Of a stretch of DNA of 64,000 nucleotides, positions 1 to 64,000 are shown piece by piece. The notes under the pieces were generated by a model. The model did not search any database and was not told the origin of the DNA. It saw only the letters and a program-made list of their open reading frames with translations. The position numbers and the translations under genes were made by a program. The first letter of the stretch is position 1; each line of letters starts with the position of its first letter. Origin of the DNA: Elusimicrobiales bacterium (GTDB taxonomy: Bacteria > Elusimicrobiota > Elusimicrobia > Elusimicrobiales > UBA9959); NCBI GenBank assembly GCA_028713125.1, contig JAQTOU010000003.1, positions 467,286 to 531,285 of the forward strand, written 5' to 3'.

Positions 1-914
1 GCGCGCGCGAGGCGCTCGGCGTAATCTTTTTCCAGCGCGGCCTGCCTGGCGGCGAAAGAGGCCTGTCTTTCGGTCTCGCGGGCGGCGGCCGCGGCGCGGG
101 CTTCCTCTATCCTGGCTTCCGTATCTGCGTAAAGTTTCTTTTCCTGGGCGCGGAAGGACTCTTCAAGGGCCTGGCGGCGGCCTGAAATTTCTTTCTCGGC
201 TTCGGCTTTCAGGGCTTCGAGCTTTTCAAAGCGCTCGTCCTGCAGTTCCGATTTGAATTTTTCGAGCTGGGCTTCCCTCTGCTCGTGCAGCTTGGCAAGC
301 TCCCGGGCCCGCTCCTCGTAGCGCACGCGCAGCGACAGCTCTTCCTGCTCGGCGCGCAGGCGCTGGGCCGCGATCAGCTCGTTCTCCAGGCTCTCGTATT
401 TCTCGCGCAGGGCGGTTTCCCTCGCGGCCAGATTGTCCTGGTGCTTCGTCAGCAGGGTGCTGAGCTCCGCCTCTTTCATCTCGGAATTCTTGCGCTGGTC
501 GTCGATCATGGCCAGCTTGATCCGGCCTATCTCGGCTTCCCGGGAGGCCAGTTCGTTCTTGAGCGCCTGGATCTCTTTCTCCAGCTGGATGCGGGAGGAG
601 CGCCAGTTGACGGCTTCCTCGTTGAGGATCTGTTCGCGGAGCTTCGACTTGAGGTCCGCCTCCATGGCGGTCTGGGTCTTCCAGTTCTCTTCCCAGGTCT
701 TGATGGTGCCCTGCCACTTCTTGAGGATCTCGGTCTTCTGCTCCACCTGCTCGGTGAGGGAGCGGTTGATGCCGGTCTTGTTGCGGTTGTCGTCGCGCAG
801 GCGGCCAAGCTCCTCCTGCTGGCCGTGGATCTTTTCCACGGCCCAGCGGAGCGCGAGCTTCGCGGTTTCCACGTCCGTGATAGCGGACGGGTCGAGTTTT
901 GGTTCCTGCTCCAT
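1..914 (-). CDS. coiled-coil protein, 3' part cut off by the window edge
   Basis: Absent from the ORF track because it has no in-window stop. ATG at 914-912 is preceded by GGAGG (rc of cctcc 921-925). The frame stays open to position 1; I checked parts of it for in-frame stops. Translation MEQEPKLDPSAITDVETAKLALRWAVEKIHGQQEELGRLRDDNRNK...ALEKDYAERLARA is E/K/R/L/Q-rich and heptad-like. Confidence 0.6.
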   Translation of the reverse strand, partial: MEQEPKLDPSAITDVETAKLALRWAVEKIHGQQEELGRLRDDNRNKTGINRSLTEQVEQKTEILKKWQGTIKTWEENWKTQTAMEADLKSKLREQILNEEAVNWRSSRIQLEKEIQALKNELASREAEIGRIKLAMIDDQRKNSEMKEAELSTLLTKHQDNLAARETALREKYESLENELIAAQRLRAEQEELSLRVRYEERARELAKLHEQREAQLEKFKSELQDERFEKLEALKAEAEKEISGRRQALEESFRAQEKKLYADTEARIEEARAAAAARETERQASFAARQAALEKDYAERLAR

Positions 915-1061
915 TTAATTCCTCCGGCAAAGCCGCCTGAAACGGAAAACAATTAAGGAATTTAAAATTCCTTTTAAATATACAAGGAAATTATACAAAA
1001 GGCTTGTTTATAAAATATTAAATTCTTGTTGCGGGCGGCAGCGCGCTGCCGCAATAAATAT

Positions 1062-1083
1062 GGCCGCCCCTCCGGGGGCGGCC
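1062..1083 (-). terminator. GC-rich hairpin downstream of rpmB
   Basis: ggccgcccc / ggggcggcc 9-bp stem about 33 nt past the rpmB stop. On the minus strand it is followed by A/T-rich atatttatt, not a clean U-run. Confidence 0.4.
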
Positions 1084-1115
1084 TTGTCGAAACAAAGAAT
1101 ACTGCTTTTAAAGGG

Positions 1116-1313
1116 CTAAACTACAGCCGGGCGTATTGCTTTGCCGCTCTTTATGCAGACGGTGCAGACGTAGACCGACTGGGTCTTGCCGTCCAGCGCC
1201 ACTTTCTGTTTCTGAAGGTTGGGCTTGAAAAGCCGTTTGGTAGCCCTATGAGAGTGACTATAGGAATTCCCGGAAACGGGCTTTTTGCCGCAAAGTTCGC
1301 ATTTGTAAGCCAT
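1116..1313 (-). CDS. rpmB: 50S ribosomal protein L28
   Basis: 65 aa. MAYKCELCGKKPVSGNSYSHSHRATKRLFKPNLQK matches the L28 N-terminal pattern (C-x2-GK-x-P-x-GN-x2-SH-x4-TKR-x-F-x-PNL). Confidence 0.9.
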   Translation of the reverse strand: MAYKCELCGKKPVSGNSYSHSHRATKRLFKPNLQKQKVALDGKTQSVYVCTVCIKSGKAIRPAVV

Positions 1314-1417
1314 GTGTTTATTATAGCAAATTGAAATGACCTATTGCCAAATTTGGCCGCCTGATGAGCATAGCTCCTGATGCGGCACCTACGCAGGTAT
1401 TGTAGAATATTCCTATC

Positions 1418-1834
1418 ATGAAAGCACATACCGCCTATCTGACCTTCAACACTTCCGAGCGCTGCGCCATAGTCAATATCAACCAGAAAGTAGAAGCCGA
1501 GCTGGCGAAAAGCGGGATCAAAGAGGGGCTTTGCCTGGTGAACGCGATGCATATCACTTCCAGCGTTTTCATAAACGACAATGAAAGCGGCCTGCACCAG
1601 GACTTCCTTGAATGGGTGGAAAAACTCGCGCCTTACAGCCGGGACGGCTATAAGCATAACCGGACAGGCGAGGATAACGGCGACGCCCACCTGAAGCGCA
1701 CCATGATGGGCCGCGAGGTGGTGGTGGCCGTCACGGCCGGGAAACTTGATTTCGGCCCCTGGGAGCGCATTTTTTACGGCGAATTCGACGGCAAGCGGAA
1801 TAAACGCGTGCTTGTGAAAATAATAGGGGAATAG
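1418..1834 (+). CDS. yjbQ: YjbQ/UPF0047 family protein (secondary thiamine-phosphate synthase-like)
   Basis: 138 aa. [19 protein letters not shown] ... [18 protein letters not shown] ... [16 protein letters not shown] are typical UPF0047 blocks. Confidence 0.8.
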
Positions 1835-1838
1835 CGCT

Positions 1839-2237
1839 ATGAAAAAAAAGATCTACTACCACGACACGGACCACAGCGGCGCTGTTTACCACGCCAACTA
1901 CCTGAAATACCTTGAGGAAGCCCGCTCCGAATACCTGGAGGAGCGCGGCTTCGGCGTAAAAGGGCTGCTGGACAGGGGCGTCGGCTTCGCCGTGCGCCGG
2001 CAGGAAATGGAATACAAGGCCCCGACTTATTATAACGATACGCTTGAGATAAAGATCTGGGTAAAAGAATTCACCCCTTACCGCATAGTTTTCGCCTATT
2101 TGCTTCACAACCAGGAAGGCAAGCTGATAGGAAAAGCGGAAACCGATTTGGTCTGCGTAGGCCGCGACCTGAAACTCGCCGAACTTCCGGCCGAACTGAA
2201 AGCCTCCCTGGCTAAAGAGACTGCGAGCAAAGCCTGA
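1839..2237 (+). CDS. 4HBT/YbgC-type acyl-CoA thioesterase
   Basis: 132 aa. The N-terminal YYHDTDHSGAVYHANYLKYLEEAR is the hot-dog thioesterase catalytic-Asp block. It starts 4 nt after the yjbQ stop. Confidence 0.8.
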   Translation: MKKKIYYHDTDHSGAVYHANYLKYLEEARSEYLEERGFGVKGLLDRGVGFAVRRQEMEYKAPTYYNDTLEIKIWVKEFTPYRIVFAYLLHNQEGKLIGKAETDLVCVGRDLKLAELPAELKASLAKETASKA

Positions 2238-2243
2238 GGCTGA

Positions 2244-2358
2244 CTGGGGGACCGGGTTAGCAAAACCCTCGGAGAGCCCGCCGGTTGCATAGCCCGGCGG
2301 GCGAACACGGAGTGAGGCCACGGTGTGGCCGAACGCGTTTTGCGTTCCGGTCCCCCAG
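2244..2358. ncRNA. unassigned multi-stem structured element (12-bp closing helix enclosing three hairpins)
   Basis: ctgggggaccgg (2244-2255) is the perfect reverse complement of ccggtcccccag (2347-2358). Three hairpins lie inside: gcccgccgg/ccggcgggc (2276-2302), ggccac/gtggcc (2316-2330) and gaacgc/gcgttc (2331-2347). It is intergenic, between the thioesterase and the B12-radical SAM gene. Strand and family are unknown. Confidence 0.35.
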
Positions 2359-2433
2359 GCAGCCTCCAGCGCCGAGGTCAAACCCGGAAGCGGTAAGTTT
2401 GCTATTATATTTTAAATTTTAGACGCGAATAGA

Positions 2434-3816
2434 ATGAAAATACTGCTCGTAAAACCAGGCATAGCCCTCGGCGACCATATACAGCCGCCGCTCGGCATCG
2501 CCTATGTGGCCAGCCGCCTCCGTGAAAAGCACGAGGTGGCCGTGCTCGATTTCGGCATGATGAACCGCCGGGACGACAGCTTTACTCTGGAGCTCGGCAG
2601 ATTCCAGCCCGACGTGGTCGGCTTCCAGTGCTATTCCCCCGAGATCGGCGAAGTGAAAAGACTTTCGGTAATGGCGCGCTCCGTCCTGCCCAAAGCCGTT
2701 ATCGTCGCCGGCGGCCCGCACCCGACGCTCTGCCCCGAGGAGACGATGGCCAAGCTCTCTCCGCAGACCGATTACCTTCTGCGCGGCGAGACCGAGGAGA
2801 GCTTCCCGCTTTTTATGGACAAGCTCGAAGGCCGCGGGACTTACGAGAGCATCCCCGGCCTGGTCTGGCGCGAGAACGGCGCAATTAAAATAAACGAGAT
2901 CTCCCCGATCGCGGACATAAACGCCCTGCCGCTCCCGGCCTGGGACCTGATCAACCCCCAGAATTACCCGCCCGCCCAGCACGGCGCTTTCTTTAACAAG
3001 TTCCCGATAGCCCCTATCGTGACCACGCGCGGCTGCCCTTTCGCCTGCGGCTTCTGCACCGCGCCCATCCTGAGCGGAAGGACCATGCGCAAGCGCGGCG
3101 CCGACTCCGTCATCGCCGAGATAGAGCTGCTCTACCACAAGTTCGGCATCAGGGAAATCCATATCGTAGACGACAATTTCACCCTGGACAAAGCGCACGC
3201 GGTCTCCATCCTGAAAAGGATCATCGCGAGCAAGCTGCCTATTTCCCTGGCTTTTCCCAACGGCGTGCGCATCGGGACACTGGATTCCGAACTTCTGGAC
3301 CTGATGAAACAGGCCGGGACCTATCTTATTTCAGTCGGCATCGAGTCCGGCTCCGACAAAACCCTTAAGCGCATGGACAAGCAGCTCAATGTAGCCATGA
3401 TCCGCGAGAAAGTGGCGCTGATAGAGAGCAAGGGGATAGACCTCGCTGCTTTCTTCATTTTGGGCTTCCCTGACGAGACAGTAGAGGACATGCGCGAAAG
3501 CATAAATTTCTCGCTCGAGCTTCCGCTCCTGCGCGCAAATTTCTTCACTTTCCTGCCCCTGCCGATGACGCCCGTGACGCTTAAGCTTATAAAGAGCGGC
3601 GAGATAGGCGAGATGGACGTGGACGGGCTTATTTTCCAGAAGGTCCCCTACGCTCCCAAAGGCGTGACGCGCGAGCAGCTGCGCAGCCTCCAGCGCGAAG
3701 CCTTCCTGCGCTTCTACCTCCGGCCGGGGACTATGTTCAGGAACATCACCAAGGTGCGCTCCCTGAAGCATTTCGGCTACCTCGCCAAACGCTTCTACCA
3801 CTGGATAGTGATGTAG
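2434..3816 (+). CDS. B12-binding domain radical SAM protein
   Basis: 460 aa. N-terminal MKILLVKP...PPLGIAYVASRL is a cobalamin-binding-like fold. The radical SAM CxxxCxxC motif is in TTRGCPFACGFCTAP. Confidence 0.85.
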   Translation: MKILLVKPGIALGDHIQPPLGIAYVASRLREKHEVAVLDFGMMNRRDDSFTLELGRFQPDVVGFQCYSPEIGEVKRLSVMARSVLPKAVIVAGGPHPTLCPEETMAKLSPQTDYLLRGETEESFPLFMDKLEGRGTYESIPGLVWRENGAIKINEISPIADINALPLPAWDLINPQNYPPAQHGAFFNKFPIAPIVTTRGCPFACGFCTAPILSGRTMRKRGADSVIAEIELLYHKFGIREIHIVDDNFTLDKAHAVSILKRIIASKLPISLAFPNGVRIGTLDSELLDLMKQAGTYLISVGIESGSDKTLKRMDKQLNVAMIREKVALIESKGIDLAAFFILGFPDETVEDMRESINFSLELPLLRANFFTFLPLPMTPVTLKLIKSGEIGEMDVDGLIFQKVPYAPKGVTREQLRSLQREAFLRFYLRPGTMFRNITKVRSLKHFGYLAKRFYHWIVM

Positions 3817-3820
3817 AAAA

Positions 3821-3886
3821 AGGGGACAGGCTACTTTATTGACGTCGGGGAATTTCCCCGGGATAAAGTAGCCTGTCCCCTTTTTC
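3821..3886 (+). terminator. intrinsic terminator after the B12-radical SAM gene
   Basis: Perfect 19-bp stem aggggacaggctactttat (3821-3839) / ataaagtagcctgtcccct (3863-3881), followed by ttttt. Confidence 0.8.
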
Positions 3887-3892
3887 CCAAAA

Positions 3893-3925
3893 GAAAAGGC
3901 CCCGCTAACGGGGCCTTTCTTTTTT
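3893..3925. terminator. bidirectional intrinsic terminator between convergent genes
   Basis: ggccccg-ctaa-cggggcc stem (3898-3915), flanked by an A-run on the left and tttcttttttt on the right. It serves the minus-strand M16 operon and the plus-strand gene. Confidence 0.75.
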
Positions 3926-3940
3926 ACAGCTTAAGTCCGC

Positions 3941-5347
3941 TCAGTCTTCCTTCAGCTCCGTCACCGTCCCGAACTCGCTCAGCGGCTTGTCGAACTTCTT
4001 CGAATTGCCGATCACGAACAGCATCGCCTCTTCGGGTTTGAAGAGCTTCTTGGCTGTTTCAAGCACGGCTTTCGAATCCGTCCTCGCGATGTTCTCGACA
4101 TAATTGTCCAGGTAGTCCGGTTTATAGCCGTAGTATTCGTAGGAGGCCCTTTCCGTTATCAGGTCGAACGGGGTCGGGAACCTGAAGACGAAAGAGTTCA
4201 CTATCGAGTCCCGGGCCCTGGTCACTTCGTCGGCGGGCGCGGGCACTTCGGTTATAAGCTTGAACTGTTTAAGCAGTTCCGAGAGCGCCTGTGAATAGGT
4301 CTCGGGCTTGGTTCCAAGGTAGGCCAGCGTGTAGCCGTAATCCGGCTTCTTGGCCGAGTAGCTGTAAACGGTATAGGCCAGACCCCTGCGGGAGCGTATT
4401 TCGGCGGCCAGGCGGGAGGAAAGTCCGGAGCCTCCTCCAAGTATCTCATTGGTAACGGTCAGAGGGTATTCCAGCGGGTCGAAGCGTTTTATGCCCTTCT
4501 GGAGCATCACTATGAAGGCCTGGGAGATATCCTTTTCTATATGGAAAACCTGCCGCTCGCCCTTTATCTGAACCGGGGGGATGACGGGGAATTTAACCTC
4601 GCCGCGCGGCCAGGCGCCGAAGCGGGCTTCCAGCTTTTTCATCATCTCGCCGTTGGAGGCGAAGTCTCCAGCCGCGACGAGGATAATGTTGTTGGGTTTA
4701 TAATAATTGGCGTGATAGGCCTTCATGTCCTCGATCGTGACGGCGTTGACGGTGGCCTCCTCGCTGCGCCAGCCGTAGGGGTGGGCGGGCCCGTAGAAAG
4801 AGCGGAGAGCCTCGCGCACTACCGCGCGGCCGGGGTCGTCGTTGCGGCGGCGTATCATCTCCAGGGTCTCGTCCCGCCTGAGCTTTACTTTATCCTCGGC
4901 GAAGGCCGGGTGCATCAGGACGTCGGCGTAGATGTCGAGTACCGCGTCCAGGTCTTTAGACAGGGTAGTGAGGTCCGCGCGGCCTTCTTCTATCCCCATG
5001 GAGCTTTCCACGGAAGCGGCCAGGAACTCGAGGGTTTTGTCTATCTCTTCCGGTTTATATTTAAGCGTGCCGCCGTCCTTAAGAAGGCCAGCGGTCATTT
5101 CGCCCAGGCCTATCTTCTCTATAGGGTCGTTCAGCTTGCCGGTGCGGATATAGGCGGTCATATGCACCACGGGAAGGGTATTGTCCTTCATCAGGTAGAC
5201 CACCATCCCGTTGTCCATCACAAGGCGGTCGCCCTTCGGCGGTTTGAAATCGATGCCGCCTATCTTGGGGAGGGCGGGGGGCAGCGCGAACGCGGCGGCG
5301 CTAAAAAGTGTCATCAGTAGGGCTCCTGTGATCGTTGATTTTTTCAT
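3941..5347 (-). CDS. M16 family peptidase, non-catalytic-type subunit (no HxxEH), secreted
   Basis: 468 aa with a signal peptide (MKKSTITGALLMTLFSAAAFA). It has the insulinase-like layout but GLGEMTAGLL replaces the zinc motif. It lies 11 nt downstream of the active M16 partner. Confidence 0.75.
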   Translation of the reverse strand: MKKSTITGALLMTLFSAAAFALPPALPKIGGIDFKPPKGDRLVMDNGMVVYLMKDNTLPVVHMTAYIRTGKLNDPIEKIGLGEMTAGLLKDGGTLKYKPEEIDKTLEFLAASVESSMGIEEGRADLTTLSKDLDAVLDIYADVLMHPAFAEDKVKLRRDETLEMIRRRNDDPGRAVVREALRSFYGPAHPYGWRSEEATVNAVTIEDMKAYHANYYKPNNIILVAAGDFASNGEMMKKLEARFGAWPRGEVKFPVIPPVQIKGERQVFHIEKDISQAFIVMLQKGIKRFDPLEYPLTVTNEILGGGSGLSSRLAAEIRSRRGLAYTVYSYSAKKPDYGYTLAYLGTKPETYSQALSELLKQFKLITEVPAPADEVTRARDSIVNSFVFRFPTPFDLITERASYEYYGYKPDYLDNYVENIARTDSKAVLETAKKLFKPEEAMLFVIGNSKKFDKPLSEFGTVTELKED

Positions 5348-5358
5348 GGCAGTTCTCC

Positions 5359-6897
5359 TTAGTCCTTTTTAAGCGGCTCCCGGAGGAAAACTACGGTGCG
5401 GTTGTCCCGGGTAAGATATTTTTCGGCCACGCGGATGATGTCTTCCGGCTTTACCTTGCGCAGTTCGTCGCCGGTCTTCCAGTCGTACTTCCAATCACCG
5501 AGTATTTCCTCGTTCTGCGCCAGGTTCATGCCCAGGCCGGAGTTGGACTCCAGCTGTTTTATCATCTCGGCCTGGTAATTGTTGATTATCTTGTCCAGTT
5601 CCCACTGGGTCGGAGGAACTTTCTTCAGGCCGGCTATCTCTTCCATTATGGCCGAGTCGAGTTCGTCCACCGTGTGCGGGGCCTTTGGCGCCGACATAAT
5701 TACGAATAGCGACGGATAGCGGTTGCCGGGGAAGGAGTTCCCTGAAGCGGCGTAAAGGGCCAGCTCTTTGCCCTCGACCAGGTTCTTGTAGAAGCGCCCG
5801 GTCTTGCCGTTGGTGAGAACTTCAGAGGCCATTATAAGCGGATATGTGTCAGGGTTGGTTACCTCCGGCACATGAAAGCCTATGCGTACCGCCGGTTTGG
5901 CTTTGAAAAAAACGTTCACTATCTTTTCGGACTTCTGGGGCGGTTCCTTCGTATAGGTCCGGTCGGGCAGGGGCTTGCTCTCCCAGCCGCCGAAATATTT
6001 TTCCGCCAGCCTTATGACTTCCGCCGGGTTCACGTCGCCGACTACCGACAGGGTTGCATTGTTCGGCACATAGAACGTTTTAAAGAACTGCTCCGCGTCC
6101 GTCCGGGTCAGCCGGGTAAGGTCGTCCATCCAGCCGATGGTGGGGTTGTGGTAAGGATGGGCGGTGAAGCCGTTGGAGGTCAGCGTCTCCCACATCAACC
6201 GGTTAGGGTCGGCTTCGCCCATGCGGCGCTCTTCCATGACCACGCTGCGCTCGCGGTAGAACTCGCGCAGCACGGCGTTCTTGAAGCGGTCGGACTCTAT
6301 CGTCATCCAGGCTTCGAGCCTGCTGGAAGGGAGCGAGACCACATAGCCGGTATAGTCCGTGGAGGTCATGGCGTTCATGGCATGCTCTCCCAGGCTTTTA
6401 TAGAGGTTGAGATATTCGTCCTTAACGATAAAATTATCGGCTTCCTTTTCCGCTTCGGCCTGCGCTTTGCGCAGCGCCTCCAGCTTTTTCGCGTCCGGGG
6501 AGGACGAGGATTCTTCGGCTATAAGCGCCTTGGCGGCTTTCTCCACTTTGTCCAAAGCTGTTTTTTCTTTGTCGTAGCCGGCTGAATTTATGGTTTTGGT
6601 CCCTTTGAAGGCCATGTGCTCCATAAGGTGCGCCAGGCCGGTCTTGCCCTGGGTCCCGTCCACGTTCCCCACCTTGAACACCATGGTGAACGAGACGGTC
6701 GGGACGAAATGCTTCTCAAGTATAAGCAGTTTCAGCCCGTTCTTGAGCGTATAGGAGACGAGAGCAGGGTATCTGGGGTCTTTTTCAATTGCGGCGCCGG
6801 GCGGAAGCGCGTCCTTCGAGCCTTCTACGGCGTAAAGAGAAGCGCAGCAGAGCATCAGCATGGGTAAAAGTGCGAGGGATTTCATTATGTCCTCCAT
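5359..6897 (-). CDS. M16 family zinc peptidase (pitrilysin/insulinase-like), secreted
   Basis: 512 aa with a signal peptide. The inverted zinc motif HxxEH is in GLAHLMEHMAFKGT. Confidence 0.85.
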   Translation of the reverse strand: MEDIMKSLALLPMLMLCCASLYAVEGSKDALPPGAAIEKDPRYPALVSYTLKNGLKLLILEKHFVPTVSFTMVFKVGNVDGTQGKTGLAHLMEHMAFKGTKTINSAGYDKEKTALDKVEKAAKALIAEESSSSPDAKKLEALRKAQAEAEKEADNFIVKDEYLNLYKSLGEHAMNAMTSTDYTGYVVSLPSSRLEAWMTIESDRFKNAVLREFYRERSVVMEERRMGEADPNRLMWETLTSNGFTAHPYHNPTIGWMDDLTRLTRTDAEQFFKTFYVPNNATLSVVGDVNPAEVIRLAEKYFGGWESKPLPDRTYTKEPPQKSEKIVNVFFKAKPAVRIGFHVPEVTNPDTYPLIMASEVLTNGKTGRFYKNLVEGKELALYAASGNSFPGNRYPSLFVIMSAPKAPHTVDELDSAIMEEIAGLKKVPPTQWELDKIINNYQAEMIKQLESNSGLGMNLAQNEEILGDWKYDWKTGDELRKVKPEDIIRVAEKYLTRDNRTVVFLREPLKKD

Positions 6898-6974
6898 AAG
6901 CGTTGGGGGGAACAGCTACGGTTATTATTATACTAAATGGCATCTCTTAACTCCTTAAAGAGCGGGCGCGCGCA

Positions 6975-7012
6975 ATTCCGTATGAAAATAATTATTTTCA
7001 AATGAAAATATT
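6975..7012. promoter_or_regulatory. two-dyad upstream element, site A (putative enhancer-binding-protein UAS)
   Basis: Strong dyad TTTTCAAATGAAAA at 6995-7008. A weaker dyad (attccgTAtgaaaa) is centred 20 bp upstream. The strong dyad centre is 84.5 bp upstream of the GG of the 7085 promoter. Confidence 0.55.
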
Positions 7013-7084
7013 CTCCGCGTGCCTCCAGGGATAAAACAGAGATTTCTATATGAGAATTGCCTATTCCCTCCCTATTGCTGTCGT

Positions 7085-7100
7085 TGGCATAGAAAATGTT
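7085..7100 (+). promoter_or_regulatory. sigma-54-type -24/-12 promoter (degenerate -12: TGT)
   Basis: TGGCATAGAAAATGTT followed by ctgtag. GG-N10 spacing is exact but the -12 element is GT rather than GC. It lies about 50 nt upstream of the 7151 start. Confidence 0.55.
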
Positions 7101-7150
7101 CTGTAGAGAGTATCAGCGGGTAATATCTAAAATGGAAGGGTAAAGAACAT

Positions 7151-7855
7151 ATGAAAAAGAGCAAAATACTGATAGCGCTGTTCGCGGTAATAATAGCGGC
7201 AGCCTCAACTGTTAAAGCCGAAGGGATAAAACTGAAATTTGACGGCGAAGGCAACGACAAGAACGGGGCCTCATTGCGGGATGTAATTGAAGATGTTTCG
7301 GTAAATTCCGGGATTCAGATTCCTGAAATTCCAGCACGAAGGTTTGACGGCGACATGAGTAAGCCGGCTAAAGATTCAAACACCGAACTTTTGGGAATTA
7401 CCAGCCAGGGGAAAGGCGACAAAATATACTTGGAAGCCATCCAGGCGGTTTTAAAGCGAAGACTTCTTGATGCCTATAAAACTAACGCAGGTGTTTTGAG
7501 TGCGGTTAACGCGAACGGCACAAAGATCCTGTTCGACACGGAAGAGATCTGTATTACCTCCGCTGACTATAACGTTTATGTTGAGCTTAAAGATCCTGTT
7601 TTGCTGAAAGAATTCGCACTGCTGATACCTGCGAAAAACAAAGGAGTATGCACGACAATAATAACTGTCGGTAAAAAATGTAACACTTGGGCGCAACTTA
7701 TCTGCACGGCTTGGGAACTTTACAATATATACACCGAAATCTGCCCGCCGTCCGCCCCCTCGACCCCCCCTGCCGGTGGCGGCGGTGGTAACGGTGGGGC
7801 CGTCCTTCCTCCCCTTCCGCTCAACCCTCCGGTCAGGTCTGCCGGGGGATATTGA
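7151..7855 (+). CDS. secreted hypothetical protein with a Cys-containing segment and a Pro/Gly-rich tail
   Basis: 234 aa. Signal peptide MKKSKILIALFAVIIAAASTVKA. The C-terminus reads CTTIITVGKKCNTWAQLICTAWELYNIYTEICPPSAPSTPPAGGGGGNGG. I recognise no family. The region is low GC. Confidence 0.6.
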   Translation: MKKSKILIALFAVIIAAASTVKAEGIKLKFDGEGNDKNGASLRDVIEDVSVNSGIQIPEIPARRFDGDMSKPAKDSNTELLGITSQGKGDKIYLEAIQAVLKRRLLDAYKTNAGVLSAVNANGTKILFDTEEICITSADYNVYVELKDPVLLKEFALLIPAKNKGVCTTIITVGKKCNTWAQLICTAWELYNIYTEICPPSAPSTPPAGGGGGNGGAVLPPLPLNPPVRSAGGY

Positions 7856-7921
7856 AGTTTGCTAGTATTCCGTGAGCCGGTATCCAATGCAACGGCTCAC
7901 GAAAATAATTTATAAAGTTTT

Positions 7922-8662
7922 ATGAATAGTGACTTTACCGATCTAAAATCTGTTTCGATCATGAACTGGGTGAAACTGTTTTTACTCTCAGTCGTGGCTG
8001 TTCTGGCATTGGGCTTCTTTTTGCGGTTATTTGGCCTAAGGTTGCTCTCAAAGGAGATGTTCGGGATATTAATCTCGGCATCATTTATCGCGGTCTCAAT
8101 AAAGGCCTTACACGATTTAGGCATAGATCCTAGACAAGCCTTCTTTTACCACAATAAGCATGTGCATGCGAGTTTTGCATCTGGACTCAGGTATTTCCTT
8201 GTTCTTCCCTGTTTTATTGTCGCGGTAGTGGCGCTGGTGGGTTCCGCCGACTTTTTATTGTCTTATTTTAACCTGATGCCCGTGGAGACGCTGACTAATT
8301 ATTTAATCCCGGGTTCTCTCGCTCAGACAAGTTATATAGGTGCAGTTCTGCTTGGCTCCACACAACGGATACTTGTGTTCATTATTGCCACATGCGTGCT
8401 TGCCCCGATAGCAGAAGAACTTTTTTTTAGGCGCTTATTATATGTCAGTTTGCGCAATAAATACAATTTCCATCTATCGCTGACGGTATCTTCTTTTATC
8501 TTCGGGGTTTTTCACGGGGGAGGCTGGTTCATAGCATTCGGGAACGGGCTGCTATTGGGCTATCTTTACGAAAAAAAGCACGATATTCTGGCGGCCATGT
8601 TCCTGCATTCATTTATAAATGTGCTTGCGATAATATTAGGTTTCGCCGCACTATGGGCATAA
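7922..8662 (+). CDS. CPBP family intramembrane glutamic endopeptidase (CAAX protease/Abi-like)
   Basis: 246 aa, multi-TM. Motifs are EELFFRRLLY (EExxxR), FIFGVFHG (FxxxH) and HSFINV. The start codon is uncertain (ATG 7922 or the Met at MNWVKLF). Confidence 0.8.
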   Translation: MNSDFTDLKSVSIMNWVKLFLLSVVAVLALGFFLRLFGLRLLSKEMFGILISASFIAVSIKALHDLGIDPRQAFFYHNKHVHASFASGLRYFLVLPCFIVAVVALVGSADFLLSYFNLMPVETLTNYLIPGSLAQTSYIGAVLLGSTQRILVFIIATCVLAPIAEELFFRRLLYVSLRNKYNFHLSLTVSSFIFGVFHGGGWFIAFGNGLLLGYLYEKKHDILAAMFLHSFINVLAIILGFAALWA

Positions 8663-8892
8663 GCCAAGGTTCAGAAAATTTAACTGCGGTAATGTGTAAA
8701 TACTGCCAACATGCTAAAGCCAGGATTGTTAGGACAAAATTCTTTGGAACTTCACCCGGTTATACAAACAAAAAAACCAGATGATCTATAAACTCAAAGA
8801 CTTAGAAAGATTGAGCACTAAATTGATGGTACAAGTGTTAAACAAATAAAACAATAATAGCCCTTGCGAAGATAGGGGATAATCAATAAACC

Positions 8893-10404
8893 ATGAAACT
8901 GCTTGTAAAAATAATCAGGACTGCGGGTCTCATTCTGTTCCTCATCCTCCTTCTGCTGGCCGGAGGAGGGTTTTACCTGCACCGGTCAGGGGTCATGAAC
9001 CTCAACGGGCTTAATTCGAAGCTGGCCGCGGAACTTTTTATGTCGGAGTATAATCCGTTCAGAGTAAAAAATCTTACTCTTAAGGAAGCCGCGCAGGACA
9101 CCGAAGAACTTTTCGCGAGTTTCGAACGGGTGCATCCGGATATTTCCGCGAATATAGGGAAGGCGGAATACGAGAGACTGAAGATCTGGACCGCGGAAGA
9201 GGTCGCAAAAAAAGCCGCTGGCGGAAAGATCAGCGTCAGGGATTTCGCCTATATCCTCTATCGCTCCGCCGCGGCCCTGGGCGACGGGCACACCCGGATC
9301 TACTGGCAATACCGCCCTGACGGGAAAAAGGGGGAAAGGCTTTTTCCTCCTTTCCTCGTGGATTGCCGGGGCGGGAAGTTTTTGATCGACTCAGTCAACC
9401 AGGGTCTCGCCGGATATGAGATCATCGCTGTTAACGGCAAGGATTTCCGGGCCTTTATAAAGCCGATACTGGATCGCATCCCCGCAGAGACAGCCGCCTA
9501 CAAAGGCCGCGGTTTCGCGCGGATGCAGGCTTTCTGGTGGGATTTTTCCCGCCTGCTGGACGGAGCGGGCGAACTCAAGCTGACGCTGCGCGGAAGCGAC
9601 GGGAAGAAAACCGAGAAGACCGTCGCCCCCATAACCCTGAATCAATTCACAAGCCTGGGGAGGACGTCCTCGTCCGGCGCTAACGGCCCGAACTCCGAGC
9701 TCCGGCTGTTCGAAAAAGAAAAGGTCGCCTGGCTGGAGTACCGGAACTTTATAGATTCAAAGGAGGAAGAGGCCGCCCTGGACAAGATCTTCAGGGAAAT
9801 AAAAGCCGGCGGGTTCAGGGACCTGGTGATAGACATCCGCCGCAACGGGGGCGGCAGCACTAATATCGGCAATTTTATCTTCAGCTACCTGACGGATAAA
9901 GAGTTCCAACAGGTCTCCAAACTGGTTCTTAAGGTCTCGCCGGAGGCGCTGGACATGAATTCCTACTATAAAAAATACAGCGATAAGATGGGGCAGAACG
10001 TGGACCTTCCCCGCCATCCCCAAAAGGCCGAGAAAAAGCCGGAGGTTTTCTTCGACGGCAAGGCGCGCCTGCTCATCGGCAACGACACTTTCTCCTCGGC
10101 CACGGCTTTTGCCGTCACCTTCAGAGATTATAAGCTGGGCGAGATCCTGGGGAATGAAACTGGCGGCGTGCCGGTCTGCTTCGGCGAAGCCCTGCCGATG
10201 AAGCTGCGGAACAGCGGCATCAAGTACAGCGTTTCCGATAAGCAATTCTTCAGCCCGAAACCGCGTCCCGGCGATGACAGGCACGGGGTGCTTCCGGATG
10301 TGGAGTTCACGGACGAACTGCTGCGCCCTTACCGCGGCGACACGCGAAGGTTCGTGATGGACCGGATAGAGCGCGACAGGAAGGCCAAGGCGGGGACGCT
10401 TTGA
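8893..10404 (+). CDS. S41 family peptidase (tail-specific protease-like), membrane-anchored
   Basis: 503 aa with an N-terminal TM segment. DLVIDIRRNGGGS and LLIGNDTFSSATAFAV blocks resemble the S41 catalytic-Ser region. Confidence 0.6.
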   Translation: MKLLVKIIRTAGLILFLILLLLAGGGFYLHRSGVMNLNGLNSKLAAELFMSEYNPFRVKNLTLKEAAQDTEELFASFERVHPDISANIGKAEYERLKIWTAEEVAKKAAGGKISVRDFAYILYRSAAALGDGHTRIYWQYRPDGKKGERLFPPFLVDCRGGKFLIDSVNQGLAGYEIIAVNGKDFRAFIKPILDRIPAETAAYKGRGFARMQAFWWDFSRLLDGAGELKLTLRGSDGKKTEKTVAPITLNQFTSLGRTSSSGANGPNSELRLFEKEKVAWLEYRNFIDSKEEEAALDKIFREIKAGGFRDLVIDIRRNGGGSTNIGNFIFSYLTDKEFQQVSKLVLKVSPEALDMNSYYKKYSDKMGQNVDLPRHPQKAEKKPEVFFDGKARLLIGNDTFSSATAFAVTFRDYKLGEILGNETGGVPVCFGEALPMKLRNSGIKYSVSDKQFFSPKPRPGDDRHGVLPDVEFTDELLRPYRGDTRRFVMDRIERDRKAKAGTL

Positions 10405-10527
10405 TGATAGACTACTTGTACTCGATCGGCTATTGTTTCATTATTTCTATTTTCCTGACCACTTATCTGGCCTCCGTTATTGTAGATGAGGGGAACTGAA
10501 GCCGGCTTGATGCTGACGTCGCTATTT

Positions 10528-12450
10528 ATGAATACTTTGATAAAACTTGCGGGAGTTACGAAGAAATACAGGACCAGGGACGGCGAAGTGGCCGCCCTGG
10601 ACGGGGTTTCGCTGGAGATAGCGCAGGGCGAATTCGTTGCCATTACCGGGCCGTCCGGCAGCGGGAAATCCACGCTTTTAAATATGCTCGGCCTGCTCGA
10701 TAAGCCGGATTCCGGGGAATATTTCTGCGCCGGCCACAAAACTTCGGACCTGGACGATGCCGGACTTTCCGCGCTTCGCGGCAGGCTTATAGGCTTCGTC
10801 TTCCAGAATTTCCACGCGCTGCAGGAACTGACAGCCGAGGAGAACGTGGCGCTGCCGCTGTCCTACTCGGGGGTTTCCGGCGGGTATCAGCCGCAGGAGT
10901 GCCTTGAACTGGTGGAATTGGCCGACCGCCGCCATCACCGACCAGGCGAGCTGTCCGGAGGCCAGCAGCAGAGGATGGCCATAGCCCGCGCGATGGTGAA
11001 TAAGCCGCGCGTCATACTCGCCGATGAGCCGACCGGCAATCTGGACGGCGTACTGCGCGACGAAATACTTTCGCTTTTCGAGAAAATGAATAAGAGGGGC
11101 ATAACCGTGATCCTGATCACGCATGACCCGGTCGTCGCCGCGCGCGCGGACCGCGTGATAAATATTAAGGACGGGCGGATAAGCGCGGATAGCAGCAAAA
11201 AAGCGGGAGCGCCTGCCGCCGCAGAGCCGCTGCGGCTGCCCCGGCCGGTGAGAACCTTTACTCTTAAAGCTTTAAAACAGGAGGCGGCAGCGGCCGTCGG
11301 CTGCATGAGGCGCAATAAGCTGCGCAGCCTGCTGATCTTCGCCTGTTTTTCTATAGGGATAGGAGCCATTACGGCGGTCCTTGGCCTGACCGGCAGCTTC
11401 CGTAAAAAAGTTTTCGGCCGCGTCGACGCTATCGACCCGCTGTTGATAGAAGTTTTACCGGACAGTAAGACCGCCAGGCTTTCTTTTGAGGATGCTGCCC
11501 GTATTTCCGGGCAGGTTCATAATGTAGCAGGTGTCAGCGTCTCGGCGGCTTCCTGGGGCGTCGTGGCCGCAGGGGATAAGAAAACGGAGGCGGCTGTTTA
11601 TGAACTGAACGCCTACCGCCTGAAAGTCTATTATAACGGCGAGATCACCGGGCGGCTTTTCACCGAAGACGCCCCGGACCGGAACGCGGCTTTGCTTATG
11701 CGGAAAACCGCCCTGGAGCTATTCAGCTCGGAGAAAGCCGCGCTGGGCAAGAGCCTTAATATCGGCGGCAAGCAGTTCCTGGTTATAGGGGTTCTCGATA
11801 GCCTGGACTTTGAAGAGCTCAAAGGCGCTAACCCTGAGCGCGGCGTCGTGCTGCAGCTTAAAGCCGGCGAGAACTGCGGCCTGGCGGACCGGACGCCTAA
11901 ATTGCTGGAGGTGAAGATAGACAAGGCGGAAAATGTGGCCGCCGCCGCAGGCGAGCTCTCCAGGCTCTTCAACGGGCCCCCCGTGCCCGGCCGCGCGGTG
12001 AAAAAAACGTTCAAGGTGCACTCCGCTAAAACCTTTTTAGACGCTATACGGCGCACGAACTACTTCTTTAAGATATTTTTTCTCGCTGTAACCGCCATTC
12101 CGATACTGCTGGGCGGGCTGGCGGTGGCCAATACTATGCTGCTCAGCGTGGGCGAGCGGCGCGCCGAGATAGGCCTGCGCAAAGCGCTGGGCGCCCGCCG
12201 TAAAGATATTATGCTGCAGTTCCTGATGGAATCCTTTATCCTCTACGCGGCCGGCGGTTTGATAGGCGCGGCGGCAGGAGTGGCCGCGGTATATAAACTG
12301 GCCTCGCTTATGAAGATAGAGCCGGCGTTCAACCCCGCCTCTGTCGTCTACAGCTTCGTCCTGATGGGCCTCAGCGGCCTTCTCTTCGGCCTCTGGCCCG
12401 CCCTGAAAGCCGCCGCCGTAAACCCGATCCAGTCCCTGAGGGGGAATTAA
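10528..12450 (+). CDS. MacB-type fused ABC transporter (ATPase plus FtsX-like permease)
   Basis: Walker A GPSGSGKST, signature LSGGQQQRMAIARA, Walker B ILADEPTGNLD. A large extracytoplasmic segment and C-terminal FtsX-type TM helices follow. I prefer ATG 10528 (MNTLIKLAGV) over the upstream in-frame track start at 10486. Confidence 0.85.
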   Translation: MNTLIKLAGVTKKYRTRDGEVAALDGVSLEIAQGEFVAITGPSGSGKSTLLNMLGLLDKPDSGEYFCAGHKTSDLDDAGLSALRGRLIGFVFQNFHALQELTAEENVALPLSYSGVSGGYQPQECLELVELADRRHHRPGELSGGQQQRMAIARAMVNKPRVILADEPTGNLDGVLRDEILSLFEKMNKRGITVILITHDPVVAARADRVINIKDGRISADSSKKAGAPAAAEPLRLPRPVRTFTLKALKQEAAAAVGCMRRNKLRSLLIFACFSIGIGAITAVLGLTGSFRKKVFGRVDAIDPLLIEVLPDSKTARLSFEDAARISGQVHNVAGVSVSAASWGVVAAGDKKTEAAVYELNAYRLKVYYNGEITGRLFTEDAPDRNAALLMRKTALELFSSEKAALGKSLNIGGKQFLVIGVLDSLDFEELKGANPERGVVLQLKAGENCGLADRTPKLLEVKIDKAENVAAAAGELSRLFNGPPVPGRAVKKTFKVHSAKTFLDAIRRTNYFFKIFFLAVTAIPILLGGLAVANTMLLSVGERRAEIGLRKALGARRKDIMLQFLMESFILYAAGGLIGAAAGVAAVYKLASLMKIEPAFNPASVVYSFVLMGLSGLLFGLWPALKAAAVNPIQSLRGN

Positions 12451-12561
12451 TATTTTTTATAGTGCCCGTATTCAATTAGCGAGAGGCCTAAGCCTTCGTG
12501 ATTTTAAGTAATATTCAGAGAAGACTCAAAAGCGCTACAATTTAGACTGATAGGTACAAAT

Positions 12562-13941
12562 ATGATCGAAAAAGATTTAAATAAGTACTCTAAATATTTT
12601 GACGGATATACGGAGTTGAGGCAGCAGATAAACATAAACACGAATATAGTCCTCTTAAACGGCAATTTAACAACAAATGACAAAGCGACTTTAGCCGGGG
12701 TTTCTGCGCGTGTTTATAGAAATGGGTACTGGGGCTTCGCCTCATTGCCGGGTATGAATGGCCCAAACGTAAAAGAAGCGCTTAAAAAGGCTACTAAGGG
12801 CGCAGTTTTTCTTTCCTCCCATGCGAAAAAAAGTTTTCCGCAGTTGCCCGTAGAGAAAACTTGCGGAAAGAATGACCTCTCTAGCGGGCGGCTGGGCGAG
12901 CCTGAAAAAAACATCGTGCAGTTTATGCGCGAGATTGACGCATATATAGCGTCAAAATATAAGAACGTGAAAAGCAGACGGTTCTGGTTCACAGAGCATG
13001 ATGTTGAGAAGCATCTTATCACCTCAGATGGCTCAGACTACTATTCACATATCCCGATCCACAGGATGATCCTTTTTCTGACTTACGAAAAGGAAGGGAA
13101 TTGCGCAGATATCTACAGGATGTCCGGCGGTTGCGGGCATTCAGGGGGTATCTACTCATCCATTTCTGAATATTGTGCGATGGTGGATGAAACGACGGAG
13201 CATTTAGCACGGAAAAGTGAAGGGGTTTTTGCTGACTCGGGGCTTAAAGATTGCGTGCTATCGAGCAGTCTGACCGGGATCCTCGCACATGAAGCCATCG
13301 GTCATACCACAGAGGCGGACCTGGTAATGGGCGGGTCCGTTGCCTCGGGACTGCTTAATTGCCAAGCAGGCAGCCGGTTGATAACTCTTGTGGATTTCGC
13401 CAACACCGCTTGCGGCGAGAGATGCCCTGTTCCCGTTTATGTGGATGATGAAGGGACCAAGGCAGAAGACGTTGTAATCATTGAAAATGGGACTTTGAAA
13501 GCTTATATGCATGATAAGCAGTCCTCTCTGCATTACGGGGCGAAGCCAACTGGAAACGCCCGGGCGGGTACTTTTGCCGATGAGCCTCTTGTAAGGATGC
13601 GCAATACCGCTATTCTTCCCGGTAAGGATAAGCTTGATGACATGATCGCTTCCATAAAAGACGGGTATTTTCTCATGGAAAACGGTAACGGGCAGGCTGA
13701 CCTTACCAGTGAATTCATGTTCGCGGTTCAAATGGGGTATGAAATAAAAAATGGAAAGCTTGGCCGCGCCATCAAAGATACTTCGGTTTCCGGTCTCGCG
13801 TATGATGTGCTTAAAAGTGCGGATATGGTGTCGGACTCGCTACGGTGGCGCCACGGCGGAATGTGCGGCAAAGTGCAACCAATATTCGCCGCGGTGGGCG
13901 GACCTGCGATAAAATGCAAAATTCATGTTGGGGGGAGATAA
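12562..13941 (+). CDS. tldD: TldD family metalloprotease
   Basis: 459 aa. HExxxH is in LAHEAIGHTTEADL. The C-terminal GMCGK and GGPAIK blocks are typical of the TldD/PmbA fold. The region is low GC. Confidence 0.8.
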   Translation: MIEKDLNKYSKYFDGYTELRQQININTNIVLLNGNLTTNDKATLAGVSARVYRNGYWGFASLPGMNGPNVKEALKKATKGAVFLSSHAKKSFPQLPVEKTCGKNDLSSGRLGEPEKNIVQFMREIDAYIASKYKNVKSRRFWFTEHDVEKHLITSDGSDYYSHIPIHRMILFLTYEKEGNCADIYRMSGGCGHSGGIYSSISEYCAMVDETTEHLARKSEGVFADSGLKDCVLSSSLTGILAHEAIGHTTEADLVMGGSVASGLLNCQAGSRLITLVDFANTACGERCPVPVYVDDEGTKAEDVVIIENGTLKAYMHDKQSSLHYGAKPTGNARAGTFADEPLVRMRNTAILPGKDKLDDMIASIKDGYFLMENGNGQADLTSEFMFAVQMGYEIKNGKLGRAIKDTSVSGLAYDVLKSADMVSDSLRWRHGGMCGKVQPIFAAVGGPAIKCKIHVGGR

Positions 13942-13942
13942 A

Positions 13943-15238
13943 ATGACCGGACATGATATTGTCGAAGGATGCCTAAATTGCCTTAAAAAAGAAGGCGCGC
14001 AAAAAGCGCAGGTCACATTAACGGAAACTGAGAAAACAGGATTGGCTATTGAGAACAGACGGATATTCCTGCTGCGTGATTCAGTGGACCTAAAATTGGA
14101 TTTAGCCGCGATATCGGCTGACAGATATGCCTCGCTTTCTCTCAATAACCTTGAGGCAGGGGGGGTGGAAGCCGCAGCGCGGCAAACTCTGGAAAATACG
14201 CTGAAATCGCCCCAGGACACCACATATGATATTGCCCCATTTCAGGCCCCGGAGAATTTTGATAACAATGTTCTATCTCCGGACATGGAATTGCTGTATA
14301 GGCGATTTGAAGAGTTTTTGCTGGATTGTGAAAAACACCCTTCTCTAACGCTTCGTCGGATGACAAGACTGGATTTCTTCTCGGAGAAAAAGATTCTCAC
14401 GAATTCTAACGGTACGAATTTTTCCAGTCGTGTAGGATTTTATGAATTCAACGCCATTTTTTCGTCGCGGGAAGGTGGAAAGAATTCATTGGGATATTTT
14501 ACGACACTGCGCGCCAAAAATCTTGACCGTCCGCTAGTCAAATGGGGAATGCTGGAAACTTTGCTTGAGCAGTCCGCCGAATCCATAAATACACGGTCGG
14601 TCAGCGGCAAATTTGTCGGTGATATTGTTGTCGCTCCCGAGTGTCTAAGCGATTTCTTGAGTTTTATGACCGAGAGCGCTCTGCGCGACAATATGCTGAT
14701 ATCCGGCACGAGCTTGTATAAAGACAGCGTGGGTAAGCTAATAGCCGGCGCCGGGTTTACGCTAAGCTCAGAGCCTCTTTCTCCAGAGATGGCGGCAGGA
14801 TATTTTATAACTCCTGACGGCCGTAAGGCCAGAGACCTTCCGATAATTGAAAATGGCGTGCTTAAAACGTTTATTCTTAGCCAATATGGTTCACGCAAAA
14901 CGGGTTTGCCACTGGTTTTAAATGCCGGCGGCTGTTATTCTGTAGCGCCCGGAAATACGGACTATAAGGCTCTCATTAAATCGATAGCAAGGGGATTGTT
15001 GGTCACCAGATTTTCAGGTGGGAAACCAAGTCAGAACGGGGATTTTTCTGGTGTCGTGAAAAACAGTTTTTATATTGAGAACGGTGAATTGAAATTCCCC
15101 GTAGCAGAAACCATGATAGCTGGCAACATCCCTCTGATGTTTATGAATATTAACGGGATCTCGAAAGAACGTGTTAATTTCGGGAATGCTATACATCCCT
15201 GGATTTCTTTTTCGGGTGTAACAATTTCCGGGAAATAG
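13943..15238 (+). CDS. pmbA: PmbA/TldE family protein (TldD partner)
   Basis: 431 aa from ATG 13943, with GGGGGAG 6 nt upstream and 1 nt after the tldD stop. The track start at 13925 is in the same frame. TldD/PmbA-family C-terminal blocks are present (SGGKPSQNGDFSGVVKNSFYIENGE). Confidence 0.7.
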   Translation: MTGHDIVEGCLNCLKKEGAQKAQVTLTETEKTGLAIENRRIFLLRDSVDLKLDLAAISADRYASLSLNNLEAGGVEAAARQTLENTLKSPQDTTYDIAPFQAPENFDNNVLSPDMELLYRRFEEFLLDCEKHPSLTLRRMTRLDFFSEKKILTNSNGTNFSSRVGFYEFNAIFSSREGGKNSLGYFTTLRAKNLDRPLVKWGMLETLLEQSAESINTRSVSGKFVGDIVVAPECLSDFLSFMTESALRDNMLISGTSLYKDSVGKLIAGAGFTLSSEPLSPEMAAGYFITPDGRKARDLPIIENGVLKTFILSQYGSRKTGLPLVLNAGGCYSVAPGNTDYKALIKSIARGLLVTRFSGGKPSQNGDFSGVVKNSFYIENGELKFPVAETMIAGNIPLMFMNINGISKERVNFGNAIHPWISFSGVTISGK

Positions 15239-15387
15239 CAGATATGAGGCCGGGCCTATGCCGGCATAGGTCCAAGGACCCTTCCACGCCCAAAACCTAT
15301 CAGCTAGACTATTGTTGTAGTGATTCCTTGTAATTTGGGGGATTGGCCCCAGAGTATCCACGATCCGACCTTAATCGGATGTATCCA

Positions 15388-15422
15388 GGGAAAGCAAAAA
15401 GACACTTTGCTTTCCCTTTTTT
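15388..15422 (+). terminator. strong intrinsic terminator about 150 nt downstream of pmbA
   Basis: gggaaagcaaa (15388-15398) / tttgctttccc (15406-15416), followed by tttttt. Confidence 0.7.
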
Positions 15423-15484
15423 ATTAAGCAGGTTGCATAAAAATCGTAAAAATGGCAAAATATAGGGGTTGAGGGGAGAATAAA

Positions 15485-15682
15485 ATGAAAAATAATGATA
15501 AGATTTTGATTGCTTTCCTGGTTTCAGTCGGTCTATTTTCTTTTTGCCAGGCAAAGCAGTATGTAAATAACCTTTCCGATACAGAGAAGAAGGCCTTAGT
15601 CCCTGCAACCAAAGTGTCTCTTGATAAGGCTTTGGTTTCCACTGACCCGTATGAGGTCCATGAAATAAAGTACGGGGCCTAA
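15485..15682 (+). CDS. small secreted peptide (65 aa)
   Basis: GAGGGGAG RBS 5 nt upstream. Sec-type signal MKNNDKILIAFLVSVGLFSFCQA, then a 42-aa Cys-free hydrophilic part KQYVNNLSDTEKKALVPATKVSLDKALVSTDPYEVHEIKYGA. Confidence 0.55.
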   Translation: MKNNDKILIAFLVSVGLFSFCQAKQYVNNLSDTEKKALVPATKVSLDKALVSTDPYEVHEIKYGA

Positions 15683-15704
15683 ATAGTTTTAGGTAGAACT
15701 TGTG

Positions 15705-15743
15705 ACCGGACAGTACAATACTTCTTGTACTGTCCGGTTTTTT
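15705..15743 (+). terminator. intrinsic terminator/attenuator between the small peptide gene and the radical SAM gene
   Basis: Perfect 14-bp stem accggacagtacaa (15705-15718) / ttgtactgtccggt (15725-15738), followed by ttttt. The radical SAM ATG is 11 nt later. Confidence 0.8.
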
Positions 15744-15753
15744 ACAGCACGCT

Positions 15754-16629
15754 ATGGCGAATAAAAAATTTAAATTGTGTATCCTTCCAGGATATCGATG
15801 CAATTTCGCTTGTGCCCATTGTTCTGCCACACTAAAAACACCTCAAAGATTGGCAGATTCCGAGATCCAATCCATCTTGGCTGCGATAAAGGCCTACAGT
15901 GTAACATCCCTGCACTTTGTTGGCGGCGAACCTACCTTGTATATAGCGGACATTAACCGGATTCTCTCCGGGCTTGCTAGCCTGAAGCACACTAAAGTTA
16001 GAATTACTACTAATGGGCACTTCGGAGCGACAAAAAAATCTGCAAAAGCTGTTTTGGCCTCACTATTAAAATTAGACTATCTGCAGCTGTCTTATGACAA
16101 ATTCCATCGGGAGTTCCTTCCATTCAAAAACATACGTACACTTTACAATGTATGTTTGGAGGCGGGGGTGGAATTCAGCGTTGCAATAAGCATTCAGTCC
16201 CCTCTGGATCTGGTTCTGGCTCCGCAGTTAAAGAAAATAGGTGATTTTCCTATCGGCGTTTTAAAGGTTATGCCAGCGGGATCAGCTAGGGAAAATAATC
16301 TGGCTTATCGTTATCCAAGCTTTGACAAGAGGGTGCTGTCTAAAAAATGTCCAAATCATAAAACAATTACATATATGTGTGGTGAGGGGTTCACAAGTTG
16401 TTGTTCGTTGCTAAGTTTCGGCGAGGGCTCCGCGCGTTTTGCCCATCCGACCATGAGAGCCCACCTGAATAGTGATTTCTATAAACTAATTTCAAGACAT
16501 TCTTTCGGGGAGATAATGCGAATGTCGGGGGTGGCATCAACCCCGTTAAGTCCCGATCATTCTTCTCCATGCACTTTATGCGCGCATCTGTTCAAACTCG
16601 GGCCTGTCCGGAATATCGCAGGTATATGA
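15754..16629 (+). CDS. radical SAM protein with an extra C-terminal Cys cluster
   Basis: 291 aa. CxxxCxxC is in GYRCNFACAHCSA. SLHFVGGEPTL is the SAM-binding GGE block. C-terminal cysteines are KKCPNHKTITYMCGEGFTSCC and PCTLCAHLF. Confidence 0.75.
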   Translation: MANKKFKLCILPGYRCNFACAHCSATLKTPQRLADSEIQSILAAIKAYSVTSLHFVGGEPTLYIADINRILSGLASLKHTKVRITTNGHFGATKKSAKAVLASLLKLDYLQLSYDKFHREFLPFKNIRTLYNVCLEAGVEFSVAISIQSPLDLVLAPQLKKIGDFPIGVLKVMPAGSARENNLAYRYPSFDKRVLSKKCPNHKTITYMCGEGFTSCCSLLSFGEGSARFAHPTMRAHLNSDFYKLISRHSFGEIMRMSGVASTPLSPDHSSPCTLCAHLFKLGPVRNIAGI

Positions 16630-18032
16630 TGGGTGGCCGATACTTAAAGGTCTTGCTGCTTTTCTTTGCATGCAACTCGTCTATTGGATGTAACACTCCA
16701 CGCAATACTGATACCTGGGAGGTGCTGCTTGGCGCTATCCCCAAAAGTATTTCCATAAAAGACGCCGAGCAAACTATCACTTACTATATTCTCAGGCAAA
16801 CCCATGAACCCCTGTTCAGGCAGGATGACGGGTCTAGTTATAAATCCAAATTGCTGACAAGCTGGTCAAGGAACATATCCTCTTCGGAGTATATGTTCTG
16901 TCCCGACACTTCGCGCATGTTTGATAAAGATGTAGGGTTTACTGCTGATTTCTTCTATGAGTACCTGCGAAATGTGGCCGGTAAATATGATCCCAACTAT
17001 AAGCTATTAAAACAAGGCGAGTGTGTAGCGGTAAAATTCACTAAACCGCAGTCGCATTTTCTGGCTTTTCTTTCCCGCTATGAAAACGCCCCGACTATTA
17101 TTAAATCCTCGGAGGTGGAGAGCGGTTTGGGGCCCTTTTATGTCCAGAGTCTTTCGCAAAGTGAGGCAGTTCTTGTGCGGAAAAAGCGGGTAGCCAATGG
17201 CTATAATAAAATAATCGTTCATGCCTATACCGGTCCCGGAGACCCTAATCTCGAAAACAGAAATATCGCGGACTTTAACAGGATATCTTCATACTCCCAG
17301 CCAGAATGGATTAAAAACGAATACTTGGGATTCAATAATCTGGAGTTGAAATCTGTGAACGTAATAATTAACCACCCGGACAGAGAAATACGGAGTATGC
17401 TCTATAATTGCATTGATGTCGGGGAATTCCGGGAAGCTTTCTCTCCGCAGCGCAAAGAATTTCATGATATTCAGACGCTTTTGCCTATTGGTTTTTTCGG
17501 CTCAAAGCCGGGGAAAGCTTTCCAGCAATGCCAGTTCCCAAAGGGACCATCCCGTAAAACTGCTCCTTCATTTGTGCTGCTAAACCAGCAGAAGGATAAT
17601 AGTCAGCAACTTCAGATCTTCATTAAAGGGTTTTATAAAAAAACAGGTATAAAAATATTGACTATACAGCCTCCGGGGCAGGAAGTAGTAGAAATGCTGC
17701 ATCGCCGTCCTCATGGATATAACCTTGCTGTCGTTGTAATGGGTACGCAGAACTGGGATTACGGGACGGTATTTAAATATTATGCAGGCAACTCAGCGTA
17801 TTATGATAAGGTCCCTAAAGAAGCGGAGAATATTTATAAAAAGTTGGTTGAGGCACCCGAGGACGAAAAGCCGGCGTTCGCAGTTCAATTAGCCGACGAA
17901 TTGGTTAAGCAATCAATAGTCCTGACGCTTTATCAAACATCTGTGAAGCTTTATTACCCCAAGTTCATAAAAAACTTTGTGATAGGCCGGGGTTTTCTTG
18001 AAACTCCTGAGGTCGGTGACTTCCGATGGTAA
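16626..18032 (+). CDS. family-5 (peptide/nickel-type) extracytoplasmic substrate-binding protein, lipoprotein-like
   Basis: I prefer the start at ATG 16626 (ATGA overlap with the radical SAM stop). MMGGRYLKVLLLFFACNSSIGC is a lipobox-like signal. THEPLFRQDDGSSYKSKLLTSWS...FTADFF resembles the SBP_bac_5 N-terminal block. Confidence 0.6.
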   Translation: MMGGRYLKVLLLFFACNSSIGCNTPRNTDTWEVLLGAIPKSISIKDAEQTITYYILRQTHEPLFRQDDGSSYKSKLLTSWSRNISSSEYMFCPDTSRMFDKDVGFTADFFYEYLRNVAGKYDPNYKLLKQGECVAVKFTKPQSHFLAFLSRYENAPTIIKSSEVESGLGPFYVQSLSQSEAVLVRKKRVANGYNKIIVHAYTGPGDPNLENRNIADFNRISSYSQPEWIKNEYLGFNNLELKSVNVIINHPDREIRSMLYNCIDVGEFREAFSPQRKEFHDIQTLLPIGFFGSKPGKAFQQCQFPKGPSRKTAPSFVLLNQQKDNSQQLQIFIKGFYKKTGIKILTIQPPGQEVVEMLHRRPHGYNLAVVVMGTQNWDYGTVFKYYAGNSAYYDKVPKEAENIYKKLVEAPEDEKPAFAVQLADELVKQSIVLTLYQTSVKLYYPKFIKNFVIGRGFLETPEVGDFRW

Positions 18033-19705
18033 AAATTTTAAGCAGAGCGCTTTCGTATAACTGGAAATATTATGCCGCGGCGGTAGCGGTGTTCGTGGCT
18101 TTCTGGCAGATGTTCTCAATCTTCTCTTCCACGCGGGTGGCTGATGATAAGTTGTTGACGGCCATGCGTCAGAATGCGGATTATTTTGAGAAGGCTTTTC
18201 TTGAGGGGGATGTTTTTGAAACGCAGCGCATAATGTGGCGCATCAAGAATGACAATATAAAGCGGATAACTTTTCATCCTGTTGCGTTCGAGGGGTCGAA
18301 GTGGATATTTAAAGAGGCTATAGTCGGGAATCTCTACGACCGGCCGCGGGCGCAGCTTAACCGCAATGTGCCTTTCATTTCAAACGGCGCGGAATTAGGC
18401 CGGCTGGAATACGTTATCGATCTTGTGGATGTGAACTCGGCTGTTTTTGGGGAGAACTATGTCTTGTTCATAACCGTGGTGTTCTTTTTCATGGGACTGC
18501 TTGTGCTTTCAAATGTCGGGGCGATAAAAACTATTTTCAGCATAGAGCGCTGCGTGGATGAGACCAATGCGCTGGCGACCGCGGGCGAACATTCTAAAAT
18601 ACAGGATTCCATACAGCGCAGCATCCAGTCCCTGCCGGAAAGCCTGCGCGCTACTCCTTTTGCCGTGCTTATAGGCCGCCTTGCCGATGTGCTTCATAAG
18701 GCTTCACGCCTGGAGAGCGAGCTGGCTGTTTCAAAGGCCACTTCCGACCTGGCCGCGCAGGTGGCGCATGATATCAGGTCGCCGCTGGCCGCTCTGGGCG
18801 CCGCCGCCAAAGGCCTGGAGATGCCTGAGGACCAGCGCAAGCTGGTGGAAGGCGCCGTGGGCCGTATGCAGGGAATTGCGGATGACCTGCTGCAGCGTTA
18901 CCGCGCGCCTTCAGCAACGCATGCCGAGCCCAAACCGGCGGTTTGTGCGCTTGGCGGGCTTATAGAGCAGGTGCTTTCTGAAAAACGACTTCAGCATAAA
19001 GATAAGACCGGGGTTAAGATAGAGTTCAATGGCGCCTCCGGAGAGATCAAAGCCCTGGTCGAACCGAAAGAACTTCAGCGGCTGCTGTCCAACCTTGTTA
19101 ATAATTCCGTAGAAGCTTTTGACAAGAACGGCACAGTTGCAGTTTCCCTGTCGGGAGTAGACGGCAAAGTTTTGATAGAAGTGAAGGACAACGGCAAAGG
19201 CATCCCGGCGGATATCCTTTCGAAGCTCGGCCAGAAGGGGGAGACGCACGGAAAAACCGGCGGTAACGGACTCGGCCTTTACCATGCGCGCACTACAGTA
19301 GAGGCCTGGGGCGGCTCCTTCAAAATTAAATCAGAGCCGGGCAAAGGCACAGCCGTGCTGATAGAGCTTCCGCGTCCCGCCGCTCCGGTCGGACGTATGG
19401 TAGTCCTCCTGGACGATGATATGCTTGTGCATATGAACTGGAAACTGGCCGCGAAAGCCGCCGGGGTGGAACTGAAGGCTTATAAGACCAAAGAAGATTT
19501 TGCGGCAGGTATTGAAAGCCTGTCTAAAGACGTCCCTATCTATATAGATTCCGATTTGGGTAATAACGTTAAAGGCGAGGACATAGCCAAAGAGCTGAAT
19601 AATAAAGGCTTTACCAATCTCACCATGGCCACCGGCCACGGCGCGGATAAATTCTCCCACCTCCCTTGGCTCAAAGTAACCGGGAAAGAACCGCCTTGGG
19701 GCTAG
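18026..19705 (+). CDS. hybrid sensor histidine kinase (2-TM periplasmic sensor, HisKA, HATPase_c, C-terminal receiver)
   Basis: 559 aa. Overlaps the SBP gene by 7 nt. H-box AQVAHDIRSPLAAL, N-box LLSNLVNNSVEAF, G-boxes VKDNGKGIP and GGNGLGLY. The receiver shows VVLLDDD...IYIDSDLG...MATGH...GKEPP. Confidence 0.85.
   Translation: MVKILSRALSYNWKYYAAAVAVFVAFWQMFSIFSSTRVADDKLLTAMRQNADYFEKAFLEGDVFETQRIMWRIKNDNIKRITFHPVAFEGSKWIFKEAIVGNLYDRPRAQLNRNVPFISNGAELGRLEYVIDLVDVNSAVFGENYVLFITVVFFFMGLLVLSNVGAIKTIFSIERCVDETNALATAGEHSKIQDSIQRSIQSLPESLRATPFAVLIGRLADVLHKASRLESELAVSKATSDLAAQVAHDIRSPLAALGAAAKGLEMPEDQRKLVEGAVGRMQGIADDLLQRYRAPSATHAEPKPAVCALGGLIEQVLSEKRLQHKDKTGVKIEFNGASGEIKALVEPKELQRLLSNLVNNSVEAFDKNGTVAVSLSGVDGKVLIEVKDNGKGIPADILSKLGQKGETHGKTGGNGLGLYHARTTVEAWGGSFKIKSEPGKGTAVLIELPRPAAPVGRMVVLLDDDMLVHMNWKLAAKAAGVELKAYKTKEDFAAGIESLSKDVPIYIDSDLGNNVKGEDIAKELNNKGFTNLTMATGHGADKFSHLPWLKVTGKEPPWG
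18755..19705 (+). repeat. transmitter-receiver module, copy 1 (paralogous to 23653-24600)
   Basis: Nucleotide alignment by eye with 23653-24600 shows long identical runs, e.g. gtggcgcatgatatcaggtcgccgct and ggagatgcctgaggaccagcgcaa. Most codons are conserved. The 5' sensor parts are unrelated. Confidence 0.8.
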
Positions 19706-19726
19706 CTTTGCGGCCTCCTTTATAGA

Positions 19727-19756
19727 ACGGGCCCAGATGGGCCCGTTTTCTTTTCA
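19727..19756 (+). terminator. intrinsic terminator of the kinase operon
   Basis: acgggccc-agat-gggcccgt followed by tttcttttc. The U-tract runs into the first half-site of UAS site B. Confidence 0.75.
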
Positions 19757-19784
19757 AATGAAAATAAATATTTTCATTTGAGCA
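19751..19784. promoter_or_regulatory. two-dyad upstream element, site B
   Basis: TTTTCAAATGAAAA (19751-19764) and TTTTCATTTGAGCA (19771-19784), centres 20 bp apart. The order of the AA-centred and TT-centred dyads is swapped relative to sites C and D. The nearest sigma-54 promoters are about 570-600 bp away at 20329-20375. Confidence 0.5.
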
Positions 19785-19885
19785 TCTTTTGGGGTAGCCG
19801 GAAATTTGGCCGGACCCGCGCGGCCAGGCGGAATGGGGGAGGGCGGCAGTCCAATTGACTGCCGCCCCAGGCCCGGCCGGATAGT

Positions 19886-20278
19886 TTAATTCTCCCCTGA
19901 GCCGCCGCAGGCGTTGCAGGGGAAGTAGGCGTCGATACTCCCGCTTCCGCCGCAAAAATTGCACTCGTTGCTGCCGGCGCCGCCGCAGGAGCCGCAGGTC
20001 TGGTTCCCGCTGCCGCCGCAGAGATTGCAGGTCTGGGCCTCGCCGTAAACGGTCACGCTGCCTCCGCCTCCGCATTGGCCGCAGGTGTACTCGCCGTTGC
20101 CGCGGCAGTTCGAGCAGCGCTGCTGGCCGCCGCTGCAGGCGCCGCATTCATGCGACAGGTGGGTTTGCCCTGTTCCCCGGCAGGTTCTACACTCGCCCCT
20201 GGAAAGCGCTTCACTCTGAGCCACCCCGCTGATATTTATTGCGAACACTATAGCGATAATCAATTTTATCTTTTTCAT
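19886..20278 (-). CDS. secreted protein made of eight DnaJ-type CxxCxGxG zinc-finger motifs
   Basis: 130 aa with an AAGGAG RBS. Signal MKKIKLIIAIVFAINISGVAQ. The eight motifs are CRTCRGTG, CGACSGGQ, CSNCRGNG, CGQCGGGG, CNLCGGSG, CGSCGGAG, CNFCGGSG and CNACGGSG. Confidence 0.75.
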   Translation of the reverse strand: MKKIKLIIAIVFAINISGVAQSEALSRGECRTCRGTGQTHLSHECGACSGGQQRCSNCRGNGEYTCGQCGGGGSVTVYGEAQTCNLCGGSGNQTCGSCGGAGSNECNFCGGSGSIDAYFPCNACGGSGEN

Positions 20279-20328
20279 AATTCTCCTTGAGTTCCCATCA
20301 TCTGCAGAATGTGTTGTGAGCTCTGCGG

Positions 20329-20344
20329 AGCAATTGTTATGCCA
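20329..20344 (-). promoter_or_regulatory. sigma-54-type -24/-12 promoter (minus strand)
   Basis: The reverse complement reads TGGCATAACAATTGCT followed by ccgcag. GG-N10-GC spacing is exact. It lies about 50 nt upstream of the 20278 start. Confidence 0.7.
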
Positions 20345-20359
20345 AGGTCGGTTAAGCTA

Positions 20360-20375
20360 TGGCATTAAAATTGCT
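20360..20375 (+). promoter_or_regulatory. sigma-54-type -24/-12 promoter
   Basis: TGGCATTAAAATTGCT followed by ctgtag. GG-N10-GC spacing is exact. It lies about 40 nt upstream of the 20416 start and only 15 bp from the divergent promoter. Confidence 0.75.
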
Positions 20376-20415
20376 CTGTAGTCGGTGACGGGCTTGCAAA
20401 CTTTAGGAGGATAAA

Positions 20416-21081
20416 ATGAAAAAGCTGATAATAGTAGTTACCTTACTGGGGATCGCGGCGGCGCAGGTTAAAGCGCAGGATGTCGCGGGACAGTCCGGGC
20501 AGGCGGGCGCGGCCGACGCCGTATACGCCAGGGTTGTGGATGCCGAAGCTATGTCCTGGGCCTGGCGCATCGAGAGAGCTAAAGACATGAGTTATCAGAA
20601 CCTGGTGAAAGTGTCAGCCAACTGGGGCCGCGGCGAGGCCGTGCGCGGCCAGCTGCTTGCGAAGGTAAAGGAAATTGTTAATAAAGGACAGCTGCGCCGC
20701 CTGACCACCAGGGAAGATTCCGAGCTCGACGCCGCCAAGGCCGAGGCTCGCTCTATCCTTTCAGGCAGCCGGGCCCGCTCTGAAAGATCCTCCGGCCGGC
20801 GCGCGCCGAGGCAGAGCGCCATCGACGGGACCGCGCGCGAGATCCTGGAGGTCGAGGCGAAGTATTGGGCCTGGCGCATAGCCGTGGTCCGCAATATCAC
20901 CTACAATGAGCTGAAGGGCCATTCCGAGGGGTGGATGCGCGGGGTTGAGGTCAGCGATGAACTGCTGGCGAAAATAAGAATAAAACTCCAGTCCGGCGAG
21001 AACCAGGGGCTGAGCGGGGACGAACAGGCAAAGTTCGACGCTGGAAATAAAAAGATCAAACAGCTCCTCTCCCGCGCGTAA
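20416..21081 (+). CDS. secreted hypothetical protein with a two-fold internal repeat
   Basis: 221 aa with an AGGAGG RBS. Signal MKKLIIVVTLLGIAAAQVKA. Repeat units are AEAMSWAWRIERAKDMSYQNLVKVSANWGRGEAVRGQLLAKVKE and VEAKYWAWRIAVVRNITYNELKGHSEGWMRGVEVSDELLAKIRI. Confidence 0.6.
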   Translation: MKKLIIVVTLLGIAAAQVKAQDVAGQSGQAGAADAVYARVVDAEAMSWAWRIERAKDMSYQNLVKVSANWGRGEAVRGQLLAKVKEIVNKGQLRRLTTREDSELDAAKAEARSILSGSRARSERSSGRRAPRQSAIDGTAREILEVEAKYWAWRIAVVRNITYNELKGHSEGWMRGVEVSDELLAKIRIKLQSGENQGLSGDEQAKFDAGNKKIKQLLSRA

Positions 21082-21152
21082 ACCCGGGCGCGCGGCAGCC
21101 GGGAGACGGCAGCCGCGCAGTTTTCACTAAATGGTATATTGTGAGGATTAAT

Positions 21153-21956
21153 ATGAAACTTCTCTGTCTTATGCTGCTGCTGGCTTCCCCTGCTCTGGCT
21201 GATGAGGAGGAGGAACACCCGTATTTCTCTCCGGAGGAGGTACAGACCCTGGAGCCGGAGCGCTGTAAGGGCATGGTGGAGATCCCGGCCGGTCCTTTTA
21301 CTTTCGGGGATTCTTATGCCGCAGCCGGCAGGCGCACGCCGCCGGCTTTCAAGCATTTGATAAAGCCTGTCACCACAAAAACCACCGGCGCCTTCCTGAT
21401 GGACAAATGCGAAGTGACTCAGTTGCAGCAAGAAGCAGTATGGCTGATGGGGCGCGGTAAAACCGGCGACAAGCTGGACCTGAAGCAACCGAATGGAGAT
21501 CACCCCATGTTCGGGGCTAGGAAAGAATTCGCGGAGCTGTTCTGCAAGTACCTGGGCAAGCGCCTGCCCACCGAAGAGGAATGGGAGAAGGCCGCCCGCG
21601 GCGGAACCTCCACGGTATATTACTGGGGCGACGACTATAGGGATTCCAATACGTACGAGCAAAGCCCCCGGAAATACAATATGTCGGTCCCTACCGGATC
21701 TGTCGCCGAGAAAGCCCCTAACCAGTATGGGCTTTACGACATGCTCGGTAACGTGCCGGAAATGACCTCCGGCGAGTGCTGGAAAGGCGGCTCGATGATG
21801 CTTTATAGTGAATATTATGCTTCTGTCGGGCGCTGCGCGAAGGCGCCGGAGAAGGGCTGGGCGCATAGCTATGGCTGGCGCTGCGTCCGGGATATAGTTA
21901 AGCCTGTGGAGGGCGACGGGAATCAGAGCCAGGCGCAGGGAGAGGAAGTCCGGTAG
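21153..21956 (+). CDS. formylglycine-generating enzyme (FGE-sulfatase/SUMF1) family protein, secreted
   Basis: I prefer the start at ATG 21153 (GAGGA RBS; signal MKLLCLMLLLASPALA). LPTEEEWEKAARGG, NQYGLYDMLGNVPEMT and GWRCVRD blocks are typical of the FGE fold. Confidence 0.75.
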   Translation: MKLLCLMLLLASPALADEEEEHPYFSPEEVQTLEPERCKGMVEIPAGPFTFGDSYAAAGRRTPPAFKHLIKPVTTKTTGAFLMDKCEVTQLQQEAVWLMGRGKTGDKLDLKQPNGDHPMFGARKEFAELFCKYLGKRLPTEEEWEKAARGGTSTVYYWGDDYRDSNTYEQSPRKYNMSVPTGSVAEKAPNQYGLYDMLGNVPEMTSGECWKGGSMMLYSEYYASVGRCAKAPEKGWAHSYGWRCVRDIVKPVEGDGNQSQAQGEEVR

Positions 21957-22003
21957 CCGAGGCAAAGAGGCGCCCTGGGCGCAGCGGGCTAACTCGAAAT
22001 AAC

Positions 22004-22035
22004 AAAAAGCGGGCAATAGGCCCGCTTTTTCTTTT
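22004..22035 (+). terminator. intrinsic terminator
   Basis: agcgggc-aatag-gcccgct followed by ttttctttt. The U-tract runs into UAS site C. Confidence 0.7.
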
Positions 22036-22065
22036 CATTTGATAAGAACTATTTTCAAACGAAAA
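22032..22065. promoter_or_regulatory. two-dyad upstream element, site C
   Basis: TTTTCATTTGATAA (22032-22045) and TTTTCAAACGAAAA (22052-22065), centres 20 bp apart. The proximal centre is 84.5 bp upstream of the GG at 22143. Confidence 0.55.
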
Positions 22066-22141
22066 CATTTATCCAAGTTTGACCTTCTCAGCTGGTACTC
22101 TTTTATCCTGCAAATCCGGGTACTTGTACCCTTCTGGCTAC

Positions 22142-22157
22142 CGGCATAAAAAATGCT
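22142..22157 (+). promoter_or_regulatory. sigma-54-type -24/-12 promoter
   Basis: CGGCATAAAAAATGCT followed by tcgtcc. GG-N10-GC spacing is exact. It lies about 50 nt upstream of 22207. Confidence 0.7.
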
Positions 22158-22206
22158 TCGTCCAGGGAAAGATGTGAGATAGCGGATTCTTAAGGAGAAA
22201 GAGCTT

Positions 22207-22806
22207 ATGAAAGGCAAGTCAATTAGCAAAGTGTTGGTTGCAGCCCTTATTTTAGCGGCGGCAGCATCCGTCAATGGCTTCGCAGCTGTTCCGGCCGGTA
22301 TGGCGGATATAGTTGTGGAAGCCGGCGATATGGTCTCCATTACCATAGAGACGGTTGAAGGCAACGATATATCCTATGACCTGGAGCGCGCCGCCGCCGG
22401 AGAGCGGCCGGTGGCGGTCGAGCGAAGGCCGGGCGGCTTCCTGGTCAGGATCGCCGGAGAAGAGGCGGCTGTCGCCCGACGCGGCAAAGGCACGATGGCG
22501 GCTATTGTCACGCTGCGTATCCCTAAAGGCCGGAATGTTTCCATCAAAGGCCTCAATATGGTGGTTTCCGGGAATATCTCGGCTAAAAGCCTGCGGGTGA
22601 AAGCTTTGAGCGTCTCTATGCACGCGCTCAAGGTTTCCGCCGAGAGGGTAGACGTGGATACTGATTATGGGCAGTTCAGATTCACCCTTTCAAAGACCAA
22701 GGAATTAGCTATCAGATCCCGCCTCATTACAGGACGGATATTTCTGCCCGGCTCCGTAAAGGTCACTTGTCCTTCTTCAAAAGAGTTCACGCTGGTCAGG
22801 ACCTGA
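22207..22806 (+). CDS. secreted hypothetical protein, possibly beta-helical/adhesin-like (DUF4097-like)
   Basis: 199 aa with an AAGGAG RBS. Signal MKGKSISKVLVAALILAAAASVNGFA. It has repetitive V-S-x-x-L-x-V segments (VSIKGLNMVVSGNISAKSLRVKALSVSMHALKVSAERVDVDT). The family call is weak. Confidence 0.5.
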   Translation: MKGKSISKVLVAALILAAAASVNGFAAVPAGMADIVVEAGDMVSITIETVEGNDISYDLERAAAGERPVAVERRPGGFLVRIAGEEAAVARRGKGTMAAIVTLRIPKGRNVSIKGLNMVVSGNISAKSLRVKALSVSMHALKVSAERVDVDTDYGQFRFTLSKTKELAIRSRLITGRIFLPGSVKVTCPSSKEFTLVRT

Positions 22807-22885
22807 AGCCGCCGCGCGGCGCCTCACGCTCCCGGACTCCGATTTTGTATTATAGGGGTCTGGGAGCGGTTGCATATATAGGACG

Positions 22886-24616
22886 ATGAAAACTGATTTT
22901 AAACTGTTTCTAACGGTATTGCTGATAAGCCTCGGCCTCATGGCAGGGGTGTTCGGGTATGAATATTATGATTTTATGTACGTTCAGAAAGGGCGCTTGA
23001 GTTATGAATCGGTCCATCTCGCTTACCAGGTAACGCCCCCGGCTATTAAGGAGTATCTTCGCGCAAGCGAGAAAGAAAAGGGCGATTTTTGTAAATGGGT
23101 CTTTACTCCGGGGAAAATGGTCTATGTTTCTGTCCTGGATCCCCAGGGGAAGATGGTGTACCTGTGTACCGATAAAAACAGGGAAGCTGTTACGGCGGAC
23201 ATAGAAAAGCAGCCCCGGCACGCTCTGATCGGCACGCAGAAGATAATCGGGATCCCGGTGCTGATCGCCCGCCATCACGTCCTTTCCAATAAGGGGAAGC
23301 TCGGTTCCCTGGAAATAGCCTTCTCCTGGCTGCCACTGCATAACGAGTTCAATAAGAAGATGAAGATCTTCTTCCTCTCCTTTGGTCTTTTTGCCGCGGT
23401 CCTCGGGGTTTTGCTGGTGTACAGGGTGAGGACAGTACTGGAGCCGCTCAGTAAATTTGCCGCCAGCCTCAAGGAGATAGAGGCGGAATGGCCGCTTTCC
23501 CAGGAGGAGTTCCAGCGGCGTCTGCAGCCAGAGAAAGCCGGCCCCGAAACAAAACCTGTTCTTGAAGCTTTGAGAACCTCTCTTGTGAAACTGCTCGAGC
23601 ACCAGGAAGCGCTGCGTAAGTCCGAAGAGCTGGCCTCATTGGGAAAACTATCCGCGCAAGTGGCGCATGATATCAGGTCGCCGCTCGCGGCTTTGGGCGC
23701 CGCGGCCAAAGGTCTGGAGATGCCTGAGGACCAGCGCAAACTGGTGGAGGGCGCTGTCAGCCGAATGCAGGGGATAGCGGACGATTTGCTGCAGCGTTAC
23801 CGCGCGCCTTCAGCAGCGCAGGCCGCGGCCAAACCGGCGGCTTGCGCGCTGGCTGGTCTTATCGAGCAAGTGCTCTCTGAAAAACGCCTTCAGCACAAAG
23901 ATAAAACCGGTATTAAAATAGAATTCAATAGCGCTCCCGGAGAGATCAAAGCCCTGGTTGAGCCGAAAGAACTTCAGCGGCTTTTGTCCAACCTGGTGAA
24001 TAATTCCTTGGAAGCTTTTGATAAAGACGGGACGGTTTCCGTTTCTCTTTCGGCAGTAGACGGCAAAGTTTTGATTGAAGTGAAGGACAATGGCAAAGGC
24101 ATACCGGCGGAGATCCTCGCGAAACTGGGCCAAAAAGGCGTGACGCACGGGAAAGCCGGCGGGACCGGTCTGGGGCTTTACCACGCGCGCACCTCGGTTG
24201 AAGGCTGGGGCGGGAGCTTTAAAATAAAATCCGTGCCCGGCAAGGGCGCCACGGTTCTTATAGAGCTGCCCTGCCAGCCGGCTCCGGCGGGCGGCCTGGC
24301 CGTGCTCCTGGACGACGATTCGCTTGTGCATATGAACTGGAAACTTGCGGCCAAGGCAGCCGGCGTGGAACTTAGAGCATACAAAACCCCGGAAGATTTT
24401 GCCGCCGCGACAGAGACTTTGTCCAAGGATGCGGCTATCTATATAGATTCCGATCTTGGCAAAGACATTAAAGGCGAAGACATCGCCAAAGACCTGCGCG
24501 AAAAAGGCTTTACCGATATAACCATGGCCACCGGCCACGGTTCCGAAAAGTTCTCCCGCCTCCCCTGGCTCAAAGTAACCGGCAAAGAGCCGCCCTGGGC
24601 AAGTGGACAGTCCTAA
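22886..24616 (+). CDS. hybrid sensor histidine kinase (2-TM sensor, HisKA, HATPase_c, C-terminal receiver)
   Basis: 576 aa. H-box AQVAHDIRSPLAAL, then the same transmitter/receiver as the 18026 kinase. The N-terminal 250 aa are unrelated to it. Confidence 0.85.
   Translation: MKTDFKLFLTVLLISLGLMAGVFGYEYYDFMYVQKGRLSYESVHLAYQVTPPAIKEYLRASEKEKGDFCKWVFTPGKMVYVSVLDPQGKMVYLCTDKNREAVTADIEKQPRHALIGTQKIIGIPVLIARHHVLSNKGKLGSLEIAFSWLPLHNEFNKKMKIFFLSFGLFAAVLGVLLVYRVRTVLEPLSKFAASLKEIEAEWPLSQEEFQRRLQPEKAGPETKPVLEALRTSLVKLLEHQEALRKSEELASLGKLSAQVAHDIRSPLAALGAAAKGLEMPEDQRKLVEGAVSRMQGIADDLLQRYRAPSAAQAAAKPAACALAGLIEQVLSEKRLQHKDKTGIKIEFNSAPGEIKALVEPKELQRLLSNLVNNSLEAFDKDGTVSVSLSAVDGKVLIEVKDNGKGIPAEILAKLGQKGVTHGKAGGTGLGLYHARTSVEGWGGSFKIKSVPGKGATVLIELPCQPAPAGGLAVLLDDDSLVHMNWKLAAKAAGVELRAYKTPEDFAAATETLSKDAAIYIDSDLGKDIKGEDIAKDLREKGFTDITMATGHGSEKFSRLPWLKVTGKEPPWASGQS
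23653..24600 (+). repeat. transmitter-receiver module, copy 2 (paralogous to 18755-19705)
   Basis: See copy 1. The proteins share ...LPWLKVTGKEPPW at the end. Confidence 0.8.
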
Positions 24617-24669
24617 ATCATGATAAACGCCAAACATGGATGAAAAAGAGGGCTTTAGCTCTCCTTTTT

Positions 24670-24702
24670 GTTTCATTTGAGAATATTATTTTCAAATGAA
24701 AA
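24670..24702. promoter_or_regulatory. two-dyad upstream element, site D
   Basis: GTTTCATTTGAGAA (24670-24683) and TTTTCAAATGAAAA (24689-24702), centres 19 bp apart. The proximal centre is 95.5 bp upstream of the GG at 24791. Confidence 0.55.
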
Positions 24703-24789
24703 TATATTAAGCTGTTTAAATACTTCCAAAATGCAAACGAAACATGGTCTTTACTGCTAAATGCAGTGAAAATGGCCGTTTATTTGCAT

Positions 24790-24805
24790 TGGCATAAATA
24801 TTGCT
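24790..24805 (+). promoter_or_regulatory. sigma-54-type -24/-12 promoter of precursor A
   Basis: TGGCATAAATATTGCT followed by ttgtag. GG-N10-GC spacing is exact. Confidence 0.8.
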
Positions 24806-24852
24806 TTGTAGTGGGTGCAGGCGGACAAAACAGATATAAGGGGATAAATACA

Positions 24853-24984
24853 ATGGAAAATCTTAGGAATGTGATCGCGAAAGCCGGCATCGTACTGCCC
24901 GAAGTGACCCTAGCGCAGGAAGCCGATAAGAACTTATGCGGTCAGACCTGCATCGGCTGCACCACCGGTTTGCTCGGGGGCTGA
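24853..24984 (+). CDS. RiPP precursor peptide A (43 aa, Cys-rich core)
   Basis: MENLRNVIAKAGIVLPEVTLAQEADKNLCGQTCIGCTTGLLGG. AAGGGG RBS 9 nt upstream. The sigma-54 promoter lies inside the longer track ORF (24766), so the start must be the downstream ATG. Confidence 0.8.
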   Translation: MENLRNVIAKAGIVLPEVTLAQEADKNLCGQTCIGCTTGLLGG

Positions 24985-25008
24985 GAAAGATATGCGCAAG
25001 GTGGCGGG

Positions 25009-25032
25009 CACGTAGTGGCTAACCACTGCGTG
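25009..25032 (+). promoter_or_regulatory. conserved post-precursor hairpin A (attenuator or processing/stability element)
   Basis: cacgtagtgg (25009-25018) / ccactgcgtg (25023-25032): 10 bp with one G-U. A T6 run follows at 25042-25047. Confidence 0.5.
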
Positions 25033-25104
25033 TCCGGTTCATTTTTTGACGGTGCACAGACGTTCGCCGGGAGCGGGCTCAGCAGTTTATCGCCTTCAGA
25101 GTAT

Positions 25105-25120
25105 TGGCATAAAAAATGCT
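25105..25120 (+). promoter_or_regulatory. sigma-54-type -24/-12 promoter of precursor B
   Basis: TGGCATAAAAAATGCT followed by tcgtag. GG-N10-GC spacing is exact. Confidence 0.8.
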
Positions 25121-25167
25121 TCGTAGTGGGCGTAGGCAAACAAAACAGATATAAGGGGATAAATACA

Positions 25168-25296
25168 ATGGAAAATCTTAAGAATGTGATCGCGAAAGCC
25201 GGCATCGTACTACCCGAAGTGAACCTCGCTCAGGATGACAAATCGGTATGCGATGTGACCTGCGTCGGCTGCACCACTGGGCTGCTCGGGGCCTAA
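25168..25296 (+). CDS. RiPP precursor peptide B (42 aa, Cys-rich core)
   Basis: MENLKNVIAKAGIVLPEVNLAQDDKSVCDVTCVGCTTGLLGA. It has the same RBS and leader as precursor A. The core keeps C-x3-C-x2-C-TTGLLG. Confidence 0.8.
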   Translation: MENLKNVIAKAGIVLPEVNLAQDDKSVCDVTCVGCTTGLLGA

Positions 25297-25320
25297 GACA
25301 GATCAGCACTATATGGCGGG

Positions 25321-25344
25321 CACGCAGTGGCTTACCGCTGCGTG
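25321..25344 (+). promoter_or_regulatory. conserved post-precursor hairpin B
   Basis: cacgcagtgg / ccgctgcgtg at the same relative position as hairpin A, with base changes that keep the pairing. A second hairpin follows (cctgtgc...gcacagg, about 25345-25385). Confidence 0.5.
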
Positions 25345-25445
25345 CCTGTGCGGCAGTCGAATGGGCTTCGGCTGGCAGGCACAGGTGAAATCACGGTGGT
25401 TTTTGGAATTTTGCCGGGAATAGGTATTTTGATAAACTGTCTGAT

Positions 25446-26861
25446 ATGAATTATAGCGAAAATATCGGCGAGGCCTATTCTCTTCCTGACAATACATATT
25501 TGAGAAAAGAGAAACACAACGTTTGCCTTTATCTGGTCAGCCCTGAAACCAATATGATGGGCAACTACAATATCCTTTCACCATATCAGGCCATCCTGCT
25601 GGCCATGTTCGACGGGGAACAGACTTTAAGCGCCGTTTGCGCTTTGGCGGCGGAGGCCTTCGGCTCGAAAATGACGCCTGAGCAGATCTTTGAAACGCAT
25701 GTCAAGTTCTTGTTCGAGAAAGAATTTCTTGTGAAAGCGGCTGGCTGCAAAAAGAAGAACAGGTATTCTCCCGTCGATTTCATAATCCCGGCAGAACTGA
25801 CGGACCTGCGCAAAAACCGGCCGGAGCGCCCGCTGGTGGTGGTCTGGCATCTGACCGAGAAATGCTTCTGCTACTGCGATTATTGTTATGCCGAGCGTCC
25901 TTCTTTCCGGGCTGAGGAACTATTAACGGACCAGCGGATGCTGCAGTTGGCCGACGAGATAGTGGCGGCGGACGTGCGCGTAGTCACCCTGGCGGGAGGC
26001 GATCCGCTCCAGAACCCGCTGGTTTTCGACATCGTCGCCAAGCTGAAGTCGAATAATATCGCCGTCTACCTTTCCACAAAAACGCTGTTAGACGCCGCTG
26101 CGGCGGATAAACTTCGCGATGCGGGCATCGGCCTTATGCAGGTCTCGTTAGACTCGCTTAACCCGGAGACCTGCCTGAAACTGCACAAGCATCACGGGCA
26201 CGGGCTCAAAATGCTCGACTCGATCAAGCTGCTCAAGGAGCGCGGGCTCAGGGTCAACACCAATACCGTGGTTACCGGCGTTAACGTCCACGAGGTCCGC
26301 GCCCTGGTGGACAAACTGCTGGAACTGAAGGTGGACCGGATAGGCCTGGCCCAGTATTCAAAAAGCCTTTACCAGCATAAAGACTATTTGTTCCTCAGCC
26401 CGGAACAGAAAGAGTCCCTGCTCGCCCTGGTAAAGGAATATAAAGGCAAAGGCCATCCTGTCCATTGCTCCGAAGCGGGAGACTTCTCTTCTCTCTCTCT
26501 CGAAGCGAAAAAGAAAAAGTTCGCTAAAAGGACATTATGCAGCGGGCTATTCAACGGCGGGGTTATCTTCCCCAACGGGAAAATGACCATATGCGAGCAG
26601 CTGCCGGTCTCCAGCCCGTTTTTCTGGGGTGACCTCAGGAAACAGAGCCTGCTGGAGGCGTGGAGCAGCCCGGACTTCGCCCGGATAAAGCTTCCTCCCA
26701 AGGAAAATTTTAAAGGACGCCCCTGCTTTGACTGCAAGGATTTTGAAGACTGCCATACGAAATACGGGAGATGCGTGCGCAACGCCGTTCAGGCCTACGG
26801 GGATATGTGGGCCCCTGACCCGTCCTGCCCGGAATCCAAAGCGGGAAGCAGGGTGGCGTAA
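25446..26861 (+). CDS. radical SAM/SPASM peptide maturase with an N-terminal PqqD-like RRE
   Basis: 471 aa. The N-terminal SPYQAILLAMFDGEQTLSAVCALAAEAFG...FLFEKEFLV is PqqD/RRE-like. CxxxCxxC is in LTEKCFCYCDYCYAE. C-terminal SPASM-type cysteines are TLCSGLFNGGVIFPNGKMTICEQL and GRPCFDCKDFEDCHTKYGRC. Confidence 0.85.
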   Translation: MNYSENIGEAYSLPDNTYLRKEKHNVCLYLVSPETNMMGNYNILSPYQAILLAMFDGEQTLSAVCALAAEAFGSKMTPEQIFETHVKFLFEKEFLVKAAGCKKKNRYSPVDFIIPAELTDLRKNRPERPLVVVWHLTEKCFCYCDYCYAERPSFRAEELLTDQRMLQLADEIVAADVRVVTLAGGDPLQNPLVFDIVAKLKSNNIAVYLSTKTLLDAAAADKLRDAGIGLMQVSLDSLNPETCLKLHKHHGHGLKMLDSIKLLKERGLRVNTNTVVTGVNVHEVRALVDKLLELKVDRIGLAQYSKSLYQHKDYLFLSPEQKESLLALVKEYKGKGHPVHCSEAGDFSSLSLEAKKKKFAKRTLCSGLFNGGVIFPNGKMTICEQLPVSSPFFWGDLRKQSLLEAWSSPDFARIKLPPKENFKGRPCFDCKDFEDCHTKYGRCVRNAVQAYGDMWAPDPSCPESKAGSRVA

Positions 26862-27805
26862 TGATCAAAGTCGAGGGCTTGAAAAAAGCGTACGGCCAGG
26901 TAGCCGCCGTGGACGGGCTGAACTTCGGGGTAAAGAAGGGCGAATGCTATTGCCTCCTGGGCCCGAACGGGGCCGGCAAAACCACGACCCTGAAAATGCT
27001 CACCGGGCAGCTGGCGCCCGACGGCGGGCTGGTAACTATCTCCGGGCTTGACCCGCTGGCGGACGAGAAAAAGGTGCTCGAGCTGATAAACATCATCCCG
27101 CAGCACCATGCCATGGACCCGTTCCTTACGGTGGAAGAGAACCTGGTCTTCTACGGGCTGCTCCAGAAAATAAAATTAAAGAGCATTAAAGCCCGTCTCA
27201 ATCACTGCCTGGACGCTTTCGAACTGCGAAAAATTAAAGATAAAAAGGTGACCGAGCTTTCAGGCGGAGAATATCGCCGGGCGCAGATCTCCCGCGCGTT
27301 CATCAAGGAAGCGCCCCTTCTTTTCATGGACGAGCCCACGGCGAACCTGGATATTATTTTCAAGAACAAGTTCTGGGACCTGATCAAAGAGGAAAAGAAA
27401 AAAGGCGTCACGGTCCTGCTTAACACCCACGATTTCAACGAGGCGGAAGTCCTGAGCGACAGGGTCGGGTTCGTCTTCAAGGGCAAGATCGTCTGCGACG
27501 ACACGGTCGGGCGGCTGAAAGGCCTGACCGCCAAGAGCATTATCGCGATAAAGTTCGTCTCTCCGGAAGCGGCCAGCGAGTCGGCCGGGGAACTTCGCGG
27601 CATTTTCGGCGAGGAGAACGTCTCGGAGGCCTCTGCCGGCACGATGGAATTAAAGGTGCGGGAATTCGACGGGAAGTTCTTTTCCCTCCTTCAGCGGATC
27701 CCGGCCCGCGACATCGTTTCGTTCGAGGTCAAACATCCGACGCTTAACGACGTCTTCCGGGTCTTAGGAAAAATCCATGCTGGCAATACTGTGGCGAGAT
27801 CTTAA
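26861..27805 (+). CDS. ABC transporter ATP-binding protein
   Basis: 314 aa. TAATG overlap with the maturase stop. Walker A GPNGAGKTT, signature LSGGEYRRAQISRA, Walker B LLFMDEPTANLD. Confidence 0.9.
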   Translation: MIKVEGLKKAYGQVAAVDGLNFGVKKGECYCLLGPNGAGKTTTLKMLTGQLAPDGGLVTISGLDPLADEKKVLELINIIPQHHAMDPFLTVEENLVFYGLLQKIKLKSIKARLNHCLDAFELRKIKDKKVTELSGGEYRRAQISRAFIKEAPLLFMDEPTANLDIIFKNKFWDLIKEEKKKGVTVLLNTHDFNEAEVLSDRVGFVFKGKIVCDDTVGRLKGLTAKSIIAIKFVSPEAASESAGELRGIFGEENVSEASAGTMELKVREFDGKFFSLLQRIPARDIVSFEVKHPTLNDVFRVLGKIHAGNTVARS

Positions 27806-28535
27806 AACACAATACACGAAAGTGTTCTGGCTGATAGCGAACTTCTGCCCGCCGCTGTTCTATCTGTTCTTTTTCGCCCTGATCTTTTCCAGTTCGATGA
27901 AACCTATGATGCCGGGCGGACCCCAGACCAGCTACCTGACGTTCTTCCTGCCCGGGCTCATCATCATGCAGTCTTTCAGCGTCTTCCAGACGACTTTCTC
28001 GCTGGTACACCTCGACAAAAGACTGAAGATCCTGGAAACCATACGGACCACCAGGACTACCGTGGTCGAGTATTTCTTCGCCAAATCCATAGGCGCGCAG
28101 GTGCTGGCTTTCGCCAGGGCCCTGCTGGTGTATTTGATCGGCGTAGTGTTCTTTCATATAACTTTGAGCGCCTCGAGCTTTCTTGCCCTTTCGCTGACGC
28201 TGCTGCTGTCCAATGCGATCTGGTTCAATCTCGGTTTCGTGCTTGGGTTCATGATAGAAACTGAGGAAAAAAGGGATATCTTCCAGCAGCTGTTCACCCT
28301 GCCCGTGACTTTTCTTTCCACTATTTATTATTCCGCCAGTAATGTGCCCGGCGGGCTCGCCGCCTTCGTAAGGCTCAATCCCCTGACCGCGGCCAGCAAT
28401 CTTTCGAGAGGCGCGCTGCTGGACCCCGGGTTCTCAGGCCGCGCGGACGCCTATTTCCTGTCCGTTTACCTGGCGCTCAGCCTCTGCGGCGCCTGGGCTT
28501 TTTTCCGCTTCACGCGCAAAGAGTCTTTTTCATAA
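27777..28535 (+). CDS. ABC-2 type transporter permease
   Basis: 252 aa with about 6 TM helices. It overlaps the ATPase gene by 29 nt. The exact start is uncertain. Confidence 0.75.
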   Translation: MLAILWRDLKTQYTKVFWLIANFCPPLFYLFFFALIFSSSMKPMMPGGPQTSYLTFFLPGLIIMQSFSVFQTTFSLVHLDKRLKILETIRTTRTTVVEYFFAKSIGAQVLAFARALLVYLIGVVFFHITLSASSFLALSLTLLLSNAIWFNLGFVLGFMIETEEKRDIFQQLFTLPVTFLSTIYYSASNVPGGLAAFVRLNPLTAASNLSRGALLDPGFSGRADAYFLSVYLALSLCGAWAFFRFTRKESFS

Positions 28536-28616
28536 AAACCGCCGCCGGGCGAACATGCCGATGGCCTTTGCTGCCGGCCTGTTCCGGCTTCCGATGCTCT
28601 CTGGTTCTCCACGGGT

Positions 28617-28650
28617 AAAGCCGGCTTTAAAGGCCGGCTTTTTCTTTTCC
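28617..28650 (+). terminator. intrinsic terminator of the RiPP operon
   Basis: aaagccggc-tttaaag-gccggcttt followed by ttcttttc. The U-tract runs into UAS site E. Confidence 0.75.
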
Positions 28651-28678
28651 TAATGAAATAAATATTTTCATATGAAAA
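28645..28678. promoter_or_regulatory. two-dyad upstream element, site E
   Basis: TTTTCCTAATGAAAT (28645-28659) and TTTTCATATGAAAA (28665-28678). The proximal centre is 71.5 bp upstream of the GG at 28743. Confidence 0.5.
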
Positions 28679-28741
28679 TATTCCGAGCTGTTTATGTGCC
28701 GTCCCCGCTGGGAAAGGGCAAAAAACAGCCATGCCTACTAA

Positions 28742-28757
28742 TGGCATATAAATTGCT
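28742..28757 (+). promoter_or_regulatory. sigma-54-type -24/-12 promoter
   Basis: TGGCATATAAATTGCT followed by ctgtac. GG-N10-GC spacing is exact. It lies about 80 nt upstream of 28838. Confidence 0.75.
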
Positions 28758-28837
28758 CTGTACAGGGTAAGCGGGCCGTTCGGACAAAGTAGGGGTAGGG
28801 CGGCCCGCCCTAAATCTGAAGGAAGGAAGAACAAAAA

Positions 28838-29437
28838 ATGAAGAAAGAACTTAAAGCGGTGTGCGGGATGGTCCTGGCGGCAGCGGCGGTACTCTGCGCG
28901 GGCAGGGCCGGCGCGCAGACCAGCATAAACATGGAGCCGGCAGGGTATATCATGAAGCCGGCGGCCTGGGGCCAGGTTTCCCGGCCTTCCTCTTCCGACA
29001 GGCTTTCAGAGGCCGCGGAAAGCCTTGCCGAGGCGGCTAAATCAGGGGACAATGCAAAAACTGAAGCTTTGCTTGCGAATCTTTACTCAGGAGCTGCCGG
29101 GAAAGAAGCCGCTGCCCCTGTATATGCCGGGAACAGGCAAACTGCATCCGCGCCTGTAGCCGCCGCGCCGGCTCCCGCCGCTCCCGCACAGATGAAGCTG
29201 GCGCCCGACCGCGCTTCGGCAGTGGAGGAACTGGAAGAGTCGGCCGATGAGTCCGTCTCGGAGGATGAGGACGCTGATGTAAAAGCCGACGATGCTGAAG
29301 ATGAAGCTCCCGCGGAGGTTGCTGCTGATGACGTGGGGGATGCGGCTGCTGAGGAGAAGCCTAAGCAGAGCTTCTGGGACACCCTGCTCGGCGGCGGCCT
29401 TGGTATGCTTCTGGTGATCCTGCTTCTCTTGCTGTGA
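28838..29437 (+). CDS. secreted acidic Ala-rich protein with a C-terminal hydrophobic anchor
   Basis: 199 aa. Signal MKKELKAVCGMVLAAAAVLCAGRAGAQ. It has a low-complexity A/E/D-rich middle and ends ...FWDTLLGGGLGMLLVILLLLL. Confidence 0.6.
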   Translation: MKKELKAVCGMVLAAAAVLCAGRAGAQTSINMEPAGYIMKPAAWGQVSRPSSSDRLSEAAESLAEAAKSGDNAKTEALLANLYSGAAGKEAAAPVYAGNRQTASAPVAAAPAPAAPAQMKLAPDRASAVEELEESADESVSEDEDADVKADDAEDEAPAEVAADDVGDAAAEEKPKQSFWDTLLGGGLGMLLVILLLLL

Positions 29438-29443
29438 AAGAGG

Positions 29444-29626
29444 TCAGGCTTTATCTATCTGGGCGAGTATCTTGATTATTTCCGCGGCGGCGGCGTTCAT
29501 CAGGGCCAGCATCTCTTTCTTCTCGACCGCCGAGCAATCCTTGTAAAGTTCCGCGGCGCTTTTGAGGCTGGAGCACTTGGACCGCAAGTCGTGCAGAAGC
29601 TTGCTGCTGTCTGGCGTAGTGGTCAT
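29444..29626 (-). CDS. 60-aa helical protein with an Hpt-like His motif (candidate phosphotransfer protein)
   Basis: ATGA start/stop overlap with the upstream enhancer-binding protein gene (29626-29623). MTTTPDSSKLLHDLRSKCSSLKSAAELYKD... resembles the Hpt motif H-x-L-K/R-G/S-S-x-x-x-L/G. Confidence 0.45.
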   Translation of the reverse strand: MTTTPDSSKLLHDLRSKCSSLKSAAELYKDCSAVEKKEMLALMNAAAAEIIKILAQIDKA

Positions 29627-30972
29627 TTCTTTTCTCCCTCCGGTTCTATCCCCAGCTTCTTCAGGGTCGAATATAAAAGCCTTGTCGAAATTTTAAGGTC
29701 GGCCATTGTTTTGGTCTTCTTGCCCTCGTTCTCACGCAGGTTCCTCGTGATTATTTCGCCGGAAACTTTATCCAGCGCGGCCTCGAGGCCGTTCGCCATA
29801 GCGTAGGCGTAAAGCCCGCCGTCACCGGCGGAGGCGGGCTGCGCCGCTTCCCGCCCTTTAAGATGCTTCGCGACGGTGTTTATATCCACCCGGCCTTCCG
29901 AGCCGCTCGAGACCAGGTCCACGAACTTCTTGAGCTCGCGCACATTTCCGGTCCAGGAGTAAGTCTCCATATAAGCCCTCGCTTCCGGGGTGAAAGACAG
30001 TCTCCGGCGGCCGCTGGTGAAGTGCTGCACCAGGGGGGCTATGTCGCAGGCCCGGCGCGAGAGCGGCTTGAGGTTTATAGTGTAGCCGTGCACGCGCTGG
30101 AAAAGGTCGAAGCGCATTTTGCCCTGGGCGATCAGCGTCTGCGGGTCTTCAAGCGTCGCGCTTATGATGCGGAACTCGGAATGCTCCGGCTTTTCAGAGC
30201 CGAGCGGGTAGAAAGAGCGCTCCTCTATGGCCTTCAGCAGCTTCATCTGCATTCCAAGGCTCATCGTGCCTATCTCGTCGAGGAAAAGAGTTCCCTTATG
30301 CGCTTCCAGGAGACGGCCTTTGCGGGTTTCGTGGGCCCCGGTGAAAGCGCCTTTTTTATGGCCGAACATTTCGGCCTCGAGCAGGTCCTCGGTATAAGCC
30401 GAGCAGTTTATCGAGACGAAAGCGCCTTCGCGGCCTGAATGTTCGTGGAGTATCTTGGCCAGCGAGGTTTTCCCGGTGCCCGACGGCCCGAGTATAAGGA
30501 TCGGCAGCTCGGTTGGCGCGTATTTCAGGGCTTCGGAAGCGGCGGCTTTGGTTTCCGGGTCGCAGGTGATGAAGGCCGAGGAAAAAATATCTTTTGCGCC
30601 GGCGGCTTTCCTGTTCTGTATGAACTTGCGCAGGATGTCGGCCACATTCGATTCTTCGTTTCCTTTCGCGTAAAAATCATTTGCGCCAAGCGCGTAGGCC
30701 CGGTCGATAGTCTCGTCCGAGTCGGAGCTGGATACCACGACGCAAAAAACGCCTCTCGCCGCCGCGGCGGCTATCGCTTTAAGGCCGGAGTAATCGTCGT
30801 CCGGGCCGAGCATCAGGTCGAAGAAGCCGATATCGTATTTCACGCTTTCGATCTTCTTGAGCGCCGTTTTCAGGTCCCCGGCCAGGTCGATATTATGTCC
30901 CGCCAGATGCGCGGACATGACCTTCTGCGCCAGTTTATCGTCTTCCAGAACCAGTATATTGAGTTTTTCCAT
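29623..30972 (-). CDS. sigma-54-dependent response regulator (NtrC-family bacterial enhancer-binding protein)
   Basis: 449 aa. Receiver domain (ILVLEDD...FFDLML...). AAA+ domain with Walker A GPSGTGKTS, the GAFTGA loop (HKKGAFTGAHE) and LFLDEIG. C-terminal Fis-type HTH (KTKTMADLKISTRLLYSTLKKLGI). Confidence 0.9.
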   Translation of the reverse strand: MEKLNILVLEDDKLAQKVMSAHLAGHNIDLAGDLKTALKKIESVKYDIGFFDLMLGPDDDYSGLKAIAAAAARGVFCVVVSSSDSDETIDRAYALGANDFYAKGNEESNVADILRKFIQNRKAAGAKDIFSSAFITCDPETKAAASEALKYAPTELPILILGPSGTGKTSLAKILHEHSGREGAFVSINCSAYTEDLLEAEMFGHKKGAFTGAHETRKGRLLEAHKGTLFLDEIGTMSLGMQMKLLKAIEERSFYPLGSEKPEHSEFRIISATLEDPQTLIAQGKMRFDLFQRVHGYTINLKPLSRRACDIAPLVQHFTSGRRRLSFTPEARAYMETYSWTGNVRELKKFVDLVSSGSEGRVDINTVAKHLKGREAAQPASAGDGGLYAYAMANGLEAALDKVSGEIITRNLRENEGKKTKTMADLKISTRLLYSTLKKLGIEPEGEKK

Positions 30973-30976
30973 AATG

Positions 30977-31010
30977 TTCTCGCCTGAGAAGAAATGTTTT
31001 CAAATGAAAA
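30977..31010. promoter_or_regulatory. two-dyad upstream element, site F (in the divergent region between the regulator and the sigma paralog)
   Basis: TTCTCgccTGAGAA (30977-30990) and TTTTCAAATGAAAA (30997-31010), centres 20 bp apart. The element starts 5 bp upstream of the regulator start codon (30972). The proximal centre is 91.5 bp upstream of the GG at 31095. Confidence 0.55.
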
Positions 31011-31093
31011 TATATGCCCCGAACTTATTATACAGAAATTGGGCGTGAGCCGCATCTCGAATGGGAACTCCGGTGAGCGGCGCTTGCGTCCAA

Positions 31094-31109
31094 TGGCATA
31101 AAAAATGTT
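31094..31109 (+). promoter_or_regulatory. sigma-54-type -24/-12 promoter (degenerate -12: TGT)
   Basis: TGGCATAAAAAATGTT followed by ctatta. GG-N10 spacing is exact but -12 is GT, not GC. It lies about 45 nt upstream of 31154. Confidence 0.5.
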
Positions 31110-31153
31110 CTATTATAGAATAACAGGTTCTAAAGTGCGGACAGGAGATCGTT

Positions 31154-32209
31154 ATGAAACCTCACGGCTTTAAATTCACCGCTTCAACAGGAGCGAGAAC
31201 TTCGACCGCCCTCATGGGCGCGCTTAAGATGGCGCATATGGCCGGGATGAGCGAGGAAGAGTTCGAGAAATACCTCAAAGAAATGGAGGGCGGCCGGGTT
31301 TTCCAGTTGCTTAAAACCTCCGGGGTGATAAATCTGAGCGAATTCCCCGCGGCGCGCTACGCGGCGCGCCAGTACGCGGGTTACGGCCTTAAACTTTCCG
31401 GCGGCGACCTGCCCGAGCTGGCCGACGGCAATGGCGACCTGGTAGAGCTTATACAGGGCGTAGGGCAGGAGAAGTTCGAGGCCTGCTTCCTCAAAGACGC
31501 CGTGATGAGCGATATAGAGCGCGCCGAAGAATGCGATATTACCGTGAAAGACGCGGAGCGCCTGCGCGATTTCGTGAACAAGGCTTTCATCCAGGCGGAG
31601 TTCGAGGGGGCCGTGGAAGCACCGGCGGCGAAAGTCTTCAGCGCCGTGGCCGGGATAGAAGTCAAGGACGGCGAGCCGCTGCTCGCTTTCTTCCACCGCG
31701 AGATCTGGAAGGGCCGCTATAAAGTGGACTCCGACAAGCTCGCGCAGCTTCTGCCCGGACTCGAGCCGGCCGAGCGCAGCCGCGTGGAAAAAATGCTGAA
31801 AAAAATTGAATTCGCGGATAAGCGCAAGACCACGCTCTACCGCACGCTCGAGATCCTGATCAGCGTGCAGGCGGATTACCTTGCCAGCGGAGAGCCGGGC
31901 CGGCGCCGCCCGCTTTCGCAGAAAACCCTGGCCAAGAATCTCGAGGTGGACGCGAGCGTTATAAACCGGCTCGTTTCCAATAAGTCCATACAAATGCCAT
32001 GGGGCATGGAAGCGCCGATAAGCGTGCTGCTGCCGACTTCAAAAGCGGTTAACCTGGAGCGCCTTTACGCCATAGCGGGCGAGAAGCCGGAACTGAGCGA
32101 TGAAAAGCTCCGCGTCGAGCTGAAAACCCGCCACGGCGTGGACCTCTCCCGCCGCTCGGTGGCCCAATACCGCAAAGACCTGAGCCTTGCGGCCTCCGGG
32201 GACAGATAG
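31154..32209 (+). CDS. short, divergent sigma-54 (RpoN) family protein
   Basis: 351 aa with an AGGAGA RBS. The C-terminus aligns by eye to RpoN: RKTTLYRTLEILISVQADYL (cf RNDTLLRVSRCIVEQQ), the HTH LSQKTLAKNLEVDASVINRLVSNKSIQMPWG (cf ...HESTISRVTTQKYLHSPRG) and an RpoN-box-like SRRSVAQYRKDLSL (cf ARRTVAKYRESLSI). The N-terminal region I is poorly conserved. Confidence 0.7.
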   Translation: MKPHGFKFTASTGARTSTALMGALKMAHMAGMSEEEFEKYLKEMEGGRVFQLLKTSGVINLSEFPAARYAARQYAGYGLKLSGGDLPELADGNGDLVELIQGVGQEKFEACFLKDAVMSDIERAEECDITVKDAERLRDFVNKAFIQAEFEGAVEAPAAKVFSAVAGIEVKDGEPLLAFFHREIWKGRYKVDSDKLAQLLPGLEPAERSRVEKMLKKIEFADKRKTTLYRTLEILISVQADYLASGEPGRRRPLSQKTLAKNLEVDASVINRLVSNKSIQMPWGMEAPISVLLPTSKAVNLERLYAIAGEKPELSDEKLRVELKTRHGVDLSRRSVAQYRKDLSLAASGDR

Positions 32210-32241
32210 GGTTGCGATTTTAATTAAACTAAGGAGAATCT

Positions 32242-32646
32242 ATGAACAAACACGGAAATATTGCTTACGCTGCGGCGCTGGCAGCAGTCATGTCTTTAGC
32301 CGGGTGCACGGCTAAGTCCGGAGGAACGGTTCACATCGCTTCCCTCTCGCCTGAGGCTTATGCGACGGTGCGGGTAGGGGATAAAGTGGATCTTAAGGTG
32401 GAAGTTGATTATACGCTGGAGAAAAAGACAGGGACGATCTCCCTGGTGGTTCAGAAAGACGACAATTCTTCGCTGGGTTCCGTCACTGAGAAAGTGAAAG
32501 AGGGAAGCGGGCGCGTAACTTTAAAACATACCTTTACCGTGCCTGAAACCCGCACAGTAACCGTCTTCGTGCCGATGGACCTGGAGGGGTATAATAAAAC
32601 CATGATAGTGGACAGCAGGACTTACAATATAGCCCCCAGGAAATAA
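32242..32646 (+). CDS. lipoprotein, unknown function
   Basis: 134 aa with an AAGGAG RBS. Lipobox MSLAGC. Confidence 0.6.
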   Translation: MNKHGNIAYAAALAAVMSLAGCTAKSGGTVHIASLSPEAYATVRVGDKVDLKVEVDYTLEKKTGTISLVVQKDDNSSLGSVTEKVKEGSGRVTLKHTFTVPETRTVTVFVPMDLEGYNKTMIVDSRTYNIAPRK

Positions 32647-32662
32647 TCGCGGCAATAGCGGT

Positions 32663-32695
32663 AAAAAAAGCCGGCCTATAGAGGCCGGCTTTTTA
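32663..32695. terminator. bidirectional intrinsic terminator
   Basis: aaaaaaagccggcct-ataga-ggccggcttttt lies between convergent genes. Confidence 0.75.
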
Positions 32696-32718
32696 AATTC
32701 TATTTTATCGCGGATGTT

Positions 32719-34038
32719 TTACAGCCTGCCGGATTTAATGTGGCTAAGGGGGCGGCCGTCGTAATCTTTCTCTATGGCGTCCATGACTTTTTCAAGCACG
32801 GCCTGGTCCCGGCCGTAAATTTTCAAAAGCCGGCTTATGAGCCCGCGCGAATAGTCGTTGCGGGGCAGCCAGACGCGTTTAAGGATCTCGTTAGCGTTCG
32901 CCTGGGCGTGCTGGGAGGAGAGAAGCTCCACTTCGATGCTCTGGTTCGCCTGGTCCCGCAGGCTTTCAAGCTGGTGATAGTAAGCGCGCAGCACCGGGTT
33001 CGGGCTTTTGGCCATCGCGCTCCAGTCGTCCACCAAATTCTCGAGCAGGCGCTCGGTGAAATAACCCATTTCTTTGGCTAAAGCCCAGTTAGGAGCGGTC
33101 TTTTCCGCGTAACCGGTGATGAAGATCGCCGCGTCCGCTTTAGCGCTCTCGTCCGCGCTGGCCTGGCCGAAATCGTAATGCGCGCCGGAGGGCCTCCACG
33201 CTTTCCTGCCGTGTATGGTTTCCGGGCTGCTGAAAGAACTTCCCCCGTCGAAGATCCCCGGCTTCCATTCATTAGGTTCCGGCTCGTAGGCTTTTTCAAG
33301 AAGGGCGATGCGGTAGAGATGCTGCTTTAGATAGCTCTTTTTGTGGAAGATAAGGCCGCCGCCCAGGTAGTAGACGCCGTGGTCCCCGTCGTTCAGTACA
33401 AGTATGTCCCCGGGCTGGAGGTTCGAGGCGGGCACGCTTTTATAGTACATCGAGAGAAGCTGGTCGGCTTCGGGGTTCCCGACGTGGCGGAGTTTGCCGG
33501 GTTCCATCATACCCGCGGCGGTGAAAGCCGCGTTAAAACAGTTTGGGCCCGCGAAATTAGGTTCGCGGTTGAAGAGCGCCGCGGCGCCGGCCGGGAGGAA
33601 AGAGTTCAGTGAAACGATAGCGGCGCCGGGATTCCGGGCCGCAAGTTCAAGCTCGGCCTTGGATTGCGGCTGTATGACCGCGGCTTTTGCGGCGGAGGAA
33701 GCTGCGAAAGCGGGGCGCAGTTTGGCCGAGAGAGTTCCCAAATTGGTCCCGGGACTGAGGACGGCGAGCAGATTGTTCCCGCCACCTATGTTCGGGACCA
33801 CTACGTCCACGCCGTTCACTTTATAAGCGGCGAAGGATACGGCGGACTGTTCCGGAGCGGCTTTTAAATTTTCAGGGAGAGGCGCCGCGGGGAGCGGGAT
33901 CTTTGAGACGGCGGCTCCGGCTATCTGGGCGGCGCCGATCCCCTGCAATTCAAAAGCCGCGAGGTTTGCGGATAGCGCGAAAGGCAGAAAAATAAAAAGG
34001 GCTTTCCTCACGGGCAATCCTCCGGGATATCGGCTCAT
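32719..34038 (-). CDS. secreted hypothetical protein, possible papain-like (Cys...His) hydrolase core
   Basis: 439 aa with a signal peptide. GPNCFNAAF ... GDILVLNDGDHGVYYLGGG resembles the NlpC/P60-type Cys and His blocks. The call is weak. Confidence 0.45.
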   Translation of the reverse strand: MSRYPGGLPVRKALFIFLPFALSANLAAFELQGIGAAQIAGAAVSKIPLPAAPLPENLKAAPEQSAVSFAAYKVNGVDVVVPNIGGGNNLLAVLSPGTNLGTLSAKLRPAFAASSAAKAAVIQPQSKAELELAARNPGAAIVSLNSFLPAGAAALFNREPNFAGPNCFNAAFTAAGMMEPGKLRHVGNPEADQLLSMYYKSVPASNLQPGDILVLNDGDHGVYYLGGGLIFHKKSYLKQHLYRIALLEKAYEPEPNEWKPGIFDGGSSFSSPETIHGRKAWRPSGAHYDFGQASADESAKADAAIFITGYAEKTAPNWALAKEMGYFTERLLENLVDDWSAMAKSPNPVLRAYYHQLESLRDQANQSIEVELLSSQHAQANANEILKRVWLPRNDYSRGLISRLLKIYGRDQAVLEKVMDAIEKDYDGRPLSHIKSGRL

Positions 34039-34132
34039 TAAGTATATTTTAGCCGGTATCCTTCAAATGCGTAAGAGTCTTTAGGCCGCCGCGAGGCCGG
34101 GTCTAATGGCCCAGATGAAAAAACACGGCAAT

Positions 34133-34162
34133 AAAAAAGGCGCCCTGCCGGCGCCTTCTTTA
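34133..34162 (-). terminator. intrinsic terminator of the M20 peptidase gene
   Basis: ggcgcc-ctgcc-ggcgcc stem. On the minus strand it is followed by ttttttatt. Confidence 0.6.
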
Positions 34163-34176
34163 TTCCGGCGATGCCG

Positions 34177-35412
34177 CTATTTCTTGCAGAGCAGCAGCGT
34201 GGTGACGGCGAAGACTTTCGCGTCGCCCATCATGTGGTCTATAACGCAGTACTCATTGGGCATGTGGGCCGTTTCATTGAGCCTGGCGTAAACAACTACC
34301 GGAAGGTTCAGGCGCCTGAAGAAAGCCGCCACGGTTCCGCCGCCGATGCCGTAAGCTTTCGCTTTTACGCCCAGGACTTCCTTGATCGCTTTTTTGAGGG
34401 CGGTCACGATCTCGGCCTTCGGGTCGGTGGGGGGCGCGGCCTGCGCTTCCTGCTGGGGCTCGAAAGAGATCTTCACCCCGAACTTCGCTTCCACTTCGTC
34501 GGCCATTTTGCGCATCTCGGCCTTCACGTCGGCAAGCTGGTAGCAGGGCATCACGCGGCAGTCCATGTAGAACACGTCTTCGCCTGGCAGAGTGTTCACG
34601 TTCGGGACATTGTTCTCTTTTTTCGTGGGCTCGAAAGTGCTGATGGGCGGCTCGTACAGTTTGTCCTTCTTCGGGAACTTCTTGTAGAGCTTCTGGTACT
34701 TGGTGATAAGCTCGCTGGCGGCTTTGAAAGCGTTGATACCGAGCTTCGGGCGGCTGGCGTGGCACTGCTTTCCGTGCGTTATCACTTTCATCCACATTAT
34801 CGATTTCTCGGCTACTTCTATCAGCGAGCCGTCCTCGGTGCCGGAGTCGGGCACGAAGAACATATCGTCTTTTCCGAAGATCTCGGGCTTATTGTCGGAG
34901 ATATAATCAGCGCCGAAGCCGGAGCCGGTTTCTTCGTCGGCGCAGAAAAGAAGGGCGATATCGTATTCCGGTCTGTAATCAAGCTCCATCATCGCTTTCA
35001 CGACCATGATGCTGGAGGCTATGGCCTGCTGGTTGTCCTCGACGCCGCGGCCGACTAGTTTGCGGCCCTGGACTTCCATCTTGTAGGGGTCGGATTTCCA
35101 AAGCTTAGCTTCGCCGGGGGGAACCACGTCCAGGTGGGCCATGAACCAGATGGTCTTCGCCGAGCTTTTGCCCTTGTAGCGGGCTATTACATTAGGGCGT
35201 ATACCGTTCTTGGCCTCGGGCTGCGGGGCGTTTATCCATTCGATAGAGTCAAATTTAAGTTTCTTCAGCTCGCCTTCGAGCCATTTGGCCTTGTCGTATT
35301 CGCCGGTTCCGCCGCTCGAAGGGGCGAGCGCCGGGATCGCGGTGAGCCCGCGCTGAAGCTCTATGGCGTAGCTCTCGTAGGATTCTATTTTTTTGAGTAT
35401 CTGGTCTTTCAT
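34177..35412 (-). CDS. M20 family metallopeptidase (ArgE/DapE/ACY1-like)
   Basis: 411 aa. MAHLDVVPPG, GRGVEDNQQ and CADEETGSGFGADY are metal-ligand blocks of M20. Confidence 0.8.
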   Translation of the reverse strand: MKDQILKKIESYESYAIELQRGLTAIPALAPSSGGTGEYDKAKWLEGELKKLKFDSIEWINAPQPEAKNGIRPNVIARYKGKSSAKTIWFMAHLDVVPPGEAKLWKSDPYKMEVQGRKLVGRGVEDNQQAIASSIMVVKAMMELDYRPEYDIALLFCADEETGSGFGADYISDNKPEIFGKDDMFFVPDSGTEDGSLIEVAEKSIMWMKVITHGKQCHASRPKLGINAFKAASELITKYQKLYKKFPKKDKLYEPPISTFEPTKKENNVPNVNTLPGEDVFYMDCRVMPCYQLADVKAEMRKMADEVEAKFGVKISFEPQQEAQAAPPTDPKAEIVTALKKAIKEVLGVKAKAYGIGGGTVAAFFRRLNLPVVVYARLNETAHMPNEYCVIDHMMGDAKVFAVTTLLLCKK

Positions 35413-35502
35413 GGCGGCTCCTTAAAGAAAGTGGAATACAAAAAGTATACCTAAATTCGGGCCTTCCGGTAACCGAAAGCCAAACAAGGTATAATTTCCC
35501 AT

Positions 35503-36399
35503 ATGGAAAAGCCCTCCGGCCGCCCTAAACTCTGGACCGATCTCGGCCTGTTTTACTGCGCCGCTATCTGGGGCTCCACTTTCATCGTAGTTAAAGACGC
35601 CCTGGCCGGGGTGCACCCTGTGGCAATGGTGGCTATCCGCTTCGGCATCGCGGCCCTTATCCTCCTGCCCTGGGCGCTCCGCCGCCCAAAATTCACAGAC
35701 CAGCTTAAAGAAGGAGCAATACTTTCCGTTTTCCTGACGGCACTTTACGTCACCCAGACTTACGGCCTTCTTTTTACCACGGCCGCAAATTCCGGTTTTA
35801 TCACCGGGCTCTTCATCATCTTTATCCCGGTTTTCATGTTCCTGCTTCGCCGCCAGCGCCCGAAATGGCTGGAGGGGATCTCGGCCTGCCTCGCCGTCTA
35901 CGGGCTCTGGCTTCTTACCGGCGGGGCCGGCGGGTTCAATAAAGGGGACGCCCTGACTTTGGTGGCCGCCGTCACCTATGCCGCGCATGTGGCTTTCACG
36001 GATAAGTATATGAAGGCGAACGCCGATATGCTTTTGCTCGCTTTCCACCAGTTCTGGTGCGTCTCCCTTACTTCTTTCCTGCTCGCAACGGTAATGGGCT
36101 ACCCGCTGGCCGTGGCCGGTCCTAAATTATGGGGGATAATTACTTTCCTGGCGGTATTCCCTACGCTTACGGCCTATTTCATCCAGATGGTGGCGCAGAA
36201 AGAAAGCGAGCCTTTCAAAGTGGGCCTTATCTTCACTCTCGAGCCGGTCTTCGCCGCGCTTTTCGCCTGGACCCTCGGCGGCGAGGAATTCATCCTTATA
36301 AAGGCCGCCGGCGGCTTCCTTATAGTTTCCGGGATGATGCTCGGCGAGCTGGCCGTTTTTAAATCAAAGGACGCCCCAAAAGCGATCTTCGAAGGTTAG
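35503..36399 (+). CDS. EamA/DMT superfamily transporter
   Basis: 298 aa, 10 TM, two EamA-like halves (AAIWGSTFIVVKDAL...). Confidence 0.8.
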   Translation: MEKPSGRPKLWTDLGLFYCAAIWGSTFIVVKDALAGVHPVAMVAIRFGIAALILLPWALRRPKFTDQLKEGAILSVFLTALYVTQTYGLLFTTAANSGFITGLFIIFIPVFMFLLRRQRPKWLEGISACLAVYGLWLLTGGAGGFNKGDALTLVAAVTYAAHVAFTDKYMKANADMLLLAFHQFWCVSLTSFLLATVMGYPLAVAGPKLWGIITFLAVFPTLTAYFIQMVAQKESEPFKVGLIFTLEPVFAALFAWTLGGEEFILIKAAGGFLIVSGMMLGELAVFKSKDAPKAIFEG

Positions 36400-36479
36400 T
36401 TGCCCGGCTTAAGGTTTTTCAAGTAGAATAAAGTTGCTGGCTTTATATTTATAAATTTATATTTTAGACTGGAGGCATC

Positions 36480-37616
36480 ATGAAAATAGGCGTATTCGGT
36501 TCCGGACTCGTGGGCTCGGCGATGGCGAAGGACCTGGCGGACGAAAAGGGCTGGAAAGTGACCGTCCTCGACGCCTCCGAAAAATCTTTGGACAAACTGC
36601 GCTCCGACAAGCGCCTTACCCTGCTCAAGGCCGACCTTTCTAAAAGCTCCGAAGTGAAAAAAGCGGCGGAGAAATTCGACCTCGTCATCGGTGCGCTGCC
36701 CGGCTTCATGGGCTTCGAGACCGTAAAGGCCGTTATCGAGGCGAAGCGCAATATCGTAGACATCTCTTTCTTCCCCGAGGACCCTTTCAAGCTTGACGCG
36801 CTGGCGAAGAAAAATAATGTGACCGCGATAGTGGACTGCGGCGTGGCCCCCGGCTGCAGCAATATGCTCAGCGCGCGCGGCGCGGCCCTGCTCGACAAGC
36901 CCGACACGGCCCTCTGCTACGTCGGCGGCCTCCCGAAGGTGCGCACCTGGCCCTACGAGTATAAAATAGTCTTCTCCGCCGTGGACGTGATAGAGGAGTA
37001 CACCCGCCCCGCCCGCTACATAGAGAACAATGTGGCCGTGGTCCGGCCCGCCCTGTCCGATCCCGAATTCCTCGATTTCGAGGGCGTGGGCACGCTTGAA
37101 GCTTTCAATACTGACGGCCTGCGCACCCTGGCCGACACGCTGAAGCTGCCCAATATGAAAGAAAAGACCATGCGCTATCCCGGGCATATCGAGAAGATGC
37201 GCGTGCTGCGGGAAACCGGCTATTTCTCCAAAGAGCCGGTGCAGGTAGGCGACGTCATGGTCAGGCCGCTAGATCTCACCGCCAAGCTGATGTTCCCGAT
37301 GTGGAAGCTCCAGCCCGGCGAGCACGACGTGACCATCATGCGCGTGATCGTGGAAGGCCTGAAGAAAGGCAAAAAGACCCGGATCACCTGGGACCTGAAC
37401 GACCAGTACGACGCGAAGACCGGCACTACCTCCATGGCGCGCACCACCGGCTACACCGCCACGGTAGCGGCCCGGATGTTCCTGTCGGGGACTTTTACCC
37501 GCAAGGGCATCTGCCCGCCCGAATTCTTCGGCATGGAAGACAAGGCCTTTAAGTTCATGATAGCCGGCATGAAAGCCCGGAACATCAACTACGTGGAGAA
37601 GATAGAGACAATATGA
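36480..37616 (+). CDS. saccharopine dehydrogenase family oxidoreductase
   Basis: 378 aa. N-terminal Rossmann motif MKIGVFGSGLVGSAMAKDLA. The central VDCGVAPGCSNM block is typical of the family. Confidence 0.7.
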   Translation: MKIGVFGSGLVGSAMAKDLADEKGWKVTVLDASEKSLDKLRSDKRLTLLKADLSKSSEVKKAAEKFDLVIGALPGFMGFETVKAVIEAKRNIVDISFFPEDPFKLDALAKKNNVTAIVDCGVAPGCSNMLSARGAALLDKPDTALCYVGGLPKVRTWPYEYKIVFSAVDVIEEYTRPARYIENNVAVVRPALSDPEFLDFEGVGTLEAFNTDGLRTLADTLKLPNMKEKTMRYPGHIEKMRVLRETGYFSKEPVQVGDVMVRPLDLTAKLMFPMWKLQPGEHDVTIMRVIVEGLKKGKKTRITWDLNDQYDAKTGTTSMARTTGYTATVAARMFLSGTFTRKGICPPEFFGMEDKAFKFMIAGMKARNINYVEKIETI

Positions 37617-38815
37617 AAAAATTACTCCTCGCCCTTGTCCTTGCCGCTATCGCCTTTCCCCTCGGCGCCGCGGAGCTGCAGTTCGTGGAGAGCGCTCCCG
37701 ACGAGACCGTTTACGGCTCCGCCCTTTCGGCGCGGCCGCAGGCCGTCTGGCTGGAGATGATAGGCGCGGCGGCCAAAACGCTGGACATCGAGGAGTTCTA
37801 CATAGCCGACCAGGCCGGCGAAGTTCTTGAGCCGGTGCTGGCGGCCGTGAAAGGCGCTGTTAAAAGAGGCGTCAAAGTGCGCGTCATTGTCGAGAAAGTG
37901 ATGGTGAAAGAGAGCGAAAAATCCCTGCCCGCCCTCAAAGAGGCCGGCGTGGAGACGCGGGTGATAGAATTCAAGAAGGCGGGCGGCGGCGTGCAGCACG
38001 CAAAGTTCTTCATCGTCGACGGCAAAGACGCCTACATCGGAAGCCAGAACCTGGACTGGCGCTCGCTGAAGCATATCCACGAGCTGGGCCTGCGGATAAA
38101 GAGCGCGAAGGCCGCTTCCGACCTCTCAAGGATCTTCGAGGCGGACTGGGCCCTGGCCGGCGGCGCCGAGGCGAAGAAGATGTTCGCCAAGAAAGGCAAA
38201 GCCGAGATCTCAGCCTCCAAGCCGGAAAAAGCGGCTGTCAACGGCGGGGAAGTTTCTTACAGCCTGGCTTACAGCCCGGTGAACTTCGTTCCCAAAGGTG
38301 CGGACACAGAAATAACTGAATTGCTTAAAGCCGTGGGCGCCGCGAAAAAGACCATACGCGGCCAGGTGATGACCTACTCGCTTATGGAGCACGGCTCGAA
38401 GCGCTGGGCCGACCTCGATACGGCTTTCCGCAAGGCCGCCGCGAAAGGCGTCAAAGTCGAGCTGGTCTTCGCCGACTGGGCGATGGGCGGCAAGGCCGAC
38501 CGGGATATAAAAGCGCTGGCGAAAACCGAGAATATCGAAGTTAAAATTTCCATCCTGCCGCAGCACAGCTCCGGGATGATACCGTTCTCGCGCGTTGAGC
38601 ATTTGAAATACCTGGTGATAGACGGCGAGACCGGCTATGTCACCACTTCCAACTGGGGCCCCGGCTATTTCCTGACCTCCCGCGGCGTAGCGGTTTTCAC
38701 CAAAGGCGCCGCGGCCGCCTCCGTTCTGGAAGACATCTTCGCCAAAACCTGGGCCGGCCCCTACGTGCAGCCCGTAGACCCGCTTAAAGAATACCAGCCT
38801 GTAAAGCGGAACTGA
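37613..38815 (+). CDS. secreted phospholipase D family protein (two HKD motifs)
   Basis: 400 aa. ATGA-type overlap with the preceding gene. Signal peptide present. The HKD motifs are HAKFFIVDGKDAYIGSQNLD and HLKYLVIDGETGYVTTSNW. Confidence 0.85.
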   Translation: MKKLLLALVLAAIAFPLGAAELQFVESAPDETVYGSALSARPQAVWLEMIGAAAKTLDIEEFYIADQAGEVLEPVLAAVKGAVKRGVKVRVIVEKVMVKESEKSLPALKEAGVETRVIEFKKAGGGVQHAKFFIVDGKDAYIGSQNLDWRSLKHIHELGLRIKSAKAASDLSRIFEADWALAGGAEAKKMFAKKGKAEISASKPEKAAVNGGEVSYSLAYSPVNFVPKGADTEITELLKAVGAAKKTIRGQVMTYSLMEHGSKRWADLDTAFRKAAAKGVKVELVFADWAMGGKADRDIKALAKTENIEVKISILPQHSSGMIPFSRVEHLKYLVIDGETGYVTTSNWGPGYFLTSRGVAVFTKGAAAASVLEDIFAKTWAGPYVQPVDPLKEYQPVKRN

Positions 38816-38819
38816 CCCC

Positions 38820-41411
38820 CTATCCCCAGGGGGGCTCTTTCCCGGTCACTTTCAGCCAGGGCAGGCTTTGGAAATGTTCCGGCGGGTGGCCGGTGCTAAG
38901 GGTCAGGTCGGTGAAGCCCTGGCCGCGCAGCTTCCCGGCGACCTCCTCGCCCTTAACTCCCCTGCCCAGCTCGGAATCTATATAAAGCGGCGTATCTTTA
39001 GGCAGGCCCTCCAGCCCGGTGGCCAACTCTTCAGGGGTTTCATAGGCGCTGAATTCTACTCCGGCCGACTTCGCGGCCAGCTTCCAGTTCATCTGCACCA
39101 GCATATCGTCGTCCAGCAGCACGGCGCGGGTCGGCCGTTTTACGGTCATGACCGAGATCGGGACCAGGCCGGCCAGCCCTTTCTGGACTATCCTTATCTT
39201 GAGCCGCCTCGCTTCTTCTATCACCGGTTTCTCCTCGTGGCGGCTGGTCACTAGTATCACCCGGGAGCCCAGGCCGAGCTCCCGCGCGAGGCTCAGCCCG
39301 GTTTCGGTATAACCGATCAGCTCGTAATCGAAAAGATAGAGAGCGCCCATGGCTTTCTCCCTGTCGCTCTGCACCCATTTCCGCAGCCGCACCGGCTCGA
39401 TGAAATGGATGATGTCTATATCGTGCTTCGCTACGCCAGCCTGCTTGAACCGGCCCTGCCACACGTGGTGGATGGTGGAATCGTCGTCGAGCACCACGAC
39501 CGGCCTGCCCGGGACCAGCTCCAGTCCCCGCACGAAATCCGCGGGCATTTCCGACCGCGGAAGCTTTACCGTGATGACGGTGCCTTTGCCCTGCTCCGAA
39601 GCTATGGCGAGGCTGCCGCCCCAGCTTTCAACCGCGCTCTTGGCGTGAGAAAGTCCCAGCCCGTAGCCGCCGGCCTTTCCGTAGGTCCCGCCGCGCTGCC
39701 CCAGCTTCTTCAGGATCTCCTTCGGTATGCCTTTGCCGGTGTCGGCGACCGTAAGCAGGACGGTTCCGTTCTCGTGCGTCAGGCCCAGCCTTACGGAGCC
39801 CCTCTCTCCCAGCACCTCTACCGCATTGTTGACCAGGTTTGAAATGACGCGCCCGAACTCCACCGGCTGGACCCTGGAGAAAAGTCCGTAGGATTCCTTC
39901 GTCAGCTCGAAATCTATGTGGATCCCCGGCCTGGAGCCGAACTGCATCCGCTTTTCCGTGATCACCGGGTCTATCACGCTTGAGAGCAGGCTCAGCTCCA
40001 GCGGCTCGCCGGCTCCGTCCTTGTCCGCGGCGGGCCGCAGGCGAGTTTTCTCCAGCAAATTATTGGCTATGTCGCGTATCCTGTTGACGGCGTGCCTCAC
40101 CATGACGCGCTGCTCCTCGGGCAGCTGGGACGCGTTCTTGAGCGAGGCGTCCAGCGCGGCCAGCGGCGAGCGGATATCGTGCGCGACCTGCGAAGCTATC
40201 TGCCCGACCGCGGCTATGCTGGTTACGCGGGTCAGGTCTTTCTGCATCTTGTTCCTCTCCCTGACGGCGAAATCCGTCTTGGAAGCGGCCAGGTAGATCT
40301 GCTCCATGTCAGTCAGGACTATGAAAACGAAGGAGAACAGCACGATGAAGATGCCGTAGGGTATCGTATTGGTACCGGAGATATAATTCGCGTAGACCAA
40401 AATATCATGGGTCAGGGCGGCCAGCAGGATGCCCGTCCCCGCCGCCCGGCTCGCATGATCCGGCAGTTCGCGGCGCTTGAAGAGGGTATGTCCGAGCACC
40501 AGGAGCAGGTTGAAATAGACGAAGTAAAGCCAGGCCGCGTAGAAGTCGGAAGTTCCTTTCAGGGTGGGGCTGAAGAGTATGCCGGCCAGGAACACGGCGC
40601 TGCCGGCCGCGTTGAAAGCCCTGAAATGCCGCGCCGACCGCAGATTGCCGTAAAAATAAGTAAGGAAGAAATAGAAGAACAGCGTCGCTACCGTGCAGTT
40701 GAACTTGTAGATCGCCGCGTAATCCATGATGAAGAAGTAGAGGACGCGGCTCAGTGAGAGCGAGAACAGCGCGCCGGCGACGCAGGCGGCCGAGAAAGTC
40801 CTGTAGCTGCTGAAGTTGGGATGGCGCCTGAACAGGCCGAAGATGAATACGCCGACGAAAGCGAACAGGATGGAAAGAAGCATCAGCAGGTCGGTCTGGA
40901 CATAGTTGCGCAGGCGGGTCTTCTGCCTTATATGGTCCCAGCTGCCAAGCTCCAGGTCGTCGAGCGGGCCGGAGCCGAGGCGGAAGAACTTGTCTATCTT
41001 CAGGACGGCCTCGTTCGTATCGCCGAGCAGCCAGCCGGGCAGGTAGTAAGAGCTGTGCACGGCCTGCAGGTGCCAGCCGGCGGCCGGGACCCGGCCGGTA
41101 AGGCCCAGCTTCTTCCCGTTGAGATAAAACTCGCTTACGTCCCCGGTCCTGCCGACGTAAATTGCGGGGTCCGTGAGGCCTTCGTAATCTTTTTTAAGGA
41201 TGGGCCAGCTTATGCAGTAGACCCCGGTCTTCCGCTCCAGGTATTTTTTAAGCTCGGGCAGCGTCCCCACTTTAACGCGGGCCGGGCCCGGCTTTTCGCA
41301 GGCGGGGCCTTCGGCGAAGGAGAAGATCTTCCCGCCCAGGTCCGCCGCCGCCGCCATATTGGACAGGGCCAGCGAGAGGAGAAGGGAAATAAAGGAGCTG
41401 CGTGTATTCAT
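38820..41411 (-). CDS. hybrid sensor histidine kinase, 7TMR-DISM type, with two receiver-like domains
   Basis: 863 aa. Signal peptide plus an extracellular domain, then seven TM helices. H-box SQVAHDIRSPLAAL, HATPase_c (VADTGKGIP, GGYGLGLS), then two receiver-like domains. The last 100 aa are paralogous to the other two kinases and end LPWLKVTGKEPPWG. Confidence 0.85.
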   Translation of the reverse strand: MNTRSSFISLLLSLALSNMAAAADLGGKIFSFAEGPACEKPGPARVKVGTLPELKKYLERKTGVYCISWPILKKDYEGLTDPAIYVGRTGDVSEFYLNGKKLGLTGRVPAAGWHLQAVHSSYYLPGWLLGDTNEAVLKIDKFFRLGSGPLDDLELGSWDHIRQKTRLRNYVQTDLLMLLSILFAFVGVFIFGLFRRHPNFSSYRTFSAACVAGALFSLSLSRVLYFFIMDYAAIYKFNCTVATLFFYFFLTYFYGNLRSARHFRAFNAAGSAVFLAGILFSPTLKGTSDFYAAWLYFVYFNLLLVLGHTLFKRRELPDHASRAAGTGILLAALTHDILVYANYISGTNTIPYGIFIVLFSFVFIVLTDMEQIYLAASKTDFAVRERNKMQKDLTRVTSIAAVGQIASQVAHDIRSPLAALDASLKNASQLPEEQRVMVRHAVNRIRDIANNLLEKTRLRPAADKDGAGEPLELSLLSSVIDPVITEKRMQFGSRPGIHIDFELTKESYGLFSRVQPVEFGRVISNLVNNAVEVLGERGSVRLGLTHENGTVLLTVADTGKGIPKEILKKLGQRGGTYGKAGGYGLGLSHAKSAVESWGGSLAIASEQGKGTVITVKLPRSEMPADFVRGLELVPGRPVVVLDDDSTIHHVWQGRFKQAGVAKHDIDIIHFIEPVRLRKWVQSDREKAMGALYLFDYELIGYTETGLSLARELGLGSRVILVTSRHEEKPVIEEARRLKIRIVQKGLAGLVPISVMTVKRPTRAVLLDDDMLVQMNWKLAAKSAGVEFSAYETPEELATGLEGLPKDTPLYIDSELGRGVKGEEVAGKLRGQGFTDLTLSTGHPPEHFQSLPWLKVTGKEPPWG

Positions 41412-41645
41412 TTTAGGCGCTTAACGGCTTTGTTTCAGCGCAGGCTTTATTATAGCGGTAAGCGGGAGCTTTTACAAATATGAGCGCAGGGCGGGCTCCG
41501 TCGGAGTCGGTAAAAAAACCCCGGTCTTTTTGTTATTATAGCGGGAGGCGGTTTTTATAGCTTGTCCGCGCGAAGGGGCCGCGGAAACCGCCGGGCAAAT
41601 GACGATAACAGCGATAATTCCGCATTCGATACCGAGGAGCTTTTA

Positions 41646-43508
41646 ATGCTTTCACTCGCCGGACTTATGACCGAAAAAGAGGGGTTCAGCGCGCTGGTGA
41701 TGGGGAACCACGCCCTCGCGCGCGCGATGGCCGAAGCCGGGACCGCCGTGGCGACCAGCTATCCCGGCTCGCCGACGCCTGAAATAGCCGATGCCCTGCT
41801 GGCCCCGGCCGAGAAAGACCGGCCCTGCCATTTTGAATTCGCCGTGAATGAAAAGGTGGCGCTCGAAATAGCCGCGGGCGCCTCGCTCAACGGGCATTCC
41901 TCCGCTGTCTTCTTCAAATCCGTAGGCCTCAATGTCGCGGCCGACTCTTTGGTGCAGCTCGCTCTGATGGAGCTCCCGGGCGGGATGGTGGTGATACTCG
42001 GCGACGATCCCGGCGCGAACTCCTCGCAGAACGAGCAGGACAACCGCTGGTTCGCCCGCATGGCTTATATGCCGGTGTTCGAACCCGCTTCGCCGGGCGA
42101 AGTTTACGTGATGTACAAAGAAGCGGCCGCCCTCGCCAGGGAGCGGCGCGCCCCCGTTTTCCTGCGGCTTACCACGCATGTCTGCCACGCCAGGCAAAAA
42201 GTCAGCTTCGGGACCCTGCCCGCCCGGACCGACTGGAAGCCGCGCTTCGACCCGGCTAACGGACCTTATGTTCCTATAACGACTACCGTTTTCCCTCTTA
42301 AAAAGAAGGCGCTTGAAAAACTGGACGCCTGGGCCGCCTATGGCGAAAAAAGCGTCCTTAACGCCGTCTATAAAACTCCCGTCTCAGGCGCTAAGCGCCT
42401 GGGAGTCATCTCTTCCGGCCTGCCCGCCCTTTGCCTGCTAGAGGCTGTGAACGCGGCCGGCGCCCCGGTGGACCTGCTGAAACTGGGCCTGACCTACCCG
42501 CTGCCGGAAAAGCTGACGGCCGAATTCCTGCACGCGCATGACGAAGTTTATATCCTCGAGGAACTTGACCGGGTGATGGAGACGGAGATAAAAGCGCTCG
42601 CCTATGACCGCGGCATAGATTGCGCGATACATTCGCGCAAAGGAAATGCCGCGCTGATGGGGGAGATGAGTACGGAGCGGGCCCGCGCCGCCGTTGCCGC
42701 CGCCTGGCCGGAGCTTTTCCCCGCTCCTGAAAAGCGCTCTTTCGCCCTGCCCGCCCCGCGGCTGCCGCAGATGTGCCCGGGCTGCGGCCACCGCTCCGCT
42801 TTCCACGCCGTAAAGAAAGCCCTGCCTCCGGGCGCCATAACCGTAGGCGATATAGGCTGCCATTCCATGGCTTTCCTGCCGCCTTACAAGATGGGCGAGG
42901 TCCTGTTCTCCATGGGGCACTCGGTCTCGACAGCTTCAGGCCTGGCCCTGAATAATTCAAGCCGAAAGGTCGTGGCTTTCGTCGGCGACTCGACTTTCTT
43001 CCACGCCGGGATGCCCGGGCTGGTGAACGCCGCCTGGCGCGATAGCGATATTACGCTGGTGCTTCTGGATAACGGGACCACGGCTATGACCGGCCACCAG
43101 CCCCGCCCAGGCAACGGCGAGCTGGGCGAGCGCCTCGCCCTGTTCGAGATCCTGGAGAAGCTGGGCGTTAAATTCCTGCGCGAATGCGACGCTTATGACC
43201 AGCCCAAGCTTATCGACCATATGAAAGCCGCGATGGAGCACAAGGGTTTCGCGGTAGTGATAGCCCGGCACCCGTGCATGCTCAAATTCATGAGGGAGAG
43301 GCGCCGTACCAGTCCCGGCATAAAGACCCAGCATGTGAGCGTGGCCCAGGGCAGCTGCGCGCGGCACTATGTCTGCGCCGCCGAGTTCGCGTGTCCTTCT
43401 TTTATCCGGCACGAGGACGGCTCGGTGACGGTCAATACGGAGCTCTGCATAGGCGACGGTTCCTGCATGCAGACCTGCCCGTCTCAGGCCATAGGGAGGA
43501 AAAAATAA
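41646..43508 (+). CDS. iorA: indolepyruvate:ferredoxin oxidoreductase subunit alpha
   Basis: I prefer ATG 41646 with a GAGGAG RBS over the track start TTG 41562. TPP-enzyme N-terminus (GNHALARAMAEAG, SYPGSPT). GDSTFFHAG is the TPP-binding block. The C-terminal 4Fe-4S motif is CIGDGSCMQTCP. Confidence 0.8.
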   Translation: MLSLAGLMTEKEGFSALVMGNHALARAMAEAGTAVATSYPGSPTPEIADALLAPAEKDRPCHFEFAVNEKVALEIAAGASLNGHSSAVFFKSVGLNVAADSLVQLALMELPGGMVVILGDDPGANSSQNEQDNRWFARMAYMPVFEPASPGEVYVMYKEAAALARERRAPVFLRLTTHVCHARQKVSFGTLPARTDWKPRFDPANGPYVPITTTVFPLKKKALEKLDAWAAYGEKSVLNAVYKTPVSGAKRLGVISSGLPALCLLEAVNAAGAPVDLLKLGLTYPLPEKLTAEFLHAHDEVYILEELDRVMETEIKALAYDRGIDCAIHSRKGNAALMGEMSTERARAAVAAAWPELFPAPEKRSFALPAPRLPQMCPGCGHRSAFHAVKKALPPGAITVGDIGCHSMAFLPPYKMGEVLFSMGHSVSTASGLALNNSSRKVVAFVGDSTFFHAGMPGLVNAAWRDSDITLVLLDNGTTAMTGHQPRPGNGELGERLALFEILEKLGVKFLRECDAYDQPKLIDHMKAAMEHKGFAVVIARHPCMLKFMRERRRTSPGIKTQHVSVAQGSCARHYVCAAEFACPSFIRHEDGSVTVNTELCIGDGSCMQTCPSQAIGRKK

Positions 43509-44083
43509 TGGCTTTTAATATTTATCTCTGCGGCGTAGGCGGGCAGGGGATAGGCCTGCTGGCCGCGGCGCTCGCGCAGGCGGCCGAAAGGTCCGGGCTT
43601 GAGGTCCATGCTTGCGATACCCATGGCCTGGCCCAGCGCGGCGGCGTAGTCTCCTCGCATATCCGCCTGGGCGCCGACGCCCTCACCCCGCTGGTCCCGG
43701 AAGGCGGCGCCGACCTGGTCCTGGCCCTCGAGCGCCTCGAGGCCCTGCGCGGCGCGGCCCAGTACCTGAAGAAAGGCGGAAAAGTTATTTATTACGATAC
43801 GGCCTACCAGCCGGTGAGCGTGAGGATGGGCCAGGCCCGGTATCCCTCGGCTGAAGAAGTAGCTAAAGAAGTTTCCGCCATGGAGGGAGAAGTTTCCGCC
43901 GTGTCCATCAAAGAGCTGCAGGACCCGCGGATGCAGAATTCCGCCCTGCTCGGCCGGCTGGCCGTCATGAATGCCGTCCCCGGCCTGGAAGCCGCGGCTA
44001 TCGAAGAAGTTTTGAAAGAGATAGTTCCGGCGGCGGCGGTGGAGGAGAACCTCGGCGTCTTCCGCGCCGCGGGCCGCGTTTAA
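43508..44083 (+). CDS. iorB: indolepyruvate:ferredoxin oxidoreductase subunit beta
   Basis: TAATG overlap with iorA. MAFNIYLCGVGGQGIGLLAAAL is the GGQG block of the POR-gamma/IorB fold. The track ORF 43274 extends upstream in the same frame. Confidence 0.8.
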   Translation: MAFNIYLCGVGGQGIGLLAAALAQAAERSGLEVHACDTHGLAQRGGVVSSHIRLGADALTPLVPEGGADLVLALERLEALRGAAQYLKKGGKVIYYDTAYQPVSVRMGQARYPSAEEVAKEVSAMEGEVSAVSIKELQDPRMQNSALLGRLAVMNAVPGLEAAAIEEVLKEIVPAAAVEENLGVFRAAGRV

Positions 44084-44086
44084 GAA

Positions 44087-44827
44087 TTATTTATGCGGGG
44101 CCGGAGTTTTGGCGTCGGGGGCGGGCCTGGATTTCTTCCTGACCTCCCAGTGCCTGGGGCGGCTGGAATCTAGGTGCACGAAGGCGGCGTCCGGGTAAAA
44201 ACCGACGCCGCCTTCGTGCATTTTAGCGGCGAAGTCGGCTACCTCGGCGGTGCTGTGGCCGGGGACCCTGATGTCGGCCGCCCAGCCCAGCATATGGGTG
44301 CTCCAGCGCGCGGCCCCCGGGAGCTTCTTGTTGAATTTTGGCGAGCGGTAGCCGCTTAAGATCGTAAGTCCGCCCTTCCCGAACCTGTCCTCGACAAGAT
44401 CGAGTATTTCCAGGAGCTTAATGGAGATAGCGGTTTCCCTGTCTGTCTGCCGGCAGCGCATGAGCCGCTGTATCTTATCCAGTTCGGCCTGGTTGTAAGT
44501 TTCGTCGCCGTTGCGGTAAGCCGAGACTATTCTTTCGCCGGTGTCGGGCCGGTTTAAAGCCAGGCGCCCGTCGCCGCCCAGGTTCACCGGCGGGGGCGGG
44601 TGCGCCGCCGCCCCGCGCACGAAGATATAGGTCTGAACGTCCCCTTCTTCCAGCTCTATCACTTCCGCCTCCGTAACCATCGGCGGCTCGGGGGCCAGGT
44701 CGAGCAGGGAAGAAAAATTCTCTATGAATTCCGAGGCGCTTATTTCTTTGTCCGCGGCGGAGCACCGGCCCGGCCCGGAAAAGAACAGGGGGAGGATAGC
44801 GGCTGCGAAAGCGGCGGAGCGGCTCAT
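44087..44827 (-). CDS. DUF882/peptidase M15A family protein (YcbK/MepK-like murein endopeptidase)
   Basis: 246 aa with a signal peptide. Blocks: LTILSGYRSPKFN, STHMLGWAADIRV, FVHLDS. Confidence 0.75.
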   Translation of the reverse strand: MSRSAAFAAAILPLFFSGPGRCSAADKEISASEFIENFSSLLDLAPEPPMVTEAEVIELEEGDVQTYIFVRGAAAHPPPPVNLGGDGRLALNRPDTGERIVSAYRNGDETYNQAELDKIQRLMRCRQTDRETAISIKLLEILDLVEDRFGKGGLTILSGYRSPKFNKKLPGAARWSTHMLGWAADIRVPGHSTAEVADFAAKMHEGGVGFYPDAAFVHLDSSRPRHWEVRKKSRPAPDAKTPAPHK

Positions 44828-44883
44828 ATTTAGATTATTCTAGCAAAGCGGAAAATAGCGCGGGAGTGATTTAAGACGGGGCG

Positions 44884-45942
44884 TCAGCGTGGCAGTTCTG
44901 CCGAGATAGCCGGCTCGAAGATAAGTTTTTCGTAATCCTTCTTCAGGGACCTGAAGAAAAGATGGAAATCGTAGATATAGGCGAAGTGCCAGGTCTTCAG
45001 ATTATAGAGGAAGAAAAGGTCGCGCTTCGCGTCGTCCCACAGCGAGGGGTCCGTCTCGGCGGCATACCTGATATGCTCCTCCATCCTCGCGGTCCAGCCG
45101 TCCGTCTGTACGTTCTTGTCGGCGGCGTCTATTTCGTTCGAGAAAATATCTTTCCTGGCCCAGAGGTTCACCCAGTAGCCGGTATTGGCCGGCTTGGAGA
45201 CATAGCTCTGCAGCTGCCCGGAGTTTATCTGGGCCTTCATGAAGATATCCAGCCACCAGTAGCCCGGCACGAGGGGCGAGCCCATCGTTATAAACTTGTC
45301 TATATGGATCTCGGGGTCGGAGACCGCCAGTTTTTTGAGGACCGTGTGCGCCAGGATCGTCCCCCAGCTGTGCGCCACCAGATATACGGGCCGATCCTCC
45401 GCCCTGGCCGCCTTGAAAACTTTTTTTATCGCGTCTTCCAGTATCGGCACCGCGGCCTCGCTCTCGTCGGGGTCGCGGGACCAGCGCACCGGAACTACCT
45501 CATAGCTTTCCCCCGGCAGGACCTGGGCCAGCCGGCCGTCCAGGTAATCGTCGGGGAACCGTCTGTACTGGGCGCTCATCGCTTCTTCTTCGCCTATCCT
45601 GGAAATACCGGCGGAGAAAAGGTCCCCGTCCGGTTCTTTTCCCGGCATGAAATGCTCTATTATCTTCTTGAAATAATCCAGGTCCAGCTTGCCGATGCCT
45701 ATCTGCGTGAATTCAACGCCGACTATAGAAATGACGACCGCTTTTTTAGCCGAGGCGGGCGCGGCGGGGACGGGCGCCGGGGCGGCTTCAGGCAGGCGGG
45801 AGGAGAGGCGGGAAAAAGGAGCGCTGATAGAAAGGGAGTCGAAAGCGGCCGCGGCGAAAAGAGAGGAGGGGAGAATTGCCGGAACGGCGAGCAAGATCAA
45901 GAAAGAAAGAGTTAAAGTTCCGCGCGCGGCTTTACTGGCCAT
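44884..45942 (-). CDS. secreted alpha/beta hydrolase (lipase/esterase-like)
   Basis: 352 aa with a signal peptide. The nucleophile elbow is VAHSWGT (GxSxG variant). Confidence 0.55.
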   Translation of the reverse strand: MASKAARGTLTLSFLILLAVPAILPSSLFAAAAFDSLSISAPFSRLSSRLPEAAPAPVPAAPASAKKAVVISIVGVEFTQIGIGKLDLDYFKKIIEHFMPGKEPDGDLFSAGISRIGEEEAMSAQYRRFPDDYLDGRLAQVLPGESYEVVPVRWSRDPDESEAAVPILEDAIKKVFKAARAEDRPVYLVAHSWGTILAHTVLKKLAVSDPEIHIDKFITMGSPLVPGYWWLDIFMKAQINSGQLQSYVSKPANTGYWVNLWARKDIFSNEIDAADKNVQTDGWTARMEEHIRYAAETDPSLWDDAKRDLFFLYNLKTWHFAYIYDFHLFFRSLKKDYEKLIFEPAISAELPR

Positions 45943-46088
45943 GGGGCTCTCCGTTATGCAGGGTGCTAAAGCGTGGTTCGCTTAAAACACTATACAAAAC
46001 GGGAGTTGGGTTGACAAGCGTCAATAGCGCCAGCGGAGTAACCGTAGGTTTCGCCGCGTATCGGCGCCGCTGAAAACTATCGGCGCGT

Positions 46089-48719
46089 TTATGCGGCGCC
46101 GAGTTCCACGGTTACTACAGGGTCTTTGTCGTCGGAACCGGTCTCTATTACGGAGACGCCGGCCTTGTCCACGCAGCCGGCCAGAAGAAGGTCTTCCAGG
46201 GCCAGTTTGAGCGCGGCGGCCTGTTTGGGCCCGCATTCCACGCCCAGCTTCGCTACGGGCCATTTAACGCTGCGCTTCTCGGCGGCCTTCCTTGTGCGGA
46301 CGGCCTCCAGAACTTTGCGCGTGACCTCCAGCACCAGCTTGTCGCCGGGGGCGGAGGCCATTTCGGCGGCCGCGGGCCACTGGGCTTTATGCACGGAGGG
46401 CTGCTTGAGGCTTCCGGCGAAAGACCAACCCCAGACTTCCTCGGTGATGAAAGGCAGGAAAGGCGCGAAGAGCCGGAGGAAAACGCCGAGCGTCCACTCC
46501 AGGGCGGCGCAGGCCGAGCGCGCCGCCGCGGGGCTGCCGTTATAGGCGCGGTTCTTCACGAGCTCGAGGTAATTGTCGCAGAAATCCCAGAAAGCGGATT
46601 CCGTGTAAAGAAGCATGGCCGCGGACTCGTAATTCGCGAAGTCCTCGCGGGAGGCTTCTACCAGCGCTTTCAAATGCTCCACCCAGGCTTTGTCCAGCGG
46701 TTCGGTGATATCTGCCGCGCCCAGCTTCGCGCCGGCGGCGGCCGGGCTCTGGAGCTGCATCATCGCGAACTTCGAAGCGTTGAAGAGCTTCGTGGCCAGG
46801 CGCATCCCGACCTTGAACACGCTCTCGTCGTAGACCGTGTCCTGGCCGAGCTTGGCCTTGCCGGCCCAGTAGCGCAGCGAATCGGCGGAATAGGTGACAA
46901 GGAGGTCGTCGGGCGTGATGGTCTTGCCCTTCGACTTGCTCATCTTGCCCTTATCCGGGCTCACCACCCAGCCGCTGATCGCGGCATTGTGCCAGGGCAC
47001 GGAATTCTCGTGCATCCAGGCCTTTGTGATCGTATAGAAAGCCCAGGTGCGGATGATCTCGTGCGCCTGCGGGCGCATATCGGCGGGGAAGAGGTTCGCG
47101 TGGCGCGCTTTGTCTTCAGCCCAGCGGCTGGAGATCATTGGCGTAAGCGAAGAGGTGGCCCAGGTGTCCATCACGTCGTGGTCGCCCATGAAGCCGCCGG
47201 GCTTGCCGCGCCGGTCCTCGGCGTAGCCGGGGGGAACTTCGGTCTGCGGGTCCACCGGCAGGCGCTCGGCGCCGGCCACGATGGGATTGTCGTATTCGAT
47301 ATTCCCGTCGGCATCTATAGGGTACCAGACCGGGAACGGGACGCCGAAATAGCGCTGGCGGCTGATGCACCAGTCCTGGTTCAGGCCTTCCACCCACTGC
47401 TCGTAGCGCTTGAACATGTAATCGGGGTGCCAGGCCACTTTCTTGCCCTGCTCCAGCAGCGCGGCCTTGTTTTCGAGGATCTTGATGTACCACTGCCGCG
47501 TCGGCACGAACTCGAGGGGCTGGTCGCCTTTCTCGTAGTATTTGACGGCCTGTTTGGTGGGCCTGGGCTCGCCGACCAGCGAACCTTCGGCGCGGAGCAG
47601 CTCCACGGTCTTGGTACGCGCCTGCTTTGCGTAGAGCCCGGCGAGCTGCGCGTAGGCGTTCTTGGCGGCCTCCAGGTCGGCGCTGTCCAGGAATTTCTCG
47701 ACGTAGGCGAGCGGGTGCAGCTGGCCGGTGCGGCTGATCACCTGGCGCAGGGGCAGCTTGTGGTCGCGCCAGAACTGCACGTCGGCTATGTCTCCGAAGG
47801 TGCAGACCATCATGATGCCTGTGCCCTTCTCGGGATCGGCGTGGTGCGAAGGCATTATCGGCACGCGCACTTTGAAGAGCGGGGACAGCGCGGTCTTGCC
47901 GAACAGCGGCTTGTAGCGCTCGTCGTCCGGGTGGGCCACCACGGCGATGCAGGCCGAAAGCAGCTCCGGGCGGGTGGTGGCGATGGTGAACTCGCCGCCG
48001 CCCTCCACCTGGAACTTTATGTCGTGGAAGAAGCCGTTGGCCTCGCGGTCCTCGCATTCGGCCTGGGCGACGGCGGTGCGGAAGGTGGTGTCCCAAAGCG
48101 TGGGGGTCTCGGCGCTGTAGACGTGGCCTTTCTTGAAAAGGTCCAGGAAGGAGAACTGCGAGGTCTTGCGGCAATGTTCGCCCACGGTGGAATAGGTCTG
48201 CCTCCAGTCTATGGACAGGCCCAGGCGGCGCCAAAGCGCCTCGTAGCGCTTCTCGTCCTCGGCGGTCTGCAGCTCGCAGAGTTCCAGGAAGTTACGGCGG
48301 GAGATGTGTTCGTAATCCTTCAGGTCCTTTTTCGGGCCGGAGGACTTGAAGCCTTCTTTGTACGGCACGGAAGGCTCGCACCTGACGCCGAAGAGGTTCT
48401 GAACGCGGCGCTCCGTCGGGAGGCCGTTGTCGTCCCAGCCCATCGGGTAAAATATGTTCTTATTCTGCATGCGCTGGAAGCGCACCATGATGTCGGTCTG
48501 CACGTAGCTGAAAACGTGGCCGACGTGAAGCTCGCCCGAAACGGTGGGGGGCGGCGTATCCACCACGAAGGTTTCCTTCCGGGGCCGGGCCGGGTCGTAG
48601 TAATAAAGCTTTTCCTGTTCCCATTTTTCGCACCAGGCCGGTTCTACGGCGGCGGGCAGGTAATTGGCCGGGAAGGCGGATCTTTCGGCGGGTTTTTCAA
48701 GGGAGGCGTCTTTTTCCAT
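46089..48719 (-). CDS. valS: valine--tRNA ligase
   Basis: 876 aa. PPPTVSGELHVGHVFSY (HIGH), MGWDDNGLPTERRVQN and KMSKSKG (KMSKS). It matches the shorter ValRS type without a long C-terminal coiled coil. Confidence 0.85.
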   Translation of the reverse strand: MEKDASLEKPAERSAFPANYLPAAVEPAWCEKWEQEKLYYYDPARPRKETFVVDTPPPTVSGELHVGHVFSYVQTDIMVRFQRMQNKNIFYPMGWDDNGLPTERRVQNLFGVRCEPSVPYKEGFKSSGPKKDLKDYEHISRRNFLELCELQTAEDEKRYEALWRRLGLSIDWRQTYSTVGEHCRKTSQFSFLDLFKKGHVYSAETPTLWDTTFRTAVAQAECEDREANGFFHDIKFQVEGGGEFTIATTRPELLSACIAVVAHPDDERYKPLFGKTALSPLFKVRVPIMPSHHADPEKGTGIMMVCTFGDIADVQFWRDHKLPLRQVISRTGQLHPLAYVEKFLDSADLEAAKNAYAQLAGLYAKQARTKTVELLRAEGSLVGEPRPTKQAVKYYEKGDQPLEFVPTRQWYIKILENKAALLEQGKKVAWHPDYMFKRYEQWVEGLNQDWCISRQRYFGVPFPVWYPIDADGNIEYDNPIVAGAERLPVDPQTEVPPGYAEDRRGKPGGFMGDHDVMDTWATSSLTPMISSRWAEDKARHANLFPADMRPQAHEIIRTWAFYTITKAWMHENSVPWHNAAISGWVVSPDKGKMSKSKGKTITPDDLLVTYSADSLRYWAGKAKLGQDTVYDESVFKVGMRLATKLFNASKFAMMQLQSPAAAGAKLGAADITEPLDKAWVEHLKALVEASREDFANYESAAMLLYTESAFWDFCDNYLELVKNRAYNGSPAAARSACAALEWTLGVFLRLFAPFLPFITEEVWGWSFAGSLKQPSVHKAQWPAAAEMASAPGDKLVLEVTRKVLEAVRTRKAAEKRSVKWPVAKLGVECGPKQAAALKLALEDLLLAGCVDKAGVSVIETGSDDKDPVVTVELGAA

Positions 48720-48798
48720 AGGGTGATTTTACCTTATTAGAGTCGGGGCTTGGAACGGTAGGCCGGCGCCGGTTTGAGCTGAAAATTGCGGGCGGGCT

Positions 48799-50400
48799 TC
48801 AGGGGCGCTGGGGAAGTTCGTAGAGAGTTATCTTTTTGTTGGTGTCGCTGAAATATTTAAGCGCCCACGGGGTGGGGAAAAAAATGACGGAATTGCCGGC
48901 GGGGTCGGAGCCCAGCCGCACATTGTCGGCCAGGTGCACGGAGCCGCCGGCCAGTATTGCGGACCCTTCTTTATCAAGCCAGCGCACGAACTGCCACGGC
49001 GCGGGCTCGAGCCTGGACTGCACGCCGTATTCGGCCTCGAGCCGGTACTGCGTCACTTCGAACTGGAGCGGCCCGACCGCGGCCAGGAGCGGGCTTGAGC
49101 TGGGCGCGTCTTTCACGCTGAACTGCTGCACGACGCCCTCTAAAATAAGCTGCTCGAGGCCCAGCTTGAAAGGCTTGGATTTGGACGGCACGGGGTTGTA
49201 AAGGAAAGTGAAGCATTCCGGCGGGAAGCGCGGTATCTCGTCGAAAATTATGGCCGGGTTCTCGGTCAGCGTGTCGCCTATCGCGAATTCCTGGTTCCCC
49301 ACCAGCCCCACTATGTCGCCGGGGTAAGCCTCGTCCACCGTCTCGCGCTCCTGGCCGAAAAGCTTGTTCGAATTCGAAAGCCGGATCTTTTTATTAGTCC
49401 CGGAATGGTGCACGGTCATGTCGCGGGTGAACTTGCCGGAGCAGACCCGCACGAAAGCCACTTTGTCGCGGTGGCGCGGGTTCATATTGCCCTGGATCTT
49501 GAAGATGAAGCCTGCGAAAGCCGGGAAATCCGGGGCGATGGAACCCATAGTGGCGTCGCGCGGCCCGGGCGGGGCCGAATGTTCCACGAAACCGTCCAGC
49601 ATAAGCTGGATGCCGAAATTATTGACCGCGCTGCCGAAGAAGACCGGCGTGGTCTCCCCGGCCAGGACCTCTTCGCTGGAATATTCCGTGCCGGCCAGGT
49701 CGAGCATCCCCACTTCTTCGATGAAATTACGGTAGCTGACCGCCTCCATCGTATCCTTGATGTGCCGGTCATTGATGTCGGCCACTTCCACCGGGGCCAT
49801 GAAAGCGCCGCCGGGCGTGCGCTCGAACATATGGGCCTGTTTTGTCAGCCGGTCGTAGACGCCCTTGAAATCTTTGCCGCTGCCCATCGGCCAGTTAACC
49901 GGGAAAGGTTTAAGGCCCAGCGTTTTTTCAAGCTCGTCTATCAGCTCGAGCGGCTCGCGCGAAGGGCGGTCCATCTTGTTCATGAAAGTGAAAATAGGTA
50001 TGTGGCGGCGCCGGCAGACCTCGAATAATTTCAGGGTCTGGGCCTCTATGCCTTTGCCGGCGTCTATTACCATGATAGCCGCGTCCACGGCGGTCAGAAC
50101 GCGGTAGGTGTCCTCGGAAAAGTCGCGGTGGCCGGGGGTGTCGAGCAGGTTTATGCGGAAGCCGTTATAGTCGAACTGCAGCACGGTGGAACTGATCGAG
50201 ATGCCGCGTTTCTTTTCCAGCTCCATCCAGTCGGAGGCGGTGGCGCGCTGGTTCTTGCGCGCGGTCACGGTGCCGGCCAGGTGCAGGGCCCCGCCGTAAA
50301 GAAGCAACTTCTCGGTCAGCGTGGTCTTGCCGGCGTCGGGATGGGAAATTATGGCGAAGGTGCGCCGGCGGTTTATTTCGTTAAGCATTGTAGTAGCCAA
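48799..50400 (-). CDS. prfC: peptide chain release factor 3
   Basis: 533 aa. AIISHPDAGKTTLTEKLLLYGG, DTPGHRDF, NKMDR. Length and layout fit RF3. Confidence 0.9.
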   Translation of the reverse strand: MATTMLNEINRRRTFAIISHPDAGKTTLTEKLLLYGGALHLAGTVTARKNQRATASDWMELEKKRGISISSTVLQFDYNGFRINLLDTPGHRDFSEDTYRVLTAVDAAIMVIDAGKGIEAQTLKLFEVCRRRHIPIFTFMNKMDRPSREPLELIDELEKTLGLKPFPVNWPMGSGKDFKGVYDRLTKQAHMFERTPGGAFMAPVEVADINDRHIKDTMEAVSYRNFIEEVGMLDLAGTEYSSEEVLAGETTPVFFGSAVNNFGIQLMLDGFVEHSAPPGPRDATMGSIAPDFPAFAGFIFKIQGNMNPRHRDKVAFVRVCSGKFTRDMTVHHSGTNKKIRLSNSNKLFGQERETVDEAYPGDIVGLVGNQEFAIGDTLTENPAIIFDEIPRFPPECFTFLYNPVPSKSKPFKLGLEQLILEGVVQQFSVKDAPSSSPLLAAVGPLQFEVTQYRLEAEYGVQSRLEPAPWQFVRWLDKEGSAILAGGSVHLADNVRLGSDPAGNSVIFFPTPWALKYFSDTNKKITLYELPQRP

Positions 50401-50490
50401 GGTATATTATATGAATTTGCCGCGCCGGGCCGCTCGGGGGAAATGGAAAAAGCCGCGCCAGGCACGGCTTTTTTCGCGGGCCGGCGGTCT

Positions 50491-51009
50491 TTACGGCCGG
50501 GAGAGATGAACTTTAAGAGCTTCGGTGGCCTCGTCCAGGAGCCCGGTTTTTTCGCTGCTAGCGGCGGCCTCGGCCGTTTTGAGGGCGGCGCCGGTTTCCC
50601 GCACGATAAAGTCCGCGTCTTCCTGGCCTATACCGTCGACCACCATGCTCTTTATACGTCTTTCTATCTTCGCGCGGTCGGCCGGATATTTGTCCGAGGA
50701 AACTTTAACGAAGACGGTCCGCGTGCCGCCGCGTTCCACTTTTATGGCCCAGACGGGGTCGTTCTCGGGGGTGCAGGCCCGCTCCAGCGAAACTCTTTCG
50801 CTTACGCCGCCGACAGAGATGGAGAGAAGGAAAGGCTTGCAGATTTTCGGAGCGGCCGCGGCCGGGGCCGGGGTTTGCGGCACGGCGCTGACTTCGGAAA
50901 GTTTCAGCGGCTCCGAAGACTTATTAAAATCAAAAGCCGCCGCGCCGCGCGGGGCTGAAAAAAGAGCGACCGCCAATATCAGAACGGGGAATAAAGCCGG
51001 TTTTCTCAT
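50491..51009 (-). CDS. secreted hypothetical protein
   Basis: 172 aa. Signal MRKPALFPVLILAVALFSAPRGAAA. I recognise no family. Confidence 0.5.
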   Translation of the reverse strand: MRKPALFPVLILAVALFSAPRGAAAFDFNKSSEPLKLSEVSAVPQTPAPAAAAPKICKPFLLSISVGGVSERVSLERACTPENDPVWAIKVERGGTRTVFVKVSSDKYPADRAKIERRIKSMVVDGIGQEDADFIVRETGAALKTAEAAASSEKTGLLDEATEALKVHLSRP

Positions 51010-51129
51010 TAACCCTCCTGTGAACTTATTATATTGTAGCCGGGGAGGAACATTCTTGCCACGGCCAGAAGACCCAGGAGTGGCAGGTTTTTAGGTCCCG
51101 CGGAGGTAGGACCGCGGCCTCGCGCGTGG

Positions 51130-51738
51130 TTATTTGGCCGTAGGCGGGGCGGCTTTAAAGACAGGGCCGGGGAGCCAGAAAAGCTTCCCGGCTACCGGGT
51201 TGAGCAGAAGCGCGAAAGCTATCCACAGCGCCACAAGGCCGAGCAAAATGGTCAGCGCGGCTATAGGCATGACCAGCGCGGTCGTGCCCGTGATGCCGGC
51301 TATTATCTTGAAAACGTACATCAGGTCTATCACCAGCAGGAAGAAGAAAAGCAGGCCGCTGAAGAAGCCGAAGCCGTAGGTCATGGCCGCGAAGATGAGC
51401 AGAAAGCAGATGTCGGCCGAGAGCATGACCGCGTGGTCCGGCATCACGCCGCCGGCTATGGAGGTAAGGACCCACCAGTTCATCACCCAGTTGAAGGCGA
51501 AGGCCGTGAACAGCGTGCCGCCGTAAAGATTTTTATTCGCGAGGCTCATCACCCCGGCCAGGAACTGGCAGCCGCCGCCGAACAGGAGGCAGAGCATGGC
51601 CGCGGTCCTGAAGGCCGCTGGCGTAAGGGTAAGCCCCAGCGCTATGGGCGCCAGGGCGGCGCAGCCGATAGCCAGGCCGATCAGGCCCATAGGCGTCGGT
51701 TCCGCGAAAATCATCGGTGCGTTCTGCGCTTCGCTCAT
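51130..51738 (-). CDS. satP: GPR1/FUN34/YaaH family acetate/succinate channel
   Basis: 202 aa, 6 TM. The N-terminal FAEPTPMGLIGLA matches the NPAPLGL-type family signature. Confidence 0.75.
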   Translation of the reverse strand: MSEAQNAPMIFAEPTPMGLIGLAIGCAALAPIALGLTLTPAAFRTAAMLCLLFGGGCQFLAGVMSLANKNLYGGTLFTAFAFNWVMNWWVLTSIAGGVMPDHAVMLSADICFLLIFAAMTYGFGFFSGLLFFFLLVIDLMYVFKIIAGITGTTALVMPIAALTILLGLVALWIAFALLLNPVAGKLFWLPGPVFKAAPPTAK

Positions 51739-51831
51739 TGTGTCCTCCGGGAAACCCCTGATAATGTAAAATTATATCACGGTACGCGCCCGGAATGTTT
51801 AACGCGGATTCACTTTTATGGAGAAAACTAA

Positions 51832-52764
51832 ATGAAGGACGAAATAGTGAGCACCGCCGCCCTGCGGCGGGAATACGGCGACGTGGTGGCCGTCAAGGAT
51901 ATCGATCTTTCCGTGCCGCGGGGCGCCGTGATGGCGCTGGTGGGTCCCAACGGCGCGGGCAAGAGCACGCTGCTCAAGATGCTCTCCGCCGTGCTCGAGC
52001 CTACGCGAGGAACCGCCGTGGTGAACGGGGTGGATATAAACGAGAACCCGCGCGGCGTGCACGCCTCGGTGGGCTTCCTTCCCGATTTTTTCGGTCTTTA
52101 CGAGGAGATAACCGTGGGCGAGTACCTGGAGTACTTCGCCAGGGCTTACGCCGTTCCGCCCGGCCGCCGGGAAAGCGTCATCGCCCGGACGCTCGCCGAC
52201 GTGGACCTGGCCGGCAAGGCCGGCGCGCGGGTGCAGGCGCTCTCGCGCGGGATGCGCCAGCGCCTGGCCATAGGCCGCACGCTGCTGCACGAGCCGCCGC
52301 TGCTGCTGCTCGACGAGCCGGCTTCGGGCCTCGACCCCGAGTCTAGGCACGACCTCCAGAAACTGTTTACGCGGATGGCGCAGGGCGGCAAAACACTTAT
52401 CGTTTCTTCGCATATCCTTACCGAGCTTGAGGACTACTGTACCCACGTCGCCATACTGCGCGAGGGGAACCTCGTGGCCTGCGGCAGCCTGGCCGAGGTG
52501 CGGGCTTCGGTAGGCAGGAAGCGCCGGGTGCGCGTCAGGGCCGCCGGCGGCACGGAAGGAGCGCTGGCGCTGCTGCGCGCCGCCGGGATGGAAAGCCCGG
52601 CCGCGGAGGGCGGAAGCGTATTCTTTAATTTTTCAGGGACCGAAGAGGAACTTTCCGGAACCCTTAAGCGCCTTCTCGACGGCGGGGTGAAGGTGCTTCA
52701 TTTCGGCGAGGAAGGTGGCGGCATCCAGGAAACGTACCTCGCCTCTTTGGAGAAGAAAATATGA
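51832..52764 (+). CDS. ABC transporter ATP-binding protein
   Basis: 310 aa. GPNGAGKST, LSRGMRQRLAIGRT, LLLDEPASGLD. Confidence 0.9.
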   Translation: MKDEIVSTAALRREYGDVVAVKDIDLSVPRGAVMALVGPNGAGKSTLLKMLSAVLEPTRGTAVVNGVDINENPRGVHASVGFLPDFFGLYEEITVGEYLEYFARAYAVPPGRRESVIARTLADVDLAGKAGARVQALSRGMRQRLAIGRTLLHEPPLLLLDEPASGLDPESRHDLQKLFTRMAQGGKTLIVSSHILTELEDYCTHVAILREGNLVACGSLAEVRASVGRKRRVRVRAAGGTEGALALLRAAGMESPAAEGGSVFFNFSGTEEELSGTLKRLLDGGVKVLHFGEEGGGIQETYLASLEKKI

Positions 52765-54101
52765 TTCAGCTTACCGGTCTTTTTCCCGAGATCTTCCGCT
52801 ACCGCGCGCAGGAAACGGGCAGGTTCAAGCTCCTGTCCAGCCTGGCCGCGGCCCTGGTCCTTTGCGCCGCCACCGGCTATTCGGTCGCCAAGACCACCGC
52901 TTCCTGGGGGAGCTACCTCTCCGCCATAACCTTCATCCAGTTCAATATGCTGGTCTTTTACGGCGTGGTCTGTACGGCCAGGTGCGTCACGCAGGAAAGG
53001 GCCGAGCGGACCTGGGACTTCCAGCGCCTGACCCCGCTTTCTTCGTTCAAGATAGCGGCCGGTAAATTCCTGGGGGCCCCGGTCTTCCCCTGGTTCCTTT
53101 TCGCCTGCCTGCTGCCCGCCGCGCTGCTCCCGCTTGTTTTTTCGCCGGGCGTTTACGGCGACTTCCTGAGCCGGTACGCGCTGGGCCTCTCGGTCGCGCT
53201 GCTGTCGATGGCCGTCGGGCTGCTGGCCTCCGCCTACGACGAGACCGGCGGCAGCGGCATGGGGCATCTTTCCGGGCCGCTGATCGGCCTGGCCGGGATC
53301 AGCACGCTGAACTCTTCTTTCAGGTACGCGGATTCGCTGGGCCGGCCTTTCCCTATGCTGATCACTTTTTACGGCTTCCAGCTGGGGCCTGTCTCCGGCG
53401 TGCTTTTCCTCACGGCGACTTTCCTTGGTTTCGGGGCCTGGGCCTTTCTCGGCGCCAGGTACCGCATAGGCCGCGACCTCCTCGAGCGCCGCCGCGCCTG
53501 GCGCCTGCCGGCTTTCCTGCTTTTCCTGGCCTGGTATATAACGGGCTTCGAGTATACGGCCCCGCGGACCGGCGCGCTGCCGCTCACGGCGCTGGTCCTG
53601 CCGGGCCTGGCCGTCTACATCGCCTCCTTCCTCTCCAGCGAGCGGAGCGAATACTGGCGGCGCTGGCTGGCAGGGGACAGCCCGGCGCGCCGCCTGGACG
53701 ACAGCCCGGCCTGGCTCAAGGGTTCCGTGCCCCTGCTGTGCATAGCCGCCGTCCTATACTTCATTTACGGCGTAGGCGCGCCGGAAGCAGTAGCGGCGCA
53801 GGGCCGTCTCTACCTGATCCTGCCGCTTTTCCTGCTGAGGGACCTGATGTTCCTGCAGTGGTGCCGGTTCTCGGCGAGCCGCAGGCCGGAAATGATGGCG
53901 CTGGCTTACCTTGCGCTGGTCTACGCCCTGCCGGCGATAATACTCTGGCCGACGAGAATGACGGATTTCCTCCCGCTCTTCGTCCCTTACGCGAGCGAAA
54001 GCCTGGGTTTCGCGGCGAACCTGGCCGGGCCCATCGCCCAGGTATTGATAATGGTTTATTTCCTGCGCGTGAAAATAAAGGCGGCGCTGACCGAAAAGTA
54101 A
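52761..54101 (+). CDS. polytopic membrane protein coupled to the ABC ATPase (putative permease)
   Basis: 446 aa. ATGA overlap with the ATPase gene. About 10 or more hydrophobic helices. No motif recognised. Confidence 0.55.
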   Translation: MIQLTGLFPEIFRYRAQETGRFKLLSSLAAALVLCAATGYSVAKTTASWGSYLSAITFIQFNMLVFYGVVCTARCVTQERAERTWDFQRLTPLSSFKIAAGKFLGAPVFPWFLFACLLPAALLPLVFSPGVYGDFLSRYALGLSVALLSMAVGLLASAYDETGGSGMGHLSGPLIGLAGISTLNSSFRYADSLGRPFPMLITFYGFQLGPVSGVLFLTATFLGFGAWAFLGARYRIGRDLLERRRAWRLPAFLLFLAWYITGFEYTAPRTGALPLTALVLPGLAVYIASFLSSERSEYWRRWLAGDSPARRLDDSPAWLKGSVPLLCIAAVLYFIYGVGAPEAVAAQGRLYLILPLFLLRDLMFLQWCRFSASRRPEMMALAYLALVYALPAIILWPTRMTDFLPLFVPYASESLGFAANLAGPIAQVLIMVYFLRVKIKAALTEK

Positions 54102-54159
54102 ACTCCGGGCGCGCGAAGGCGACAGGAGAAGGTTCGCGGAATTTATGATCCGGGCGGGG

Positions 54160-56073
54160 TTAAGGGACAGCTTCGAAAGGCGGAACAGAAAGAGCGGCCT
54201 GGGCTGCTGCCAGTACCTGCGACGCTTCGCGCCGGCGCCCCTGGCGCTCAAGAACTTCTACCAGCATTTTCGTGCACCGCGCGTAATTGGGCTCCAGGGC
54301 TAGCGCGCGGCGGAGCAGCCGCTCTCCCTCCGCGGCGTCGTTCCCGTGCAGGAGCCTGACGGAAGCGAGCGCGGCAAGGGCCGAGGTGAAATCGGGAACT
54401 TCGGCGAGCGAGAGGCGCAGCTTCGCCGTCGCGGCGGGCCAGTCGGCATTCCGGAGGTCTTTCAGCGCCTCCGCATAAAAACCTGCAGCTTTGTTCCAGC
54501 CGGCGGGAAATTCCACGCCGTAGATCTCCGTTCTTTCGAGCGGATCCTCATAAAGCTTCCTGAAGCGGAGCGGGTGATGCCTGATCCAGCCCCTTTCCAT
54601 GGCCTGCTGCCAGGCCTGGTTCGTGCGGTAGGGGCCTTGCGTGGAAAGGACCGTTCCGGCGGTCACAAGGGCATGCGTGATCTGAAAGCGCGAGAGCTCC
54701 AAAAGAAAAGCGTCCGCATCAGGCGCGCCGAACATGCCGTGGCCTGACCGGCCGGTGTAGAGCTCGATGACCGGGCCCCTGCCCAGGAAACGGCTCTCAG
54801 GCGGCGTTTCGCGGCGGATCCACTCCAGCGTCCGGGTGTAAAGCCTGGTTTCGGGGGGCCGCTGCGGTGAATAGGTTTCCCGCACCAGCAGCCCGGCGCG
54901 TACAAGAAATCCGAGGGCCACGCAAAGCAGGAGCGCCCGCGCGGCCGGGGGCCGGGACCTTCCCGCGGCATAGACCCCGCTTACCAGGAACAAAAAAAAG
55001 AACGGCAGTATCGGCAGCGCGTAGCGCTCGGAATAAACGGTCCAAAGCGACATCACCAGTCCCTGCCCCGTAATAAGCAGCCCTGCCGACAGGGCGATGG
55101 ACCGCCCGGCCGGCGGTTTATCCAAAAGAGCGGAAAGCCCTTTCGCGCAAAAATAAATTACTCCGGCGATCAGCGCGGCCCCGAAGAGGTCCGGCAAGGG
55201 ACCTCGCGGCCAGGGGCAGGCGAGTCCGTAGACGAGGATAAAAGAATGAAGCAGGCCGTAGCCGCGCTCCCAAAGGGACTGCCGCGCCAGGGACGCCAGG
55301 CCCTGCAGCAGGTAGTGGAGATAATCGGAAGGGACGTCGTTTTTCAGCAGGGCCGAGAAGCCGACCGCCAGGCAGGGCAGCCAGACAAGAAGGGTTATCA
55401 AGCGCAGCGCTTTCCAGGCCCTGGCTGAAAATATAGCGGCCGTGAGCACGGCGGCCAGGAGGATCCCGATGGGCTTCGTGCAAACGGCCCAGGCTGTCGC
55501 GGCGCAAAGCAGCGCGTAAGCCCATCCGCCTTTTTCTCCTTGCAGGACCATGCGGAGCCCCAGCAGGGCGAATACAAAAAGAAAAGCGAGGAAGGGGTCG
55601 GCCATCACGATGCCGGAGCTTAAAAGGAAAAGCGGCTGAAGCGCGTAAAGGAGCGCGGCCCAGCGCCGCTCTTCGGCCGGCAGCCAATCCGCTAAAAGCT
55701 TCCAGAAGCCGTACACGGTAAGGACCGAGACGGCCGCCATCGCCCAGGGCAGCAGGGACCAGTGCGGCCTGAAGACGGCGACGAAAGGCGCCAGGAAAAG
55801 CGGGTAGCCGGGCATGAAATGGGAGAAGAGCGCGCCCAGGCCGGAACCGGAAAGGTTGCGCAGGGCGTCCCACAGCCGCTGGGCGAGAAGCACGAAGGAG
55901 GCGTCGTCGTTGAAAAACCCTACTTCATAGCGCGGGTGGAAGAGGACCGCGCCGGCCGCGGCGACGAGCAGGAGGAGGCGGAGGAAAGCGCGGTCGGAAA
56001 GCGGCGAAGCCGCGGCCCCGGGAGAGGCCCCAAGCCGGGCGATTTTTTTCAGGAGAGTTCCGGGATCTGTCAT
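54160..56073 (-). CDS. polytopic glycosyltransferase-like membrane protein (GT39/ArnT-like) with a C-terminal TPR region
   Basis: 637 aa. About 12 N-terminal TM helices with an early DDAS motif (FFNDDASFVLLAQRL). The C-terminus is TPR-like (LRRALALEPNYARCTKMLVEVLERQG). Confidence 0.55.
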   Translation of the reverse strand: MTDPGTLLKKIARLGASPGAAASPLSDRAFLRLLLLVAAAGAVLFHPRYEVGFFNDDASFVLLAQRLWDALRNLSGSGLGALFSHFMPGYPLFLAPFVAVFRPHWSLLPWAMAAVSVLTVYGFWKLLADWLPAEERRWAALLYALQPLFLLSSGIVMADPFLAFLFVFALLGLRMVLQGEKGGWAYALLCAATAWAVCTKPIGILLAAVLTAAIFSARAWKALRLITLLVWLPCLAVGFSALLKNDVPSDYLHYLLQGLASLARQSLWERGYGLLHSFILVYGLACPWPRGPLPDLFGAALIAGVIYFCAKGLSALLDKPPAGRSIALSAGLLITGQGLVMSLWTVYSERYALPILPFFFLFLVSGVYAAGRSRPPAARALLLCVALGFLVRAGLLVRETYSPQRPPETRLYTRTLEWIRRETPPESRFLGRGPVIELYTGRSGHGMFGAPDADAFLLELSRFQITHALVTAGTVLSTQGPYRTNQAWQQAMERGWIRHHPLRFRKLYEDPLERTEIYGVEFPAGWNKAAGFYAEALKDLRNADWPAATAKLRLSLAEVPDFTSALAALASVRLLHGNDAAEGERLLRRALALEPNYARCTKMLVEVLERQGRRREASQVLAAAQAALSVPPFEAVP

Positions 56074-56119
56074 GATTTATTTGCCGCTTCCGGTACGGCC
56101 GAGGTGGTCCGGCGCCGCC

Positions 56120-56581
56120 CTAAAAGCCGGCGTATTTACGCAGGCTTACGAGCCGGGAATAATAGTAAGGGTTAGTGACCGAGTCGATGTGCACCCCGTT
56201 GGTGAAAGAGGCGTGCACGAAAAAGCCTTTCCCCACGTAGATCCCGACATGGTCCACTTTGGCCGTGCCCGGGTTTTTCATGGCGAAGAAGATCATGTCG
56301 CCCGGCAGCACGCCGGAGGGGGACAGGCGCAGGGTCTGCGCGAACTGGTCCCTGGCCACGCGCGGCAGGCCGAGGCCGGCCTTGCCGTAGACCAGCTTCA
56401 CGAAGGCGGAGCAGTCCATGCCGGTCTGCGGGTGCATGCCGCCCCAGAGGTAGGGCGTGTTAAGGAAGGTCATGGTCTCTTTCACCACCTCGCCCCGGGC
56501 GTCGGCGATGGATTTGGCCCCGGCCGCGGAAAACGGAAGGACGGCCAAAAGGCTGAAAAAGAGGATTTTTTTCAGGCGCAT
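56120..56581 (-). CDS. NlpC/P60 (C40) family peptidoglycan hydrolase
   Basis: 153 aa with a signal peptide. Catalytic blocks are GMDCSAFVKLVY and DHVGIYVGKGFFVHAS. Confidence 0.85.
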   Translation of the reverse strand: MRLKKILFFSLLAVLPFSAAGAKSIADARGEVVKETMTFLNTPYLWGGMHPQTGMDCSAFVKLVYGKAGLGLPRVARDQFAQTLRLSPSGVLPGDMIFFAMKNPGTAKVDHVGIYVGKGFFVHASFTNGVHIDSVTNPYYYSRLVSLRKYAGF

Positions 56582-56621
56582 GATTTATGTATTATATAAC
56601 ATAGTTTCCAAAAATCCGAAG

Positions 56622-57338
56622 ATGAAAACCGCTATATTCGCTATAAGTCTTATTCTGCTCGGCACGACCCTGCCGCGCGCGGAATCCCTGCCCAACCTGC
56701 ACAACCAGGCCGCGTGGAGCGAAAAAGACAAGAAAGATTTTTTAGGCTTCCTGAAGTCCAACCAGGCCGTTCCCGCCGGGCAGGTTAAGCAGATCGCGGC
56801 CGGGGACGACGCGCGCCGGGCTCCCTCGAAAGCGCGCTACGCCTCGCTCGCCCTCGTTTCGGACACGATGATCCTGGACCTCGGCGGCGGCAGGACCAAA
56901 ACTGAAACCACGACTTTCGGCCCCAAGCTGCTCGCCGGCGGGCATATCTTCTCCTGGGTGCGCTATTACGCCGGGCTGAAATATAACCGGGTGGGCCAGG
57001 AGAAGCTCGACGGCACGAGGGCGCACCTTTCGCATATAGAGGTCCCGCTGGGCCTGGAGCTCGCGCTCATCCCCCTGGGCACGCCCCATACCAGGTATTT
57101 CCTGCTGCGCGGCGGCGTCTCGGAACATTATTTTTACGGCTCCGCTAAAAAGTCTGATTTCAAGAACCCCCTGCTCGGCTGGCGCCCCGCCTGGAATCTG
57201 GGCCTGGGCTACGAATGGCAGTTCGATAATTCAAACTGGCGCTTCCACTCCCTGGCCGAAGGCTACAGGACCTTCTCCGCGAGCAGCACCCGCTTCTACG
57301 GCCTGGGCCTTACCGCCGGCTTCGTCTACACTTTTTAA
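56622..57338 (+). CDS. outer-membrane beta-barrel protein (putative)
   Basis: I prefer ATG 56622 (signal MKTAIFAISLILLGTTLPRAES). Alternating hydrophobic strands. The C-terminal ...GLTAGFVYTF ends in Phe, as in OMPs. Confidence 0.6.
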   Translation: MKTAIFAISLILLGTTLPRAESLPNLHNQAAWSEKDKKDFLGFLKSNQAVPAGQVKQIAAGDDARRAPSKARYASLALVSDTMILDLGGGRTKTETTTFGPKLLAGGHIFSWVRYYAGLKYNRVGQEKLDGTRAHLSHIEVPLGLELALIPLGTPHTRYFLLRGGVSEHYFYGSAKKSDFKNPLLGWRPAWNLGLGYEWQFDNSNWRFHSLAEGYRTFSASSTRFYGLGLTAGFVYTF

Positions 57339-57355
57339 TTCTTTCCCCCAAAAAT

Positions 57356-57391
57356 AAGAACACCCGGATCTTCTCCGGGTGTTCTTTTTTT
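57356..57391. terminator. bidirectional intrinsic terminator
   Basis: aagaacacccgga-tcttc-tccgggtgttctt flanked by A-run and T-run, between convergent genes. Confidence 0.75.
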
Positions 57392-57419
57392 CGCTCCCTG
57401 ATCCTCGATCTTCTATTTC

Positions 57420-58871
57420 CTAATGTATCCCGTGCATCCATTTGCGCAGCTTGGGGGTCAGAAGCAGCAGCAGTATCGCCGCGCCTATGCCGGTGGCCGT
57501 GGGGATCATGTAGAAGTTCACGTGGTTGATAGTGTCGTAGTTCCCGGCGAGCCGCCCGCCGATGAGCCCGGCCGCCACGCTGGACAGGAAGTAAACGCCC
57601 ATCATCAGCGAGCCGAACTGCAGCGGGGCCAGCTTGGTCACCAGCGACAGGCCCACCGGGGAGAGGCACAGCTCGCCGAGGGTATGGAAGAAGTAAGCGC
57701 CGACCAGCCACAGAACGCTGACGGGGCCGCTCTGCTGGTACGCCGCGGCGGCCGCTATCATCACCACGAAGCCGATAGCAAGCAGGCCCAGCGCGATAGC
57801 GAACTTGACCGGGCTGGACGGCTCTCTCTTGGTCTCGGCCAGGTTTACCCACATGCCGGAGAAGAAAGGCGCGAGCACCACGATGAAGAACGGGTTCAGC
57901 GACTGGAACCAGCCGGAGGGGACCAGGAAGCTCCAGCCGAACAGGGACAGGTTCCTGTTCGTCTCCCTTTCGGCGAACAGCGTCAGCGAGCTGCCGGCCT
58001 GCTCGAAGGCCGTCCAGAAGAAGATAGCGAAGAACACCATGATGAAGATCACGGCTATGCGCTGTTTCTCTATATGGGTCAGTTCGGACTTCACGGGCTT
58101 GGAGGCGTAGGAGTAGGCCATGCCTATCAGTACGAATAAAGCGGCCGACCAGTAGAGCCAGCGCGGAACCCTGCTGAAGATCTCGAAACCGTTGAATTCC
58201 ATCGCGGTAAGTATCAGGAAGGAGACCATCATCGTGACCAGCGTCACGGGGACCCAGTAATTGGTCTGCGGGTCCGCCGGTTTCATCATCTTGTCGCCAA
58301 GCAGCGCCTTCTGGCCCCAAAGGTACATCACCAGGCCCAGGACCATGCCGACGCCGGCCGCGCCGAAGCCCCAGTGCCAGCCTACCATTTCGCCGAGCGT
58401 GCTGCAGACCAGCGGAGAGAACATCGCGCCCAGGTTGATGCCCATGTAGAAAATAGTGAAGCCGCCGTCGCGGCGCGGGTCGTTCTCTTCGTAGAGCGAG
58501 CCTACCACGGTGGAGATGTTCGGCTTGAAGAAACCGTTGCCCATGATCAGCAGGATCATCGCGCCGAAGAAGAAAGGCATGGACGGCAGGGCCATTGCGA
58601 AATGGCCGAGCGCCATCAGGATGCCGCCCACCAAAATGGCTTTGCGCTGGCCCAGATAGCGGTCGGCAATGTAGCCGCCCAGAAGCGGGGTCAGGTAGAC
58701 CAGGCCGGTATACCAGCCGTAGACATGGCTGGCCTTCTCGGTGCTGAACTGCAGCGACTTTACCATGTAAAGCACGAGGAGCGCCCTCATGCCGTAGTAG
58801 GAGAAGCGCTCCCACATTTCAACGAAGAAGAGGAGGAAGAGGCCTTTAGGCTGGTTATGGTGAATGCTCAT
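57420..58871 (-). CDS. POT/PTR2 family proton-dependent oligopeptide transporter
   Basis: 483 aa. The FFVEMWERFSYYGMRALLVLYM signature (ExxERFxYY). About 14 TM. Confidence 0.9.
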   Translation of the reverse strand: MSIHHNQPKGLFLLFFVEMWERFSYYGMRALLVLYMVKSLQFSTEKASHVYGWYTGLVYLTPLLGGYIADRYLGQRKAILVGGILMALGHFAMALPSMPFFFGAMILLIMGNGFFKPNISTVVGSLYEENDPRRDGGFTIFYMGINLGAMFSPLVCSTLGEMVGWHWGFGAAGVGMVLGLVMYLWGQKALLGDKMMKPADPQTNYWVPVTLVTMMVSFLILTAMEFNGFEIFSRVPRWLYWSAALFVLIGMAYSYASKPVKSELTHIEKQRIAVIFIMVFFAIFFWTAFEQAGSSLTLFAERETNRNLSLFGWSFLVPSGWFQSLNPFFIVVLAPFFSGMWVNLAETKREPSSPVKFAIALGLLAIGFVVMIAAAAAYQQSGPVSVLWLVGAYFFHTLGELCLSPVGLSLVTKLAPLQFGSLMMGVYFLSSVAAGLIGGRLAGNYDTINHVNFYMIPTATGIGAAILLLLLTPKLRKWMHGIH

Positions 58872-58987
58872 GTTGGCTCCTTGCTTGTGCCGGAAGTTAT
58901 AATGAATTATATATAAAAAGGTGGAGCTGATTTCTTGGTATAATTTAACAGAAATTAAACGACGGGTCTTCCCAAAGGACTACCAGC

Positions 58988-59728
58988 ATGGACTATAACA
59001 CAATTTTCGGGATAGTGGGCTTCATCGCGCTTATACTTATCGGCGTGTTCACCGGGCAATTAGACGGTTCCCTCCTTAACCTCCACGGCGTCTTCGTCGT
59101 TCTGGGCGGCAGCTTCGTGGCGATACTGATCAATACGCCTTTCGTCCACACTTACAAGGCCGTGACCGAGCTGCGTTTCCTGATGTTCAACGACGAGATG
59201 AACGAAATAAGGCGCACGGTACCGGTGATGGTGGACCTGGCCGGGCAGTGCCGCTCGAAGGGCCTGTCGGCCCTGAAGGACGCTGACCCTAAGCATGCCA
59301 ACGGTTTCCTGACGCGCGTATCGGCTGCGGCGCTGGAATACAATGATTCCGCTTTTGTGAAGCGCGTTATTACCCAGGAGATAAACCAGGTGGCGGACGA
59401 GATGAACGAAGTGGCCAACGTGTACAGGACCTTCGGCCTCCTCTCCCCCATGTTCGGCCTGTTGGGGACGCTTATAGGTATCATCGGCGTGCTCAAGCAG
59501 CTGTCCGACCCGGAGACCGTCGGCCCCGCCATGGGCGTCGCCATCACTTCCGCTTTCTACGGCATAATCATCGCCAACATGATCTGCGTGCCGATAGCCG
59601 GCAAGATCCGCTCCAGGATCTGGATGCAGACCAAGCTTAAATCCATGATACTCGAGGGGATACTCGAGATCATGCAGGGCAGCGTCCCGATAGTGGTGGA
59701 GCGGCGGATGCAGTCTTACTTCGGGTAG
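58988..59728 (+). CDS. motA: MotA/PomA family stator proton-channel protein
   Basis: 246 aa. 2 TM, a cytoplasmic loop, then 2 TM. GPAMGVAITSAFYGIIIANMICVPIAGKI closely resembles the PomA/MotA TM3-TM4 block (GPAMAVALLTTLYG...). Confidence 0.8.
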   Translation: MDYNTIFGIVGFIALILIGVFTGQLDGSLLNLHGVFVVLGGSFVAILINTPFVHTYKAVTELRFLMFNDEMNEIRRTVPVMVDLAGQCRSKGLSALKDADPKHANGFLTRVSAAALEYNDSAFVKRVITQEINQVADEMNEVANVYRTFGLLSPMFGLLGTLIGIIGVLKQLSDPETVGPAMGVAITSAFYGIIIANMICVPIAGKIRSRIWMQTKLKSMILEGILEIMQGSVPIVVERRMQSYFG

Positions 59729-59745
59729 TCACGGGGCGGTACGCT

Positions 59746-60444
59746 ATGCCTGAAGATATTTACAAAAACAGACGCGAAGAGCTGGAAAACCAGCTGAACA
59801 AGGGCGCTCTCTGGGCCGTGACTTACGGCGACCTGATGAGCTACCTGATGATCTTTTTCCTGATGATGTTCTCTTTCTCCATAGCCAAGACCGACAAATC
59901 TAAGAGCCGCAAATACGAGGAATCCCTCGCGAACATCCAGAAATCCTTCGGCGGCAAGGTGGACAAGAAGCGCATGGAAAGGGCCCAGGCGCAGGAAACC
60001 GAGTCCAAGATGGAGAACAACCTTAAGGAGTCGATGGCGGCGGGCGGGATCTCTAACCTGGTGCAGATACAGTCAAACGCCCGCATGGTGAAACTGGTGC
60101 TTACCGAAGGCGTACTTTTTTCTTCCGGGGCTTCCGACCTGAAGGAGCCCGCGAAAAAAGTGCTGGCCCCTATCGCCGCCGAGCTTAAAAAACTTCCCAA
60201 CGACGTGATAATCGAAGGGCATACCGACAATGTGCCGATAAAGCACGGAAGATATTCTTCCAACTGGGAGCTTTCCATGGCCAGGGCTTACTCCGTGCTG
60301 CAGTATATGGCCACGCAGGGTATTCAGTCCAACCACCTGGCCGGCATAGGCTACGGGGACACCAGGCCCGTCGGAGATAATGCCAGGCCCGAGGGCCGGG
60401 CCAAAAACAGGCGCATAGAGATCTCCCTGATGAAAACCGACTAG
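59746..60444 (+). CDS. motB: MotB family stator protein (OmpA-like C-terminus)
   Basis: 232 aa. WAVTYGDLMSYLMIFFLMMF carries the conserved channel Asp. The OmpA-like blocks are GHTDNVP, NWELSMARA and NRRIEISL. Confidence 0.85.
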   Translation: MPEDIYKNRREELENQLNKGALWAVTYGDLMSYLMIFFLMMFSFSIAKTDKSKSRKYEESLANIQKSFGGKVDKKRMERAQAQETESKMENNLKESMAAGGISNLVQIQSNARMVKLVLTEGVLFSSGASDLKEPAKKVLAPIAAELKKLPNDVIIEGHTDNVPIKHGRYSSNWELSMARAYSVLQYMATQGIQSNHLAGIGYGDTRPVGDNARPEGRAKNRRIEISLMKTD

Positions 60445-60578
60445 GTTTCCGGGTATTTTTGTTTTCCGGCTCACCCCTCCACTTTAAAGCGCTCCCCGGG
60501 CAATATTCCTGTAATTTTTGCGCAACACCTTTTATACACGCCTATAATATAATATGGCTGTAGGAAGGACGCCGCTTT

Positions 60579-61505
60579 ATGGATTATTTGAAATATGTGA
60601 TGATAGTCGGGCTGGCCTCTCTTACGGTCGCGGCCATCTGCTGCACCGCCCTGTGGGTGATGGCGCCCCTTATTCTTTCACGCGCCCGGCCGGAGGAAGG
60701 GGAGCACGGAGAAACCGCGGCGGAACCGCGCCCTCCTGCCGAACCGGAGCTGCCCGGAGTTCGCTTTAATTTCACGGCCCAACAGGCGCCCGCGCTGGCG
60801 GGTATCCTTAAAAAGGAAAGCCCTGAAGACACCGCCGTAGTCGTTTCGCGCCTGCCGGCCGAAGCGGGCCGCGCCCTGCTGGACGCCCTTACCACCGAAA
60901 GGCGGGCGAAGGTCCTGCAGTGCCTGGCTTCACCCCGGACGGTGGACCTGGAGCTGATGCGCGGCATGAAGGTGGAGCTGGAGAACAGGCTGTACGGAGT
61001 GGTGGGCGGCGCAGCGCAGGCCGCGCCCTTTATAAAGCTCCTGGCTTATGAAGAGAGGAAAGAACTGCTGGAAACTATCTATTCTGAGAGCCCGGCCCGC
61101 GGCGCCGAGCTGCGGGCCCTCTTCATCTTCGACGAGGATCTGCCGGGGATCCCGGATAGGGACCTGGGCGCTTTAGCGGCCGCTGTGCCGGCTGAAACTA
61201 TGGGGACTTACCTGCCCGCGCTGCCGGAAGCCCTGAAGGCCAGGCTGAAGGAACAATATTCCGGGAAGGAAGGGCTGGCGCTGCAAAAGGTCGCTCTTGC
61301 CGCTCCCCAGGGTCCCGTTGAAAAAAGAGCCGCTCTGGACAGTTTTATCGCGCTGGTGGAAGATATGGCGGAGAAGGGCCTTATAGTGAGGCCGAAACCG
61401 CAGGCTAAGCAAAAGCCCGCGGCTGTACCGGCCCCGGATAAAGCTTCAGCGCCGGCGGTCAAAGCCCCCGCACCCGCGGCCAAGCCGAAGAGGGAGTGGG
61501 GCTGA
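60579..61505 (+). CDS. membrane-anchored FliG-like protein (middle and C-terminal FliG-type domains only)
   Basis: 308 aa. N-terminal TM helix VMIVGLASLTVAAICCTALWVMAPLIL. LKKESPEDTAVVVSRLPAEAGRALLDALTTERRAKVLQCLA resembles the FliG middle domain (EHPQTIA..L..L....AA.VL..LP...R.EV..RIA). FIFDEDLPGIPDRDLGALAAAV...GPVEKRAALDSFIALVEDMAEKGLI resembles the FliG C-terminal domain (F.FEDL..LDD..IQ.LL...GPVR..DVE.AQ..IV...R.L...GEI). Recognition is by eye. Confidence 0.55.
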   Translation: MDYLKYVMIVGLASLTVAAICCTALWVMAPLILSRARPEEGEHGETAAEPRPPAEPELPGVRFNFTAQQAPALAGILKKESPEDTAVVVSRLPAEAGRALLDALTTERRAKVLQCLASPRTVDLELMRGMKVELENRLYGVVGGAAQAAPFIKLLAYEERKELLETIYSESPARGAELRALFIFDEDLPGIPDRDLGALAAAVPAETMGTYLPALPEALKARLKEQYSGKEGLALQKVALAAPQGPVEKRAALDSFIALVEDMAEKGLIVRPKPQAKQKPAAVPAPDKASAPAVKAPAPAAKPKREWG

Positions 61506-61506
61506 T

Positions 61507-62643
61507 ATGGCCGAACCGGAAAGCAGCGAATCTATATTCGCCAAATATAAAAAAGGCGCTCCCTCCGCGGCCGCGCCGTTCCGCGCGCAGCCGGCCGTCC
61601 AGCTGCCGCCTCCTCCGCTGCCTCCGCGCCCGCCCCTGCCTCCGCCGCCTCCTCCTCGGCCTGCGGAGCCCCCTCAGCCGCAACCCGACCCGGGAGTCAC
61701 CGATTACCTTAAGAAAAAGGTAGAGGAGCTCGAAAAAAAACTTTTCGAGACGCAGGAGAAAGCTTTGTCTTTTTCAATGGAGCAGAGGAACAAGGAAGAA
61801 CTGCAGAGGCGGAGCCTGGGGCAGGTGGAAGAAATGTTCAATACCCTGCGCGCCAGCCAGCGGGCCGAGGAGGCGGATAAAAGATACACCGAGCGGCTGG
61901 AGAAGCTGGAGCAGCAGGCGGCTGAACTTAAGGCCGGGCTGGACGGCTACGGCGCCGAGGGCTCGGCGGAGCGCGTCGCCAAACTCGAGGCCGCCTTCGA
62001 CGGGCTGCGCGAGGCCGACCAGCGCGCCGGGGAGGAACTCAGGTCTTCAGAGGTCTCCGCGGCAAAGCTTACCACCAGGCTCGAGCTGGCCGAAGCCCGT
62101 ATCGGTGAACTGCGGGACAGGATAGCGGCCGGCGCCGAGGCGCGGCTGCCGGAGATCTACTCCAAAATGGGGGCCGCCGAGGCCTGGAACGCTTCGCAAG
62201 CCGCCGAGATGCGCGAACTGCGAGAAAAAGTGGCCAGCCTTGACTCCGATCAGGCCGGTGTCAGCCTTAAACTGGTCGAGCCCTTCCGTAAGATTTATGA
62301 GACCGACGGCCGCGTTTCAGCTCTGGAAGCTAAAGTTCCGGAACTTTGGCGGCTCCGGGAAGATCTTTCAACGCTCAAAGACGCCGTCCTGGGCCGTGAT
62401 ATAGTTTCCGCGGAGGACCTGCGCGGAGCCATGCGCAAAATGGCGGAGATAGAATCCTCTTTCTCGGACTTTTCCGCCAAGCTTGCCGCCCAGGAAAAAC
62501 GGAGCCTGGAGGGCGTTTCCGCCCTCGGAACCCTCGAGGGCAGGTTCGACTATTTCAAGACTCTTTTCGACAACCTCAGGAGCGTAGTAGATAGGCTGAT
62601 GATAAAAAATAGCGGAAAATCAGGTCCTCCTTGCCAGTCATAA
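61507..62643 (+). CDS. proline-rich, coiled-coil protein
   Basis: 378 aa, starting 1 nt after the previous stop. It has the polyproline stretch QLPPPPLPPRPPLPPPPPPRPAEPPQPQP, then about 300 aa of E/K/L/A-rich heptad-like sequence. Confidence 0.65.
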   Translation: MAEPESSESIFAKYKKGAPSAAAPFRAQPAVQLPPPPLPPRPPLPPPPPPRPAEPPQPQPDPGVTDYLKKKVEELEKKLFETQEKALSFSMEQRNKEELQRRSLGQVEEMFNTLRASQRAEEADKRYTERLEKLEQQAAELKAGLDGYGAEGSAERVAKLEAAFDGLREADQRAGEELRSSEVSAAKLTTRLELAEARIGELRDRIAAGAEARLPEIYSKMGAAEAWNASQAAEMRELREKVASLDSDQAGVSLKLVEPFRKIYETDGRVSALEAKVPELWRLREDLSTLKDAVLGRDIVSAEDLRGAMRKMAEIESSFSDFSAKLAAQEKRSLEGVSALGTLEGRFDYFKTLFDNLRSVVDRLMIKNSGKSGPPCQS

Positions 62644-62808
62644 ATCTTTTCTTTTTCGCATCTAGTATAGGAAGGCGAAGGCGGGATGTCTGCGCCACCG
62701 TTGGGGTTGTGTATTTTGCAGGCGCACCGAAACCAGCCTTCGCGCGGGTCTTTATCAATTGTTCTGAAAGACCTACGCCTGCCATACGGGTCTCATTCAC
62801 CCTTCCGA

Positions 62809-63762
62809 TCAAGGTTCCAGTTCCGCAAGTATATCCTTTTGCGAAGCGGCGCAGCGGAAGCCTATGTCGTCGTTGGCCTTGCCGTAGCTGGCGCGATTAG
62901 TGCTAGCCATTTCGTCGGCATCCGAAGCCCATGAGCCGCCTCGTATCACATGCTCCTTACCGGTTTCAGGCCCCTTAGGATTCCTTCTCGGGCTGGCCTG
63001 ATAATAATTTCTGCCGTAGAAGTCGGACACCCATTCCCAGACATTCCCATTCATATCATACATGCCAAAAGCGTTGGGGCTCTTGCAAGCGGTCTTATGC
63101 GGCAGCTCCCCGGAATTGGCCGCAAACCAGGCGAAATTCCCGGCGTCAGCGGTTGAATCCCTAAAATTATATTTAACCGAAGTCCCGCCGGTCGCCGCCG
63201 CTTCCCACTCGGCTTCGGTAGGCAGGCGGCGTTTTTTGTAGGCGCAATAGGCCGCCGCGTCGGACCAGAATATCCCGAAGACCGGGCAGGAGGGGCAGTC
63301 CTTTATCAGGCCTTCCAGCCGCCGGTAATATTTTTCTTTGCCGGTCTCCAGATTGAACTTTCCGCTCGGCTTGGCCCACTCCGGATAGTTGCCGCCGGTG
63401 GTTTTTGCGAAGGTCAGGTAATCCGCAAGGGTTACCTCGGTCTTGTCCATGTAGAAAGCGTCCAGGGACACAGCGTGCATGGGGAGCTCGTCCGGTTCTC
63501 CCTTCCCTTTTTCCGCGCCTATCCTGTATTCACCTGCTGGCACAAGCGCCATGCCAGCGGTTTTTTTAGCCAATTCCCCGGCGTGCCTTTCCTTGAAGTA
63601 CTTCGTAGCGCTTCCCAGACAGACGCCGCAGGCGGGGTCGGCGGTCCCGCTGCGAATGTAGCTGATCAGCTCCGAGTCTCCGCGTGAAGCGCGCTGGGCG
63701 AAGCAGTCAGCTGCGCCGGTCAGCAAGAGCCAGAGAGAGAGCAATGTAAAAGTGGTTTTCAT
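62809..63762 (-). CDS. formylglycine-generating enzyme (FGE-sulfatase/SUMF1) family protein, secreted
   Basis: 317 aa with a signal peptide. LPTEAEWEAAATGG, NAFGMYDMNGNVWEWVSD, RGGSWAS, GFRCA. Confidence 0.8.
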   Translation of the reverse strand: MKTTFTLLSLWLLLTGAADCFAQRASRGDSELISYIRSGTADPACGVCLGSATKYFKERHAGELAKKTAGMALVPAGEYRIGAEKGKGEPDELPMHAVSLDAFYMDKTEVTLADYLTFAKTTGGNYPEWAKPSGKFNLETGKEKYYRRLEGLIKDCPSCPVFGIFWSDAAAYCAYKKRRLPTEAEWEAAATGGTSVKYNFRDSTADAGNFAWFAANSGELPHKTACKSPNAFGMYDMNGNVWEWVSDFYGRNYYQASPRRNPKGPETGKEHVIRGGSWASDADEMASTNRASYGKANDDIGFRCAASQKDILAELEP

Positions 63763-64000
63763 CAGAGTTTAAATTTGTCGGAGTAAATAATTCCAATAAA
63801 TTCCCCGCGCCTAGGTTATGGTCCAGAATTTTACCGTAAGACTACGTAGAAGTAGTCGCCGCCACCGCTGTCTTATCCATTCAAAGCGGGGAAGACCGAA
63901 AATATTTTTTCATGTTTCATTCGGCCGGTTTCTGTCGACCACCGGCGCACAACGGGGTAAATTACCTAATTCAGCACTTTATATGGATTATCAGTTACGC

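Follow-up and report, generated by a model that had tools for sequence, protein, structure and literature searches.

The locus analysed here, within a 64,000-nucleotide stretch of an Elusimicrobiales genome (hereafter the window), is probably a RiPP operon that sits on an exchangeable 6.7-kb cassette and combines an RRE–radical SAM–SPASM maturase predicted to install thioethers, export by an ABC-2 transporter, and sigma-54 control (Table 1). At the level of sequence, the gene set is confirmed as a real and previously unnamed one for a small peptide, whose cysteines are predicted to be crosslinked.

Table 1. Features of the cassette and the adjoining regulatory genes, in window coordinates
Feature	Position	Strand	Details
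Palindrome pair and sigma-54 promoter opening the variable cassette	22030-22157	+	palindromes 22030-22067; promoter GGCATAAAAAATGCT, 22143-22157
Toastrack/LiaG-like secreted protein, first gene of the cassette	22207-22806	+	199 aa; DUF4097, weak
Membrane histidine kinase	22886-24616	+	576 aa; C-terminal receiver-like extension
Tandem palindromic upstream activating sequence	24668-24704	.	TTGTTTCATTTGAGAATA plus TATTTTCAAATGAAAATA; putative activator binding site
Sigma-54 -24/-12 promoter A	24790-24805	+	TGGCATAAATATTGCT; TGGCAT-N6-TGCT
Precursor peptide A	24853-24984	+	43 aa, MENLRNVIAKAGIVLPEVTLAQEADKNLCGQTCIGCTTGLLGG; leader MENLRNVIAKAGIV..., core ...LCGQTCIGCTTGLLGG
Intrinsic terminator/attenuator after precursor A	25005-25036	+	14-bp GC-rich hairpin, then U-run
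Sigma-54 -24/-12 promoter B	25105-25120	+	TGGCATAAAAAATGCT; TGGCAT-N6-TGCT
Precursor peptide B	25168-25296	+	42 aa, MENLKNVIAKAGIVLPEVNLAQDDKSVCDVTCVGCTTGLLGA; leader as in precursor A, core ...VCDVTCVGCTTGLLGA
Paralogous hairpin after precursor B	25316-25349	+	no U-run
RRE–radical SAM–SPASM peptide maturase	25446-26861	+	471 aa; assigned by Pfam and structure prediction
ABC transporter ATPase, DrrA-type	26861-27805	+	314 aa; overlaps maturase stop (TAATG)
ABC-2 type permease	27777-28535	+	252 aa; 29-nt overlap with ATPase gene
Intrinsic terminator, operon end	28617-28641	+	hairpin, then T-run
60-aa ORF with HDLRS motif	29444-29626	-	4-nt overlap with NtrC-type activator gene
NtrC-type sigma-54 enhancer-binding response regulator	29623-30972	-	449 aa; AAA+, C-terminal HTH
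Sigma-54 DNA-binding-domain-only protein	31154-32209	+	351 aa; divergent from activator gene

Operon Layout and Precursor Genes

The original prediction described two cysteine-rich precursors that share a near-identical leader and were not recognised as any named family, a maturase coupled translationally to an ABC ATPase through TAATG, an ABC-2 permease with a closing terminator, and an operon that encodes no leader peptidase. All of these elements were recovered, the interpretation held on each point that could be checked, and Pfam, NCBIfam and homology searches assigned neither precursor to a named family. Outside the operon, the window encodes TldD/E (12562-15238), an S41 protease (8893-10404) and an M16 pair (3941-6897), which are candidate leader peptidases from the same regulon or from the surrounding genes.

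The precursor genes are tandem duplicates, the duplicated unit (about 315 bp, 85% column identity) spanning promoter, ribosome binding site (AAGGGG upstream of precursor A), ORF and downstream hairpin. Eight synonymous and nine non-synonymous codon changes separate the copies, the block encoding CTTGLLG holds three synonymous changes and no non-synonymous one, and the stop codon is retained in register; this pattern speaks for the precursors being real coding sequence. Common to both peptides are the leader motif [DE]-N-L-[KR]-x-x-I-x-x-A-G and the core motif C-x3-C-[IV]-G-C-T-T-G-L-L-G, with three cysteines and a tail of seven residues past the last of them. The hairpin behind precursor A is strong (-29.6 kcal/mol, z = -4.6), and one-sided changes in its counterpart behind precursor B keep the pairing. 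The probable role of the latter hairpin is RNA stabilisation or processing, with transcription still able to continue into the enzyme genes; the first of these, that of the maturase, has no obvious Shine-Dalgarno sequence before it.

A search with the precursors among billions of proteins returned one clear homologue, in L007, the closest relative, where the precursor MDNLKEKIHQAGLNVSDGTAVNGSSGICGNCIVCTPGGILAN is followed by genes for a radical SAM enzyme (45% identity), an ABC ATPase (45%) and an ABC-2 permease (46%). It shares with the window the leader M[DE]NL[KR]xxIxxAG and the core C-[IV]-x-C-T-x-G, which supports the small ORFs as conserved genes. Small Cys-containing ORFs adjoin the maturase relatives in all seven neighbourhoods examined (L001, L007, L008, L009, L010, L011 and L013), and the one in L013 carries the C-[IV]-x-C-T unit twice together with the shared leader motif. 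The radical SAM–ABC–ABC-2 gene order of the window recurs in L007, L008, L011 and L012.

The Maturase

Pfam recognises Radical_SAM (77 bits) and SPASM (30 bits) domains in the maturase, and the cysteines expected at both sites are family-invariant: C140/C144/C147 in the CX3CX2C radical SAM site, and the full SPASM set of seven (C365, C383, C427, C430, C436, C443 and C461). The full-length predicted structure (pLDDT 94.4) is best matched by SuiB, over about 475 columns (E 1e-18), followed by PqqE and SkfB. The proposed PqqD-like recognition element stands as a predicted N-terminal fold and fails as a sequence match. A model of this domain best matches the RREs of TbiB1, PqqD and PbtF and the N terminus of SuiB (Foldseek), with E-values that are weak for the domain taken by itself (3e-3 to 1e-2), though consistently to RREs; neither Pfam nor NCBIfam detected a PqqD/RRE domain by sequence. 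An RRE fold is thus supported only by structure prediction.

Among solved structures, PqqE is the best sequence match (E 2e-39). The enzyme reaches the curated cutoff of no NCBIfam family (the best, TIGR04053, at 101 bits against 395; PqqE at 77 against 381), and it sits in an unnamed clade of 259 representatives at E<=1e-30, with near-full-length alignment for most of the matches listed.

An Exchangeable Cassette

In the sister genome L014, which shows 87–93% nucleotide identity and is syntenic with the window on both sides, a class III lanthipeptide cassette takes the place of positions 22066-28739. The left breakpoint falls at 22065, and the breakpoints coincide with terminator, palindrome and promoter modules. 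LanKC of the L014 cluster scores 738 bits (cutoff 575), and the precursors there are preceded by the same palindrome and promoter module as in the window, including a 15-mer, GGCATAAATATTGCT, shared with promoter A. The cluster filling this slot resembles that of the window in its tandemly multiplied precursors, its ABC transporter and its LiaG/toastrack-like gene, whose product is 28% identical to that of the first gene of the window's cassette (E 3e-15). Unlike the latter, it relies on a kinase/lyase/cyclase (LanKC; labionin motif S-x2-S-x3-C) rather than a radical SAM enzyme, and its precursor family is unrelated. Judged by this comparison, the RiPP operon belongs to a swappable 6.7-kb cassette, which includes the hybrid histidine kinase.

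What is the relevance of a kinase travelling with the operon? It is conceivable, if rather doubtful, that the product acts mainly as an autoinducer, sensed by the hybrid kinase and fed back positively through the sigma-54 activator as in LuxQ–LuxU–LuxO, rather than as an exported bacteriocin with ABC-2 resistance. The kinase gene lies within the swapped segment, directly upstream of the precursors, but the lanthipeptide cassette of L014 has none. The sensor part of the window kinase differs from that of a paralogue at 18026-19705 whose cytoplasmic/transmitter part is about 90% identical, and the 60-aa HDLRS ORF is coupled to the activator gene; other Elusimicrobiota MAGs retain this ORF–activator pair at an identity of at least 90%. 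However, both the HPt role of this ORF and the kinase's receiver-like tail were read by eye, with no family match for either, and pumps of the ABC-2/DrrA type usually serve export or self-resistance. The literature includes papers that connect ranthipeptides, quorum sensing and Clostridium.

Like NtrC-type two-component and LuxQ–LuxU–LuxO-like circuits, the window combines upstream palindromes and -24/-12 promoters with a kinase in the membrane and an AAA+ response-regulator activator whose C terminus carries an HTH. It departs from them in the genes under control, which encode RiPP precursors and secreted proteins, in a nearby sigma-54-like protein cut down to its DNA-binding domain, and in phosphorelay parts (receiver-like tail and 60-aa ORF) that are putative.

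Comparison with Known Peptide Maturation Systems

Ranthipeptides of the SCIFF type (CteA–CteB thermocellin, Tte1186a–Tte1186, PapA–PapB freyrasin) have, as here, a short precursor whose C-terminal core is rich in Cys and has Thr or Ser nearby (C-x-x-C-T), adjoined by a gene for an RRE–radical SAM–SPASM maturase; their known crosslinks span few residues (Cys32-Thr37, Cys-X3-Asp; PMC8172795). In contrast, the SCIFF models for precursor and maturase both fail to match the window proteins, the leader motif differs, and the cores hold three cysteines only. The window also pairs a DrrA/ABC-2 transporter and sigma-54 control with a diderm Elusimicrobiota host instead of a Firmicute, and its chemistry is a prediction. 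Sactipeptides such as streptosactin (StsA–StsB/GggB) likewise place three cysteines ahead of acceptor-type residues including Gly (core motif CxCxCx4GxGxG; PMC10288494) and use a radical SAM–SPASM maturase with an RRE and an ABC transporter in the operon. The window maturase, however, scores only 51 bits against the StsB cutoff of 625. The subtilosin system comprises SboA–AlbA, the AlbC/D transporter and the AlbE/F M16 peptidases; an M16 pair also occurs in the neighbourhood here, but outside the operon, and the seven-residue tail leaves no room for long nested hairpins like those in subtilosin and thuricin. SuiB/StrB (streptide) shares its three-domain layout with the window maturase over the full length, and the N-terminal domain of the latter resembles PqqD, but sequence identity to SuiB and PqqE is 16–22% and no pqqA-D genes are present.

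These comparisons bear on the bond that is formed. An unlikely alternative to thioethers is that the same operon performs other chemistry, such as C–C or C–O crosslinking, epimerisation or Cys-directed oxidation, with the cysteines serving as disulfides or metal ligands. The closest solved relatives do form C–C bonds (PqqE by sequence, Glu–Tyr; SuiB by fold, Lys–Trp), but the window cores contain none of the aromatic, Lys, Glu or Tyr residues used in known crosslinks of this type. Although radical SAM–SPASM phylogeny is a poor predictor of chemistry (PMC10288494) and the core of a distant relative in L001, CKSCANGWHW, is aromatic-rich, Cys is the single feature that every examined relative has in its putative substrate, and the C-x-x-C-T/S units look like SCIFF-type motifs.

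Predicted Sigma-54 Control

Motif matches, upstream palindromes and the neighbouring NtrC-type activator agree with the earlier proposal that expression depends on sigma-54 and an enhancer-binding protein. Within the window, TGGCAY-N6-TGCT occurs five times against 0.17 expected, and the relaxed form GGCAY-N6-TGYT eight times against 1.55, always in intergenic leader regions. The palindrome TATTTTCA-N2-TGAAAATA (at most three mismatches) is found nine times against 0.14 expected, all intergenic. Most palindromes lie 60–90 bp upstream of sigma-54 promoters, five of the eight relaxed sites being so preceded; the pair ahead of promoter A ends about 85 bp before it, promoter B lacks a separate one, and the gene of the 351-aa sigma-54-like protein carries both a palindrome (30995) and a promoter (31095). 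Together, the palindromes and promoters constitute, by motif and placement, a local regulon. In the literature searched, no paper focused on sigma-54/enhancer-binding-protein control of a RiPP cluster was found; the only two that mention both are genome-mining papers.

It is very improbable that these motifs are coincidental and that a housekeeping sigma factor transcribes the operon. The window does lack a canonical full-length rpoN, its sole sigma-54-like gene encoding the atypical 351-aa protein, and the relatives vary: no sigma-54 motif directly precedes the L007 precursor, where a different regulator seems to be used, and the candidate promoter in L008 has TTTCA at -12, not TTGCA. The intergenic enrichment and palindrome spacing argue against coincidence, however, no sigma-70-like site was found ahead of the precursors, and the module is kept in L014 before different genes.

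That the enzyme is instead a non-peptide radical SAM protein (an anSME-like sulfatase maturase or one of cofactor biosynthesis) with the small ORFs not its substrates is hardly credible and largely refuted: although an FGE-sulfatase-domain protein is encoded nearby (21141-21956) and NirJ, AhbD and MoaA are among the top NCBIfam matches, their scores are low, four- to sevenfold under cutoff, no family comes near its cutoff, anSME is a far weaker PDB match (E 1e-10) than PqqE, SkfB or SuiB, no sulfatase gene adjoins, the predicted structure has an N-terminal RRE fold, and Cys-containing small ORFs accompany the relatives in seven independent contexts, with a homologous precursor in L007.

Proposed Mechanism

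We propose the following model for the RiPP operon and its predicted thioethers. Promoter A would mainly yield a short precursor-A transcript ending at the strong terminator, while transcription from promoter B would run on past the hairpin that lacks a U-run and reach the genes for maturase and transporter. The RRE would bind the precursor leader motif, and the 5'-deoxyadenosyl radical of the maturase would join Cys sulfur to carbons of residues close by; each such thioether, of the sacti- or ranthipeptide type, would change the mass by -2 Da. Radical SAM precedents include Cys-Thr and Cys-X3-Asp thioethers (PMC8172795) and the Cys-Gly sactionines of streptosactin (PMC10288494); one candidate, prompted by the recurrence of C-phi-x-C-T, is a Cys-X3-Thr ring. 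A protease from beyond the operon (candidates being TldD/E, S41 and the M16 pair) may cut off the leader, and the ABC-2 transporter could serve product export, producer protection or both. The cassette's histidine kinase may signal, possibly through the 60-aa ORF, to the palindrome-binding activator. We regard the operon as a good genome-mining lead.

Results

Operon Anatomy and Precursor Genes

The original prediction of a sigma-54-driven RiPP operon placed two small Cys-rich ORFs, a radical SAM maturase, an ABC ATPase, and an ABC-2 permease at 24670-28650, and all of these genes are present there (see table), the maturase being translationally coupled to the ATPase through a TAATG overlap and the operon closing with a terminator, as had been claimed. 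No leader peptidase was found among the operon genes, again in line with the prediction. Precursors A and B lie within a tandem duplication of about 315 bp (85% column identity) that spans promoter, AAGGGG ribosome-binding site, precursor ORF, and hairpin. A codon-by-codon comparison of the two revealed 8 synonymous and 9 non-synonymous differences, with three synonymous and no non-synonymous changes in the CTTGLLG block and the stop codon in register. This is the pattern of a translated gene whose leader and C-terminal motif are constrained and whose middle is freer.

The leader peptide starts with MENLRNVIAKAGIV. Neither precursor matches any NCBIfam or Pfam model, even at E<=10, and each retrieved only its paralogue in a word-indexed search of 5.8 billion proteins. 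Judged by sequence, the precursor family is an unnamed one, as predicted, with two sources so far, the window and the metagenome locus L007. The maturase start has no obvious Shine-Dalgarno sequence, which fits a low enzyme-to-substrate stoichiometry. The DrrA/ABC-2 transporter carries no peptidase domain, and hence may serve export, self-protection, or both.

Features of the operon and its surroundings, in window positions
Feature	Position	Strand	Size	Remark
Precursor A	24853-24984		43 aa	ORF listing and raw sequence
Precursor B	25168-25296		42 aa	ORF listing and raw sequence
Maturase	25446-26861	+	471 aa	ORF listing and raw sequence
ABC ATPase	26861-27805		314 aa	DrrA type
ABC-2 permease	27777-28535		252 aa	
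Operon-closing terminator	28617-28641			Clean hairpin and T-run
Looser sigma-54 sites	7086, 20329(-), 20361, 22143, 24791, 25106, 28743, 31095			GGCAY-N6-TGYT
Cassette kinase	22886-24616	+		Histidine kinase
Toastrack-like secreted protein	22207-22806			L014 counterpart, 16655-17347
Secreted acidic protein	28838-29437		199 aa	
Short ORF beside activator	29444-29626	-	60 aa	
Activator	29623-30972	-		NtrC-type response regulator
Sigma-54-like protein	31154-32209		351 aa	
TldD/E (TldD/PmbA pair)	12562-15238			Candidate trans peptidase
S41 peptidase	8893-10404			Candidate trans peptidase
CPBP/Rce1-like protease	7922-8662			Candidate trans peptidase
M16 pair	3941-5347, 5359-6897	-		Candidate trans peptidase
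Synteny block	22065-19748			L014 18668-20981
Synteny block	32201-28740			L014 8773-12203

The Maturase and Its Clade

Pfam recognizes a Radical_SAM domain (PF04055, 77 bits) and a SPASM domain (PF13186, 30 bits) in the maturase. The cluster motif C140-x3-C144-x2-C147 is invariant in 49 family members, and so are seven further cysteines, the complement expected for two auxiliary Fe-S clusters, arranged as C365-x12-G378-x4-C383, C427-x2-C430-x5-C436-x6-C443, and C461 (SPASM pattern C-x9-15-G-x4-C ... C-x2-C-x5-C-xn-C ... C); the C436-x6-C443 spacing departs from the usual SPASM x3. The domain scores and the family-wide cysteines together bear out the CxxxCxxC site and SPASM-type C-terminus first read from the sequence. 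The predicted PqqD-like recognition element (RRE), a domain type defined as a winged helix-turn-helix with a three-stranded sheet and three helices, stood at the level of the predicted fold and did not stand by sequence, no Pfam or NCBIfam model for such a domain matching the protein. The full AlphaFold model (pLDDT 94.4) is structurally closest to SuiB over about 475 columns, covering all three domains, with PqqE and SkfB also among the matches. Residues 1-118, modeled separately (pLDDT 92.5), are best matched by TbiB1 with bound leader, PqqD, the PbtF RRE, the SuiB N-terminus, ThcOx, and MibB, at modest E-values of 3e-3 to 5e-2 and target-normalised TM-scores of 0.63-0.68. RRE domains hold four of the five top places and recur lower down amid unrelated matches. 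Given this consistency, we accept the N-terminal domain of the model as an RRE at fold level, one that sequence models miss.

An HMMER scan of 1.84 billion representative proteins returned at least 259 relatives at E<=1e-30, the best being 45%, 37%, and 33% identical; most of those listed are 450-500 aa long and align over nearly their full length, including the N-terminal domain. Since none of the 49 family members reaches any curated NCBIfam cutoff, the clade is unnamed. Other searches reached less far: a word-indexed protein search with the maturase alone found one 26% relative, the same search with a 49-sequence profile retrieved only a distant 477-aa subfamily, scans of GTDB genome contigs for the family gave no match, and among the matches listed in a metagenome scan there were only partial relatives of about 26% (L003-L006), which were left out of the comparison.

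Could the enzyme belong to a named family? In the NCBIfam search for rSAM-SPASM subfamilies all matches were sub-threshold and no non-peptide family was reached; the highest-scoring model, TIGR04053, reached 101 of the 395 bits required. PqqE ranks first in a profile search against PDB sequences (2e-39), followed by BlsE, SkfB, SuiB, and MoaA, and its own model (TIGR02109) gives 77 bits against a cutoff of 381, with no pqq genes in the window. A SCIFF system (TIGR03973) was rejected as well, as the precursors have no NCBIfam match at E<=10 and no SCIFF or CcpM model appears among the best 25 of the 56 matches of the maturase or among the matches listed for 48 relatives. The streptosactin maturase family StsB (NF045574) scores 51 bits against a cutoff of 625, and GeoRSP, NirJ, MftC, ScmE/F, WgkB, and DynA likewise remain, with the preceding families, below their curated cutoffs. 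An anSME, the example of a non-peptide enzyme that the original prediction had set against itself, was likewise rejected: PDB chains of this type match at E 1e-10 versus 2e-39 for PqqE, the RRE fold is present, and no sulfatase is adjacent. The gene at 21141-21956 encodes an FGE-domain protein, which is of another kind.

Candidate Precursors beside Maturase Relatives

The substrate assignment is settled by the genomic context of the maturase relatives. Small Cys-containing ORFs, homologous or analogous to the precursors, adjoin them in seven loci (L001, L007, L008, L009, L010, L011, and L013), so that the conservation anticipated for the small ORFs is observed. In L007, a JGI metagenome locus with the 45% relative, MDNLKEKIHQAGLNVSDGTAVNGSSGICGNCIVCTPGGILAN lies upstream of the rSAM gene, and a 314-aa ABC ATPase (45% identical) and a 252-aa ABC-2 permease (46% identical) lie downstream, indicating that precursor, enzyme, and transporter were all inherited together. 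L008 (37% relative) encodes a peptide containing AAEGTCSLACASSCMVCRSTYT, then rSAM, ABC, and ABC-2, and P0016 (L011/L012) again has the order rSAM-ABC-ABC2 plus a Cys-rich small ORF. After the family member in Caldanaerobius fijiensis (L009, 5001-8496) come a 556-aa glycosyltransferase gene and two Cys-rich ORFs of 57/58 aa, and this cluster may be a glycosylated variant; one of the two ORFs has a weak, sub-threshold similarity (16 bits) to the CXXX-repeat RiPP family AC3_0185. The remaining small ORFs are one of 75 aa with six cysteines (L010), one reading MSDLKEQLQDAGLV...CIGDSCIACTDSCVFCTNSCLWSTGGC (L013), and one of 59 aa ending in ADCKSCANGWHW (L001, whose maturase relative is distant at 26% identity). 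L001 (1-7961) is a different RiPP-like cluster, with a B12-binding radical SAM protein, a DUF5838 protein, and an amine oxidase.

A leader motif, L-[KR]-x-x-[IL]-x-x-x-[GN]-[LIV] (also written [DE]-x-L-[KR]-x-x-[IL]-x-x-A/x-G-[LIV]), recurs across the loci, as does a core unit C-[IV]-x-C-T, represented by CIGCT and CVGCT in the window, CIVCT in L007, and CIACT and CVFCT in L013. The comparison shows that the RRE-rSAM-SPASM enzyme has been inherited along with a peptide rich in Cys, Thr, and Gly, whose leader is conserved, and with an ABC-2 transporter.

Promoters and Transcription

Each precursor gene is preceded by a TGGCAT-N6-TGCT promoter (TGGCATAAATATTGCT and TGGCATAAAAAATGCT), which has the GG at -24, the GC at -12, and the TGGCA-N6/7-TGC spacing of sigma-54 promoters. 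The strict pattern TGGCAY-N6-TGCT occurs 5 times in the window versus 0.17 expected, and the looser GGCAY-N6-TGYT 8 times versus 1.55 expected, always in intergenic leader regions. A palindrome, TATTTTCA-N2-TGAAAATA, is found 9 times (0.14 expected), often as tandem pairs directly after a terminator, its downstream end lying 60-90 bp upstream of the promoters at 7086, 22143, 24790, 28742, and 31095; the pair at 19749/19769 has no promoter within this range. The neighboring activator contains REC and Sigma54_activat (187 bits) domains and a C-terminal HTH-like tail, and TATTTTCAAATGAAAATA is its putative target. No sigma-70-like site was found before the precursors. The enriched -24/-12 motifs, the upstream palindromes, the neighboring activator, and the lack of a sigma-70-like site all argue for the proposed dependence on sigma-54 and an enhancer-binding protein. 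At L008, an ambiguous TGGCAC-N5-TTTCA before the precursor overlaps a TATAAT-like box and was not counted as support.

The hairpin after precursor A (-29.6 kcal/mol, with a U-run) is a strong terminator, whereas its paralogue after precursor B, in which pairing is kept through one-sided changes, has no U-run. This difference suggests two transcript types: promoter A would yield a short, abundant precursor-A transcript and promoter B a longer one reaching the enzyme and transporter genes.

The only sigma-54-like gene in the window lies divergent from the activator, with its own palindrome and a TGGCATAAAAAATGTT promoter. The similarity of its product to RpoN (TIGR02395, 64.5 bits versus a cutoff of 277) is confined to the C-terminal DNA-binding domain, the N-terminal 217 residues being unmatched, and the protein may be an atypical short sigma-54 paralogue.

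Elsewhere, the back-to-back promoters 20329(-)/20361(+) lack a palindrome inside 100 bp, with about 560 bp separating them from the nearest pair (19749/19769); to their minus-strand side lies the gene of a secreted protein (about 130 aa), and to their plus-strand side those of a 221-aa unknown and an FGE-sulfatase-domain protein. The block 19749-21956 is conserved in the sister genome.

A Variable Cassette Slot Compared with a Sister Genome

The sister-genome locus L014 (GCA_021811315.1) aligns with the window on both sides of the operon at 87-93% nucleotide identity. Between the two aligned blocks the window has the interval 22066-28739, which contains the toastrack-like protein, the histidine kinase, both precursors, the maturase, ABC, and ABC-2. 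In its place L014 carries four tandem 36-aa ORFs (e.g., MNNILELQKLENLENENAQKSFSTLSVMDCQNGGGN) with a class III S-x2-S-x3-C motif, a LanKC class III lanthionine synthetase (738 bits versus a cutoff of 575), two small proteins, one of them LiaG/toastrack-like, and an ABC exporter. The L014 lanthipeptide precursors are preceded by a matching terminator, tandem palindromes, and TTGGCATAAATATTGCT. The left breakpoint falls within a palindrome module and the right one at a promoter; a further synteny break coincides with the palindrome pair at 19748. The operon therefore sits as cargo in a slot of varying content, inside a conserved region of sigma-54 control, and this slot holds RiPP clusters of unrelated classes in the two genomes. 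That the same slot and module serve another RiPP class lends independent comparative support to both the RiPP and the sigma-54 readings. GC content gives no clear sign of a recent foreign origin of the cassette (0.48-0.57 versus 0.57-0.59 in the flanks). The LiaG/toastrack-like secreted proteins of the two cassettes are 28% identical (E 3e-15) and may be a shared immunity or sensing accessory. Farther off, L014 is collinear except that it lacks a segment of about 2.8 kb (38816-41634) with an 863-aa ORF (38820-41411), another strain-specific insertion.

At >=90% identity, both the activator and the sigma-54-like protein cluster with proteins of several MAGs that NCBI names Elusimicrobia or Elusimicrobiota, which we take to be the phylum of the window too. 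Other relatives keep a core made up of the sigma-54-like protein, the activator, the 60-aa ORF, and an acidic protein (about 190 aa) that is secreted; beside this core lie kinases and a transposase, or a CPBP protease. The window's version of the acidic protein is Ala-rich, ends in a hydrophobic tail, is served by a palindrome and a sigma-54 promoter of its own, and gives no family match; it stands beside the activator in all relatives examined and is 54% identical in L014.

A paralogue of the cassette kinase lies at 18026-19705, within the adjoining variable region. The two proteins have near-identical cytoplasmic parts and different sensor parts, which hints at cassette-specific inputs into a common relay. 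By eye, the last ~100 residues of the cassette kinase (within 24100-24616) read as a divergent receiver (VLLDDD..., IYIDSDL, ...GKEPP), and an HDLRS resembling the H-box of kinases occurs in the 60-aa ORF, which is coupled to the activator. Neither the receiver-like tail nor the HPt-like reading of the 60-aa ORF is matched by a family model, and we can only speculate that they form a phosphorelay.

The paralogous kinase closes a block (15323-19705) that is also non-syntenic with L014. It opens with a strong match to a 2dG-II purine-type riboswitch (85.6 bits, own terminator at 15387-15417), followed by a 65-aa secreted ORF (15485-15682), a radical SAM protein of 291 aa whose nearest family is that of the YydG peptide epimerases (61 bits, sub-threshold), and a 487-aa protein of no family. 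The block may be a second peptide-modification cassette, for which a nucleoside riboswitch would be an odd partner.

Discussion

PqqE and SuiB, the nearest solved relatives of the maturase, make C-C bonds. By analogy with sacti- and ranthipeptide systems (PMC8172795, PMC10288494), we propose that the RRE binds the precursor leader and that the enzyme would form Cys-S-to-carbon thioethers, each with a loss of 2 Da. The Cys cores across the clade and the C-x-x-C-T units are circumstantial evidence for this chemistry, in which the acceptor would be an alpha (sacti) or a beta/gamma (ranthi) carbon. In the recurrent unit, Cys(i) and Thr(i+4) stand as far apart as the two residues that PapB joins in Cys-X3-Asp, and nearly as far as the linked Cys32 and Thr37 in SCIFF peptides (PMC8172795); the Gly residues that follow the last Cys recall the Cys-Gly sactionines of streptosactin (PMC10288494).

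What removes the leader? A peptidase encoded outside the operon would be needed, and the window contains several candidates (see table). The TldD/E, S41, and CPBP/Rce1-like genes lie downstream of the palindrome and sigma-54 promoter module at 6993/7086, with no strong terminator found between 7151 and 15238. This same-strand run (6993-15238), comprising an unknown 234-aa protein, the Rce1-like CPBP protease, the S41 peptidase, a MacB-type ABC transporter, and TldD/PmbA, possibly serves to process and export the peptide in trans. Some sactipeptide clusters come with an M16 pair (AlbE/F); the pair in the window adjoins a B12-binding radical SAM protein (2434-3816).

By these analogies, the operon would work like a sacti- or ranthipeptide cluster: its enzymology is of a familiar type, its maturase clade is uncharacterised, and both its control logic and its organisation as a cassette are unusual. 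Nearly all Elusimicrobiota are uncultured, and our literature search returned no paper connecting Elusimicrobia or Elusimicrobiota with RiPPs. Nor did it return one focused on RiPP precursors at -24/-12 promoters with activator palindromes, or on sigma-54/enhancer-binding-protein control of RiPP clusters; two genome-mining papers among those searched mention sigma-54 and RiPP terms together. With two precursors (43/42 aa) and one enzyme, the operon is a concrete, small, and expressible gene set, ready for heterologous expression. The unnamed maturase clade is widespread (at least 259 representatives), and a ring topology new to the radical SAM thioether peptides may be defined by the C-phi-x-C-T unit that recurs in the cores. 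Regulation is less ordinary than the enzymology: one control module with an unrelated RiPP class at the same locus in a sister genome is a natural example of cassette exchange, which could guide genome mining, by searching beside the conserved activator, and promoter-swap engineering.

The operon does not overturn current understanding. We tentatively put forward a broader model, which we consider less likely than not and whose slot concept comparative genomics can test. The lineage would keep a sigma-54 core, consisting of the short sigma-54-like protein, the NtrC-type activator, the 60-aa ORF, and the secreted acidic protein, and whole unrelated RiPP cassettes would recombine into one or more slots beside it. 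Repeated terminator/palindrome/promoter modules would form the slot boundaries, and some cassettes would bring their own sensor kinase, with a transmitter that fits the relay already in place. If this model were true, the product of the radical SAM enzyme would carry a new crosslink type on a C-phi-x-C-T-x-G unit, and these bacteria would possess a plug-and-play, signal-controlled peptide arsenal or signaling device.

Follow-up and report, generated by a model that had tools for sequence, protein, structure and literature searches.

A compact, activator-linked sigma-54-like protein of Elusimicrobiota and the promoters that it may read

What kind of sigma factor, if any, is specified by a short sigma-54-like gene that lies divergently from a REC-AAA+ activator in an Elusimicrobiales genome? 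The gene occupies positions 31154–32209 (+ strand) of the window, the whole stretch of 64,000 nucleotides that was analysed, and encodes 351 residues. An earlier note on this DNA had described the product as a short, divergent sigma-54 paralog and had suggested a dedicated alternative sigma-54 for the local regulon. We consider it probable that the ORF belongs to a family of compact sigma-54-class proteins confined to this phylum, in which it is the activator-linked type, and works by the mechanism proposed below. In this organism, the window copy is most likely a general, GG-reading sigma-54 and not a regulon-private one.

The 351-residue product carries a genuine sigma-54 DNA-binding domain. 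The sole domain recognized by Pfam is Sigma54_DBD (PF04552, residues 218–351, E 4.5e-17), within a long helix, HTH and RpoN domain that together span residues 205–351 (31766–32206, +). The C-terminal part aligns with residues 318–475 of E. coli sigma-54 (hhalign, E 3e-21), a PDB profile search with the domain matched 5ui5 (E 2e-12), and its Foldseek matches were sigma-54 chains only (E 4e-8). The HTH (aa 256–275; 31919–31978, +), in which S268 and R272 are invariant, is expected to read the -12 element. The RpoN box, SRRSVAQYRK (aa 332–341; 32147–32176, +), is supported by alignment and by its covariation with the -24 dinucleotide; in the hhalign alignment, R333 and R334 pair with R455 and R456 of E. 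coli. The earlier note was thus correct in seeing a retained DNA-binding part, and also in calling the protein short and divergent. Against the curated equivalog TIGR02395 it scores 64.5 bits, below the cutoff of 277.35.

Pfam gave no match to Sigma54_AID (PF00309) or Sigma54_CBD (PF04963) in the product, even at E<=1; of the three domains that the earlier note had listed for checking, the DNA-binding domain is retained and the other two go undetected. AF2 predicts N-terminal helices at residues 12–31, 34–46 and 48–56, and the corresponding region-I-like segment (aa 12–56, …LKMAHMAGMSEEEFEKYLKEMEGGRVFQLL; 31187–31321, +) is as barely recognizable as had been claimed. The N-terminal 210 residues gave a single weak hhalign match to sigma-54 (26 columns, E 0.024–0.045), pairing family columns 28–53 with residues 24–50 of E. 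coli region I. The following residues, 57–204 (31322–31765, +), form a conserved central region in place of regions II and the CBD, without recognizable homology. Foldseek searches with the N-terminal AF2 model, which is of low confidence (pLDDT 62.7), returned winged-helix folds only, all non-significant, and neither PDB profile search nor hhalign gave a CBD match for the N-terminal and central region. Because of the missing CBD match and the low-confidence model, core binding by the protein is something that we infer entirely.

The earlier note had named a lack of any core-binding domain as evidence against its proposal, and none is detectable here by HMM, profile or fold search. This would suit a protein that is not a sigma factor at all, namely a DNA-binding regulator with a borrowed sigma-54 DNA-binding domain, acting as a repressor, decoy or recruiter at -24/-12-like sites without core binding, and the middle region does weakly resemble winged-helix or sigma-70 r3/r4 HTH modules. 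We regard such a role as very unlikely, since the region-I-like N-terminus is kept family-wide and would be pointless outside the holoenzyme; the promoters discussed below also speak against it.

The window protein aligns at full length to proteins of about 350 residues throughout Elusimicrobiota. The family comprises 256 representatives at E<=1e-30, all of about 340–390 residues; the named members are all from Elusimicrobiota, and most of 80 genome loci are labelled Elusimicrobia or Elusimicrobiota, with a few given just as 'bacterium'. No Pfam match to Sigma54_AID or Sigma54_CBD was found in 49 diverse members, and searching 35 N-terminal fragments at E<=10 gave none either; the same precomputed annotation does assign PF04963 to canonical E. 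coli proteins, which served as a control. Across 35 diverse N-terminal sequences, the central region has three invariant residues (G104, F108 and F112) and four others shared by 90% or more (L113, A166, G187 and Y189). The N-termini of distant members are clearly region-I-like by eye (e.g. LEIQQTQSQQ…LLEMPEEEFNKLISEAENNPLFKRL). The family is under clear purifying conservation across the phylum. Paralogs do exist within the family, with two or three copies in several genomes. The term fits the window gene poorly: within the family, it is a conserved core copy of the activator-linked, GG-reading type and not a lineage-specific extra.

The divergent activator (449 aa; 29623–30972, -) is a REC-AAA+ enhancer-binding protein and the only bEBP in the window. 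Pfam matches Response_reg (E 1e-9), Sigma54_activat (E 2.9e-55) and AAA_lid_14 (E 3.9e-10), and the translation shows GAFTGA and GPSGTGKT. A C-terminal HTH, read by eye and absent from the top Pfam matches, completes the NtrC-type set of receiver, AAA+ domain with GAFTGA and DNA-binding helix. Of 74 informative copies of the sigma gene, 58 have an ortholog of the activator next to them, a linkage kept across deep branches down to 35% identity, and the pair is usually accompanied by a conserved ORF of about 60 residues. In the window, this 60-aa ORF (LLHDLRSKCSSLKSAAEL…; 29444–29626, -) overlaps the activator stop by 4 nt at its start. Its residues H12, D13, K17 and C18 are invariant. The co-conservation of the ORF with both genes in 52 loci, and its position between them in distant clades, could be taken to mean that sigma function is split and that the small protein supplies the missing core-binding part. 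This we find hardly credible, as 60 residues are far too few for a CBD, the ORF has no Pfam or PDB relative, and its alignment against sigma-54 yields nothing (hhalign, E 0.56, 14 columns).

The region between the activator and the sigma gene carries the signals expected of an enhancer-dependent gene. The -24/-12 promoter of the sigma gene, TGGCATAAAAAATGTT (TGGCAT-AAAAA-ATGTT; 31094–31109, +), has GT instead of GC at -12, which agrees with the weakened -12 element previously noticed. At the equivalent position relatives have TGGCAT.AAAATTG.TCT, conserved at 80% or more in an intergenic alignment of 22 sequences (the window and 21 relatives). The UAS consists of two halves, TTCTCGCCTGAGAA (inverted repeat TTCTC-GCC-TGAGAA; 30977–30990), which begins 5 nt from the activator ATG, and TGTTTTCAAATGAAAATAT (TTTTCA-AA-TGAAAA; 30995–31013). 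Like the promoter, the UAS is conserved in the intergenic alignment. A TATAAT hexamer on the - strand (31027–31032) is the likely sigma-70 -10 element of the activator, and the block TATTATACAGAA around it is conserved at 80% or more in the same alignment; the UAS sits downstream of this putative -10, within the activator leader. The -24/-12 promoter and the UAS shared with the divergent activator are kept throughout the activator-divergent clade, in all 38 copies (the window and 37 related loci). Because this layout is so conserved, an autoregulatory loop joining the sigma gene to its neighbouring activator, as the earlier note had envisaged, is very likely. A consensus scan also picked out TAGAAT (31116–31121, +), a candidate sigma-70 -10 element that might drive basal expression of the sigma gene; relatives mostly carry TATAAT 24–30 nt downstream of the -12 element.

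Similar promoters recur in the window. GGCAT-N6-TGYT occurs eight times against 1.0 expected, a count reached in 0 of 100 shuffles. The -24/-12 sites are all upstream of ORF starts, by 55–95 nt in seven cases, and the minus-strand site lies 196 nt from the listed ORF, for which an earlier ATG is likely. The UAS 19-mer gave seven matches in the window with up to three mismatches (six distinct sites), against 0.01 expected. Tandem UAS lie 80–105 nt upstream of promoters; five -24/-12 promoters bear a UAS and three others have none nearby. Besides the promoter of the sigma gene, predicted regulon promoters on the + strand are TGGCATAGAAAATGTT (7085–7100; UAS 6993–7011), CGGCATAAAAAATGCT (22142–22157; UAS 22050–22068), TGGCATAAATATTGCT, before precursor-like peptide 1 (24790–24805; UAS 24687–24705), and TGGCATATAAATTGCT (28742–28757; UAS 28662–28681). 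The promoter TGGCATAAAAAATGCT (25105–25120, +) precedes precursor-like peptide 2, and a back-to-back pair is found at 20329–20375 (20329–20344, -; 20360–20375, +). This full enhancer architecture, in which the spaced tandem UAS are combined with an adjacent GAFTGA activator, argues against a mere DNA-binding regulator. For the window, it would account for a 22-kb peptide-modification, protease and export island under one activator and one promoter type.

We compared the RpoN boxes of the family with the promoters near each gene. In a set of more than 80 loci, the dipeptide in the RpoN box and the -25/-24 dinucleotide of promoters near the gene change together, through few independent events (roughly two for RQ and one to two for position 1) and with many of the sites orthologous. 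Copies with RR (S[RR]S, 63 loci) have GG at 72 of 74 sites. Those with RQ (S[RQ]S, 4 loci) have TGCCAT at 6/6 sites, and TGCCAT recurs at the deep-branch loci L209 and L211, giving 8/8 sites for the RQ–GC pairing; the QQ copy (S[QQ]S, L207) has TACCAG, i.e. AC, at one site, the promoters of L207, L209 and L211 being single sites chosen by position. Where the first arginine is replaced (S[L/S/A]R S, 7 loci), (A/T/C)G is present at 12/12 sites and GG at 0/12. The -24 GG is recognized in E. coli sigma-54 by R455 and R456, and replacing R456 redirects recognition at the second G (PMC12096077). The natural changes follow the same trend, and this mirroring of the engineered mutants argues that the family itself reads these promoters. 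On comparative evidence, family proteins thus appear to be readers of -24/-12 promoters. The same result weighs against a non-sigma role, since promoters of the GC, AG and AC types are unusable by canonical RR sigma-54 (PMC12096077), so that these promoters must have another sigma factor, for which the co-varying protein is the evident candidate.

Two of these types can be present in one cell. Genome JBAYJD01 has an RR copy (L032) behind a GG promoter and an RQ copy (L042) flanked by GC promoters. In related genomes, RQ-type copies lie directly upstream of TGCCAT-driven radical-SAM peptide (RiPP) clusters, from which it follows that dedicated sigma-54-like factors are real in the phylum. The idea of a dedicated alternative sigma-54 therefore fits these sister copies better than the window copy. 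For the window, it would require a canonical three-domain rpoN elsewhere, with the short protein as an extra paralog that serves the radical-SAM peptide island and its neighbours, in competition with or insulated from the housekeeping sigma-54. The tight linkage of the sigma gene to one activator and to UAS-bearing promoters favours such an arrangement, as do the multiple family copies of several genomes and the RQ-type copies beside RiPP clusters. Nevertheless, we judge it unlikely. Being of the RR/GG type, the window copy would lack insulation from canonical sigma-54; it is also a conserved activator-linked ortholog down to 35% identity, not a recent extra. Neither the window nor 0.7 Mb of related loci, a small sample of those genomes, showed coding sequence for a canonical region I or CBD. 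Surveys likewise list no canonical RpoN for Elusimicrobia, of which two genomes were available at the time (PMC3162934, PMC3372290); those genomes are also devoid of activators, so the surveys say little about this lineage. Moreover, as such surveys define sigma-54 by three Pfam domains and discard proteins without one of them, the compact family is missed entirely. A report that Elusimicrobium minutum has no sigma-54 (PMC3162934) is therefore uninformative about other members of the phylum, among which the compact form is common beside its cognate activator.

We propose the following mechanism for the activator-linked compact sigma-54. The C-terminal 150 residues would act as an ordinary sigma-54 DNA-binding domain on TGGCAT-N5-TTGCT promoters, with R333 and R334 of the RpoN box contacting the -24 GG and the HTH contacting the -12 element. 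The N-terminal 56 residues are envisaged as a degenerate region I and as the likely target of the activator GAFTGA loops, while residues 57–204, in place of the canonical core-binding domain, would anchor the protein on RNA polymerase. The phosphorylated activator would bind the tandem TTYTCA-N2-TGARAA palindromes and open closed complexes at the five UAS-bearing promoters of the window, among them promoters of a radical-SAM peptide cluster and the promoter of the sigma gene. Since its own promoter is among the targets, the sigma factor would be under positive feedback. Binding at the UAS in the sigma-70-type leader of the activator may in turn damp activator synthesis. A sigma-70-type -10 element, overlapping or downstream, would probably supply basal sigma expression, though the evidence for it is weak.

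More tentatively, and with somewhat less than an even chance of being right, Elusimicrobiota as a whole might run enhancer-dependent transcription with a distinct sigma-54 architecture. A non-homologous or remodelled module of 150 residues would replace region II and the CBD, and the RpoN-box arginines would have been re-wired repeatedly together with the -24 dinucleotide, creating orthogonal channels (GG, GC, AG/TG and AC), of which some would be reserved for radical-SAM peptide clusters in the same cell.

The window protein shares with canonical sigma-54 (RpoN, 477 aa in E. coli) the long helix, HTH and RpoN-box domain (RpoN box ARRTVAKYR in E. coli), TGGCAY-N5-TTGCW-type promoters, a GAFTGA AAA+ activator, upstream palindromes and, less certainly, an N-terminal Leu/acidic helix ending in an …E.NPLF-like motif. 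It differs in having no Pfam AID or CBD, in falling far under the TIGR02395 cutoff, and in the absence of region II, the 150 residues before the DNA-binding domain matching nothing. The linked neighbours of the gene are an activator and a 60-aa ORF, where rpoN usually has lptB, hpf and ptsN, and it lies behind a -24/-12 promoter of its own. Among shorter sigma-54 proteins, the sigmaN of Aquifex aeolicus has about 398 residues. Cluster-situated, autoregulated ECF sigma-70 factors likewise place a sigma gene with its own promoter type beside a regulator and targets. This is an analogy only, as ECF factors are an unrelated protein class and need no enhancer or AAA+ activator.

Truncated RpoN-like proteins of Neisseria are regarded as non-functional. 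They too are sigma-54 relatives missing canonical domains, and one report describes sequences lacking one or more, the DNA-binding one included (PMC12316311). In contrast, the Elusimicrobiota family keeps the DNA-binding part, is conserved phylum-wide and co-varies with its promoters. The same report summarizes several specialized sigma-54-type genes per genome with distinct target sets in Rhodobacter sphaeroides (PMC12316311); there the paralogs are full three-domain RpoN proteins, whereas those of Elusimicrobiota are compact and change specificity at the RpoN-box arginines. The closest parallel in the RpoN box is the engineered orthogonal sigma-54 R456H/Y/L (PMC12096077), in which substitutions at the same position go together with a changed second G in the -24 element. 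The family variants differ in being natural and built on a compact scaffold, with specificity read from sequence only, and they add changes at the R455 equivalent, where the paired promoters have lost the first G. Should the protein prove to act as a sigma factor, it would follow that the canonical core-binding domain can be dispensed with or replaced, and the family would offer a minimal divergent sigma-54 for structural comparison. The recently engineered R456 switches would then already be natural, as would an R455-equivalent switch that the engineering screen did not recover. Such proteins would provide orthogonal sigma/promoter pairs that are ready for use, and would illustrate from nature how sigma-54 regulons can be kept insulated.

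Downstream of the sigma gene, a putative lipoprotein gene (134 aa; 32242–32646, +) starts after 32 nt and is probably co-transcribed with it. A terminator-like hairpin with a 13-bp stem (32665–32694, +) closes this two-gene unit.

The sigma-54-like gene encodes a protein of 351 residues (31154–32209, + strand) and is divergent from an activator gene of 449 codons (29623–30972, − strand). The short ORF, the divergent activator, the −24/−12 promoter and the palindromes of the earlier note were all found in place. In a Pfam search the protein matched only the sigma-54 DNA-binding domain (DBD, residues 218–351, E 4.5e-17), while the activator-interacting and core-binding domains (AID and CBD) were absent even at E ≤ 1, and the protein scored 64.5 bits against a cutoff of 277 for the NCBIfam rpoN equivalog. 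Thus, the HMM domain check proposed in the note leaves Sigma54_DBD as the single retained domain. The activator is a receiver–AAA+ enhancer-binding protein (Sigma54_activat, E 2.9e-55) with a GAFTGA motif readable in its translation, and is the only enhancer-binding protein gene in the 64-kb window.

We then compared the protein to its relatives. A search for homologs yielded 284 proteins. In the 120 of these that were listed, the length is ~350 residues and PF04552 is the one domain, and every named protein is from Elusimicrobia. A profile search of 1.84 billion representatives yielded 256 proteins at E ≤ 1e-30, most of them aligned over their full length and 340–390 residues long. This steady length and full-length conservation rule out a pseudogene or truncation artefact. 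Sigma54_DBD was found in 49/49 diverse members (down to 22% identity), and AID or CBD in 0/49. A scan of one genome per GTDB species, reaching relatives of at least 39% identity and thus not extending to Elusimicrobium minutum and Endomicrobia, gave 80 loci, mostly from metagenome-assembled genomes named Elusimicrobia or Elusimicrobiota, with a few named just "bacterium" and one from a complete genome (CP096137.1). When the N-terminal 210 residues were used as the query, only proteins that also carry a sigma-54 DNA-binding domain were matched, one of them from Endomicrobiales. Taken together, these searches place the window protein in a large, phylum-specific family.

The N-terminal two-thirds of the family are less readily interpreted. 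No Pfam AID or CBD match was obtained for 35 N-terminal fragments at E ≤ 10, nor any match in a PDB profile search with the family N-terminus. In hhalign comparisons only the DNA-binding domain was aligned, both to E. coli sigma-54 (E 6e-15; query identical to PDB chain 9mse_M) and to a canonical profile (E 3e-21), which comprised just two sequences, E. coli sigma-54 and B. subtilis SigL, since the canonical homologs found were E. coli clones. The sole N-terminal match places family residues 28–53 on residues 24–50 of E. coli region I (E 0.024–0.045). In distant members the N-terminus, read by eye, is unmistakably of the region I kind, for example LEIQQTQSQQ…LLEMPEEEFNKLISEAENNPLFKRL. Region I is therefore probably kept in a degenerate form, and the description of a protein with the RpoN C-terminal part and a barely recognisable N-terminus holds. 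Residues 57–204 are conserved, with G104, F108 and F112 invariant, yet nothing in these comparisons identifies them as a core-binding domain. For the full-length AlphaFold model (pLDDT 73), sigma-54 chains were the sole PDB matches (E 4e-8), with some alignments exceeding 400 columns. A model of residues 55–212 alone was poor (pLDDT 62.7), it gave only non-significant winged-helix matches, and it is compatible with either the presence or the absence of a remodelled CBD. We infer that the window protein binds core polymerase and depends on an activator.

Could a canonical RpoN act alongside this family? A tblastn search with region I and the CBD of E. coli sigma-54 and SigL gave no match in the window, nor in 0.7 Mb of related loci, which cover a very small part of the genomes concerned. 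Two surveys of the Elusimicrobia genomes available at the time reported no RpoN, and according to one of them Elusimicrobium minutum also lacks activators (PMC3162934; PMC3372290). A 2025 survey defined sigma-54 by three Pfam domains with strict cutoffs (PMC12316311), so the compact family would go uncounted.

The RpoN box offers a view of promoter recognition. Arg333 and Arg334 of the window protein align by hhalign to E. coli Arg455 and Arg456, the readers of the −24 GG. In E. coli, the substitutions R456H, R456Y and R456L make sigma-54 favour A, C or T in place of the second G, producing orthogonal sigma/promoter pairs, with wild-type sigma-54 showing ~1.4% activity on the R456H partner promoter (PMC12096077). 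We sorted the fetched loci according to the dipeptide in the RpoN box of their protein and tabulated sites of the form NNCAY-N5-TTG(C/A)T(C/T) with an A/T-rich spacer. Loci with S[RR]S (63 loci) have GG at −25/−24 in 72/74 sites, and the four S[RQ]S loci have GC (TGCCAT) at 6/6 sites. The seven S[L/S/A]RS loci have GG at 0/12 sites (6 TG, 5 AG and 1 CG), and three S[CR]S loci are mixed (1 GG, 1 AG). Thus, across these sites, which are partly orthologous and reflect few independent events (about two of the RQ kind, one or two at position 1), a substitution at the first position goes with loss of the first G and a substitution at the second with loss of the second G. The direction of the natural changes agrees with the E. 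coli experiment.

Further examples come from a separate deep branch, where two RQ proteins (loci L209 and L211) have TGCCAT at the orthologous divergent promoter and a QQ protein (L207) has TACCAG, each of these promoters being a single site chosen by position. The sequence TGCCATRAAAATTGCTC is confined to loci encoding an RQ protein. None of its 120 metagenome matches encodes a family member; these are chance matches and provide no out-of-sample test. Both types also occur together in one genome, JBAYJD01: its RR copy (L032) follows a GG promoter, and its RQ copy (L042) is flanked by GC promoters. A canonical RR sigma-54 is not expected to act on such promoters, and the family protein itself should therefore be the specificity factor, one that has probably undergone specificity switches.

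In canonical bacteria, rpoN is not known to be linked to an activator gene. Among 82 family copies (the window and fetched loci), an orthologous 449-residue activator lies divergently upstream in 38, which form the window's clade; an activator is directly upstream on the same strand in 16 and just downstream in 4, 16 have no adjacent activator, and in 8 the contig end is too near to judge. In the co-directional clades the activator and the sigma gene are separated by a conserved ORF of ~60–65 residues (LLHD.xSKCxSLKxAA…), an order kept in members ~35% identical to the window protein. In the window this ORF (60 residues; 29444–29626, − strand) comes after the activator, overlapping its stop by 4 nt. 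It is present in 52 loci, with H12, D13, K17 and C18 invariant, and is always attached to an activator/sigma pair. No similarity to Pfam families, PDB entries or sigma-54 was found, and its HD…LK…AA pattern bears a faint likeness to the H-box of histidine kinases. A split sigma factor with this ORF as a detached CBD found no support in profile and PDB comparisons.

In a neighbour-joining tree, an unlinked clade (L004, L004b, L034, L035, L038, L039, L042 and L046) is the sister of the window's activator-linked clade. Immediately downstream of these copies are genes for radical-SAM/SPASM enzymes, small Cys-rich peptides and ABC exporters, with −24/−12 promoters of the matching type. The dedicated alternative sigma-54 proposed in the note is thus realised within the phylum, in these sister copies, whereas the window copy is of the RR/GG type and activator-linked. 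The note is therefore confirmed in its observation and partly supported in its interpretation. Most likely, the window gene encodes the GG-reading, activator-coupled sigma-54-class factor of its Elusimicrobiota organism, with a degenerate region I and an unrecognisable core-binding part. In L004 (2080–2460 and 11740–11860), a UBA9634 contig, two RQ-type copies lie 9 kb apart with a DUF4143 ATPase gene between them. The same tRNA-like sequence stands in front of both, in full at the first copy and as a fragment at the second. The arrangement resembles a duplication linked with a tRNA-associated insertion.

The promoter of the sigma gene, TGGCATAAAAAATGTT (31094–31109), belongs to a local regulon. 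The pattern GGCAT-N6-TGYT occurs at 8 sites in the window against 1.0 expected, a number reached in 0/100 shuffles. All 8 sites are upstream of ORF starts, 7 of them at 55–95 nt; the minus-strand site is 196 nt from the listed ORF, for which an earlier ATG is likely. The window sites have the extended consensus TGGCAT-AAAAA-TTGCT(C/T)-TGTAG, and no TGCCAT-type site is present in the window. The upstream activating sequence (UAS) consists of the palindromes TTCTCGCCTGAGAA (30977–30990), 5 nt from the activator ATG as the note had it, and TTTTCAAATGAAAA (within 30995–31013). At ≤3 mismatches the 19-nt UAS gives 7 matches (6 distinct sites) in the window against 0.01 expected. Five copies lie 80–105 nt upstream of −24/−12 promoters, and ahead of each copy, at ~20 nt, is another, weaker palindrome. 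These −24/−12 and UAS counts, above chance, make the sigma gene promoter a member of the regulon. Its −12 element, TGTT, had been considered weakened; it recurs at the 7085 promoter and in several relatives, and is therefore a normal variant. The sixth UAS copy (19749–19767) has no −24/−12 promoter within 100 nt; the nearest are a back-to-back pair at 20329–20375, ~600 nt away.

When 22 intergenic regions of the window's clade were aligned, five blocks proved to be kept in at least 80% of sequences. Blocks 1 and 2 are the two UAS palindromes. Block 3, TATTATACAGAA, reads TATAAT on the minus strand (31027–31032) and resembles a sigma-70-type −10 element of the activator; it is upstream of the UAS, which would place the bound activator in its own leader. 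Block 4 is TGGCAT.AAAATTG.TCT, and block 5 is a TATAAT-like hexamer 24–30 nt downstream of it, degenerate in the window, where a consensus scan flags TAGAAT (31116–31121) instead. We propose that block 5 would provide basal sigma-70-dependent expression of the sigma gene, to which its own −24/−12 promoter and the common UAS would add positive feedback. Activator bound to the UAS within its own leader would repress its own gene, and negative feedback on the activator is probable. The sigma gene and a downstream lipoprotein gene (134 residues, + strand) seem to make up one unit, closed by a 13-bp hairpin (32665–32694).

In deep branches (L211, 350–585; L207 and L209, upstream of the activator) the palindromes differ from those of the window (a GTTTGC-N4-GCAAAC tandem; CTCTCCGTCGGAGAG), while their position relative to the divergent −24/−12 promoter is kept. 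Thus, the DNA specificity of the activator seems to have drifted within a constant architecture. L009 (~3640–3900) has an insertion of ~200 nt between activator and sigma gene, with repeated units such as …ACGGCATGGCCATAGGCCTAAT…, missing in the other 21 aligned sequences.

The same local regulon drives a 22-kb, partly low-GC island. It encodes a CAAX-type protease, an S41 protease and a TldD/PmbA pair, MacB-type ABC and ABC-2-type exporters, two radical-SAM enzymes, three histidine kinases and two near-identical precursor-like peptides. Histidine kinases are found in the window at 22886–24616 (+), 18026–19705 (+) and 38820–41411 (−), the first with ~100 additional C-terminal residues that are receiver-like by eye. 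The two peptides, of 42–43 residues, MENL(R/K)NVIAKAGIVLPEV…C..TC(I/V)GCTTGLLG(G/A) (24853–24984 and 25168–25296, + strand), each have their own −24/−12 promoter; downstream come genes for a radical-SAM/SPASM enzyme and a pair of ABC-2 exporter proteins (25446–28535). Together these genes look like a RiPP cluster under the window activator. GC content is 0.44–0.50 at ~6000–20000 against 0.56–0.65 elsewhere, and this stretch matches the part of the island missing from the syntenic locus L001, where the activator has M16 peptidase genes as its immediate neighbours. Acquisition of the island is possible.

At 15323–15393 (+), upstream of a radical-SAM gene (15754–16629), lies an Rfam 2dG-II purine-riboswitch aptamer (RF03165; score 85.6 bits, gathering threshold 60). 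Further RF03165 aptamers were found in L207 (7191–7261), L209 (7150–7220) and L080 (2292–2362); in distant relatives the aptamer immediately follows the sigma-54-like gene or precedes the activator. MotA/ExbB-like, MotB/OmpA-like and FliG-middle-domain genes follow one another at 58988–61505 (+).
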